Part shown: positions 1 to 32,000 of the stretch, one piece after another
Layout of the letters: every line of letters starts with the position of its first letter
Position numbering within the stretch: position 1 is the stretch's first letter
Source: Psychrobacter cryohalolentis K5
Lineage (GTDB): Bacteria; Pseudomonadota; Gammaproteobacteria; Pseudomonadales; Moraxellaceae
DNA: 32,000 nucleotides
Direction of reading: 5' to 3'
Assembly: GCF_000013905.1 (NCBI RefSeq)
Contig: NC_007969.1
Location: 1,230,001-1,262,000, forward strand
Translations under genes and position numbers: made by a program
The notes under the pieces: model-generated
Told to the model about the DNA's origin: nothing
Seen by the model: the letters and a program-made list of their open reading frames with translations, nothing else
The model's database searches: none

Positions 1-158
1 TCAGCACGACGTGCTTCGAACTTTTCAATGTTAGCTTTAGTAGCAGGTAGTGCTTTACCCAAAGGGATAAGAAAGTTACGTCCGTAACCTGGTTTTACAT
101 CGACAGTTTCACCGAGTTTGCCAAGGTTGACGATACGCTGTAACAAAATAATTTGCAT
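1..158 (-). CDS. rplI: 50S ribosomal protein L9, N-terminal part (gene runs off the window start)
   Basis: Absent from the ORF track because it is truncated. My minus-strand translation from the ATG at 158-156 gives [52 protein letters not shown], the conserved L9 N-terminal domain. AGGA lies about 7 nt upstream. It sits directly downstream of rpsF-rpsR, as in the conserved operon. Confidence 0.9.
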
Positions 159-178
159 GAGTCATTCCTAGTTAACGG

Positions 179-409
179 TTAACCCTGATGGTTATCAGTG
201 TATGGAAGTAGCGATAAATAACGAGCTTGCTTGATAGCAGTCGCTAGTTGACGCTGATATTTAGTAGACGTACCGGTAATACGGCTTGGTACGATTTTGC
301 CATTATCACTGATATACTGTTTTAGCAATTCAACATCTTTATAATCGATGTGAGTGATACCTTCAGCAGTGAAACGGCAGAATTTGCGACGGCGATAAAA
401 ACGTGCCAT
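179..409 (-). CDS. rpsR: 30S ribosomal protein S18
   Basis: 76-aa [20 protein letters not shown]...[21 protein letters not shown] is a textbook S18 sequence. It starts 16 nt after the rpsF stop. Confidence 0.97.
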
Positions 410-425
410 GATTATGCTCCTTTAA

Positions 426-821
426 TTAGTCATCACTGTGGTTGTCGTTGTCATCATTACTGTCTGGACGACGAGTAGTAGCTTTGCGTGCGCGTTTTTC
501 ATCGGCATTCTTGGCTAACTGCGACTCTTCAGTGACAGCATCATCACGGCGCATAACTAGACTACGAATGATCGCGTCGTTATAACGGAATAATTCTTCA
601 AGTTCAGCTAAAGTCTCGCCGTCAGTTTCAATGTTGAAAAGAACGTAATGAGCTTTGTGAATCTTGTTAATTGGGTAAGCAAGTTGACGACGACCCCAAT
701 CTTCTAGACGATGGATAGTGCCGTTGTTGTCTTGAACTAACTTGATATAGCGTTCAACCATGCCGACCACTTGGTCGCTTTGGTCTGGGTGTACAAGTAA
801 CACCAGTTCGTAATGTCGCAT
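426..821 (-). CDS. rpsF: 30S ribosomal protein S6 with an acidic C-terminal tail
   Basis: 131-aa [21 protein letters not shown]...AHYVLFNIE is a canonical S6. GGAG lies just upstream of the ATG. Confidence 0.97.
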
Positions 822-949
822 TATGACTCCTTACGGATTAGTAGCTATTAACCCTATGTTAATAGCAAGGAGATTTATAAGGTAAGCTCAAATCCTACCC
901 ATTACTATAAATAATTAACAGAGAATAAGCTTAGTTTATAAAGCGCCGT

Positions 950-978
950 ATTATAACAGTAGTCACTGATGAACACAA
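950..978 (-). promoter_or_regulatory. Candidate sigma70 promoter of the rpsF operon (TTGTGT-N17-TATAAT with an extended -10 TG)
   Basis: The minus strand reads ttgtgt tcatcagtgactactgt tataat. It lies about 130 nt upstream of the rpsF ATG and just downstream of the terminator of the preceding gene. Confidence 0.45.
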
Positions 979-1041
979 AGGTTAATCAATGCGCAACTGT
1001 TAATAAAAATTATTAATCGCATACCTTGTTTCTTTATCAAT

Positions 1042-1068
1042 AAAAAAGCAACGCTGATACGTCGCTTT
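1042..1068 (-). terminator. Rho-independent terminator after the GYF/RDD gene
   Basis: The minus strand reads agcgacg-tatcag-cgttgct (7-bp stem with one G.U pair) followed by tttttt. It lies 45-70 nt past the stop at 1112. Confidence 0.7.
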
Positions 1069-1111
1069 CTATGACAAACATAAGAGATATTGTTAATAAT
1101 CAAAAATAGGA

Positions 1112-2110
1112 TTATTTTATTTTTGGCTCTTTTATCAATTGACTACTATCTGCTTTAACTACCAAAGTTTTGGCCAATTTGTCGTGCCAACCAATGTTTT
1201 CAGGGCTTTTAGACGCCATATAATAATGAATAGCAATAAGGACAAAGCCTAAAAAGCTGGTAAACGAGAATAGTAAGTTATAAATGATAAACAGCAAAAA
1301 GGTACGCATACCAATAAGCTTTAAAAATGATGGCAGACGATGGGTGGTTTGATCAACCACACGAATACCCGTAATCATTTTGCCCAGCGATTGACCACGT
1401 AAAGTGATAAATAACAATTGCAAGGCAAACAAACCAAAGACCATGACCTGCGAGATCATCAACGTGCTGCTAGGCAAGCTTTCCATCAATGTCACTGAGT
1501 ACTGATAAGCAGCGTCCATATCCTGAATATTTTGGAACTTGGTATAGTCGACATCCATCTTGGTCAATGCCATGACTAGTGGAAAAATAGCTAATAAATA
1601 CAGTAAAGCATTCAGCGCCGTTGCCAATATCCGTGACATGATAGGAGCGAGTATCACATTACCCACTACTTTATCTTTCGCTGAAGCAGCCTTGGTCGCG
1701 TTAGATTTATTTAATGACACGTTGCTATTTGGCGTGTGATGACGATTGGTTGTCATATCTGCTTTGGTGTTTTTAGCCGTGTCTTTTGAACGTTCAGGCT
1801 TGCCATATAAACGATCTAGCGATACCGATTGTTTGTCTTTATTGGTATCTGCTGCATCGTCTTCTGGGAAGATAGTAACGTTGTTAATGATAGAATCATT
1901 AACCTCAGGCATCGCTACATGAGTTGGGCGATAAAAGGCTTGATTATTAGTTAAGTTACCCATGCGCTGCCACTGATCTAAGCCGTCATGCCAGACCAAA
2001 TCATCTAATAGCACTTCACCAGAGGTGAGCATAATATTGAGCTGATCCAAAGTGTAGGGACCGGCTTGTACGTTATTTCGAGCAAGGAAAATCTGCATAA
2101 TTGCCTGCAT
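1112..2110 (-). CDS. Membrane protein with an N-terminal GYF_2-type domain and a C-terminal RDD-family multi-TM domain
   Basis: The N-terminus, IFLARNNVQAGPYTLDQLNIMLTSGEVLLDDLVWHDGLDQWQRMGNL, matches the GYF_2 pattern. A low-complexity linker follows. The C-terminal roughly 180 aa are hydrophobic helices with the RDD-like LGKMITGIRVVD motif. The start could be M1 or M5. Confidence 0.75.
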   Translation of the reverse strand: MQAIMQIFLARNNVQAGPYTLDQLNIMLTSGEVLLDDLVWHDGLDQWQRMGNLTNNQAFYRPTHVAMPEVNDSIINNVTIFPEDDAADTNKDKQSVSLDRLYGKPERSKDTAKNTKADMTTNRHHTPNSNVSLNKSNATKAASAKDKVVGNVILAPIMSRILATALNALLYLLAIFPLVMALTKMDVDYTKFQNIQDMDAAYQYSVTLMESLPSSTLMISQVMVFGLFALQLLFITLRGQSLGKMITGIRVVDQTTHRLPSFLKLIGMRTFLLFIIYNLLFSFTSFLGFVLIAIHYYMASKSPENIGWHDKLAKTLVVKADSSQLIKEPKIK

Positions 2111-2175
2111 AGTTAGTCATGTCTTAAGTCACTGTTTTAAAAAACTGCTTTTCAGTCACTATTGATCATACATTA

Positions 2176-2214
2176 TATTAGGGTCTATTTGAAAAAATCA
2201 AATAGACCCTAATA
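2176..2214 (-). terminator. Very strong hairpin (17-bp perfect stem, 5-nt A/T loop) downstream of ppsA; a terminator or RNA-stabilising element without a clear U-tract
   Basis: tattagggtctatttga-aaaaa-tcaaatagaccctaata read directly from the sequence. It lies 52-90 nt past the ppsA stop. Confidence 0.5.
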
Positions 2215-2265
2215 ATTGTATCTTAAATGACGGTGTGAATTAACGTTGTGACGTAACGTTACAGC

Positions 2266-4650
2266 TTACTTCGCTTCTTCACCCGCTAAGAAGAACCAAG
2301 TATCTAGTACTGAGTCAGGGTTCAATGATACTGAGCTGATGCCTTGCTCCATGAGCCATAAAGCTAGATCTGGATGGTCTGATGGACCTTGACCACAGAT
2401 ACCGACGTATTTATTTTGCTTACGGCAAGCATCAATTGCCATTGACAACAGCTTTTTAACCGCAGGGTCACGCTCATCAAATAGATGTGAGACGATACCT
2501 GAGTCACGGTCAAGACCTAGAGTCAACTGCGTCAAATCGTTTGAACCGATTGAAAAACCATCGAAATGCTCTAGGAACTCTTCTGCTAGTAAGCAGTTGG
2601 TTGGTAGCTCACACATCATGATGATGCGTAGACCATTTTCGCCACGTTTTAGACCATTTTTCTCAAGCAATTCGATGACTTGTTTGGCTTCGCCGACGGT
2701 ACGGACGAATGGAATCATAATCTCGACGTTGGTCAAGCCCATCTCATCACGAACGCGTTTAAGCGCTTTACACTCTAGCTCAAAGCAGTCACGGAAGTTA
2801 TCAGACACGTAGCGGCTAGCACCACGGAAACCAAGCATTGGGTTTTCTTCTGATGGCTCGTATAACTTACCACCAAGCAAGTTAGCGTATTCGTTTGATT
2901 TGAAATCTGACATACGAACGATAACAGGCTGATCCATAAAGGCTACAGCGAGCGTTGAGATGCCTTCAACCAATTTGTCCACATAGAAGTCAACAGGTGA
3001 GGCATAACCTGCGATGCGCTCATTGATGGCTTGTGCAATTTCACGTGGCAAGCTGTTCATGTTTAGCAATGCTTTTGGATGCACACCAATCATACGGTTG
3101 ATGATGAACTCAAGACGCGCAAGACCAATCCCTTCGTTTGGCATTTGGGTAAATGAGAAGGCACGATCTGGATTACCAACGTTCATCATGACTTTGAATG
3201 CAAGCTCAGGCATAGATTCTACAGAGTTGGTCTGTACTTCAAAATCAATCTGACTTTCATAAATGAAGCCAGTATCACCTTCGGCACAAGAAGCAGTCAC
3301 ATCTTGACCATCAACCAATAGCTCAGTGGCATTACCACAACCAACGATAGCGGGGACGCCTAGCTCACGAGCGATAATCGCTGCGTGACAAGTACGACCA
3401 CCACGGTTGGTAATGATAGCAGAAGCACGCTTCATGACTGGTTCCCAATCCGGATCCGTCATGTCTGATACCAATACATCGCCTTCTTGTACTTTATCCA
3501 TCTCATTTAGGTTGCTAACGATACGGACTTTACCTGAACCGATACGTTGACCAATTGAGCGACCTTCACACAATACTTTAGCGTTAGTCGTGTCGATGAT
3601 ATAACGTTCCATGACATTGCTGTCTTGGCGACTCTTAACCGTTTCAGGACGAGCCTGAACGATAAAGATTTCATTGGTGTCGCCGTCTTTTGCCCACTCG
3701 ATATCCATTGCTTGACCATAATGCTTTTCAATGGTCATGGCTTGCTTAGCAAGTGATGTCAGCTCTTCCGTAGACAAAGAGAACTGCATGCGATCTTCTT
3801 TTTCGACATCAATGACTTTAACTGATTTGGTGGTACTACCTTCATCACCATAAATCATTTTCTTGTGCTTGCTACCTAAGTTGCGACGGATAATCGCAGG
3901 TTTGCCGTTAGCAAGTAATTGTTTTGACACATAGAATTCATCAGGATTTACGGCGCCCTGTACAACCATTTCACCTAGACCATAGCTTGAAGTGATAAAG
4001 ACCACTTGATCAAAACCACTTTCGGTATCTAGTGTGAACATAACGCCAGCAGCACCAGTTTCTGAACGAACCATACGCTGTACAGCAGCAGACAATGCTA
4101 CGCCTTCATGCTCAAAACCTTTGTGTACACGATAAGAGATGGCACGGTCATTATAAAGAGATGCAAATACTTCTTTAATTGCAATTAGGACGTTATCAAT
4201 GCCGCGAATGTTTAAGAACGTTTCTTGCTGACCAGCAAATGAGGCATCTGGCAAATCTTCAGCAGTAGCAGAAGAACGTACCGCAACCGCGATTTCTTTA
4301 CCATCGCTCATTGCTTCGAATGAATCACGAACCGCTTGCTCAAGATCTTTCGGCAGTTCTTGCTCAATAATCCAAGTACGGATTTTTTTGCCCGTTTCAG
4401 CAAGTTTATTGACATCATTAACATCTAAGGTTTTAAGCTCGCCGTTAATTTTATCAAGTAAGCCTGTTTCTGTTAGAAACTGGTAAAAAGCATTTGAAGT
4501 TGTGGCAAAGCCGCCTGGAACACTAACGCCCAAATCAGATAGATGGCTGATCATTTCACCAAGTGAAGCGTTTTTGCCACCGACCATTTCAATGTCGTCT
4601 TTTCCTAACTGATCAAGGTTAATTACAAGTGCTGTAGATTGCGCTGCCAT
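2266..4650 (-). CDS. ppsA: Phosphoenolpyruvate synthase (pyruvate, water dikinase)
   Basis: 794-aa ORF with the PEP-utilising-enzyme signatures [18 protein letters not shown] (phosphohistidine swivel domain) and a C-terminal TIM-barrel region ([10 protein letters not shown]). Length and order match PpsA. Confidence 0.97.
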
Positions 4651-5024
4651 GATAACTCCAGAAAATAAGGTTATTTAGTAAAGATTATAATGGTCGATTA
4701 TACCCCTATATTTTGAGAATTTCGAGAGCTTGAAGCAAAAAAATGATGAAAAAGCTACAAATTGTGAGATTTGCTACATATTTATTAGGCTAAATCATAA
4801 ATTTTGGTACGATAAATATCCATCTTACAGTGAGCCGAGTCTTAAAAATCTATGTAAGTCTAAGTGTACGCCTGTAACATTGATTACTATTAAGCGTCTA
4901 TTATGCGTATAATAAAGGTGAAAATTTGAGACGCATATGACCAAATTATGAAGCGCTAGATGCTAAAAATGAAAGGCTGCTACTGAGGTTTCAACCAAGG
5001 ATTTAAAAATAAGGTATCAACGTT

Positions 5025-5921
5025 ATGTATGTAAATCATTCGTCACCACAACCCAATTCTACGATTCAAAATATGAAAGCACTAGAAGTTGATAACGCTC
5101 AAAACATAAGAACGGCGTTTTTTATCTCTGATGGCACGGCGATTACAGCAGAAACGCTTGGCCGTGCTATTTTAAGCCAATTTGCTTCAGTGCCCTTTGA
5201 GACTCGAGTATTGCCTTATGTGGATAATCTAGAACGTGCTGAAGATGCGGTTGTGCAAATCAATACCGCCTATCAGCGAGATGGCTTGCTGCCACTGGTG
5301 TTTGATACTATTGTTAGTCCTGAGATTCGTGAGAAAATCAATTCAGCACACAGTTGTAATCTTGATATGTATGAAGGTCTAATCGGTCGCGTTGCAGAAG
5401 AGACGGGCGTGGAGCCAGATGGGCATTCAGGTCATGCCCATGATAACGTCGACTCTGAGACTTATAAAGAGCGTATTGATGCGGTGCATTTTGCTTTAGA
5501 TAACGATGACGGCGCTCGTACCCGTCATTATCATGCAGCAGATATTATTTTGATTGGCGTTTCACGCTCTGGTAAAACGCCAACCTCATTATATTTGGCA
5601 CTACAATTTGGTATTCGAGCGGCCAATTATCCTTTAACCGAAGAAGACCTAAACGACAACCAGCTACCTAAAGCATTGCGTGAGCATAAACACAAGTTAT
5701 TTGGTCTGATTATCGATACGGATCGCTTGGTGAAAATCCGCCAAGAGCGTCGCGCGGGTAGTCGCTACTCAAGTTATCAGCAATGTCAGCAAGAACAGCG
5801 CGCAATACAAGGAATTTATACCTCGCAGGGGATTCCAAGCCTTGATGTGTCAGAGATGTCCGTTGAAGAGATTGCCACGCGTATATTGCAGATGACTGGT
5901 CTCAAACGCCGCATTGGCTAA
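5025..5921 (+). CDS. ppsR: PEP synthase regulatory protein (bifunctional kinase/pyrophosphorylase, DUF299/YdiA family)
   Basis: FFISDGTAITAETLGRAILSQF and the P-loop GVSRSGKTPTS match PpsR. It is divergent from ppsA, as in enterics. By alignment to E. coli YdiA the true start may be the internal ATG at 5073 (MKALEV...). Confidence 0.9.
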   Translation: MYVNHSSPQPNSTIQNMKALEVDNAQNIRTAFFISDGTAITAETLGRAILSQFASVPFETRVLPYVDNLERAEDAVVQINTAYQRDGLLPLVFDTIVSPEIREKINSAHSCNLDMYEGLIGRVAEETGVEPDGHSGHAHDNVDSETYKERIDAVHFALDNDDGARTRHYHAADIILIGVSRSGKTPTSLYLALQFGIRAANYPLTEEDLNDNQLPKALREHKHKLFGLIIDTDRLVKIRQERRAGSRYSSYQQCQQEQRAIQGIYTSQGIPSLDVSEMSVEEIATRILQMTGLKRRIG

Positions 5922-6100
5922 TTGAGCTCGGCCTCTATTTTTCTGAAAAATAATACTTTTGAAAAAAACAGTTGTAGTGGTGTCTGTATTGCAAAATAAC
6001 GTATCACCACGTATGGTGGACACACTTTAGCACCATGGATATTTTTATCTAGACATTTATAAAGATGAAGGCATCCGCGAGCTAAAAAACAGATTCATAA

Positions 6101-7762
6101 ATGAATAAAGAGGACACGATGGGAAGCAAAACGATAGGCGACGCGACCAATGATACTGGTAAAGATATTAAAACTGAGGTATCTAATAAGGAAAGTGGTC
6201 GTGTGCCAAACCCCGAGCATACTGAGGGTAAAAATAAAAAAGAGAAAATCGAACAAACGCATGAGCAAGTTACTGAAGACATCATGCATCATCCAGATTT
6301 GGTCAATCCACTAGATGATACACGTATCGACGTAAAATCGGGCTTTACTAAGGATTCACAACGTCTAAAAAGCGATAAGCATGAGTTTGAATATGATGCG
6401 GTCGTATTAGGTGCAGGTCCTGCGGGTGAAGCTGCTGCCATGAAACTTGCCAAATCGGGCAAGAAGGTAGTGGTTATTGACCCGCGCGAGCAAGTAGGCG
6501 GTAACTGTACTCACGTTGGTACGATTCCAAGTAAAGCTTTGCGCCAGTCCGTTTTTAACTTGATTAACTTTCGCCGTGACCAAATGTTTACTAAGGCCAT
6601 GGACTATCATCAAGTCCCGCTGAATATCGTGTTAGCTAAAGCTCGAAAAGTGATTTTGCAACAGGTTCAGACGCACACCAGATTCTATGAGCGCAACCAA
6701 ATCGAAGTGATTCATGGTTGGGCAAATTTTATCGATAAAAACACGATACGTATCGAAATTGATGAAAATACCTTTGAAACGATCACCTTTAACAAAGCTA
6801 TCATTACGGTCGGCAGCCGTCCATACCGCCCTGATATCTTAGACTTCAATCATCCACGCGTATTTGATTCTGATAAAATCCTACAGATGGATTATGTGGT
6901 TAAGAAAATCATTATTTATGGCGCTGGCGTGATTGGCTGTGAGTATGCGTCTATCTTCACCGGTCTTGGCTATAAAGTAGATTTGATTAATAACCAAAAC
7001 CAACTGCTAAGCTATTTGGATAGTGAAATCAGTGACGCCATCGCTCATGACTTTCGTCAATTTGGCGTAGTTATCCGTAGCAATGAAGAGATTGACCATT
7101 TAGAAACGCATGATGACTGTGTGATTTTGCATCTAAAAAGTGGTAAGAAAATCAAGTCAGACGCTATTTTATGGTCGAATGGACGCTCAGGTAATACTGA
7201 AGGCTTAAATTTAGAATGCCTAGGTCTAGAAGCCAATAGCCGCGGTCAGCTGAAAGTTGATGATACTTACTGTACCGAAGTTGAAAACATCTATGCAGCG
7301 GGCGATGTTATCGGTTGGCCTTCATTAGCTTCTGCTGCTTACGACCAAGGGCGCTGTGCGGCGGCATTTATGGTCGGTGACCGTGATGCAGAGCCCGTAT
7401 CGAGCGTACCAACAGGTATTTATACTATTCCTGAGATTTCATGTATCGGTAAAACGGAACAAGAATTAACCGATGCCAAAGTTCCTTATGAGGTCGGTCA
7501 GGCTTTCTTTAAGCATCTTGCACGCGCGCAAATCATTGGTGAGCGTTCAGGCGTTCTAAAAATCTTGTTCCACCGTGAGACGTTAGAGATTTTAGGGATT
7601 CACTGCTACGGCAATCATGCCTCTGAGATTATCCACATTGGGCAAGCAGTGATGAAATGTAATGCCACGCTTGAATACTTTGTCAATACCACCTTTAACT
7701 ACCCAACAATGGCAGAAGCCTATCGCGTTGCGGCATTGAATGGTCTTAATCGGGTGTTCTAA
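6101..7762 (+). CDS. sthA: Soluble pyridine nucleotide transhydrogenase with a roughly 90-aa K/E/T-rich N-terminal extension
   Basis: From [21 protein letters not shown]...[17 protein letters not shown] to ...[24 protein letters not shown] it is collinear with E. coli SthA. The likely real start is the ATG at 6119, preceded by AGAGGA with a 4-nt spacer. Confidence 0.93.
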
Positions 7763-7789
7763 CGATTAATGATATTAAACTGAGTCAAT

Positions 7790-7824
7790 AAAAAAGCGTC
7801 TGTAATTATACAGGCGCTTTTTTT
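7790..7824. terminator. Bidirectional rho-independent terminator between sthA (+) and the ABC-2 operon (-)
   Basis: aaaaaagcgtctgta-attа-tacaggcgcttttttt: a 10-bp stem with one G.U pair, flanked by an A-run on one side and a T-run on the other. Confidence 0.8.
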
Positions 7825-7857
7825 ATCATGGTTAATATGGTTAATATGTTATTAACT

Positions 7858-9051
7858 TTAATAAGCATTTTTACGTTCTGACGTTAACCAGCGGAATAGC
7901 AACAGTAGAATAAAGTAAAAAATCCACAATCCTGCCAACGCATAAAATCCTGTCGCTACTTGCGCGATACTAGCGCCCATTTGGTTAAGCTGCACGGAAG
8001 TATTGATACCTGGTGTCGTTGGCAATAACCAACGAATAATTTGCAAGAATTCAGGAAGCTGATGGGCAGGCCACGGATAGCCACTGACAAAAAACATCGG
8101 TAATGAGCTAAAAATTAAAATTTGCATACTACGCTCGCGCTGGCGAAACCAAAGTCCAAGCACGCAACCAAGTGTGGCGACTGTCGGACAAAATAGCAGC
8201 AAGAATAATAAACTGCCGAGCATGTTTTGCCCGCGCGGATAGTCATGAAGCTCAAATGCCCAGCCGTAATAAAAACAGCCAATCACAAAGCTAAACATAC
8301 TTAGCGCTGCAATCCGCCCAAGCCAGCCACGAATATTAGTTCTATGGCGTCGTTGCTCATACCAAGTGCCGATTAACATCGCCGTTGACATTAAAAGCGT
8401 TTGCTGCAAGATAAGAATAGACACCGCTGGCACGACGTAAGCGCCATAACCTTCCGTTTGATTATATAAAGGGATAATCTTTAACGGTACGGCTTGGGTT
8501 TTGGCAGAAGCAGTCGCTAAGTACGCCCCTTGTGCCACGTTTTTCTTTACCTCAATGCCAGCTGAGACGGTACTAACCGCTTGCAAAAATCCCATTTGTA
8601 CGTTTTTATTTAATAAAAAATAGCCGCCATTACCAAGTACGCTGACGCTAGCGGCTTTGCCTGACAACACTTGCTGTTCAAGTCCGCTTGGAATAATCAT
8701 GTAGCCTGCGATGTCATCCGCCCACATGGCATCGATGGCTTGCTGTTCATTTAAGAAGCGTTTTGTATCTAATTGCGGACTGGCACTGGCATAACGAACG
8801 ATGGTTTGCGATAAAGGACTATTGTCTTTATCAACAATGCCAACAGGTACGTGGTTTACAACTTCCGTAGAATACGGCCAAGGATAGAAAAAACCATAAA
8901 TAATCGGTGCAATCATCAATAGTAACAGCACACCTTTATCAGAAAACACGTCTTTTATAGTTTGTAAAAAGCTGCCAAAAAAGCTTGGCGATGCCAGAAT
9001 TTTCTCTGATTCTGTCATGATAGTAGAGGACTTGTTTTTGGATAATGACAT
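7858..9051 (-). CDS. ABC-2 type transporter permease (YhhJ/YbhR-like)
   Basis: 397 aa with one N-terminal TM helix, a roughly 150-aa periplasmic domain (VGIVDKDNSPLSQ...) and then a C-terminal bundle of 5 TM helices, which is the ABC2_membrane_3 architecture. Its start overlaps the upstream stop (TGATG at 9049-9053). Confidence 0.85.
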   Translation of the reverse strand: MSLSKNKSSTIMTESEKILASPSFFGSFLQTIKDVFSDKGVLLLLMIAPIIYGFFYPWPYSTEVVNHVPVGIVDKDNSPLSQTIVRYASASPQLDTKRFLNEQQAIDAMWADDIAGYMIIPSGLEQQVLSGKAASVSVLGNGGYFLLNKNVQMGFLQAVSTVSAGIEVKKNVAQGAYLATASAKTQAVPLKIIPLYNQTEGYGAYVVPAVSILILQQTLLMSTAMLIGTWYEQRRHRTNIRGWLGRIAALSMFSFVIGCFYYGWAFELHDYPRGQNMLGSLLFLLLFCPTVATLGCVLGLWFRQRERSMQILIFSSLPMFFVSGYPWPAHQLPEFLQIIRWLLPTTPGINTSVQLNQMGASIAQVATGFYALAGLWIFYFILLLLFRWLTSERKNAY

Positions 9052-10355
9052 CAGCGTGCTCCCCAGCGTTCAGGATGCGCTAATGCGCGTTTGCTTAGTA
9101 AAGCCGTTAAATATAGCGTAACGAGTGTTGCTAGCGTCAGCCCGTAAACAATCGGTAAGGATATGAGGACGGGCGCTTGCATCTGTAACTGGGCAATATG
9201 CAGCTTAAGATAATGAGTGAGTGGCAGCACATCTGACCAATGCTGGGCATTCTTACTGATAGCGACATAAGGAAACGTCACCCCAGCGAACGCATAAGAA
9301 GGTGCTGAGATAAAACCCGTCGCCGATAAACCCATACGCAATGAGAAGGAGCCTAAGGTAAATATAGCGCCAAGCCAGAAAGATAACATCATTAATAATA
9401 TAAGGCTTATATAGGTTACCATGAGCGCGCTAATAGCAATCGATTGTTGCGGCGCTGCCAGCCATAAAGCCAATATCGACCAAATACTATAAGCCAGTAG
9501 CGGCCAAAAGTACTTGCCCAATAAACCAAATACCAAAACCGGTATACTTACTTCTTCTGGTGCTTGGTTTTGACTGTCTGAGACATTATCTAATGGACTA
9601 GGTTGGCTGTTATTATTAGGTTGATCATTTTTAGATGGTAATGTTAAATAAACATGACTGCCATTAATAAAGTGATACCAGCGTCCGATTCGCTTGTCAC
9701 GCAATTCACGGCCGATCGTCGTTGCGCCAATCACCATTGCCAAAATATGCAGCAGCGCAGGAATGACTGTCGATGCCAAAAATTGCTGATAATCAGTCGC
9801 AGCATTAAACAAGCTAATACGTTGAATACTAATAGGAGAGTAGGCAATCGCAGCTTGTGATGGAGCCATCCCTTGCTTGACCAAGCGCTTCATCTCAACG
9901 CCTGCGGATAAGGTACCAATGACAGACTGTACGCTGGTTTGGATAATGCCAGAGTGGGTGCCATATTGGGCATTGACTTGGAGTACGATAGGAGCAGGCT
10001 TACTTAATAAGATATTACGAGAAAAATCTTCAGGGATAATGACGACTGCATAGATATCACGCTGCAAGATAGCAGCTTTTGCCGCAGCAGGTGTATGATA
10101 TAGCTGCTTTACCGTCAAATTAGGATTGGCTTCCAAATACCGTAATGCCGTATTGGCAACAGGCCCCCGATCATTATCAATCACGCCAATAGGCAAATCA
10201 GTGATTTGTATTTGTGAAAAAATCCACCAAATCAGCAGCACAGTAGCCAGCGGTATCCAGAACACCATCGCCAAGTCCCACGGATTTTTTACCAAAAAAC
10301 GTCGCTCGTAAGCTGCACTGCGTACAAAAGCATCCTTTAGCTTCGTCAGGCGCAT
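9051..10355 (-). CDS. ABC-2 type transporter permease (YbhS-like) with a Q/N/S/P-rich insertion
   Basis: 434 aa with the same topology as its neighbour (IGVIDNDRGPVAN... periplasmic domain). The low-complexity insert is LPSKNDQPNNNSQPSPLDNVSDSQNQAPEE. It starts 3 nt after the HlyD gene stop. Confidence 0.85.
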   Translation of the reverse strand: MRLTKLKDAFVRSAAYERRFLVKNPWDLAMVFWIPLATVLLIWWIFSQIQITDLPIGVIDNDRGPVANTALRYLEANPNLTVKQLYHTPAAAKAAILQRDIYAVVIIPEDFSRNILLSKPAPIVLQVNAQYGTHSGIIQTSVQSVIGTLSAGVEMKRLVKQGMAPSQAAIAYSPISIQRISLFNAATDYQQFLASTVIPALLHILAMVIGATTIGRELRDKRIGRWYHFINGSHVYLTLPSKNDQPNNNSQPSPLDNVSDSQNQAPEEVSIPVLVFGLLGKYFWPLLAYSIWSILALWLAAPQQSIAISALMVTYISLILLMMLSFWLGAIFTLGSFSLRMGLSATGFISAPSYAFAGVTFPYVAISKNAQHWSDVLPLTHYLKLHIAQLQMQAPVLISLPIVYGLTLATLVTLYLTALLSKRALAHPERWGAR

Positions 10356-10358
10356 AGC

Positions 10359-11642
10359 TTACTCTTGGTTCTGATTAACGAGGGCAGGATTGAGACGTAC
10401 AACTACGCTCATACCTGAGCGAATACGTCTATCAGGGTTAGTCGGTCGGGCTTTTACTTCAAAGGTACGAACATCAAAACCATCGTCATTGTTAGTCGGT
10501 CGCCAAGTGGCAAAGTCAGACAAGGTTGAAGTAGCATAAACAGTGAATTGCTTGGTATAAGGCTTTTCAGGTGATGATAAAGCGGGAATAGTACCCATGA
10601 ACCGCTGACCAATCGCAAACTGATTTAAGTAGGTTTCCGTGACATTTAAGACGACCCATTGATCATTGGTATTGACTAAGGTTAGCAGCGGCACACCTTG
10701 ACCGATCACTTCACCTGCATTGACGATGACATTATCGACGACACCAGAGATTGGGCTTTTTAAGTTGGCTTCTTCTTTCGCTACCAATGCTTCTTCTAAT
10801 TGCGCATCGACTTGCGCAACTTGTGCAGTCGCCGCTGACTTATCTTCACTACGTGCGCCTTCCATCGCTAACTCATACTGTAAGCGTGCTGCTTCGGTTT
10901 GATCTTGAGTTGCCAAATATTGTGCATAGGCTTCATCACGCTTTTGCCGCGCCATCAGTCCTTCTTCATACAGACGATTAACACGCTGATAAGTGTTTTC
11001 TGCCAAGTCGGATGCCGCTTTATGAGCTTGCCACGCTGCTTTTGCTTGAGCGATTTCTTGCGGGCGCGCCCCATTTTCTGCTTTATCTAGCTGGCTTTGT
11101 GCCATCTGTTTGCCAGCACGTGCCTGATTGATTTTTGCATTAATCTCAGGCGAATCCATCTCTATTAGCTGTTGACCGACCGTTACGGCATCACCTTCTG
11201 TGACTAATATTTTTGCAATACGTCCCGGTACTTTTGCCGCGATAGACGTTTGCTGCATTTGCATTTGCCCTTGGAGGGTAATAATTTGCGACTCGCTATG
11301 CTGATTGCTCTTGTATAAACCATAAGCAATCACACCCAAAATAACTAAAATCACCAGCGCCAAAATCGCCTTTTTAATCTTTGTTGATTTATTATCTTTT
11401 ACTGACTGGCGCTTATAGCTTGGCACCGTTTGCTCCGGCTCAATGCTAGTATCAGTATTGGTGTCCCTATCGGCATCAGTGCTGTTATTCATATTAGTCT
11501 TAGACGCATCAGCATCATTTGCATCGACCGTAGAATCCATGTTCGTGGGCGCTGGATTATCGTTAGTATTGGTCGATCCAGTCGATGTATTTAAGCCACC
11601 TAGTTTGCGCGAGTCGCCTGATTCGTTGGTAGATTCAGTCAT
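10359..11642 (-). CDS. HlyD-family membrane fusion (periplasmic adaptor) protein with a roughly 88-aa D/N/T/S-rich N-terminal extension
   Basis: It has a single TM helix (AILALVILVILGVIAYGLY), a lipoyl-like motif (AKVPGRIAKILVTEGDAVTVGQQLIEMD), a long coiled coil, and a beta-barrel domain (SPISGVVDNVIVNAGEVIGQGVPLL). Confidence 0.88.
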   Translation of the reverse strand: MTESTNESGDSRKLGGLNTSTGSTNTNDNPAPTNMDSTVDANDADASKTNMNNSTDADRDTNTDTSIEPEQTVPSYKRQSVKDNKSTKIKKAILALVILVILGVIAYGLYKSNQHSESQIITLQGQMQMQQTSIAAKVPGRIAKILVTEGDAVTVGQQLIEMDSPEINAKINQARAGKQMAQSQLDKAENGARPQEIAQAKAAWQAHKAASDLAENTYQRVNRLYEEGLMARQKRDEAYAQYLATQDQTEAARLQYELAMEGARSEDKSAATAQVAQVDAQLEEALVAKEEANLKSPISGVVDNVIVNAGEVIGQGVPLLTLVNTNDQWVVLNVTETYLNQFAIGQRFMGTIPALSSPEKPYTKQFTVYATSTLSDFATWRPTNNDDGFDVRTFEVKARPTNPDRRIRSGMSVVVRLNPALVNQNQE

Positions 11643-11731
11643 GACAGTGAGATTCCTAAAGCAATAGAGTCGGTAATAAGCAAAATAAATCGTTTGTCGT
11701 CTGATATTGCTAAGACGATAAATGGGCGATG

Positions 11732-13483
11732 TTATTTGTCATATAAAGTGGGTAGCCGAATATCGGCGGCATTGAGATAGGCATTAAAGGCAAGGGGCGT
11801 ACCACAGCTTTGCATAAGAGCAGCAAGTGATTGAACATAGCTATAAGCTGCTTGCGCTTGCTCCGTACGTGCTTTTAACGACTGCGTTTGCGCTTGGGCA
11901 ATCTCGACTGGCGTATTTAAACCCTCTTGTAATCCAAGCCTGCGCAAACGCAAGACTTCTGCCGCAAGCTCTACATTGCTTTGTAGAGCTTGATAGCGTG
12001 ATTGGGCGTTATTCACATCATGCCAGTTTTTTTCAACCAGTAATAATAGGTTGTCACTGACTTCAATCTCAGACAAATCAGCTTGACGTATCTTGGCATT
12101 ACTTGATGCCAGAGACGCAGTTTTATCCAGACCGCCCCATAATTTCCAACTCGCCGATACGCCAGCGACCCAGCTTGGGTCTTTTTCAATTTGCCCGTAG
12201 CCATACAGCATGACAGTCGGCTTGTAACCAGTATCCGATAGCGCATGCAATTGCTGAGCCTGAGCACGTTTGGCGGCGACTTTTTGTAGACCTGGGTGAT
12301 TGGTCAGTGCCAAATCTTGAAAGTAGCTGACATCAGGTAAGGGTCGGCTTGAGACAAACAAAGGTGTGCGAGGTTTAATGCGATACTCAGTGCGCAATAG
12401 ACGCTGTAAAGCTATCATGGCAAGACGTGCATCATTATTGGCATTGACAGATTCACTTTTGGCATCAGCAAGTGCCGACTGCGCTTCTAAGCGATCAACT
12501 CGCGATATAAAACCTTCTTCAAAAAGCCGCTGCGCCATATGGTCAGTCTGCTGCAAGGTATCATAGGCATCGTCACGTAAATAGGCGGCAATGATTGCCA
12601 ATTGCGCTTTAAAATAACGCTCAATCAAGGTGTTATAAAGCTCGTTTTTTTCCAATATACTGTCAGCTACGGCTTCTTGAGTACGAGCATTGGACGCGCC
12701 TGTCAGAGCGGCAGTACGTCCAGCGGTATAAATAGGCCATACTACCCCAAGTCCTGCGCCCGCCGTAGAGCCTGAACGTTTTAACTCGTAGTTATCTGGG
12801 ATACGCTCACCAACCAATTCACCAAAATTTGGCAAATCTGGAATGGGCGGAATAATGTCACCAACCCCGTTATTAATATCATTAACGATGCCGTTTTTTA
12901 GCGACGATAGATCAATGTCCGCATCCAAATTGTAGGTAGTGGCTGAAACACGAGCAAATACAAGTGGGTGGTCGATAGTTTTGAGGGCATCCGTTTGATA
13001 CTCGCTGGCAGCAATAGCGGCTTGATTGGCAGCGATTTTTGGGGATACTTGCAACAAAATATTTTGCGCTTGTTCAAGACTTAACAAGCTAGACACTTCT
13101 AACGGATAGCTGTTCTCTATGCTTTTATGGGTAATAGGATCGATAAGCGTGCTTAGAGCTGCTTGACGTCCATAGACCTCGCCCGTACTGTCGACACGTA
13201 TCGTCGCTGATTTTACAGAAGCTTCGTTTATAGAAGATTTGTTTGCAGAAGCCGCATGCTTAGAGGATACAGTTTTAGAGGGGATATTTTGATTGACCAT
13301 ATCAAGTGCACTTGATGCATTGTTTTGATTGTCGGCGTCGATAATCTGTGTCACATTGACAGCTATCATCTCATTTTGTGACTCATTCATATGCTCATTA
13401 GCGCGTGCAGAGGCAGTCGCCGCTATACTCATGAGCGTAATCGTCATTACGGCAGTGGACAGAGTCGATAGAGCAAATTTCAT
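11732..13483 (-). CDS. TolC-family outer membrane efflux protein with a roughly 120-aa low-complexity extension after the signal peptide
   Basis: The signal peptide is MKFALSTLSTAVMTITLMSIAATASARA. Two OEP-type repeats contain long helical segments (LEQAQNILLQVSPKIAANQAAI..., LRRLGLQEGLNTPVEIAQAQTQSLKARTEQAQA). It is the first gene of the operon. Confidence 0.85.
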   Translation of the reverse strand: MKFALSTLSTAVMTITLMSIAATASARANEHMNESQNEMIAVNVTQIIDADNQNNASSALDMVNQNIPSKTVSSKHAASANKSSINEASVKSATIRVDSTGEVYGRQAALSTLIDPITHKSIENSYPLEVSSLLSLEQAQNILLQVSPKIAANQAAIAASEYQTDALKTIDHPLVFARVSATTYNLDADIDLSSLKNGIVNDINNGVGDIIPPIPDLPNFGELVGERIPDNYELKRSGSTAGAGLGVVWPIYTAGRTAALTGASNARTQEAVADSILEKNELYNTLIERYFKAQLAIIAAYLRDDAYDTLQQTDHMAQRLFEEGFISRVDRLEAQSALADAKSESVNANNDARLAMIALQRLLRTEYRIKPRTPLFVSSRPLPDVSYFQDLALTNHPGLQKVAAKRAQAQQLHALSDTGYKPTVMLYGYGQIEKDPSWVAGVSASWKLWGGLDKTASLASSNAKIRQADLSEIEVSDNLLLLVEKNWHDVNNAQSRYQALQSNVELAAEVLRLRRLGLQEGLNTPVEIAQAQTQSLKARTEQAQAAYSYVQSLAALMQSCGTPLAFNAYLNAADIRLPTLYDK

Positions 13484-13997
13484 AGGTCACGTAAGCCATT
13501 AATTAGAATACAAGGTACAAGTTAATTAAAAGGTGTCTAGAATCACACGCAATGTATAAACAGTATTAGTCATGCTGAGTACTGTTTATGCTAGAGATAA
13601 TCTAAGCTAAGTATTATGCAAAATGTGCTGCTAAATAGACTAAATTATCAAATATGATTCGATCTAAAATTTGTCATGGATGACAAAGCGTACACTGTAG
13701 TGCCACAATAGTGACGGGTCAATGCTCACTATTTGCTTATTCTGCATTGTATCAACAAAGGGTTTATGGTAACGCTTTTAACTATAACGAATAATAGCAT
13801 CATTTAATAAACGGCTGATATAGGCTAGTAACTTGTTTTTCCTCTGATTTTCCTAATTGCATAGGTTTAAATTTTTTGTAAGTACTATCTATAAAATGGA
13901 TAGCATTATCTATACTGAATTTTAGATTTTATAAATTTATAGTTAATAAATAATAATATTAGACTCAAATAAGATAAGACAAGATGGGATGTGAGTA

Positions 13998-15608
13998 ATG
14001 GCAGGATATATTTTAGCGTTAGATCAAGGGACAACGTCAAGTCGAGCTATATTGTACGATGATCATGCGCGCCCAATCAAAATGGCACAGCAGCCAACGG
14101 TCTTAAAGACACCGCAAGCCGGTTTTGTTGAGCAAGATGCCCAGCAAATTTGGCAGACGCAAATCAGCTGCGCTCATGACGTCATCAATCAGGCAGGGCT
14201 ACTCGCCACCGATGTTAGCAGTATCGCTATTACCAATCAGCGTGAATCTATTGTCATGTGGGATAAGCAAACAGGTAAGCCACTTGCCCCCGCTATTATT
14301 TGGCAAGACAGGCGTACAGCGAGCTACTGCGAAGCGCTTGCTGCTGAGAACCTAACCGCCACGCCACAAAGTGGTACGGTTAGTAATAATAGCCAAGGTG
14401 ATATGGCAAGCGAAGTGCAACGTATTACAGGTCTGCGTTTAGATCCATATTTCAGTGCCAGTAAAATCGCTTGGTTACTAGATCAAAATCCTAAATTAAG
14501 TGTACGCGCCAGCAAAGGTGAGATAGCAGTTGGCACCATAGACAGCTGGCTGATATATAAGCTCACAGGTGGTGAGCATGTCATCGATGTCACCAATGCT
14601 TCTCGTACCTTGCTATACGATATCCATAAGCTGGCATGGTCGGAGGAGTTGTGCGCCCGATTTGGCATACCCATGAATATTTTGCCCAAAGTTCTGCCAT
14701 CCGATGGCGACTTTGGCAAAACTAAAAAGGGATTATTTGCCAAACAAATCCCAATTCATGCAGTATTGGGTGACCAGCAAGCAGCACTTTTTGGTCAAGG
14801 CTGTCTTGAGACGGGCATGGCTAAAAATACTTATGGCACTGGTTGTTTTATGCTAATGAATATCGGTCAAAAGCCGCTGCTTAGTGAACATAAGCTACTC
14901 ACAACTATTGCATGGCAACGAAAATCTGCACCAACTCGCCCAGACAATCTCTCGTTCGAACAAATCGTCCAATCTGGCAGACGCATGCTACAGCCTCCAA
15001 GCAGAGAAGTAACTTATGCGTTAGAGGGCAGTGTTTTTATGGCGGGTGCAATTGTACAGTGGCTGCGTGACAACCTAGGTATGTTTCAAAAAAGCGGCGA
15101 GGTAGAAGACTTGGCTCGGCAAGTTGAGAGCAGTGAAGAGGTGGTTTTGCTGCCAGCATTTACGGGGTTAGGTGCCCCTTATTGGCGTTCAGATATCAGT
15201 GCCAGTATTACTGGTATGAGTCGCGGTACGACCAAAGCCCATATTGCAAGGGCAGCACTCGAGGCGGTTGCTTATCAAACATACGATGTGCTCATTGCCA
15301 TGCAAAAAGACAGCCCGCATCCACTCACTGAATTAAGGGTAGATGGGGGCGCGGCAAACAATGATTTGTTGATGCAGTTCCAAGCAGATTTATTGAATGT
15401 GCCTGTACTGCGTCCAAGAGACACAGAGATTACTGCAAAAGGAGCCGCTCTACTTGCTGGCTTAAAAACAGGTTTATATGATGATACAACGATGAAGGCC
15501 TCATGGCAGGTAGATCGAGTTTTTGAGCCTAATATGTCTATAGATGTGCGTGAAAAGCATCTGTATAAATGGCAACAAGCTATCAGTAGAGCATTAATAG
15601 TGCCTTGA
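13998..15608 (+). CDS. glpK: Glycerol kinase (FGGY family) carrying two insertions
   Basis: ALDQGTTSSRAILYD, ITNQRESIVMWDKQTGKPL, GDQQAALFGQGC, KNTYGTGCFMLMN, LPAFTGLGAPYW and RVDGGAANNDLLMQFQAD are collinear with E. coli GlpK. Confidence 0.93.
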   Translation: MAGYILALDQGTTSSRAILYDDHARPIKMAQQPTVLKTPQAGFVEQDAQQIWQTQISCAHDVINQAGLLATDVSSIAITNQRESIVMWDKQTGKPLAPAIIWQDRRTASYCEALAAENLTATPQSGTVSNNSQGDMASEVQRITGLRLDPYFSASKIAWLLDQNPKLSVRASKGEIAVGTIDSWLIYKLTGGEHVIDVTNASRTLLYDIHKLAWSEELCARFGIPMNILPKVLPSDGDFGKTKKGLFAKQIPIHAVLGDQQAALFGQGCLETGMAKNTYGTGCFMLMNIGQKPLLSEHKLLTTIAWQRKSAPTRPDNLSFEQIVQSGRRMLQPPSREVTYALEGSVFMAGAIVQWLRDNLGMFQKSGEVEDLARQVESSEEVVLLPAFTGLGAPYWRSDISASITGMSRGTTKAHIARAALEAVAYQTYDVLIAMQKDSPHPLTELRVDGGAANNDLLMQFQADLLNVPVLRPRDTEITAKGAALLAGLKTGLYDDTTMKASWQVDRVFEPNMSIDVREKHLYKWQQAISRALIVP

Positions 15609-15892
15609 TTACTATGATAGATAGTGTTTTGCTTATTATTTAATAGCCGTTTTTCAATATTGTATAATCGACTCACCTAGAAACTACGTCAATTGACAAA
15701 GTTTTGGTATAGATACAGACTGTAACGCAATACCATCGTGATTTTGACACAGTTTACATATTCGACCTATCTGTCTTTGAGCTCAGTTCCTATACTTTAG
15801 AAGATTTAATAAAACGCTTAATCTGGCTTATATTGCTATTAAGCGGATTGACGATAAATAGAATATATAACAAATCAATTAAGGAAGATATT

Positions 15893-16570
15893 ATGAATAA
15901 CGACGGCCGTATTACAGACTCGAATAACCGTGTGATTACTGATGACTATCTTGAAGTTGGTGATAGAGAGCGTATTATCGATGACAATGAGCGCCGATTG
16001 ACTGGTAATGATCAGACAATCAATAACACTGTTATTAGACATGAAAATGACAACATTATAGAGGATCATGATGCGATTGATCGTACTGCTGTCAAGCATA
16101 TGTCGAAAGAAGCAAGAAGTGATCTGAATGCTGATCCAATCACAGGGGAGCCAGGCTCACACCCTGTAGGTACAGGTATTGGTGGTATTGGCGGCGCAGC
16201 AGCAGGTGCTGCTATTGGTACGATGGCAGGCCCATTAGGCACGCTTATTGGCGGAGCAATTGGTGCAATTGTCGGTGGCGGTGCAGGTCATGCAGCAGCT
16301 GAAGCGATTGATCCAACGCGTGAAGAAGCATATTGGCGTGCAGAGTATGCCAATGCCGATTACTATCAAGAAGGTCATGATTTCGATCGTGATTTGCATC
16401 CAGCTTACGCGGTAGGGTATGCTAACCGTGCACGTTATCCCGCTGATGCCCGCTTTGAAGATCATGAGTCAGATTTAGAGCGCTCATGGAACAATGTGAA
16501 AGGTGAATCACGTATGGAATGGAATGAGGCACGTAGAGCATCTCGTGATGCATGGAACCGCATTTCTTAA
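15893..16570 (+). CDS. Hypothetical glycine-zipper membrane/stress-type protein
   Basis: The ORF-track start at 15833 is TTG. The ATG at 15893 has AAGGAAG 6 nt upstream. The product has a D/N/R-rich N-terminus, a glycine zipper (GTGIGGIGGAAAGAAIGTMAGPLGTLIGGAIGAIVGGGAGHAAAEA), and a W/Y/R-rich C-terminal domain. Confidence 0.7.
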   Translation: MNNDGRITDSNNRVITDDYLEVGDRERIIDDNERRLTGNDQTINNTVIRHENDNIIEDHDAIDRTAVKHMSKEARSDLNADPITGEPGSHPVGTGIGGIGGAAAGAAIGTMAGPLGTLIGGAIGAIVGGGAGHAAAEAIDPTREEAYWRAEYANADYYQEGHDFDRDLHPAYAVGYANRARYPADARFEDHESDLERSWNNVKGESRMEWNEARRASRDAWNRIS

Positions 16571-16776
16571 TGTATTTATGCTGATTTTAATAAGATATTA
16601 AGTACTCAGGTTAGATAGTTTATAAAGTAGTCAGCGAATAACACGCAAGTGCTGCTAATAGTATATTTGCTTCAAGTAACCAAACACGACTAAAGCTTAC
16701 TGTCTTATTACTGGGTTTAGTTCGATTGTAGACATTTTTTGTTAACAGACGCAATAATTTGAATTTATGCTATTTT

Positions 16777-16809
16777 AAAGCCTCCGAAGATTTCTTTGGA
16801 GGCTTTTTT
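16777..16809 (+). terminator. Rho-independent terminator
   Basis: aaagcctccgaag-attt-ctttggaggctttttt: a 10-bp stem followed by a T6 run. It lies about 208 nt after the stop at 16570. Confidence 0.8.
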
Positions 16810-16918
16810 ACTGTATATTACTATGTATGAATATACAATATGCTTTACTGTTGAAATTAGCCAATAAGTAATAATTAGAAACCGTATGTAAAAACAATTA
16901 TAGAATAATAGGCAGTTT

Positions 16919-17944
16919 ATGACCAACAATAATGAAAGTAATCATAAGCAGTTTTATATAGCAACTGCCAACCTGCTCAATTTTGCCAATCCCAATCGTC
17001 TCTATTATCCAAACGCACCTGCATATACTAATCACGAATACGAACATAAGTTACGCGGTATCACATATCTACTGTCAAAGGCACACGCTGATATCATTGC
17101 GGTCCAAGAAGTATGGGACAGTGAAGCGCTCGAAGCTTTAGCAGTATCATTGGGCTTTAAGCCTGAACATGTCGTTATTCCGCTGGCAAGTAATGACAGC
17201 GTAAATTCATATACGCAAGGTAATGGGGCGCAAAATACGCCTGCCGTCGGTATCATTAGTCGGTTTGCGCACTTAGAGACAAGTTTGCTTGAAGAGATTG
17301 TCCCAAAAGCGGTCATCGATATTCCTGATGTTGGTCCTTATCAGCGCTTTAATCGTCCGCCCCTTGTATTGCGCGTAGATGCATTTGGTCAGCCGATAAC
17401 CATTATTACCGCTCATCTAAAAAGTAAACGTGCTTTTTTCTTACGTGATGAGGCTGGTAATTTGTTAGAGGATATGGATGATCCAAACATTCGTATTCGT
17501 GCCAAGTTGCGTAGTTTGTGTATGCGTGCGGCAGAAGCGGCTTCTATCCGGCTTTCTATCATAGATAGGTTACAGCATACTCGTGAGCCCTTGATTTTGC
17601 TTGGTGATATGAATGATGTGACTGAAAGCGTGACCACCCAGCTGATGACTGAGACTGGCGAGGTCAACTATGACAAGAGCATGCGAGACGTCGCGCTGTT
17701 TGATGCTGCTCGTATTCAAGCCCGTTATGGTTGGATGAAAGATGTAGCATATACTCATATCTATCAAGGTATGCCAGAAGTGATTGATCAGTTATTTGTC
17801 TCTGAAGAATTTCTACCTGATAGTAAGTTTTCGCTCGGTCAGGTTGAACGGGTTGACTACTTCAATGACCATTTAAAGTGGGATTATGCAGATAGAGTGA
17901 TCGACCATGGTATTATAAGAGCGAAAATAAAGCTTCACAATTAA
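16919..17944 (+). CDS. Endonuclease/exonuclease/phosphatase (EEP) family protein, no signal peptide
   Basis: EEP catalytic motifs appear in order: IATANLLNF, IIAVQEVWD, ITAHLKSKR, LLGDMNDV and DHGIIRAKI. Confidence 0.8.
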   Translation: MTNNNESNHKQFYIATANLLNFANPNRLYYPNAPAYTNHEYEHKLRGITYLLSKAHADIIAVQEVWDSEALEALAVSLGFKPEHVVIPLASNDSVNSYTQGNGAQNTPAVGIISRFAHLETSLLEEIVPKAVIDIPDVGPYQRFNRPPLVLRVDAFGQPITIITAHLKSKRAFFLRDEAGNLLEDMDDPNIRIRAKLRSLCMRAAEAASIRLSIIDRLQHTREPLILLGDMNDVTESVTTQLMTETGEVNYDKSMRDVALFDAARIQARYGWMKDVAYTHIYQGMPEVIDQLFVSEEFLPDSKFSLGQVERVDYFNDHLKWDYADRVIDHGIIRAKIKLHN

Positions 17945-18050
17945 CACTATTTTATAATTAATTACTGAATTTTTTTTAACCTATTCTTGTTCCTTGCTTG
18001 ATAGTGTACAAGCGTTTATTATGCCTCTTCGTTGAGTATAGTAGCGGTGT

Positions 18051-18073
18051 TATCAATCCATATATGATTGATA
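18051..18073. promoter_or_regulatory. Candidate TetR operator (8-bp inverted repeat tatcaatc-N7-gattgata)
   Basis: A perfect inverted repeat read from the sequence, about 85-105 nt upstream of the TetR-family gene start. Confidence 0.3.
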
Positions 18074-18156
18074 GAAATGGTGCTTTGATTTAAGGCGCAT
18101 ACTATCCGATGAACACTATATTTTTAAAGATATGACATAACATTAAGAGATTTATC

Positions 18157-18849
18157 ATGAGTGAAAATAAAGACGACAAAATTGAAGATGTATTAGTAGA
18201 TTCGGAGCTGGCAAAAAAGTTGGTGCCGAATAAGTTTAAGTTTACTAGCCAGCAAGGACGCGCCCGCCGTCAAAAATTGTTGATGGGTGCTAAAAAGTTG
18301 AGTGAAACTCAATCTATTAATGATATTACGCTTGCCGCTGTCTGCGAAGAAGCGGGTATTCCACGGGCGTCTGCTTATCATTTCTTCCCTAATATTGAAG
18401 CCATATTTTTGGCGCTGCGTTTTTTAAATGCTATTGATATTTTAGATGTATTGAGAACCGTTGAAACGGTTAAATATGATAGATGGCAAGGGTATCTTAC
18501 AGCGCTGATTGATCGCTGTGTACAAATTTTTGATGAAGATCAAACCAAAGCCAAATTAATTTATGATACCAATACGCCTGATTTTGAAGGCGACAGTTTT
18601 GGCGAGCATATGGATCACCAAGTAGTAAAATTGGTCTATGATCGTTTGGCTGAACGCTATGAAGTGCCTAAGTTTGAAGATATTCAAGATGTCTTATTGA
18701 TTACCTTTAGTATCGTGAATGCGATCTTTACTGTTTCTTATCGTCGTCATGAGCGTATTACCGATAAGTATTTGCAAGAAGCTAATACGGCATCTATCGC
18801 TTATCTGCGTTGTTACTTGCCAGAGAAGCTACCGCGTAAAGACCGTTAG
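18157..18849 (+). CDS. TetR/AcrR-family transcriptional regulator
   Basis: The N-terminal helix-turn-helix, ITLAAVCEEAGIPRASAYHFFPNIEAIF, is typical of TetR_N. The C-terminal ligand domain is helical. Confidence 0.85.
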   Translation: MSENKDDKIEDVLVDSELAKKLVPNKFKFTSQQGRARRQKLLMGAKKLSETQSINDITLAAVCEEAGIPRASAYHFFPNIEAIFLALRFLNAIDILDVLRTVETVKYDRWQGYLTALIDRCVQIFDEDQTKAKLIYDTNTPDFEGDSFGEHMDHQVVKLVYDRLAERYEVPKFEDIQDVLLITFSIVNAIFTVSYRRHERITDKYLQEANTASIAYLRCYLPEKLPRKDR

Positions 18850-18879
18850 TCTGTCTATTAAGTTTTAAAGACAGACATT

Positions 18880-18913
18880 AAAAAAATCCGACATTTATAT
18901 GTCGGATTTTTTT
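18880..18913. terminator. Bidirectional rho-independent terminator between the TetR gene (+) and the lipoprotein gene (-)
   Basis: aaaaaaatccgacat-ttat-atgtcggattttttt: a 9-bp core stem flanked by A7 and T7. It is preceded by a second hairpin, gtctgtct-N12-agacagac, at 18849-18876. Confidence 0.85.
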
Positions 18914-18964
18914 GCTAAATTTTTATGTATAAGCTTTACAAAATACTTATAGTGAATAAAATTT

Positions 18965-19750
18965 CTACATTTGATCAAGTGTAGGCAATACTTGTCCATT
19001 ACAGCGATCACCACTTGCATCGAAAGGCAAGTATTGCTCATAATAACGTACGATAAGCCCTTCTAATGCCACGTTTTCTTTAGAATCTTGAGCATTAACA
19101 AAAGCTTCACGTGCTTGTTCAAGCCAGCGGTCAGCCATGCGAAATTGGCTGCCTGCCTGCCGTGAATTATGTTCGCATTGGTCGGTCGCTGCCCAGATTA
19201 ATGCCACTTCACTAAATGCTATTTCACGGGGAGCACTTGCAATACCACCGCTGTCTTTAAGGGCGCTTAACGTTGCCCATAAATCAGGTCGCATTAGCGC
19301 TGATGAGGCAGATATATCTTGGATAAGAACAAGATCGTTTTCTGAGCCTTTTTTTAATGCTTGCAAAATAGCTTCTGCAGATTTTGCCGCTTCTAATCCA
19401 GCAGGTGAGCGACTATTCATGCTGTCTTTATGGATGGCATAGTTGAGCCAAGCTTGGGCTTTATAAGCAAAGTACTGTTGCTGCGCAGTTTTATCTTTTT
19501 GCTGATAATGCTGCAGTTCTGCTAGCATACAGCTCATCGCACGTTGCTGCGTATTTTGGTTTTTATATGTCGCTTTTAAATCCTGACTCTGGCAGTAATC
19601 AGAGGTGTCTACAGTAGTGATATGAGCACTTTTTTGAAGAGTCGTAGCTGTGGTTGATACACATGAAGTCGTTGATAATAGCAAAACAGCTGAAAACGCA
19701 GCACATATTGGATTTTTATAAGTAGCTACTTTAATAGTAGAGTAAAGCAT
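18965..19750 (-). CDS. Hypothetical secreted, probably lipidated, alpha-helical protein
   Basis: The ORF-track start at 19795 is TTG. The ATG at 19750 gives MLYSTIKVATYKNPICAAFSAVLLLSTTSC-VS, a signal peptide ending in a lipobox-like TSC. The mature part is A/Q/L/E-rich (helical) and contains 4 further Cys. Confidence 0.6.
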   Translation of the reverse strand: MLYSTIKVATYKNPICAAFSAVLLLSTTSCVSTTATTLQKSAHITTVDTSDYCQSQDLKATYKNQNTQQRAMSCMLAELQHYQQKDKTAQQQYFAYKAQAWLNYAIHKDSMNSRSPAGLEAAKSAEAILQALKKGSENDLVLIQDISASSALMRPDLWATLSALKDSGGIASAPREIAFSEVALIWAATDQCEHNSRQAGSQFRMADRWLEQAREAFVNAQDSKENVALEGLIVRYYEQYLPFDASGDRCNGQVLPTLDQM

Positions 19751-19847
19751 AACGCGAAAACCTTGTAGTAAGCTGATAAGTATCGGTGCTGGCAATTTTG
19801 AGACTGATTTTATCGCTTATCAAATGCTATAGTCAATTTACTTCAAA

Positions 19848-19876
19848 AATATAGTGCTATTGGAATAAGATGTCAA
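19848..19876 (-). promoter_or_regulatory. Near-consensus sigma70 promoter (TTGACA-N17-TATATT) for the lipoprotein gene
   Basis: The minus strand reads ttgaca tcttattccaatagcac tatatt. It lies in the gap between the 1762-aa gene stop (19965) and the lipoprotein ATG (19750). Confidence 0.55.
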
Positions 19877-19964
19877 AGTCTTTATCTTGCTTTAGTGCAT
19901 GTGAATAAGGAAAAACGATTCCAGAAAAACGTCATTCAAGATGGTGCCTTTTTAATTGACCGTC

Positions 19965-22900
19965 TTATAATGTAGAGGATACAGGTGCTGCACGTTTATT
20001 TTTACGTGGGTCTTCACGCTTAAATAGATCTTCATCAAACTTGAAGCGTAGTCTAAAGTAAGCGCCCTCGATGGTAGTATCGTCATAAGCGATGTCTTCA
20101 TCTTCAAAGCCCATGAAGTTATAACCAAGCGATAACCATAAATTGTTCATTGGATTATAGCCAACTTCAGCGCCAACTAAATAGGCTAGGTCATTTGCTT
20201 GCTTATTCCAATAAGTACCTGCTTGTAAACCAATATCCCAGCGCTCGCTAATATCATATAAGCCACGAGCATACAAAGCATGAGCGGTATTGTCACTTGC
20301 GATACCTTGAGCATCGTATTCGGTATATTTACCTGCATAGTGACCTGATAATGTTAATGGTCGCGTTGGATGGTAGTTACCGCTCCATGACCAGACAATA
20401 GCATCCTTTTGATAAGGGTCATCACCAGTGGCATTATCATCTAAGCGATATTCAAGCTTGGCCAGCATATCAAGCTGATTGCTATCGTAGTCGCGATAGG
20501 CAGCACCAAGTTGAAAGCGATTGATAGTCCGATGACCATCGTCATAATCAACTTTTGAATAAATATCTTTGGCTAATAAAGTCACTTCATCGTTATAGCG
20601 ATAGGCAACGCCAGCACTACCTAATAAGGTGTCACTGGTATCGCCCCAGCGTTTTTCTAGGCGCCCTGATGCTTTGTAATTTTCGTTAGCAAGGTATTCA
20701 ACGCCAAAACCTGCTGCAGTTGAGGTACTGTCTTTCTCACCCTCTAAAGATTCGACACGCTCGAGTAAAGTATTAAGCGTCAAACCTTTTTGCACATACC
20801 ATTTATTCTTTAGACCAATGGCAGCTTCCGCTTCGCGAGCACTGATGGCATCACGCATACGGTATTCACTATAAACCTTGCCATCTTTCATATAAGTGGC
20901 ATCAAAGCCGACAACAGTGCGTTGACGCTCCTCAGAATCGTCTAAACCATAGCTGCCAGACAAGCTATTGATTAAATCATGGCGAGCATAAAGTCGACCT
21001 AAATTACCCAGTGCTGTTTCACCGCCGATAGAGGTTGCGTTACGTGAGCTGTGTTCAATATCTTGCTCATACTCAGCAAATACCAATGAGTTATTTAGCT
21101 TTGGCAAACGCGCGGTTAGACGGGCGCGGGCAGTGGTGCCTTCGATATCTTTTTCAGTGTTGCTGACGTTGCTTAGCGCAGATTGATTAATGATGTCATC
21201 ATTTGCAAAAGTATCATTAGTAATATCCACCACATCTGTTGCTGCTTGGATATTACGTGAGGCTGCTGCTTCTTGTTTATAGTAGCGTACACCAATTTCA
21301 CCAACGATATTTTTGCTTAAACGCTGTTCGATACTGGCCTGTACGCCTTCAGTACTTGCATCAGTAATATGATCTTCTGTGCGTACGCCTTCAAGTTTAA
21401 GCGCAGTCTTTTTCTCGTTTAAAGTGTGGATGATTTCGATGCCAGATTCGGTACGACCAGCAGTTTGTGGTGACGCGCCAGTGACAAAACCGATATCGGT
21501 ATCGTTATGATAGGCTTTTGCACGGGTATGTTTTTTATTATCATAGTCAAGCTCGATACGTAGAGCGTCACCCTCAGCATTATCGCCTGTTAGTTTGTCC
21601 GCATTGATCTGATTGCTTGGCTCGAAATTTGGATTCTCAGCTTTGTTTTTGGCATATTCTGCGACCAGTTTTAGCTTGTCATTAAGTTTAACCACAGTAT
21701 TAACGCTAGCAAGCTCTTCTTTATTAAGTGGATCATCACTATTAATATAGCTGCCACCGATGGCAATTTTATCAGTCAATTGTCGTTTAGCAGCGACGCC
21801 ACCTACCCAATATTTCTCACCACCTTCATCAACTTCGACAGTAACGCGTAGGTAGATAGGGTTGCCATCGATATCTTGGCTAGCAATCGGTGATTTTAGA
21901 TATAAGCTACGGCTAATAGGATCAATTTCATAATCAGCAAAGCGCGTCAAGGTCTCACGGCGCACAATACGTCCAGGATTATTAGCATCACGGGTGATTA
22001 CTTCTATAGTTTCTGAATTTTCTAATACTGCATCAAAATCATTAGCAAGCGGGTAAGGACCTGAAATGCCCAAACCACGAGTTTCATTGACACGCTGTGA
22101 GGTGCTTGTTTCAGCGGCAAAAGCAGTAATACGCGTGTTGCTATCTTCAAACTGGGCTTTGACACCAGTCAGTGTACGATTGTATTGACCGAGCTTAATA
22201 CCTTCATCGTTGTCAATTTGAGTCTTTAAGTCGCCATACATGGCAAATGAGCGACCTTTATCTAGACGTACATATAGCTTGCTCGTCGATTGCGCATCAA
22301 AACCTTTGGCTGATGAGTCGCCGTAAACTGGATAGTATTCGCCCGGCTCGATATCACGGAACAGGCGCTCGCCTTTTTTGTCGCTGTCATAAGCAAGCGT
22401 TAATAGATAATCACCGCGTACTTTGCCTTTTAAGAACATTGCCGCACGACCCGTCGCTGAGTAATCATCGTTACCGGCTATTTCGCGTAATTCTTTTTCA
22501 AATGCACCTTGTGCGTCAGTGATATTACTACCATCAAAGTCTTTGAGCGCTATCGCGCCTTCAACGATACCAACAGCTATTAATGGACGCAATTGAGCCG
22601 TAAACTGTAGCGGAATTACTTGCTTATTGCTGCCTGTATCGATGATCATCTCACCTTTACCGGGTACGCTTGGCGCAGTCACGGAGATCAATAGCTCACC
22701 ACCATTGACAGTAACTTGCGTGCCGGCTTGGTCTTTACTGCTGTCTGCCAAGTTGATACGACCAATATTGGTATCAATGGTGATAGGAGTTGATGCTATA
22801 TAAGGACGACCATCACGATCTTTTAGACTGATAACGATTTGATAATCGCTGACGCCGTCTGCTGCCACCAGTTGTTTTTGGGTACGATAACTAATAGATT

Positions 22901-25238
22901 GTAAAATATCCGGTGTTAATACCTTGATAGTTTGCTCAGAGATAACTTTGCCATTCACGTCGGTTGCGACACCGCGTAAAGTATTAGTGCCACGCTTTAA
23001 ATCGACTGCGTAATAATCAAATGCAGTGACATTTTGCTTTTGTTGTTCAGCCGTTTTACCGATTTGTTCTCTTGATATGGCTTTACCGTTGGCATATAGA
23101 GTGAAAATAGAGCCCAGTGGGGCTTGTACCTGTACCATTTGTTTATAAGTGCTGAGCTGCTGACCTTCACTCAAATTAATGAAAGAGACATTATTAGTTG
23201 CCACTTCTTTAAGGTATTCTTCTAACTCTTTTTCTACAGGAGGTGCAATTTTAGTAATTGCCATCTCAACGCGATTGGCAGATGGGTTGACCATTTCATT
23301 GACGATGGCTGAATCGCATTGAATGCCTGCATCTAAAACATCGTTAGATTTACAGCCGCTGGCATTGATATTGTCTTTATTGTCGCGGTTATAGTCAGGA
23401 TCTAAAGTTAGCTCGCTTTTAACTGCTTGCTCTAAGCGATCGTTTTTGGCACCGATACTTTTGCTACGCGCAACAAGCTCTGCGTTTAAGCGTTCAGTAC
23501 TGTCCGCCATACCGCCAACGATGCCGAAATCGGCACGATGTAACTCGCCATATTTTAGGTCAACGAAACGGCTACCTGCATCGCCAGCATTACGATTGCT
23601 TTGAGTGACCAGTTCTGTGGCGTTTGGAATAGTAGTGCGGTCAACTTTTAGGACGTGGGTTTTAGCACTAATACCATAAAAGTTATATTTACCTTCAGGA
23701 TCAGTGACAGCAAAGTTACCGTTTTCCATATAGATACGCACGCCAGCAACACCAAGCTCACCATTTTGTTTTTGCTGAATGCCATCGCGGTTGATATCGT
23801 GGTAGACCTTACCAACGATGATGCCGTCTGTATTCATAACACCGCGATCGACTTCTACTTTCCACTGGGCTTCTCTTGATACGAGGCTTTGATCTTGCTC
23901 AGTTTTGGCAATAGCAGTCGCACGGTTAATGCCGTCACCGCCTAATGCTGATGAACCAACTAATACGCGATAAGTAATATCTTTACTAGTTTTGGCATCC
24001 ATATTCCCCAGACTTAAAACTTGATATTTGCCATCGGTTTTAAACTCAGTGGTTTGTGCTTTGTCAATGCTCACACTACCACCAACGTAGTCGAAGCCGC
24101 GCGGTAAAGCGTCTTTTAATTCAACGTTATAAGCCGTACTGGTACCATCATTTTTGATATTAATCGTATAATTAACATAATCACCGAGTGAGGCAGTTTT
24201 GACATCACCTTCTTTGGTAACTTGCAGGGTTGGGATATCATTAACGATGGCAATGTTGGTACTAATATTTTCTGTAATTTTTTGGCTTATACCCTGTGAG
24301 TCGATATAAGCATCCAGCTTAGCAACTAAATTAGCACCTTCTAGCGTCTGAATGATATCGTCATTAATGGTATTGGCGTTATTTTCTGTTGGTACTTCGA
24401 TGCGAAACTTTCCAGTATTGTCGCCAGTCTCGAGAGCTTTGAGTGAATATGTATCGCCAGTCTTAGAAGAAGTAATGGTTATCCATACTTGATCGCGTTT
24501 ATTATCTTGAACATTACATTTAGCACAGCTGGCTTCAAGATAGATATTTTCACCCACCTGCGATGTTCTTCTATAGCCATCCCATGAATAAAGCATAAAA
24601 TCGAGACGTGTTTCAACGATGATTAGCTCGTCACTCACTAAAGCGGTAATAGAAGGGTCTTCGACAACAGCAGCACCAAGCTGGATGCTAGCAGTATCAT
24701 CGGCTTTAGCATTGGTATCAGATAATGCTTGTATAGTAAGCTCAATGCTCTCGCTTTGTCCTAAAGCAATCTGAGCGGTTAAATTGTTATTTAACTTAAT
24801 CTCTTTATCAACACCATCATCGAAGCGTCCGTCGTTATTCAAGTCTTGATAGAGTTTTATGTTCGATAAACTATTAGGTATAGTCAGGCTCAAATCGATA
24901 GTCTGATCACTGTAACTGGTATTGGTTAGAAGGTTTTTCCAACTAACGGTCAAGCCAGGGGCGATAGTCTTTGTTGGCGGTGAAGTTAGGCTAATACCAT
25001 ATTGAGGAAAAGCAGACGATTCAACACTCACTTGGTTAGAAGTGCTATTTAGATTAAAGTTAGTACCGTTACTAATAATATAACTGGATTCAGCAGTATT
25101 TTTGATGGATTGTAGCAGAGGGTTAGGCGCTGCTAAGGCTATATTTGATTGCATAAGCAACATTGCCAATGACAGCGCAGAGATCTTCGCTGTACACAAT
25201 GCGATACGATTAGACGGTGTCATTACAGATAGAGTCAT
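19965..25238 (-). CDS. Giant (about 1757-1762 aa) secreted protein: N-terminal Ig-like repeat region (DUF11/TIGR01451, SdrD-B-like, Big_1-like) fused to a large C-terminal outer-membrane beta-barrel-like region
   Basis: The ORF-track start at 25253 is TTG; the first ATG is at 25238. The signal peptide is ...ISALSLAMLLMQSNIALA/APNP. The DUF11 motif is ASLGDYVNYTINIKNDGTSTAYNVELKDALPRGFDYV. The SdrD-B motif is GKVYHDINRDGIQQKQNGELGVAGVRIYMENGNFAVTDPEGKYNFYGI. The Big_1-like motif is LVAADGVSDYQIVISLKDRDGRPY. The last roughly 850 aa consist of amphipathic beta-hairpins with aromatic ends, finishing in GAYFRLRFKF. Confidence 0.8.
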   Translation of the reverse strand: MTLSVMTPSNRIALCTAKISALSLAMLLMQSNIALAAPNPLLQSIKNTAESSYIISNGTNFNLNSTSNQVSVESSAFPQYGISLTSPPTKTIAPGLTVSWKNLLTNTSYSDQTIDLSLTIPNSLSNIKLYQDLNNDGRFDDGVDKEIKLNNNLTAQIALGQSESIELTIQALSDTNAKADDTASIQLGAAVVEDPSITALVSDELIIVETRLDFMLYSWDGYRRTSQVGENIYLEASCAKCNVQDNKRDQVWITITSSKTGDTYSLKALETGDNTGKFRIEVPTENNANTINDDIIQTLEGANLVAKLDAYIDSQGISQKITENISTNIAIVNDIPTLQVTKEGDVKTASLGDYVNYTINIKNDGTSTAYNVELKDALPRGFDYVGGSVSIDKAQTTEFKTDGKYQVLSLGNMDAKTSKDITYRVLVGSSALGGDGINRATAIAKTEQDQSLVSREAQWKVEVDRGVMNTDGIIVGKVYHDINRDGIQQKQNGELGVAGVRIYMENGNFAVTDPEGKYNFYGISAKTHVLKVDRTTIPNATELVTQSNRNAGDAGSRFVDLKYGELHRADFGIVGGMADSTERLNAELVARSKSIGAKNDRLEQAVKSELTLDPDYNRDNKDNINASGCKSNDVLDAGIQCDSAIVNEMVNPSANRVEMAITKIAPPVEKELEEYLKEVATNNVSFINLSEGQQLSTYKQMVQVQAPLGSIFTLYANGKAISREQIGKTAEQQKQNVTAFDYYAVDLKRGTNTLRGVATDVNGKVISEQTIKVLTPDILQSISYRTQKQLVAADGVSDYQIVISLKDRDGRPYIASTPITIDTNIGRINLADSSKDQAGTQVTVNGGELLISVTAPSVPGKGEMIIDTGSNKQVIPLQFTAQLRPLIAVGIVEGAIALKDFDGSNITDAQGAFEKELREIAGNDDYSATGRAAMFLKGKVRGDYLLTLAYDSDKKGERLFRDIEPGEYYPVYGDSSAKGFDAQSTSKLYVRLDKGRSFAMYGDLKTQIDNDEGIKLGQYNRTLTGVKAQFEDSNTRITAFAAETSTSQRVNETRGLGISGPYPLANDFDAVLENSETIEVITRDANNPGRIVRRETLTRFADYEIDPISRSLYLKSPIASQDIDGNPIYLRVTVEVDEGGEKYWVGGVAAKRQLTDKIAIGGSYINSDDPLNKEELASVNTVVKLNDKLKLVAEYAKNKAENPNFEPSNQINADKLTGDNAEGDALRIELDYDNKKHTRAKAYHNDTDIGFVTGASPQTAGRTESGIEIIHTLNEKKTALKLEGVRTEDHITDASTEGVQASIEQRLSKNIVGEIGVRYYKQEAAASRNIQAATDVVDITNDTFANDDIINQSALSNVSNTEKDIEGTTARARLTARLPKLNNSLVFAEYEQDIEHSSRNATSIGGETALGNLGRLYARHDLINSLSGSYGLDDSEERQRTVVGFDATYMKDGKVYSEYRMRDAISAREAEAAIGLKNKWYVQKGLTLNTLLERVESLEGEKDSTSTAAGFGVEYLANENYKASGRLEKRWGDTSDTLLGSAGVAYRYNDEVTLLAKDIYSKVDYDDGHRTINRFQLGAAYRDYDSNQLDMLAKLEYRLDDNATGDDPYQKDAIVWSWSGNYHPTRPLTLSGHYAGKYTEYDAQGIASDNTAHALYARGLYDISERWDIGLQAGTYWNKQANDLAYLVGAEVGYNPMNNLWLSLGYNFMGFEDEDIAYDDTTIEGAYFRLRFKFDEDLFKREDPRKNKRAAPVSSTL

Positions 25239-25279
25239 ATGTTGCTTATCCAATAAAACAAGATGGGGGGGTAAAACTC

Positions 25280-25308
25280 CCCTAGCTTAAGTAAATTACA
25301 AGCTAGGG
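25280..25308 (-). terminator. Intra-cluster hairpin (9-bp stem, GC-clamped) followed by GAGUUUUA: a candidate partial terminator/attenuator between the 683-aa and 1762-aa genes
   Basis: The minus strand reads ccctagctt-gtaatttactt-aagctaggg gagtttta. A second AU-rich hairpin, tataagta-N8-tacttata, lies at about 25316-25339. Confidence 0.4.
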
Positions 25309-25387
25309 AAAGTCTTTATAAGTACCCGTAGATACTTATAGAGTTAAAAGTTCAGTTTAAGTTGATAATCTTAAGCTCAAAATACAA

Positions 25388-27439
25388 TTATGGCGTAGGA
25401 GTAACTACCCTAGCAGTTTTGACTTTTACTTTAAATTGCATGGTTTCAGTTGCTTGAGGCGCTAACATATCAATATTATTAGTAATGGCAGTTCCAGTAT
25501 CAGATGTTGTGCCATTAGTAGTCTCTACAGAATTCGCTACATAGTCAGCCTCATTTGAGAAGTTAGAAAATGCATCTGAGATAACGATATTTTTAATATC
25601 AAAACCTATGCCTGTAGGAGAGGTCGTATCAGCAGAAGAAGTATTTTTCGCTTGGACCTTATAAACAATACATTGGCCAGGCGAAACGTCTTTAATGTCA
25701 GTACTGACAAAATTCGCAGCAGGAGGTGTACCCACACAATCTGCATTTATCGCTTGGGTTTTCAGCAATGTTAAACCGCGAACAGTTGTTCTATCGGTGA
25801 CTGAAACCGATTGAGGCGCGCCTTCCTTACCTGGAATCAAGGTGACCACAGTTTCTTCGAATGTAGGAGTGGTAGAGTTTATTGGTGTAAATATTTTTGC
25901 ATTGGCTGATGACACGTTATATTTAATAGTGACAGTACCATTAGGGGCTATACCATTAGGTAAAGCAGAAAAGAGATCATAGACACCATCGACCGCGGTA
26001 ATAGTTTTATCCACTACTGTTGGTGTTGTGGTGTCGTTGCCATTTGGATAATAAGTGACAGTGACGCTATTAGGAACTATATTAATTTGGTCTGGCAGGT
26101 TACCGTCATTGTCATTGATAGTAAAAGTTAATTCCTCAGCTTTAATGCCCTCGACGTCTTTACCAGTGTTGGTGATGACCGTTTGATGTTTCACTTGACC
26201 GAGAGTACCTGAAGTCGGTGAAATCTCTCTGAAAGTTGAACCAGTTAGTGTTAGAGCTCGCTGAATAGTTGCTGAGGATAGTGGCAGTGTTGAGTCATCA
26301 CCTGGGTTAGCTGGTCGCTGACCGTTGAGGTTATTAATCTCGGTAGTAGGATAGAACGCACCAACATTTTGTTCTCTACTAGTGTCTGTACTATCGATAA
26401 GCGTATTATCAGTATTAGGATTGTTATCCAAGTCATCAGTCACTGTCACGTGATTGATAGCTGTTGCAGGAGTAAGTGTGCCTGTCCCTTTTTTGACTTT
26501 AAATTCAATAGTTATGTTTTGCCCTACTGGGATATTGATACCAGTAATGTTAAAGCCACTAGTACCTACAGCACCCGTATTAATGGGATCGATAGTGCCT
26601 TTAGTCGCAGTAGAACTGGTTTTGATATTAGCTAGTGTTAGTGCCTCTGCCATTACCAGACCATCTGGTAGAATATCTGCAATAGCAATATCAGTAGCAT
26701 CAGCCGTAAATGCAGTGTTGCCATCGTTGGTGACTACAACTCTATAAGTAGCTGTATCATTATCAAGATTATTGAGGTCTAAGCCATTAATAATCGTCTT
26801 AACGATACTAAAGGTAGGAAGCCTTGTAAAAGAGGTGTCAGTATTGATGAGTGTTTTATCTGTACCTAAAAGTGAACTAACCGCAGAGATTTCTAGTGGT
26901 TTGGTTTCACCACCTTTGTTACCAGTGGTTTTGGCATTAATAACAAGTACAATATAATGCCCTTTTTCAAGAGGAAAAACTCTGCCACTAGAGGCACCAT
27001 AGGGCGCATTATCTGTAGTACGAGTTGTATCTTCTACATTAAGCTCGTTATATATCTTATACGAGACAGTAGAGTTGGCCGTATCATAACCGGCAGGAGC
27101 TGTTGGCGTCGTGATAGCATAGTTATCAGTGCGGTTACCCGTGTTGGTCAAAGTATGCGTAAACTGAACAAACCCATTAGGCGCTACTTCTTTTCCAGTA
27201 TTAGTGACAGCAGGAACCAATGAGAATGATGTTTGCTCTGTTACCGTTATTTTTACTGTGTTAGATTCGACTTCTGGTTGAGCCTGACCACTCACATTAT
27301 AGCTAGCGGTAGCTTTGTTAGTAATCTCTACGCTCGTTGATGTTTTAGACGTCTCTACTGCATTAACAGTCGTGCTCATACCTAGTATAGCAGCGACGCC
27401 AATGGCTAATAAGCTGTAATTAAAAGTGCTTGATTTCAT
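25388..27439 (-). CDS. Secreted multi-domain DUF11/Ig-like repeat protein (683 aa), candidate major fibre/shaft subunit
   Basis: GGAG lies 6 nt upstream. The signal peptide is MKSSTFNYSLLAIGVAAILGMSTTVNA. At least 4-5 repeats carry the motif x-Y-x-V-x-V-T-N-x-G-N (FVQFTHTLTNTGNRTDNY, ATYRVVVTNDGNTAFTAD, VKHQTVITNTGKDVEG, PGQCIVYKVQAKNTS). The protein is T/N/S-rich and has only two Cys. Confidence 0.75.
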   Translation of the reverse strand: MKSSTFNYSLLAIGVAAILGMSTTVNAVETSKTSTSVEITNKATASYNVSGQAQPEVESNTVKITVTEQTSFSLVPAVTNTGKEVAPNGFVQFTHTLTNTGNRTDNYAITTPTAPAGYDTANSTVSYKIYNELNVEDTTRTTDNAPYGASSGRVFPLEKGHYIVLVINAKTTGNKGGETKPLEISAVSSLLGTDKTLINTDTSFTRLPTFSIVKTIINGLDLNNLDNDTATYRVVVTNDGNTAFTADATDIAIADILPDGLVMAEALTLANIKTSSTATKGTIDPINTGAVGTSGFNITGINIPVGQNITIEFKVKKGTGTLTPATAINHVTVTDDLDNNPNTDNTLIDSTDTSREQNVGAFYPTTEINNLNGQRPANPGDDSTLPLSSATIQRALTLTGSTFREISPTSGTLGQVKHQTVITNTGKDVEGIKAEELTFTINDNDGNLPDQINIVPNSVTVTYYPNGNDTTTPTVVDKTITAVDGVYDLFSALPNGIAPNGTVTIKYNVSSANAKIFTPINSTTPTFEETVVTLIPGKEGAPQSVSVTDRTTVRGLTLLKTQAINADCVGTPPAANFVSTDIKDVSPGQCIVYKVQAKNTSSADTTSPTGIGFDIKNIVISDAFSNFSNEADYVANSVETTNGTTSDTGTAITNNIDMLAPQATETMQFKVKVKTARVVTPTP

Positions 27440-27513
27440 ATAAAGCTCCGAATTAAAAAGTTCTAGAAGTTACGTTCAAAATAGTAACCAATGTATTTTC
27501 AAGAATGACTGTC

Positions 27514-27978
27514 TTAGTCAACGATGGTATTAAGGGCTACGGCTGCAGATTTATTGGCGGGTAATAACTTGATATTCCAACGTAAGGTACGGTATTCAGA
27601 AAAAGGAATTTTTACCATTTTGCCATCGACTTTGCGCATCAGTGGCATATCAGCATAGTTCTTGCCATCGATACTGCCTTGGGCGCTAGCGGGAGATACC
27701 TCACCATTAAAAGTCATATTAGCTGGAATGGGCAGGGTAACTGCTAAGTCATTGATATTTTCATTGATGGTATTGCTATAAGTTGCTTTGTACTGAATCA
27801 CAGTGCCCTTAGGTGCAGTCCGAACTGGTAAGTAACTAATTTTACCTTCACTATTTTTAACGACCTTGTTAGCGGTTAGCTCCATTTTTAGAGCTTCATC
27901 TGCATAAGCTGTATTTAACAAAAATACCGATGCTAAACTGGCTAATAAGGCAGTACGTAAAATGTTAAAACCTTTCAT
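27514..27978 (-). CDS. Secreted single-domain DUF11-like protein (154 aa)
   Basis: AAGGA lies 7 nt upstream. The signal peptide is MKGFNILRTALLASLASVFLLNTAYA. One Ig-like module is present: APKGTVIQYKATYSNTINENINDLAVTLPIPANMTFNG. Confidence 0.75.
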   Translation of the reverse strand: MKGFNILRTALLASLASVFLLNTAYADEALKMELTANKVVKNSEGKISYLPVRTAPKGTVIQYKATYSNTINENINDLAVTLPIPANMTFNGEVSPASAQGSIDGKNYADMPLMRKVDGKMVKIPFSEYRTLRWNIKLLPANKSAAVALNTIVD

Positions 27979-28250
27979 ATAGTATTCCTTGTTTACAGTA
28001 TTGTTATTAATGAGACTTAAATGTCATCTTATATGATTCAAAAATCGCAATCAGTAATATATAAAAGTTTAGGTAACATCAAATTTTTTCTTAAGGCTAT
28101 TGTCACAAACTAAATACAAAATTTCACTATAAATAAGACAAACGGCATTTTGAAGTGACTAAACGGTAGAAGCCCCGTCTTTCAAGATAGGGCTTTTGTT
28201 GAAAAAGGCAGAATTTTCAGTGTTGAGAATAATGCAAGAGAAAACTATGA

Positions 28251-29903
28251 CTAAGGATTTGCTGTGGTGCCATATTTGGTATTGAAGTAAAAAACGCGAT
28301 TGTTTCTTGCATTGATGGTAAGGGTTCTGGTTTTGACTTCACCATTTGCTCCAATAGCTGGATTCTCGGCAGCGTTATAATCAGTGGTTGAAAGTGGTGG
28401 GTTGGCAAGTACTGATGTGACTTGAGCGCCGTTTACCCCTTTTTTCTGCAGCACATCTCGCATCACAAAATCGCTGATCACGATATTTGCACGATTGGTG
28501 GCGGTAATTCTATAAGCAATACATTGTCCTGGCACAAGATCGTTGATGCTTGCAGAGCTAAATCCTACTCTAGGATCGTTATTGCCTGAAGTATTGATAG
28601 CAGGGTCAGTATAGTTGAGTGTAGTAGGACAGTTATTGATGTACTGGGCCTTTTTTAGAACCAGTGCTACGTTTGCTGCGATGACTTTACCGAAGTTATT
28701 ATCTGGATAATGGTAAGTGGTATTTGCAAATGCAATCACTTTCTTATTACTATTGGTACGGATAGTATAGACATTACCGGTATTATTATTTTTTTCTACT
28801 AAACAGAGATTATTGGTATTGCCACTGATGGTAGTAATAGGAACATTTATCTTATATTGACCGATAGTAGGTGTGCTACCATCAACCAATTGCGAACCAT
28901 AAACAGATCCATTTGTACAGTGAGTAAGCTCAACAGTACTACTAGGAATACCAGCTTCAGCATTAGGTGTAGCGCTATCGAATATACCGTTAAAGTAATT
29001 AGCGTTATTAGCATAAGGACCTGTTGTAATATTGGCGTTAGTAGCATTAGCATCTGTGATACCACCATTATCGTTAAAAACAATACCTGAGAAAGTATAT
29101 TGTGGCGTGTAGCAGTAGCTATCTACTCGAAACTGAAACCTTTGACTTGTAGGAGTAGTTACATTATTAGTATTAGTGTAGCTAAAAGTGACCGATCTGA
29201 TATCCTCGCTAAATAAGACAGATCCTTGACAATTTGTATCAAGAGCAGCAGTGCAGTTAAATGATGCATTTGTAGAAGAGGTCTGAAGCCCATTTGCCAG
29301 CTCAATGACACTGGATCCAGATAGTCTTTGAAAAGTCCCTTTAATCTTAGTGTTGTTTCGGGTTATGCCAGTGATGCTGACTAAATCATCCCAACCTGTC
29401 TTATTGCTGCCTATGCTTTTATCAATATCAAACGCGCTTATGGCAACATTATTTAAATAAAGAGAGTCACTATTCCCAGTGTTTTGAAAATCTAAAGTGA
29501 TATCAGAACGAGATGTTAGATCTTTGAAATTTCTATTAATATCCATAGCCGGATTGGCGCTAGTTCCTGTGATCGTAGTATTATTACCAGAAGTATTAAC
29601 GTTGATATCTTCAATAGTCATTTTGATTTTCAATGGAATAGACAAACTTGACGTACTTGTCATAGGCTGATAAGTATTTGTGTCAAAACTCTCTTTGAGC
29701 TTAGTGTAGTTGCTGTTATCGAATATTCCCTTAGTTGAGCTAGCTGGGCATGCTAGGTTAGCTCCAGGGTTAGGTGCAAGTGCGAATGATGAATTGCTGA
29801 TCGTAAGAAAAATCATCGCTGTCATCAACGCCAACATTCGATATATATATTCACCAAATAATTGTGAAACTATTACATTTACGAAGCGCTGAGTCTGATA
29901 CAT
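28251..29903 (-). CDS. Secreted Cys-containing protein (550 aa): novel N-terminal domain, SdrD-B-like domain and C-terminal DUF11-like module; candidate tip adhesin
   Basis: AGGGA lies 7 nt upstream. It has a long signal peptide ending in ...MLALMTAMIFLTISNSSFALA/PNP. The SdrD-B-like segment is FSGIVFNDNGGITDA...EAGIPSSTVELTHCTNGSVYGSQLVDGSTPTIGQYKINV. The C-terminal module (LVPGQCIAYRITATNRANIVISDFVMRDVL) is paralogous to the 683-aa C-terminus. Confidence 0.75.
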   Translation of the reverse strand: MYQTQRFVNVIVSQLFGEYIYRMLALMTAMIFLTISNSSFALAPNPGANLACPASSTKGIFDNSNYTKLKESFDTNTYQPMTSTSSLSIPLKIKMTIEDINVNTSGNNTTITGTSANPAMDINRNFKDLTSRSDITLDFQNTGNSDSLYLNNVAISAFDIDKSIGSNKTGWDDLVSITGITRNNTKIKGTFQRLSGSSVIELANGLQTSSTNASFNCTAALDTNCQGSVLFSEDIRSVTFSYTNTNNVTTPTSQRFQFRVDSYCYTPQYTFSGIVFNDNGGITDANATNANITTGPYANNANYFNGIFDSATPNAEAGIPSSTVELTHCTNGSVYGSQLVDGSTPTIGQYKINVPITTISGNTNNLCLVEKNNNTGNVYTIRTNSNKKVIAFANTTYHYPDNNFGKVIAANVALVLKKAQYINNCPTTLNYTDPAINTSGNNDPRVGFSSASINDLVPGQCIAYRITATNRANIVISDFVMRDVLQKKGVNGAQVTSVLANPPLSTTDYNAAENPAIGANGEVKTRTLTINARNNRVFYFNTKYGTTANP

Positions 29904-29982
29904 ATTGCTATCCCTATAAACTGATATTCACAAACAACTATTTATGTAAATACGCACGATAAACATAACCAAAAATCTGTGT

Positions 29983-30010
29983 ATATTACGTAATTCATCA
30001 TATTAAGCAA
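29983..30010 (-). promoter_or_regulatory. Candidate sigma70 promoter (TTGCTT-N16-TAATAT) for the 550-aa gene
   Basis: The minus strand reads ttgctt aatatgatgaattacg taatat. This would give a 5' UTR of about 70 nt. Confidence 0.35.
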
Positions 30011-30490
30011 TAATTTTGTAAATTTCCTAGAAAACGGATGAATGGCAGATTTAGTATGACGAAATACATATATTTCTGCTGAATATTATATTTATCACTC
30101 ATTAGAAAGAATTTCCCAACAAACCTCCCAAATATCTCAAAAAACATAATCACTATTTATTTTAAAAATACTTGTCATATTGGCATTTCTCTATAGCTAT
30201 AAACAATACGTGAATAAACCCCTATAATAGAGCGTCAATATCATTTGATGATGAAAGTCGCATATCGGCTGTCGTTTACTTTTACTACGATGTCTGTTTG
30301 AACCCCATGCCAAGCTACAGTTGCTGATTATTAGCACTGGTCTGTAATAGCCAAGACATATAATGGAATGACGAGATGCAGCAAGGAAGGCATTAGGTAA
30401 ATCGTTTGCTTACGAAAATATGTATAACTCTGTGATTTAATAATACCCTGCCACCGTGTAGGGATGACTGATAAAAAAGGATTAGAGAAG

Positions 30491-32000
30491 ATGAATTATT
30501 ACAAGGATGCTGATAGCAGCGAAACGCAGGAATGGCTGCAAGCTTTTGAGTCTGTGATTAAGCATGCTGATAAAGATCGCGCGCAGTTCTTATTAAAAGC
30601 CTTATATAATATGGGGGTGCAAGAAGGCCTGCCCTTTAACCGTTTAGATACGGCCTATATCAATACCATCGCCGTTGAAGATGAGCCGATGTACCCAGGT
30701 GACTTGACGATCGAGCGCAAGATTCGCGCCTTGATTCGCTACAATGCTTTGGCAATGGTGATGCGCGCCAATAAAAACGATGACGATTTGGGCGGTCATT
30801 TAGCCTCATTTGCTTCTAGTGCGACGCTATATGAAACTGGTTTTAACCATTTCTTCCGTGCTGCCAGCGATCATTTCGGCGGCGATATGATTTACTATCA
30901 AGGTCACTCAGCGCCAGGTATGTATGCCCGTTCTTATCTAGAAGGTCGCTTGACTGAAGATCAGTTGGATAATTTCCGCCGTGAAGTCGGTGGTAAAGGG
31001 TTATCAAGCTATCCACATCCTTATTTGATGCCGGACTATTGGCAGTTCCCAACGGTTTCGATGGGCTTAGGTCCTATCATGTCAATCTACCATGCCCATG
31101 TACATCGCTATATGGAAAACCGCAAACTGCTAGAGTCAGAAGGTCGTAAGATTTGGGCGTTCTTAGGTGATGGTGAAACAGATGAGCCAGAAAGCTTAGG
31201 TGCTATCTCTCTTGCTGGTCGTGAAAAGCTGGATAACCTGATTTGGGTCGTTAACTGTAACCTGCAGCGCCTCGATGGTCCTGTTCGTGGTAATGGTAAA
31301 ATTATTCAAGAACTTGAATCCGTGTTTCGCGGTGCAGGCTGGCGAGTGATTAAAGTGGTTTGGGGCGGTAACTGGGACAGTCTGCTTGCTAATGATGATA
31401 CCGGTGTCCTTAAACACCGTATGGAAGAGACAGTCGACGGTGAGTATCAGCTATATGAAGCGCGCGATGCCAAATTTACCCGTGAGCATTTCTTTAATAA
31501 GTATCCTGAATTAAAAGAGATGGCAGATGCCTTAACGGATGAAGATATTTCACGTCTGAACCGTGGTGGTCATGATCCGATGAAGGTTTATGCCGCGTTT
31601 AGTGAAGCCATGAAAACCAAAGGTCAGCCGACGGTTATTTTAGTGAAGACGGTCAAAGGCTATGGTCTATCCACCACCCAAGCGGTTAACAAATCGCATC
31701 AAGTCAAGAAGCTTGATCAAGAAGCATTGGTATACTTCCGTGACCGTTTTGACTTACCATTTACTGATGAGCAGTTAGAAACGCTTCCGTTCTACCGTCC
31801 AGCTGAAGACTCAGCAGAGATGAAGTATCTAAAAGGTCGCCGCGAAGCCTTGGGTGGCCATTTGCCAAATCGCCGTAGTGGTCATATTCCTTTGAATATC
31901 CCTGATTTATCTATCTTTGATCGTGTTTTAAAAGGTAGTAACGGTAAAGAACAATCAACCACCATGGTGTTTGTGCGCCTATTATCAGCAATGCTAAAGA
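30491..32000 (+). CDS. aceE: Pyruvate dehydrogenase E1 component, N-terminal roughly 503 aa (runs off the window end)
   Basis: Absent from the ORF track because there is no stop in the window. My translation, MNYYKDADSSETQEWLQAFESVIKHADKDRAQFLLKALYN...GGHLASFASSATLYETGFNHFFR...YYQGHSAPGMYARSYLEGRLTEDQLDNFRREV, is collinear with E. coli AceE. GGA lies about 9 nt upstream. An alternative in-frame ATG exists at 30464. Confidence 0.93.
   Translation, partial: MNYYKDADSSETQEWLQAFESVIKHADKDRAQFLLKALYNMGVQEGLPFNRLDTAYINTIAVEDEPMYPGDLTIERKIRALIRYNALAMVMRANKNDDDLGGHLASFASSATLYETGFNHFFRAASDHFGGDMIYYQGHSAPGMYARSYLEGRLTEDQLDNFRREVGGKGLSSYPHPYLMPDYWQFPTVSMGLGPIMSIYHAHVHRYMENRKLLESEGRKIWAFLGDGETDEPESLGAISLAGREKLDNLIWVVNCNLQRLDGPVRGNGKIIQELESVFRGAGWRVIKVVWGGNWDSLLANDDTGVLKHRMEETVDGEYQLYEARDAKFTREHFFNKYPELKEMADALTDEDISRLNRGGHDPMKVYAAFSEAMKTKGQPTVILVKTVKGYGLSTTQAVNKSHQVKKLDQEALVYFRDRFDLPFTDEQLETLPFYRPAEDSAEMKYLKGRREALGGHLPNRRSGHIPLNIPDLSIFDRVLKGSNGKEQSTTMVFVRLLSAMLK

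Follow-up and report, generated by a model that had tools for sequence, protein, structure and literature searches.

Psychrobacter cryohalolentis K5 carries, in the 32,000-nt stretch of DNA analysed here (the window), a group of genes for secreted Ig-like proteins, one of which is fused to a candidate outer-membrane barrel. The locus raises the question of what these proteins form together and how they could be held at the cell surface.

Gene content and genomic setting

Five ORFs were found on the minus strand in the 18965–29903 stretch of the window, with the positions and the common orientation originally predicted for them. Reading along this strand, they encode p550 (550 aa, 28251..29903), p154 (154 aa, 27514..27978), p683 (683 aa, 25388..27439), the giant protein (1762 aa, 19965..25253), and p276 (276 aa, 18965..19795). 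On sequence inspection, the N-terminus of each protein shows a hydrophobic segment with an A-x-A-like site after it, in agreement with the Sec-type signal peptides ascribed to four of them. The p550 protein, with its signal peptide, likely starts at Met23. Public records give the giant protein 1757 aa, with Met6 as its start, and it matches ‘DUF11 domain-containing protein [Psychrobacter cryohalolentis]’ at 100% identity.

The neighbours are the described ones: aceE, a TetR/EEP pair, and an AT-rich intergenic region. The latter (29904..30430, GC 0.32) is the presumed promoter region and has the divergent aceE on its other side; promoter-like matches occur in it no more often than in shuffled sequence. 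At the opposite end of the locus, a hairpin with a 16-bp stem and A and T runs at its flanks (18879..18914) is located between the convergent tetR and p276 genes and is terminator-like, probably in both directions. Psychrobacter loci with visible flanks always lie between aceE and tetR/EEP (tetR was seen in 33 cases, aceE in 24, and both in 23), and the GC content of the locus is similar to that of its surroundings. Therefore, the locus is ancestral in Psychrobacter and is no recent insertion; the earlier view of it as an accessory insertion is not supported. A Pfam comparison of all ORFs of 120 aa or longer in the window found no PapD-like chaperone, usher, sortase, LPXTG signal, POTRA domain, or dedicated T1SS, as had been stated from the sequence.

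Truncated CLIPPER domains and the N-terminal extension

DUF11/TIGR01451 modules had been claimed for four of the proteins. Curated models detected them in the giant protein (PF01345, E 3.6e-14; TIGR01451, E 1.2e-14); p683 (E 3e-4) and p154 (E 0.005 with TIGR01451) stayed below the threshold of these models, and p550 has no Pfam or NCBIfam match, DUF11 included. A family-level profile comparison upheld homology to the CLIPPER domain for p154 (Prob 96.8%) and for the C-terminal domain of p683 (Prob 96.9%). The C-terminus of p550, in turn, matches that of p683 (BLASTP, E 7e-6; hhalign against the family of p683 C-terminal domains, Prob 99.0%, E 6.2e-18, columns 2–124 of 131).

As judged by sequence, the final domain of both p683 and p550 is a CLIPPER devoid of its last two strands. 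In p683, a string of about five Ig-like domains, the truncated domain (aa 553–683, 25391..25783; hhalign and alignment) contains the C568/C590 pair, and the chain stops past the ‘FKVKVK’ strand. In p550, the corresponding domain (aa ~410–550, 28254..28676) contains K418-x-Q, the C425/C461 pair, and D483 in ‘MRDVLQ’, and the chain stops immediately past the F-x-F-N strand; the N-terminal region of p550 is variable, matches no family, and has no donor motif at its N-terminus. To judge by its conserved Cys pair, the acceptor domain folds in the periplasm ahead of export.

Mature p683 and the mature giant protein carry, at their N-termini, a conserved extension of ~45 aa, which is homologous to exactly those CLIPPER strands that are missing in p683 and p550. 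It occupies aa 28–70 of p683 (‘VETSKTSTSVEITNKATASYNV...SNTVKITVTEQ’, 27230..27358; cross-phylum alignment) and aa 42–80 of the giant protein (‘APNPLLQSIKNTAESSYII...STSNQVSVES’, 25014..25130), which carries the same donor motif. Directly past the signal peptide, the subunit and the giant protein share the consensus A-x-P-x-A-G-[TS]-x-I-x-N-x-A-x-A-x-Y...S-N-x-V. In both proteins, the first Ig domain after the extension is invariably of the same type, and the extension could belong integrally to this N-terminal Ig module.

The residues of the isopeptide triad, which in PDB 9IFR are Lys715, Asp748, and Asn806 (PMC12617251), are divided between the two parts: K560 and D622 lie in the truncated domain of p683, and N41, on the isopeptide Asn position when the extension is aligned to the last CLIPPER strands, lies in the extension. 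None of the three varies across phyla. The 17-sequence cross-phylum alignment of p683 (mean identity 33%) has 26 invariant columns, among them I39, N41, A43, A45, Y47, S59, and N60 in the extension and K560, Q562, P587, Y593, N599, and D622 in the C-terminal domain. The motif pairs of the locus and PDB 9IFR are ‘VVK’/‘LLK’, ‘LNDTLG’/‘VISDAF’, and ‘VVNKVTA’/‘EITNKATA’.

Aligned to the canonical CLIPPER with hhalign, the C-terminal domain of p683 alone scored 62.5 and covered columns 19–102 of 138, halting at the protein end. After the extension was appended, the score rose to 84.9 (E 4.7e-14), columns 19–132 were covered, and the Asn was aligned; a reversed extension (61.0) and a mid-protein segment (64.4) did not lengthen the alignment. 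The C-termini of p683 orthologues cover positions ~5–88 of 114 in the PF01345 profile. In three orthologues, the PF01345 alignment ended at about position 85 without the extension and at 100–110 of 114 with it; the gains in the Pfam score were small, and the chimera made from the window’s own sequence lost its weak match. From the homology and the residue conservation, we infer that the extension docks into the C-terminal domain.

The secreted p154 consists of a single truncated CLIPPER-like Ig domain, which covers columns 17–103 of 138 of the canonical CLIPPER in hhalign, up to its own C-terminus. It has a conserved E-Y-R-x-L-R-W motif but no catalytic Asp (Leu in ‘TLPIP’), and the position of the first-strand Lys is variable. 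Possibly, p154 caps or chaperones the N-terminal extensions without a covalent bond.

The barrel protein and the conserved cassette

Past its extension, the giant protein contains a complete internal CLIPPER (aa 343–455, 23889..24227), which gives the PF01345 match and aligns to PDB 9IFR, and an SdrD B-like domain (aa 482–547, 23613..23810; PF17210, E 1.8e-6). A seven-stranded Big_1/Invasin_D3-like Ig domain (aa ~784–885, 22599..22904; weak PF09134 matches; residues 10–111 of the AlphaFold2 model) adjoins the barrel and is kept even in short family members of ~1050 aa. The C-terminal barrel module itself (aa ~892–1762, 19968..22580; AlphaFold2, Foldseek, and family searches) holds a small inserted beta domain (aa ~1060–1130, ‘SGPY...RDANNP...YEIDP’). 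The AlphaFold2 model of the C-terminal ~870 aa (pLDDT 75.7) consists of the Ig domain followed by about 40 beta-strands. The top Foldseek matches in the PDB are all outer-membrane barrels, which bears out the proposed nature of this region; the TM-scores are at most 0.26, and the likeness is only to generic large barrels. No curated Pfam or NCBIfam model covers the module, and the check for a known usher, autotransporter, or intimin identity matched no characterised family. The barrel family comprises 3261 clusters at 50% identity, and the module is always C-terminal.

Whether the genes travel together was asked of their neighbourhoods in other genomes. A cassette in the order p154-like, p683-like, giant, and OmpA-like genes co-occurs in Moraxellaceae, Betaproteobacteria, Geobacteraceae, Nitrospirota, Verrucomicrobiota, Acidobacteriota, and Balneolaceae; it is widespread in double-membraned bacteria and unstudied so far. 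Among the fused-type loci with sufficient upstream DNA, p154 was found in 63 of 63; an upstream subunit carrying the N-terminal motif is present in 59 of the 63 with enough flank, and a strict regular expression detected the donor motif in 53 of 63 giant proteins. The p683-like subunit is ~700–900 aa in size, and its gene lies directly upstream of the giant gene across phyla; in one locus (L020), p154 and p683 have been duplicated together.

Homologues of p550 (540–1063 aa) were found only in Psychrobacter, Moraxella, and Enhydrobacter; elsewhere in our analysis, p550 is called genus-restricted. In other phyla, its place is filled by very large downstream adhesins that end in a similarly truncated CLIPPER (Prob 98.9%, columns 5–100 of 138) with Lys and Asp kept.

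In split-type loci, one giant CLIPPER/SdrD_B adhesin gene is paired with a gene for a short barrel protein. The CLIPPER and SdrD B-like module of the giant protein corresponds to the conserved C-terminal end of this separate adhesin, and its aa 334–620 match the C-terminal ends of the L001 and L081 adhesins. These two relatives manage without p154, p683, or the N-terminal extension; therefore, the barrel has a role that does not depend on the proposed polymerisation.

The last gene of the locus encodes p276, which corresponds to the N-terminal helical domain of an OmpA-family partner. In Psychrobacter, it is without the peptidoglycan-binding OmpA domain present in orthologues elsewhere. Its assignment as a lipoprotein is uncertain: a lipobox is present but atypical (LSTTSC), and the orthologues are mostly signal-peptidase-I-type OmpA-family proteins, only some of which have a lipobox. 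We infer from the sequences that p276 is a remnant of an OmpA-type partner and that the Psychrobacter version lost the OmpA domain.

Fibre model, alternatives, and known systems

We propose, as a fairly probable reading, that the locus encodes a heteropolymeric surface fibre of diderm bacteria, whose subunits would be joined head to tail by complementation of split CLIPPER (DUF11, CnaA-like Ig) domains. It would be a donor-strand fibre system with new outer-membrane machinery, and a covalent lock is possible. Each extension would insert into the truncated domain of the next subunit on the distal side, in the manner of chaperone–usher pili, and a Lys–Asn isopeptide bond would then probably lock the joint covalently. 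The order of tip, shaft, and base follows from which proteins carry the putative donor and acceptor, and these are distributed as such an order would require. The p550 protein, acceptor only, would be the tip adhesin; p683, with both, would polymerise into the shaft; the giant protein, donor only, would end the fibre as the base and anchor it via its ~40-strand C-terminal barrel. The same barrel may also serve as the pore by which subunits, already folded and disulfide-bonded, exit the periplasm. Most likely, p154, with its truncated CLIPPER lacking Lys/Asp, would bind extensions reversibly as a periplasmic chaperone or cap. With p276 as a remnant, the OmpA-type partner elsewhere would tie the machine to peptidoglycan. 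As proposed, the model names no energy source or catalyst for ordered assembly. The core of the original prediction, an undescribed fibre with p550 as the tip, p683 as the shaft, and the giant protein as the anchor, is supported and sharpened by the gene co-occurrence, the absent machinery, and the donor/acceptor distribution, unlike its insertion and lipoprotein parts.

It is rather unlikely that p550, p683, and the giant protein are separate monomeric fibrillar adhesins, with the giant protein self-anchored in an autotransporter-like manner and the N-terminal segment being a sorting or recognition signal, read by p154 or the barrel, or a part of the first Ig module. CLIPPER and SdrD_B domains are typical stalks of monomeric fibrillar adhesins (PMC12617251), the segment always stands before a similar first domain, and the split-type loci, with one giant adhesin, a short barrel, and no p683 or p154, suggest that the barrel serves single adhesins. 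However, this would leave unexplained why p683, p550, and the downstream adhesins stop at a common point inside CLIPPER, why the segment is homologous specifically to the missing strands, and why Lys and Asp are invariant in a domain without Asn and Asn is invariant in the extension. Complementation in cis, in which the extension of p683 folds into its own C-terminal domain and gives a closed-loop monomer with an intramolecular isopeptide and no polymer, appears very improbable. The residue conservation fits cis and trans equally. The pTM of the p683 monomer model (0.61; pLDDT 81.9) is relatively high for a five-domain chain, and its most confident parts are its two ends, with a pLDDT of up to 96 in the extension and of 92–96 in the C-terminal domain; this would agree with self-complementation, and the confidence of the two ends also speaks for the fibre model. 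Nevertheless, AlphaFold2 monomer runs are known to self-complement true donor-strand subunits (‘closed’ forms, PMC11821415), and pairing in trans is required because the giant protein is a donor without an acceptor, and p550, p154, and the downstream adhesins are acceptors without a donor.

We also give little credence to an envelope complex in which the barrel is a porin or translocon for other cargo, or an outer-membrane–peptidoglycan tether with the OmpA partner, and the Ig proteins are periplasmic or surface accessories. The barrel module is the most conserved and most widespread part, short forms carry it with just one Ig domain, and an OmpA-family gene is located downstream of the barrel gene in many phyla; yet even the short forms are accompanied by a gene for a giant CLIPPER/SdrD_B adhesin, and both the hypervariable tip genes and the distribution of donors and acceptors speak for a polymer that is ordered and exposed. 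It is highly unlikely that the locus is a divergent form of a known pathway (chaperone–usher, type V in its autotransporter, intimin, or two-partner forms, sortase pili, or T9SS). Weak Invasin_D3/Big_1 matches do adjoin the barrel, SprA, LptD, and usher-sized barrels are among its generic Foldseek matches, and those of p683 include one CfaB pilin trimer; against this, no usher, PapD chaperone, autotransporter, intimin barrel, POTRA/TpsB, sortase, or T9SS match was obtained with Pfam/NCBIfam in the locus proteins and the window, there is no LPXTG, and the low TM-scores apply to all solved barrels.

The proposed fibre resembles chaperone–usher pili (type 1 and P; FimH/FimA/FimI, FimC, FimD) in its order: the tip has a groove but lacks an extension, the shaft subunits have both features, and the terminal subunit lies at an outer-membrane barrel. 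The encoding in one operon and the Sec export of subunits to the periplasm are shared as well. However, no sequence or profile relation exists; the fold is a CnaA-like CLIPPER that would donate two strands and the isopeptide Asn, and a covalent lock is predicted as likely. A PapD-like chaperone is lacking, and p154, since it resembles the acceptor, would bind a donor strand rather than donate one. The usher has 24 strands versus about 40 predicted here, PF00577 gave no match, and the barrel of the locus is fused to the last subunit.

Donor-strand complementation that is then sealed by an isopeptide bond between the subunits (‘exchange and lock’) is known in archaeal threads (Sulfolobus acidocaldarius Saci_0406; PMC9715654) and in Clostridium perfringens BsaA of the TasA family, where the Asn is in the donor strand and the Lys and an acidic residue are in the acceptor (bioRxiv 10.1101/2024.11.04.621531). 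Unlike the proposed fibre, these are homopolymers without tip/shaft/base organisation, of other, non-homologous folds and families, from organisms without an outer membrane or a barrel platform. Sortase-assembled Gram-positive pili (SpaA and RrgB type) have CnaA/CnaB-type Ig domains, isopeptide chemistry, covalent subunit links, and tip, shaft, and base pilins encoded together; their sortase bonds the LPXTG Thr to a pilin-motif Lys, whereas the locus has neither sortase nor LPXTG, and its bond would form autocatalytically within a reconstituted domain. SpyTag/SpyCatcher and related split isopeptide domains likewise combine a short strand bearing one reactive residue with a truncated domain bearing the other two, and they reconstitute spontaneously (PMC6539128). 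They were engineered from CnaB, whereas the split proposed here would be natural, in a CnaA-like CLIPPER, and used for polymerisation.

The Acinetobacter silvestris CLIPPER adhesin B9T28_05395 (PDB 9IFR; PMC12617251) has the domain family and the Lys/Asp/Asn triad motifs in common with the locus and is also a Gram-negative surface protein associated with an OmpA-type anchor; however, it is a single-chain adhesin of complete domains with intramolecular bonds, and split domains, barrel fusion, and accessory subunits are undescribed for it. Type V proteins (autotransporters, intimin/invasin) resemble the giant protein in uniting a passenger and an outer-membrane barrel in one polypeptide, with Big_1-like Ig domains adjoining the barrel. 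Their barrels have 12–16 strands versus about 40 predicted here for a barrel without a family match. The passenger of classical autotransporters is N-terminal too, whereas that of the giant protein is preceded by the putative donor extension, and additional subunits are encoded alongside. By analogy with TpgA and AtaA, the barrel could be fastened to peptidoglycan through the OmpA-like partner.

Genes and domains of the locus

The locus comprises five co-oriented minus-strand ORFs: p550 (28251–29903), p154 (27514–27978), p683 (25388–27439), the giant of 1762 aa (19965–25253), and p276 (18965–19795). Their positions match those of the original prediction exactly, and each of the five proteins opens with a hydrophobic signal-like segment, in agreement with the signal peptides described there for four of them. 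At 100% identity, the 1762-aa ORF matches a protein named merely "DUF11 domain-containing protein".

Profile-HMM searches of all five proteins against Pfam and NCBIfam recognised few families. The giant contains one significant CLIPPER/DUF11 domain (aa 343–455; PF01345, 53.5 bits with a cut-off of 24.6; TIGR01451, 54 bits), an SdrD_B-like domain, and weak Big_1/Invasin_D3-like matches. As single sequences, p683 and p154 match DUF11/TIGR01451 below the cut-off, and their CLIPPER membership is backed at the family level. No Pfam or NCBIfam match was obtained for p550 and p276. Thus, of the four proteins to which a DUF11/TIGR01451 module had been attributed, the giant carries it significantly, p683 and p154 only below threshold when taken alone, and p550 has no curated match. 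In Pfam and NCBIfam scans of the five proteins and their orthologues, p154, p550, p276 and the barrel region of the giant are not covered by any curated model. The sole match in a PDB sequence search was the solved CLIPPER structure 9IFR, aligned to the CLIPPER domain, while Foldseek comparison of p683 with the PDB returned generic multi-Ig proteins. Some p683-like proteins bear the JGI label "trimeric autotransporter adhesin", which their domain content does not back.

In Psychrobacter, loci with visible flanks always lie between aceE and tetR/EEP (TetR in 33 loci, aceE in 24, both in 23), and the GC content of the locus is unremarkable. The locus is therefore ancestral in Psychrobacter; a recent horizontal insertion was rejected, and the accessory insertion proposed originally is not supported.

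Split CLIPPER domain

The isopeptide triad of 9IFR consists of Lys715, Asp748 and Asn806 (PMC12617251). In the alignment of this structure with the complete CLIPPER domain of the giant, the 9IFR motifs are VDVVKTT with the isopeptide Lys, LTLNDTLG with the catalytic Asp, and VVNKVTAS with the Asn. Their counterparts in p683 are LTLLK(560)TQA, NIVISD(622)AF and VEITN(41)KATAS, located at opposite ends of the protein. The C-terminal domains of p683 and p550 have the Lys and the Asp and lack the Asn-bearing strands, so that neither domain holds a complete Lys/Asp/Asn triad by itself. The missing strands occur in an N-terminal extension of ~45 aa, which directly follows the signal peptide in the p683-like proteins and giants of all phyla. 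Its consensus is A-x-P-x-A-G-[TS]-x-I-x-N-x-A-x-A-x-Y-x-D...S-N-x-V-x-T-x-V-x-Q-V; it reads VEITNKATASYNV...SNTVKITV in the window p683 and SIKNTAESSYII...SNQVSV in the giant. The C-terminal domain of p683-like proteins starts with L-x-K-x-Q-A-L-D and includes P-G-x-C-I-x-Y-x-I-x-A-x-N and V-I-S-D; in all of them, the chain ends right after the F-x-V-K-I strand. A cross-phylum alignment of 17 sequences (mean identity 33%) has 26 invariant columns, among them I39, N41, A43, A45, Y47, S59 and N60 in the extension and K560, Q562, P587, Y593, N599 and D622 in the C-terminal domain.

The relationship of the two parts was analyzed at the family level by profile–profile alignment (hhalign) with a canonical CLIPPER alignment of 138 columns. 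The C-terminal-domain family alone scored 62.5 and covered columns 19–102, ending at the end of the protein. When joined to its own N-terminal segment, it scored 84.9 (E 4.7e-14) and covered columns 19–132, with the Asn falling on the conserved Asn. The controls did not extend the alignment: the score was 61.0 with the reversed segment and 64.4 with a mid-protein segment. In Pfam, chimeras of the C-terminal domain and the extension from three orthologues lengthened the PF01345 alignment from ~85–88 to 100–110 of 114 columns with a small gain in score; for the window's own p683, the weak PF01345 match was lost in the chimera. A chimera query against PDB sequences found nothing.

The extension is always followed by a first Ig domain of similar type and could be part of that module. 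The AlphaFold2 monomer of mature p683 (pLDDT 81.9, pTM 0.61) is most confident, judging by its confidence statistics, in the extension and the C-terminal domain, a pattern that fits a joint domain formed by the two. From the truncation of the C-terminal CLIPPER domains and their homologous N-terminal extension, we infer a donor-strand architecture, analogous to that of chaperone–usher systems but built on a different fold. The extension would be the donor and the truncated C-terminal domain the acceptor.

Donors and acceptors are distributed unevenly among the proteins. The C-terminal domain of p550 is homologous to that of p683 over its full length (Prob 99.0%, E 6.2e-18); p550 keeps the Lys (K418-x-Q) and the Asp and lacks a donor segment. 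In other phyla, the large downstream adhesins likewise end in a truncated CLIPPER domain with Lys and Asp (Prob 98.9%, columns 5–100 of 138), and their N-terminal part resembles ordinary CLIPPER arrays. The giant has a donor segment at its start and a barrel at its end. The p154 protein is a CLIPPER domain truncated at the same point as the C-terminal domain of p683 (Prob 96.8%, columns 17–103 of 138), in which Leu replaces the catalytic Asp ("TLPIP") and the Lys position is occupied by K, Q, L, R or H. Judged by sequence, the system would thus include acceptor-only proteins, one donor-plus-acceptor (p683), one donor-only protein with a membrane anchor (the giant), and one non-reactive acceptor (p154). 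Since donor-only and acceptor-only proteins can be satisfied solely in trans, this distribution favours an ordered heteropolymer over self-closure.

Barrel module and conservation of the locus

The last ~880 aa of the giant were used as a query against 1.84 billion representative proteins. The module was found in 3261 clusters at E ≤1e-3 and in 1314 at E ≤1e-30, C-terminal in every case, and the N-terminal region before it ranges from ~170 to ~3700 aa. In the shortest form, at ~1050 aa, such a protein is made up of a signal peptide, a single Big_1-like Ig domain and the module. These proteins are named "hypothetical", "DUF11", "SdrD B-like" or "large repetitive protein" at source, and no Pfam or NCBIfam model covers the module (~870 aa). 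The AlphaFold2 model, built from a 42-sequence alignment (mean pLDDT 75.7, pTM 0.69), has a seven-strand Ig domain followed by ~40 beta-strands connected mostly by tight turns, with a small inserted beta domain after the eighth strand. Foldseek matches in the PDB are large outer-membrane barrels, generic only (MtrB, TonB-dependent receptors, SlpA, SprA, LptD; TM-scores ≤0.26). The outer-membrane barrel suspected in the largest protein is thereby supported by structure prediction. In the giant, aa ~590–780 (window ~22915–23485) form a predicted helical or low-complexity linker with the Cys pair C634/C646, which joins the SdrD_B module to the Ig domains before the barrel and coincides with the gene split point of the split-type systems. 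This linker might cross the barrel lumen. One partial member of the Moraxella osloensis giant-protein cluster (P0124) is deposited as Streptococcus pyogenes (MHC5865427.1), which is probably contamination of that assembly.

A genome scan with the module alignment yielded at least 591 relatives, of which 80 loci were kept, and the window proteins were searched against the ORFs of those loci. The gene order p154-like, p683-like (~900 aa), giant, p276-like is common to seven groups: Moraxellaceae, Betaproteobacteria, Geobacteraceae, Nitrospirota, Verrucomicrobiota, Acidobacteriota and Balneolaceae. These genes therefore travel together, one of the checks named in the original prediction. Among loci with a fused giant (CLIPPER and barrel in one protein) and sufficient DNA upstream of it, p154 occurs in 29/29 Psychrobacter and 34/34 other loci, and an upstream subunit with the N-terminal motif in 28/29 and 31/34, respectively. 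Homologues of p550 (540–1063 aa) were found only in Psychrobacter, Moraxella and Enhydrobacter; in other phyla, its place is taken by a downstream gene for a very large CLIPPER or DUF7933 repeat protein of 1100–2700 aa. Within the genus, p550 is hypervariable (homologues in loci L002–L034, E 1e-157 to 1e-25), whereas the giant is 77–100% identical, which suggests diversifying selection on an exposed tip.

The gene following the giant had been taken for a putative lipoprotein gene; it does follow the giant, but its lipoprotein status is doubtful. Orthologues of p276 outside Psychrobacter (L035–L052), in other Moraxellaceae and other phyla, are 360–460 aa long and retain a C-terminal OmpA peptidoglycan-binding domain (E 1e-14 to 1e-20). 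In Psychrobacter, the protein (253–348 aa) is the N-terminal helical domain alone, the OmpA domain having been lost; accordingly, Pfam and NCBIfam detected no PF00691 in the window p276.

Some Psychrobacter genomes have a second p683 paralogue (L020:1457-7243; L051:1829-7198; L017:2-7208). In L020, an entire second p154–p683 pair precedes the giant, pointing to duplication of subunit and partner as one module. Split-type relatives of three genes each were also observed (L001:1701-14355, L081:1422-13724). The first gene encodes a CLIPPER/SdrD_B adhesin of 2640–2800 aa without the N-terminal donor motif, whose C-terminal end matches aa 334–620 of the window giant; the second, overlapping it, encodes a protein of ~1060–1095 aa that carries a signal peptide of its own together with a Big_1 domain and the barrel; the third encodes an OmpA-family protein. 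In these two loci, p154, p683 and the extension are absent.

Known systems and the proposed fibre

The absence of known pilus and secretion machinery from the window, noted originally, was confirmed for ushers, PapD-like chaperones, sortases, POTRA proteins and LPXTG motifs. Chaperone–usher pili follow a similar logic; however, no component of the locus is homologous to theirs, and it departs from them in fold, in the direction in which the chaperone would act, in its barrel and in the probable covalent lock. The usher (PF00577; 24 barrel strands, a plug, and domains at the N- and C-terminus) matched neither the giant nor any window ORF and is absent among the best 50 Foldseek PDB matches to the barrel. 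The two-domain PapD-like chaperone (PF00345/PF02753) found no match in the window, and p154, unlike it, is a single truncated CLIPPER domain. Gram-positive pilins resemble the locus in chemistry, but the window has no sortase, and none of the five proteins has LPXTG with a hydrophobic tail. The type V systems do not fit either. The classical autotransporter barrel (PF03797) has 12 strands and gave no match, in contrast to the ~40 predicted strands of the giant's module. Intimin and invasin have an N-terminal barrel and a C-terminal Big_1 passenger, while the giant's barrel is C-terminal; PF11924 was not detected, and sub-threshold Invasin_D3/Big_1 matches concern one Ig domain only. No Pfam or NCBIfam match to TpsB with POTRA or to a TPS domain was found in the locus proteins or orthologues.

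The proposed mechanism resembles the "exchange and lock" scheme described for archaeal threads (PMC9715654) and for BsaA of C. perfringens (bioRxiv 10.1101/2024.11.04.621531). Its known cases are limited to one archaeon and one monoderm bacterium, with folds unrelated to CLIPPER, and the likeness of these threads and BsaA/TasA filaments to the locus is in mechanism only: the TasA/BsaA fold and the Saci_0406 thread subunit gave no Pfam, NCBIfam or PDB sequence match. SpyTag/SpyCatcher is split in a similar way, but that pair is engineered. A full-text literature search found no description of the cluster or the barrel family; the papers on Tat-fimbriae and Litorilinea concern unrelated systems.

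We propose the following assembly. Sec would carry the subunits into the periplasm, where they would fold; the conserved acceptor Cys pair C568/C590 points to oxidative folding before export. The extension of one subunit would complete the truncated CLIPPER domain of its neighbour, giving a continuous tandem-Ig stalk. The reconstituted Lys–Asp–Asn triad would probably then make an isopeptide bond, predicted from the invariant N41, K560 and D622 to be intermolecular, from donor Asn to acceptor Lys. The tip would be p550, or the large variable adhesin in other phyla, and the shaft polymerised p683; the giant's extension would cap the last p683 and its barrel anchor the fibre. The barrel may also be an usher-like export pore for folded domains, considering its very large size and the short-form barrels that serve separately encoded giant adhesins. 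The p154 protein, highly conserved, catalytically dead and duplicated with p683 in L020, would most likely shield extensions reversibly in the periplasm, or alternatively form a minimal distal cap. TpgA ties AtaA to peptidoglycan, and an OmpA-type partner would tie this machine in a similar manner; the comparison draws on the shared OmpA domain and general knowledge.

The observation itself is real and far beyond chance. We regard the split-domain fibre as moderately probable. Less certain than the fibre are the covalent locking of its joints, the action of p154 as a chaperone and the use of the barrel as a pore. The tip–shaft–platform arrangement of the original prediction gains support, the split CLIPPER domain offering it a concrete molecular basis as far as sequences allow. 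The fullest version remains tentative, possible rather than probable: a new class of diderm pilus, a sortase-independent, autocatalytically crosslinked fibre of naturally split isopeptide (SpyTag/SpyCatcher-like) CLIPPER domains, with a ~40-strand barrel as both usher-like pore for folded subunits and covalently attached base, and with the catalytically dead "catcher" p154 as donor-strand chaperone. In our assessment, the locus represents an assembly system that is widely distributed and had not been described before, occurring in hundreds of species of at least seven phyla, Acinetobacter and Moraxella included. If true, it would add a fibre-assembly route in double-membraned bacteria to chaperone–usher, type IV, curli, type V and conjugative pili, and covalent isopeptide-locked pili would extend beyond archaea and Gram-positive bacteria. 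A function would be assigned to a very large family of giant outer-membrane barrels lacking a family model, the ~40-strand barrel would be among the largest single-chain ones, and natural tag/catcher pairs, including a non-reactive catcher, would become available for protein engineering. The hypervariability of the tip genes suggests that they take part in interactions with surfaces, hosts or phages; Psychrobacter and Acinetobacter are culturable.

The other window genes are housekeeping or unrelated to the locus: rpsF, an RDD protein, PEP synthase, a dihydrolipoyl-dehydrogenase-type enzyme, an efflux set, an FGGY kinase, EEP, TetR and aceE. The efflux-type cluster (7858–13483, minus strand) has four genes. 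Two encode ABC-2 permeases of 434 and 397 aa, and the others an outer-membrane efflux protein (OEP, 583 aa) and a HlyD-family adaptor (427 aa); no ATPase gene adjoins them in the window. Involvement of a T1SS was rejected, because these genes are efflux-type and unrelated plus-strand genes lie between them and the locus. Between the FGGY kinase and EEP genes, a 245-aa plus-strand ORF with a TTG start (15833–16570) has a weak match to a glycine-zipper outer-membrane-protein motif (PF13488, E 2e-4). A hairpin with a perfect 16-bp stem and A and T runs on each side (18879–18914), located between the convergent tetR and p276, is likely a bidirectional terminator.

Follow-up and report, generated by a model that had tools for sequence, protein, structure and literature searches.

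A predicted giant outer-membrane beta-barrel fused to adhesin-type domains is encoded in a conserved, uncharacterised operon

Introduction

How do Proteobacteria export isopeptide-stabilised fibrillar adhesins of the Gram-positive kind and hold them at the cell? The adhesin papers leave both steps unexplained, as they describe the adhesin alone, with no export route and no barrel (PMC12617251, PMC10952558). The question is raised by one gene in the window, the whole 32,000-nt stretch of Psychrobacter cryohalolentis DNA analysed here. An earlier reading of this stretch (the original prediction) had taken the gene to encode a single fusion of Ig-like passenger-type domains to an oversized C-terminal barrel with an internal beta-sandwich insert, an architecture that it could assign to no secretion class. 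Here, we describe the domains of this protein (hereafter the barrel protein), its family, its operon and its possible role in the export and anchoring of surface fibres.

Results

Gene and N-terminal domains

The predicted ORF exists, with 1762 codons from a TTG (Table 1; residues are numbered from this codon). The Psychrobacter cryohalolentis database entry is 100% identical to it, begins at the ATG of codon 6 and has 1757 aa; this ATG, at 25238, is probably the true start of the 1757-aa protein. Signal peptide cleavage, as read from the sequence, is predicted between A41 and A42 (NIALA41/A42PNP). No RNA genes lie within the 32,000-nt window.

Table 1. Features of the barrel locus, with positions in the window and residue numbers of the respective protein.
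Feature	Position	Strand	Residues or length	Basis
Barrel/anchor protein gene	19965..25253	-	1762 codons from TTG	ORF
Signal peptide	25131..25238	-	aa 6-41	by eye from sequence
N-terminal strand motif (tag), SIKN52TAESSY...S72N73QVSV	25014..25118	-	aa 46-80	motif HMM
Two Ig-like beta-sandwiches	24243..24950	-	aa ~102-212 and ~216-337	AF2, pLDDT ~90
Complete CLIPPER/DUF11 domain	23889..24227	-	aa 343-455	Pfam and alignment to PDB 9IFR
SdrD_B (CnaB-like) domain	23514..23825	-	aa 477-580	Pfam near cut-off, AF2 sandwich
Linker, two helices then disordered stretch, two Cys	23187..23498	-	aa 586-689	AF2
Two Ig-like domains directly before the barrel	22599..23186	-	aa 690-780 and 784-885	AF2
Predicted giant outer-membrane beta-barrel, ~38-40 strands	20043..22577	-	aa 893-1737	AF2, Foldseek
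Most conserved family segment (DSDK..RLFRDI.P.EYYPVYGDSS.KGFDAQS)	22290..22388	-	aa 956-988	conservation; AF2 pLDDT<50
Conserved insert in barrel module (small beta domain)	21828..22103	-	aa ~1051-1142	AF2
O protein, helical domain, lipobox-like ..STTSC	18965..19795	-	276 codons	homology
M protein, signal peptide, N-terminal tag, Ig-like repeats	25388..27439	-	683 aa
M C-terminal truncated CLIPPER-like domain	25391-25783	-	aa ~553-683, K560, D622
S protein, signal peptide and one CLIPPER-like domain	27514..27978	-	154 aa	phmmer
W550, secreted Ig-like protein without N-terminal tag	28251..29903	-	550 aa
W550 C-terminal truncated CLIPPER-like domain	28254-28658	-

Nearly all the domains listed in the original prediction were borne out by Pfam and AF2. 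The two N-terminal Ig-like regions are modelled at pLDDT ~90, and the ETGDNTGKF motif reported with them sits in the second sandwich (aa ~216-337) and recurs family-wide as ETGxNTGxF. In Foldseek searches, this N-terminal part resembles the Ig strings of Gram-positive pilins and adhesins (BcpA, TM 0.41; PrgB; UafA). The DUF11 module scores 53.5 bits against a Pfam cut-off of 24.6, and K347, D381 and N443 align with the isopeptide triad residues of PDB 9IFR, the triad of the CLIPPER isopeptide domain being taken from PMC12617251. Judged by this score and the Lys-Asp-Asn triad, the module is a member of the CLIPPER family (PF01345), a domain type known from surface fibrillar adhesins (PMC12617251). 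The SdrD_B-like module (PF17210, aa 482-547) reaches 28.6 bits, slightly below the cut-off of 29.7; AF2 models it as a beta-sandwich, and homologues of the barrel protein score above the cut-off, at 37-49 bits. The helical, Cys-containing linker also appears in the model, with helices followed by disorder over aa 586-672, and the whole linker (aa 586-689) is the point at which the gene is divided in a two-gene form described below. AF2 adds an Ig-like domain at aa 690-780 that the earlier list lacked. The proposed Big_1-like module stands as a fold, a Big_1/Invasin_D3-like sandwich at aa 784-885; all Pfam Invasin_D3 and Big_1 matches are sub-threshold, also in minimal homologues (E 0.031; 24.5 bits, with the cut-off at 34.9).

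A predicted giant barrel with a conserved insert

The C-terminal ~870 aa are covered by no Pfam, NCBIfam or PDB family, and a profile search of PDB sequences gave no match, while the single barrel protein matched no known secretion class there. In the AF2 model of aa 780-1762 (mean pLDDT 75, pTM 0.64), residues 893-1737 form ~40 consecutive antiparallel strands. The top 50 Foldseek matches in the PDB are nearly all outer-membrane barrels, with two low-ranked exceptions, and are led by the largest known barrels (SlpA, SprA, MtrB and LptD; TM 0.15-0.24). Weak Pfam OMP matches occur in the barrel protein and in homologues, and the last strand (GAYFRLRF-KF) ends in YFRLRFKF, which resembles a beta-signal. 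The region is thus predicted to form one giant outer-membrane beta-barrel of ~38-40 strands, in support of the proposed order of N-terminal Ig domains followed by an oversized barrel with an internal insert. The size given earlier, roughly three times that of an autotransporter barrel, is corrected to ~38-40 strands, at which the predicted barrel would exceed any solved single-chain barrel, the largest of which, to our knowledge, has 36 strands.

The inserted beta domain is modelled by AF2 within the barrel region and ranks with the best-conserved stretches of the family, with invariant residues G1062, S1064, G1065, E1081, R1088, D1107, Y1108, N1131 and R1136. A function as a plug is suggested by analogy only, and a domain of ~90 aa cannot alone close a ~38-strand barrel ~7 nm across. 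Covariation was analysed by mean-field DCA on 479 sequences (Meff ~230, reduced alphabet). This analysis is noisy: the top scores are dominated by gap-rich loops, and hairpins stand just ~1-5 SD over background. At this depth it carries no signal for barrel closure and a weak hint of pairing between aa 1040-1049 and aa 1148-1158, the strands flanking the insert.

A very large family and a conserved operon

At E<=1e-3, the barrel module defines a family of 3257 clusters at 50% identity, with ~40% identity over all 870 aa, present in at least 592 species genomes of several phyla. Its hosts include Moraxellaceae, Burkholderiales, Geobacteraceae, Verrucomicrobia, Nitrospirota and Acidobacteria. 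In most of the 150 matches listed, the module is C-terminal and follows 180-2500 variable residues. Family annotations all read "hypothetical", "DUF11" or "SdrD B-like", and no characterised member was found in the literature searched. By sequence, the barrel protein is not the one-off fusion first supposed; it is typical of this family, which is very large and uncharacterised.

The gene is part of an operon encoding S, M, the barrel protein and O (154, 683, 1757 and 276 aa, the last counted over its full ORF), often with a large CLIPPER-repeat protein (BIG) in addition. Counting only loci with enough flanking sequence, S and M lie upstream of the barrel gene in all 29 Psychrobacter loci and in 37 of 39 other fused-form loci, and most loci have an O homologue on the downstream side. 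W550 was present in 31 of the 87 loci read. As judged from this gene order, the barrel gene belongs to a conserved four-to-five-gene operon and is no stand-alone autotransporter gene. The original prediction had not included the multi-gene operon.

S is the best-conserved accessory protein, matching partners from Betaproteobacteria and Steroidobacteraceae at phmmer E 1e-19 to 1e-22; its single CLIPPER-like domain of ~130 aa is without the Asp (..TLPIP..). O, which probably starts at the ATG at 19750 and may have its own promoter, is homologous to the N-domain of an OmpA-family partner encoded beside the barrel gene elsewhere; the Psychrobacter O protein itself contains no OmpA domain. The operon encodes no inner-membrane or energy-coupling component. 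A TolC/HlyD/ABC-2 cluster at 7858-13483 was considered as an exporter and rejected, as it is of the ABC-2 efflux type and has no counterpart in the six related loci whose genes were read.

Separate adhesin and barrel genes

In three loci, the barrel has a gene to itself, including a signal peptide; the start of this gene overlaps the stop of an adhesin gene, and an OmpA gene follows. The adhesins of this split form have 2300-2770 aa with CLIPPER, SdrD_B, CshA_NR2 and GEVED domains. Near their C-terminus, just before a 40-65-aa tail, ~240-290 aa are 36-39% identical to aa 340-620 of the barrel protein; at the sequence level, the adhesin part and the barrel are a true fission/fusion pair.

An N-terminal tag and truncated CLIPPER domains

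A motif HMM of the N-terminal tag matches the N-termini of 75 of 89 barrel proteins and 75 of 85 M proteins, and gave no match in BIG, W550 or S proteins. The M tag spans aa 36-66, with N41 and S59-N60; M and the barrel protein are thus the only carriers of the tag with its conserved Asn. At the C-terminus of the accessory proteins stands a CLIPPER domain without the last strand, in which the isopeptide Lys and Asp are kept (S lacks the Asp). This combination of truncated domains with a tag confined to M and the barrel protein suggests that the subunits join by head-to-tail strand complementation, possibly covalently sealed. An HMM of the last-strand region of the barrel protein's own CLIPPER domain matched no N-termini, and chimeras of a truncated C-terminal domain with real tags scored within 1 bit of shuffled-tag chimeras against Pfam DUF11; sequence homology between tag and last strand is therefore not established, and the suggestion is drawn from the complementary presence and absence of strand and tag.

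Discussion

We favour, with moderate confidence, a reading in which the barrel protein serves as the base, in the outer membrane, of a conserved and uncharacterised system for exporting and anchoring surface fibres or adhesins. The last ~870 aa would form one very large barrel, ~7 nm across with room for folded Ig domains, that carries the conserved internal insert and a conserved loop. The chain before it, made up of two Ig domains, the linker, SdrD_B, CLIPPER and another two Ig domains, would pass from strand 1, which starts in the periplasm, through the lumen to the cell surface, a topology like that of a classical autotransporter; surface exposure of the N-terminal part is suggested by analogy with its adhesin domain types. 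We infer the lumen passage, the partner roles and the joining of subunits. S, M, W550 and O would be Sec-exported partners, with M, W550 and, in other bacteria, the very large CLIPPER-repeat adhesins as distal fibre parts, O as a periplasmic or lipoprotein accessory, and S as a chaperone- or cap-like single domain.

The operon context weighs on one alternative, a self-contained giant autotransporter whose barrel exports and anchors its own passenger only, with S, M, W550 and O merely nearby. An N-terminal passenger, a C-terminal barrel and an operon free of dedicated machinery speak for it, but the S-M-barrel order is kept across phyla (66 of 68 loci), M and the barrel protein alone share an N-terminal motif, and in the split form an adhesin gene of its own stands beside the barrel gene, the stop codon of the one overlapping the start codon of the other; we hold this alternative to be improbable. 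The same operon could be read as an usher-type platform, in which N-terminal Ig domains that remain periplasmic, in the manner of the PapC N-terminal domain, recruit subunits, the insert is the plug, and M, BIG or W550 fibres grow from the base through the barrel. Here the insert follows the first ~7-8 strands, as does the PapC plug (topology from PMC4356140 and general knowledge), and a small conserved Ig protein is encoded with large tip-like proteins. This reading is nevertheless unlikely: Pfam gave no Usher or PapD match, no usher is among the Foldseek top 50, S is a single ~130-aa domain where a PapD-like chaperone has two, the N-terminal part has its homologue at the C-terminus of genuine adhesin-like proteins, and a 90-aa plug is too small for a ~38-strand barrel.

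That the best Foldseek match is SlpA (8ae1), and that an OmpA-family partner adjoins the barrel gene in many loci, would fit an envelope tether or large channel, with a periplasmic Ig string and an OmpA-type partner tying the outer membrane to peptidoglycan, as in Deinococcus SlpA. We consider this quite improbable, given a TM of just 0.24 to SlpA, a Psychrobacter O protein without an OmpA domain, and partners with CshA_NR2/GEVED adhesive domains and with stalk domains of the isopeptide type, such as extracellular fibres typically have (PMC12617251, PMC10952558). It is very unlikely, finally, that the C-terminal 870 aa fold into at least two smaller barrels on the same chain, or into a beta structure that is not in the membrane. 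Multi-barrel chains exist (PMC8346858), pTM is just 0.64 with several low-confidence loops, barrel-closure covariation is absent, and the HMMER match is often broken at a variable loop; that break point, however, is a gap-rich loop, the strands follow one another without a break, and no linker divides them into even-numbered sub-barrels, the best matches are the largest single barrels (alignments of ~1200-1300 columns), and single barrels of 38 and 40 strands were independently predicted from contact maps (PMC8346858).

Within the favoured base-and-fibre reading, a more specific proposal, possible but doubtful, is a sortase-independent Gram-negative fibre built by "split-CLIPPER" complementation, maybe isopeptide-locked, with the barrel as anchor and export pore. 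The C-terminal CLIPPER folds of W550, the large CLIPPER proteins and M, in which the isopeptide Lys and the catalytic Asp are retained, would each miss the last, Asn-bearing strand, which the tag (I-x-N-x-A-x-A-x-Y ... S-N-x-V) of the next subunit, M or finally the barrel protein, would supply in trans. A Lys-Asn isopeptide that forms spontaneously between the subunits may lock the joint, as a natural SnoopTag/Catcher, which would make the fibre covalently continuous with the ~38-40-strand barrel, while S, an acceptor fold without the Asp, could cap or chaperone the tag without a covalent bond.

The locus ties isopeptide-stabilised adhesins genetically to one specific, very widespread barrel whose predicted size is unprecedented; the tie is seen in the fused gene and again where the two are neighbours. 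The operon is also compact, with four or five genes, and open to deletion, expression and imaging. If the proposed role is true, it would represent an outer-membrane secretion or assembly route apart from types 1-11 and chaperone-usher pili, and the BAM field would gain a ~38-40-strand substrate; if the split-domain idea is true, it would provide a natural self-ligating tag/catcher pair. Since Psychrobacter and its Acinetobacter relatives are culturable and genetically tractable, the system is directly testable.

On both sequence and model, the barrel protein matches no named secretion class, as the original prediction held. At E<=1, Pfam gave no Autotransporter, IAT_beta, ShlB/POTRA, Usher, LptD, TonB-receptor or secretin match, the PDB profile search was empty, Foldseek returned generic large barrels only, and NCBIfam likewise matched no known secretion class. 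The protein is like type Va autotransporters in its N-terminal passenger, predicted C-terminal outer-membrane barrel and Sec-dependent export to the periplasm, and like types Va and Vb in that the family occurs both fused and as adjacent adhesin and barrel genes. It differs from them in its predicted ~38-40 strands, against 12 (Va) or 16 (Vb), in the missing match, at E<=1, to PF03797, the type Va beta-domain with its helical linker in the pore, in a passenger of Ig-like CLIPPER and SdrD_B domains rather than beta-helix, and in the extra conserved partners S, M and O. Type Vb combines a 16-strand Omp85-type TpsB carrying POTRA domains with an N-terminal TPS domain on the cargo. Pfam gave no ShlB, POTRA or TPS match in the barrel protein and six homologues scanned, nor were any found among the precomputed Pfam matches of the split-form adhesins, and the element shared by fused and split forms lies near the adhesin C-terminus, whereas two-partner secretion has an N-terminal recognition domain. 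In inverse autotransporters (type Ve, intimin/invasin) the order is reversed, with an N-terminal IAT_beta barrel (PF11924) and Big_1 repeats C-terminal to it.

Chaperone-usher systems share the early insertion of a domain in the outer-membrane barrel, which here is a predicted one, and an operon that joins a mid-size subunit and large tip-like proteins to a small protein of Ig fold; here, too, subunits may be polar, the tip without an N-terminal strand and the base without an acceptor, as in FimH and PapH. They differ in that neither sequence nor fold searches matched ushers or PapD chaperones, the predicted barrel lies far beyond the usher's 24 strands (PF00577), the base subunit is fused to the barrel, and the domains are CnaA-type with isopeptide residues. 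SprA of the T9SS is, like the barrel predicted here, a giant single-chain barrel (36 strands; Foldseek E 2e-7) that passes folded proteins, and its cargo is recognised via a C-terminal Ig-like domain. However, the TM is just 0.16-0.21, the barrel here is fused to Ig domains, the T9SS belongs to Bacteroidota rather than Proteobacteria and others, and no PorV, Plug protein or PorLM motor family is encoded in the operon. As for sortase-type pili, the operon contains no sortase family, and the C-termini are a truncated Ig domain, not LPXTG. T11SS/Slam was set aside, the cargo paper being on DUF1194, not DUF11.

Archaeal threads (Saci_0406) and the engineered SnoopTag/SnoopCatcher resemble the proposed joint in that an N-terminal strand completes the next Ig-like fold with an intermolecular isopeptide seal; in the threads, which are not homologous, subunits n and n+2 are linked from an N-terminal Asp to an Asn. 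The single barrels of 38 and 40 strands that Solan et al. (PMC8346858) predicted computationally from contact maps in 2021 are, compared by strand count, compatible with the barrel predicted here and are likewise large, uncharacterised and Gram-negative; that study gives no operon, partner or function for these families. The nearest relatives of the stalk are CLIPPER/DUF11 fibrillar adhesins with an OmpA-like anchor, such as Acinetobacter silvestris B9T28_05395 (PDB 9IFR), which share the same stalk domain with its Lys/Asp/Asn triad, and this likeness extends to the CshA_NR2/GEVED heads of the split-form partners and the OmpA-family proteins encoded in the same loci.

Domain content of the barrel protein

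The reading frame under study is real, and an identical database protein from Psychrobacter cryohalolentis, which carries only the name "DUF11 domain-containing protein", starts at an ATG at codon 6 and comprises 1757 aa. Its signal peptide ends at ALA41, before A42. In the mature protein, the proposed DUF11 module is matched by Pfam at aa 343-455 (53.5 bits, cut-off 24.6). An AlphaFold2 model of aa 42-800 (38 homologues, mean pLDDT 77.6) contains this CLIPPER (DUF11 isopeptide) domain, shows the two expected Ig-like regions as confident sandwiches at aa ~102-212 and ~216-337, and resolves the helical, Cys-containing linker into two helices followed by a disordered stretch with two Cys (aa 586-672). 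The SdrD_B domain is likewise present in the model, although its Pfam match (aa 482-547, 28.6 bits) falls slightly below the cut-off of 29.7; similarly, the Big_1-like module is a sandwich at aa 784-885 in the AlphaFold2 model of its region, with sub-threshold Pfam support only. The coordinates of the original prediction hold to within a few residues, and a further Ig-like domain (aa 690-780) is added to its list. Foldseek searches with the N-terminal model matched strings of Ig-like domains from Gram-positive surface proteins and pilins, including PrgB, the BcpA major pilin (target-normalised TM 0.41), UafA and antigen I/II. The CLIPPER domain can be aligned to 9IFR, the sole solved CLIPPER structure, from an Acinetobacter fibrillar adhesin (PMC12617251), with K347, D381 and N443 at the positions of that structure's isopeptide Lys, Asp and Asn. 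Papers on such proteobacterial adhesins name OmpA-like "anchors" and do not give the route across the outer membrane.

Features of the barrel-protein operon and the surrounding window
Feature	Position	Strand	Size	Description
W550		-	550 aa	Upstream of barrel gene; Ig-like, secreted
S		-	154 aa	Upstream of barrel gene; one CLIPPER-like domain
M		-	683 aa	Upstream of barrel gene; Ig-like repeats
Barrel protein	19965-25253	-	1762 codons from TTG	Gene under study
Most conserved stretch	22290-22388	-	aa 956-988	Within barrel gene
O	18965-19795	-	276 codons	Downstream of barrel gene; helical, lipobox-like
Sigma-70-like sites	19807-19876	-		TTGACA-17-TATATT, 11/12
Hairpin	18879-18914		16 bp	Perfect; T and A runs flanking both sides
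TetR-family gene	18157-18849	+		Convergent with O gene
Efflux cluster	7858-13483	-	four genes	Outer-membrane efflux protein (OEP), HlyD-type adaptor, two ABC-2 permeases
PEP synthase and PF03618 pair	2266-5921			Divergent genes
Long open frame	30428-32000	+		Start near 30490; continues past window end

A predicted giant outer-membrane barrel

In an AlphaFold2 model of aa 780-1762 (52 homologues, mean pLDDT 75, pTM 0.64), aa 893-1737 form ~40 consecutive antiparallel strands, in line with the oversized barrel proposed from the sequence, and the strand run is broken at aa ~1051-1142 by a small beta domain, the anticipated internal insert. The best 50 Foldseek matches of this model in the PDB are nearly all outer-membrane barrels with the largest known ranking first, led by Deinococcus SlpA (30 strands), the type 9 translocon SprA (36), MtrB and LptD (26), with TonB-dependent receptors next; the TM-scores are only 0.15-0.24, and the likeness is therefore one of class, not of kinship. 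Many strands alternate hydrophobic and polar residues, and the final strand, GAYFRLRFKF, is beta-signal-like and followed by a 25-residue tail. Weak Pfam matches to outer-membrane proteins occur in the protein itself (Phenol_MetA_deg, at its cut-off) and in homologues (OMP_b-brl, Porin_4, BBP2). The strand count hinges on the insert: assigning its two flanking strands to it leaves 38 (7+31), whereas counting them as wall gives 40. Weak covariation between aa 1040-1049 and aa 1148-1158, on either side of the insert, points to 38. One giant barrel spanning aa 893-1737 is a well-supported prediction, not a demonstration. Barrels this large have been known as computational predictions since 2021, and the present family may be among those in-silico barrels.

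Family size and conservation of the module

The C-terminal 873-aa barrel region (the module) alone matched 3257 clusters at 50% identity, 1312 of them at E<=1e-30, with ~40% identity over its entire length. It is C-terminal in most of 150 proteins among the matches listed, behind variable N-terminal parts of ~180 to ~2500 aa; in minimal members (~1030-1100 aa) only a signal peptide and a Big_1-like domain precede the module, and typical ones (~1950-2000 aa) carry CarboxypepD_reg, CLIPPER and SdrD_B domains. Scanning a single genome for each species, we found at least 592 genomes with relatives, among them Psychrobacter, Moraxella, Acinetobacter, Alkanindiges, many Burkholderiales, Geobacteraceae, Verrucomicrobia, Nitrospirota and Acidobacteria. 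All named members bear generic names, and the module has no covering family in Pfam or NCBIfam and no match in a profile search of PDB sequences. In the protein cluster of P0124, a 387-aa fragment of the Moraxella osloensis homologue carries the species label "Streptococcus pyogenes" (MHC5865427.1), almost certainly a contamination of that assembly.

The first quarter of the module (aa 889-1144), which includes the insert, holds 36 of the 65 invariant columns. The family's most conserved stretch, aa 956-988 (DSDK..RLFRDI.P.EYYPVYGDSS.KGFDAQS), has many invariant residues and is modelled at pLDDT < 50; its GDSS probably resembles lipase motifs by coincidence. This conservation pattern, spanning the insert and aa 956-988, suggests a partner-binding or gating element.

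A conserved operon and fission/fusion of the barrel gene

None of the accessory genes (W550, S, M, O) has a Pfam family above threshold. By reading the loci of distant homologues and by local iterative searches over 87 loci, we found homologues of 155-220 aa for S and of 650-960 aa for M. Where at least 4 kb of upstream sequence was available, S then M directly precede the barrel gene in 29/29 Psychrobacter and 37/39 other fused-form loci. In most other taxa the gene directly downstream encodes an OmpA-family protein whose N-terminal domain is homologous to O; Psychrobacter O lacks the OmpA domain. A large CLIPPER-repeat protein (BIG, 900-3300 aa) often comes after it. Additional S and/or M copies lie upstream in four loci from Psychrobacter and relatives (L020, L023, L024, L051), e.g., W550-S-M-S-M, which fits subunit diversification. 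Two loci from Methylibium/Burkholderiales MAGs (L078, L084) have two tandem OmpA-family O genes after the barrel gene, and L083 encodes an O protein of 746 aa with an inserted region. Psychrobacter sp. JCM 18903 (L040, 10001-12949) has several ORFs (1096, 539, 129 aa) in place of one intact barrel gene, the result of pseudogenisation or of faulty assembly.

Three loci encode the barrel separately, as a protein that has a signal peptide of its own; there, an adhesin-like gene of 2300-2770 aa (CLIPPER, SdrD_B, CshA_NR2, GEVED and DUF7933 domains) shares 4 nt at its stop with the start of the barrel gene, and an OmpA gene is next. Near their C-termini, ahead of a 40-65-aa tail, these adhesins contain ~240-290 aa with 36-39% identity to aa 340-620 of the Psychrobacter protein, and alignment of the separate barrel proteins begins at aa ~770-796. 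The adhesin and barrel parts are therefore fused or split by lineage, always within the linker, and this strongly supports, on genomic grounds, a barrel that works with CLIPPER-type adhesins.

Polarity of the putative subunits

W550, M and the large CLIPPER proteins carry a C-terminal CLIPPER-like domain, mostly 0-11 residues from the C-terminus. Four of six such domains from other loci match DUF11 positions 2-84 or 10-85 of 114, with the match ending at most 2 residues from the protein end; in the other two it stops at positions 51 and 88, 13-46 residues short of that end. In the barrel protein, the complete domain extends over profile positions 2-103, and the C-terminal domains of the window's own M and W550 gave a weak DUF11 match or none (DUF7927 14-95 of 132 for M, DUF11 at E 0.029 for W550). 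Judging from the DUF11 ranges matched, these C-terminal domains appear to lack approximately the last 20 profile positions, including the Asn strand. Their Asp is invariant (23/23, 80/80 and 31/31 sequences), and the Lys is at least 80% conserved in M and W550. S has the fold type of the truncated domains and lacks the Asp (..TLPIP..).

A conserved motif, the tag (consensus AAPAAGTTINNTATASYTVGGGTQQTVTSNTVTVTVSQLASFSL), is common to M and the fused barrel proteins at their mature N-termini; it reads SIKN52TAESSY...S72N73QVSV in the window's barrel protein and EITN41KATASY...S59N60TVKITV in its M. A tag HMM matches the N-termini of 75/85 M and 75/89 barrel proteins, no BIG, W550 or S protein, and seven internal domain junctions; the proteins it misses are nearly all contig-edge fragments or the three split-form barrels, plus two or three seemingly complete proteins. 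The pattern is complementary, as would be expected if the N-terminal strand of one subunit completed the C-terminal domain of the next, giving a putative order of tip (W550 or BIG), M (possibly repeated) and barrel protein as the base. Because Lys and Asp are retained, an intermolecular isopeptide between subunits is a possibility. Two sequence tests of homology between the tag and the last CLIPPER strand were negative or uninformative, and we treat strand complementation with a possible isopeptide as a secondary reading, not our main conclusion. A precedent is offered by archaeal threads, in which donor-strand complementation goes together with an isopeptide between subunits (PMC9715654), and another by a clostridial matrix protein that forms intermolecular isopeptides.

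Proposed mechanism and relation to known systems

We infer the function of the system throughout, from the domain content, predicted barrel, family size, conserved operon, fission/fusion, truncated acceptor-like domains and N-terminal motif. Every component would be Sec-exported and the barrel inserted by BAM. An even strand count would place both barrel termini in the periplasm, so that the chain before strand 1 would have to traverse the ~7-nm lumen for the CLIPPER/SdrD_B/Ig part to be at the surface. That chain (Big_1-like and Ig domains, then linker) would run through the lumen as in a classical autotransporter; a lumen wide enough for folded Ig domains would explain so large a barrel for isopeptide-locked domains. 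The pore may be gated or filled by the insert, the conserved loop, lumenal Ig domains and O, while M and W550 would join the exposed N-terminal tag to form a fibre and S would guard tags in the periplasm.

Several other readings bear on the same data. A self-contained autotransporter would suit the order of passenger, then barrel, and would leave the neighbour genes unrelated; against it stands the fixed order in which S and M recur beside the barrel gene. Were the locus a true usher analogue, the N-terminal domains would be periplasmic; the insert within the barrel speaks for this reading, and the lack of any usher among the best 50 PDB matches of the C-terminal model speaks against it. An SlpA-like envelope tether or channel would suit the leading match; against it, the split-form adhesin partners carry CshA_NR2 and GEVED domains. 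Alternatively, the C-terminal part may not be a single barrel: covariation, too noisy at Meff ~230, gave no barrel-closure signal, but the model predicts a continuous run of strands apart from the insert. With the type 9 translocon the system shares the size of its predicted barrel. None of the membership tests run placed it in the type V, chaperone-usher or type 9 families, and only one domain of the barrel protein belongs to the CLIPPER family; a literature search found no experimental work on any family member. We favour a genuine outer-membrane system for fibres or adhesins, of an uncharacterised kind, that would work like a hybrid between type V secretion (passenger plus barrel, fused or split) and chaperone-usher pili (polar subunits, an insert within the barrel).

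Other features of the window

The efflux cluster has no adjoining ATPase gene and is not conserved beside the barrel operon in other taxa. PEP synthase (PPDK_N / PEP-utilizers) and the regulatory kinase/pyrophosphorylase form an ordinary pair. The long open frame (MNYYKDADSSETQEWLQAF...), which we take to resemble the N-terminus of pyruvate dehydrogenase E1 (aceE), diverges from the operon, and the intergenic region upstream of W550 is ~590 nt and AT-rich (34% GC). The hairpin between the TetR-family and O genes looks like a bidirectional terminator. Strong sigma-70-like sites lie within the 170-nt gap between the barrel and O genes, and O may therefore be transcribed from its own, predicted promoter.
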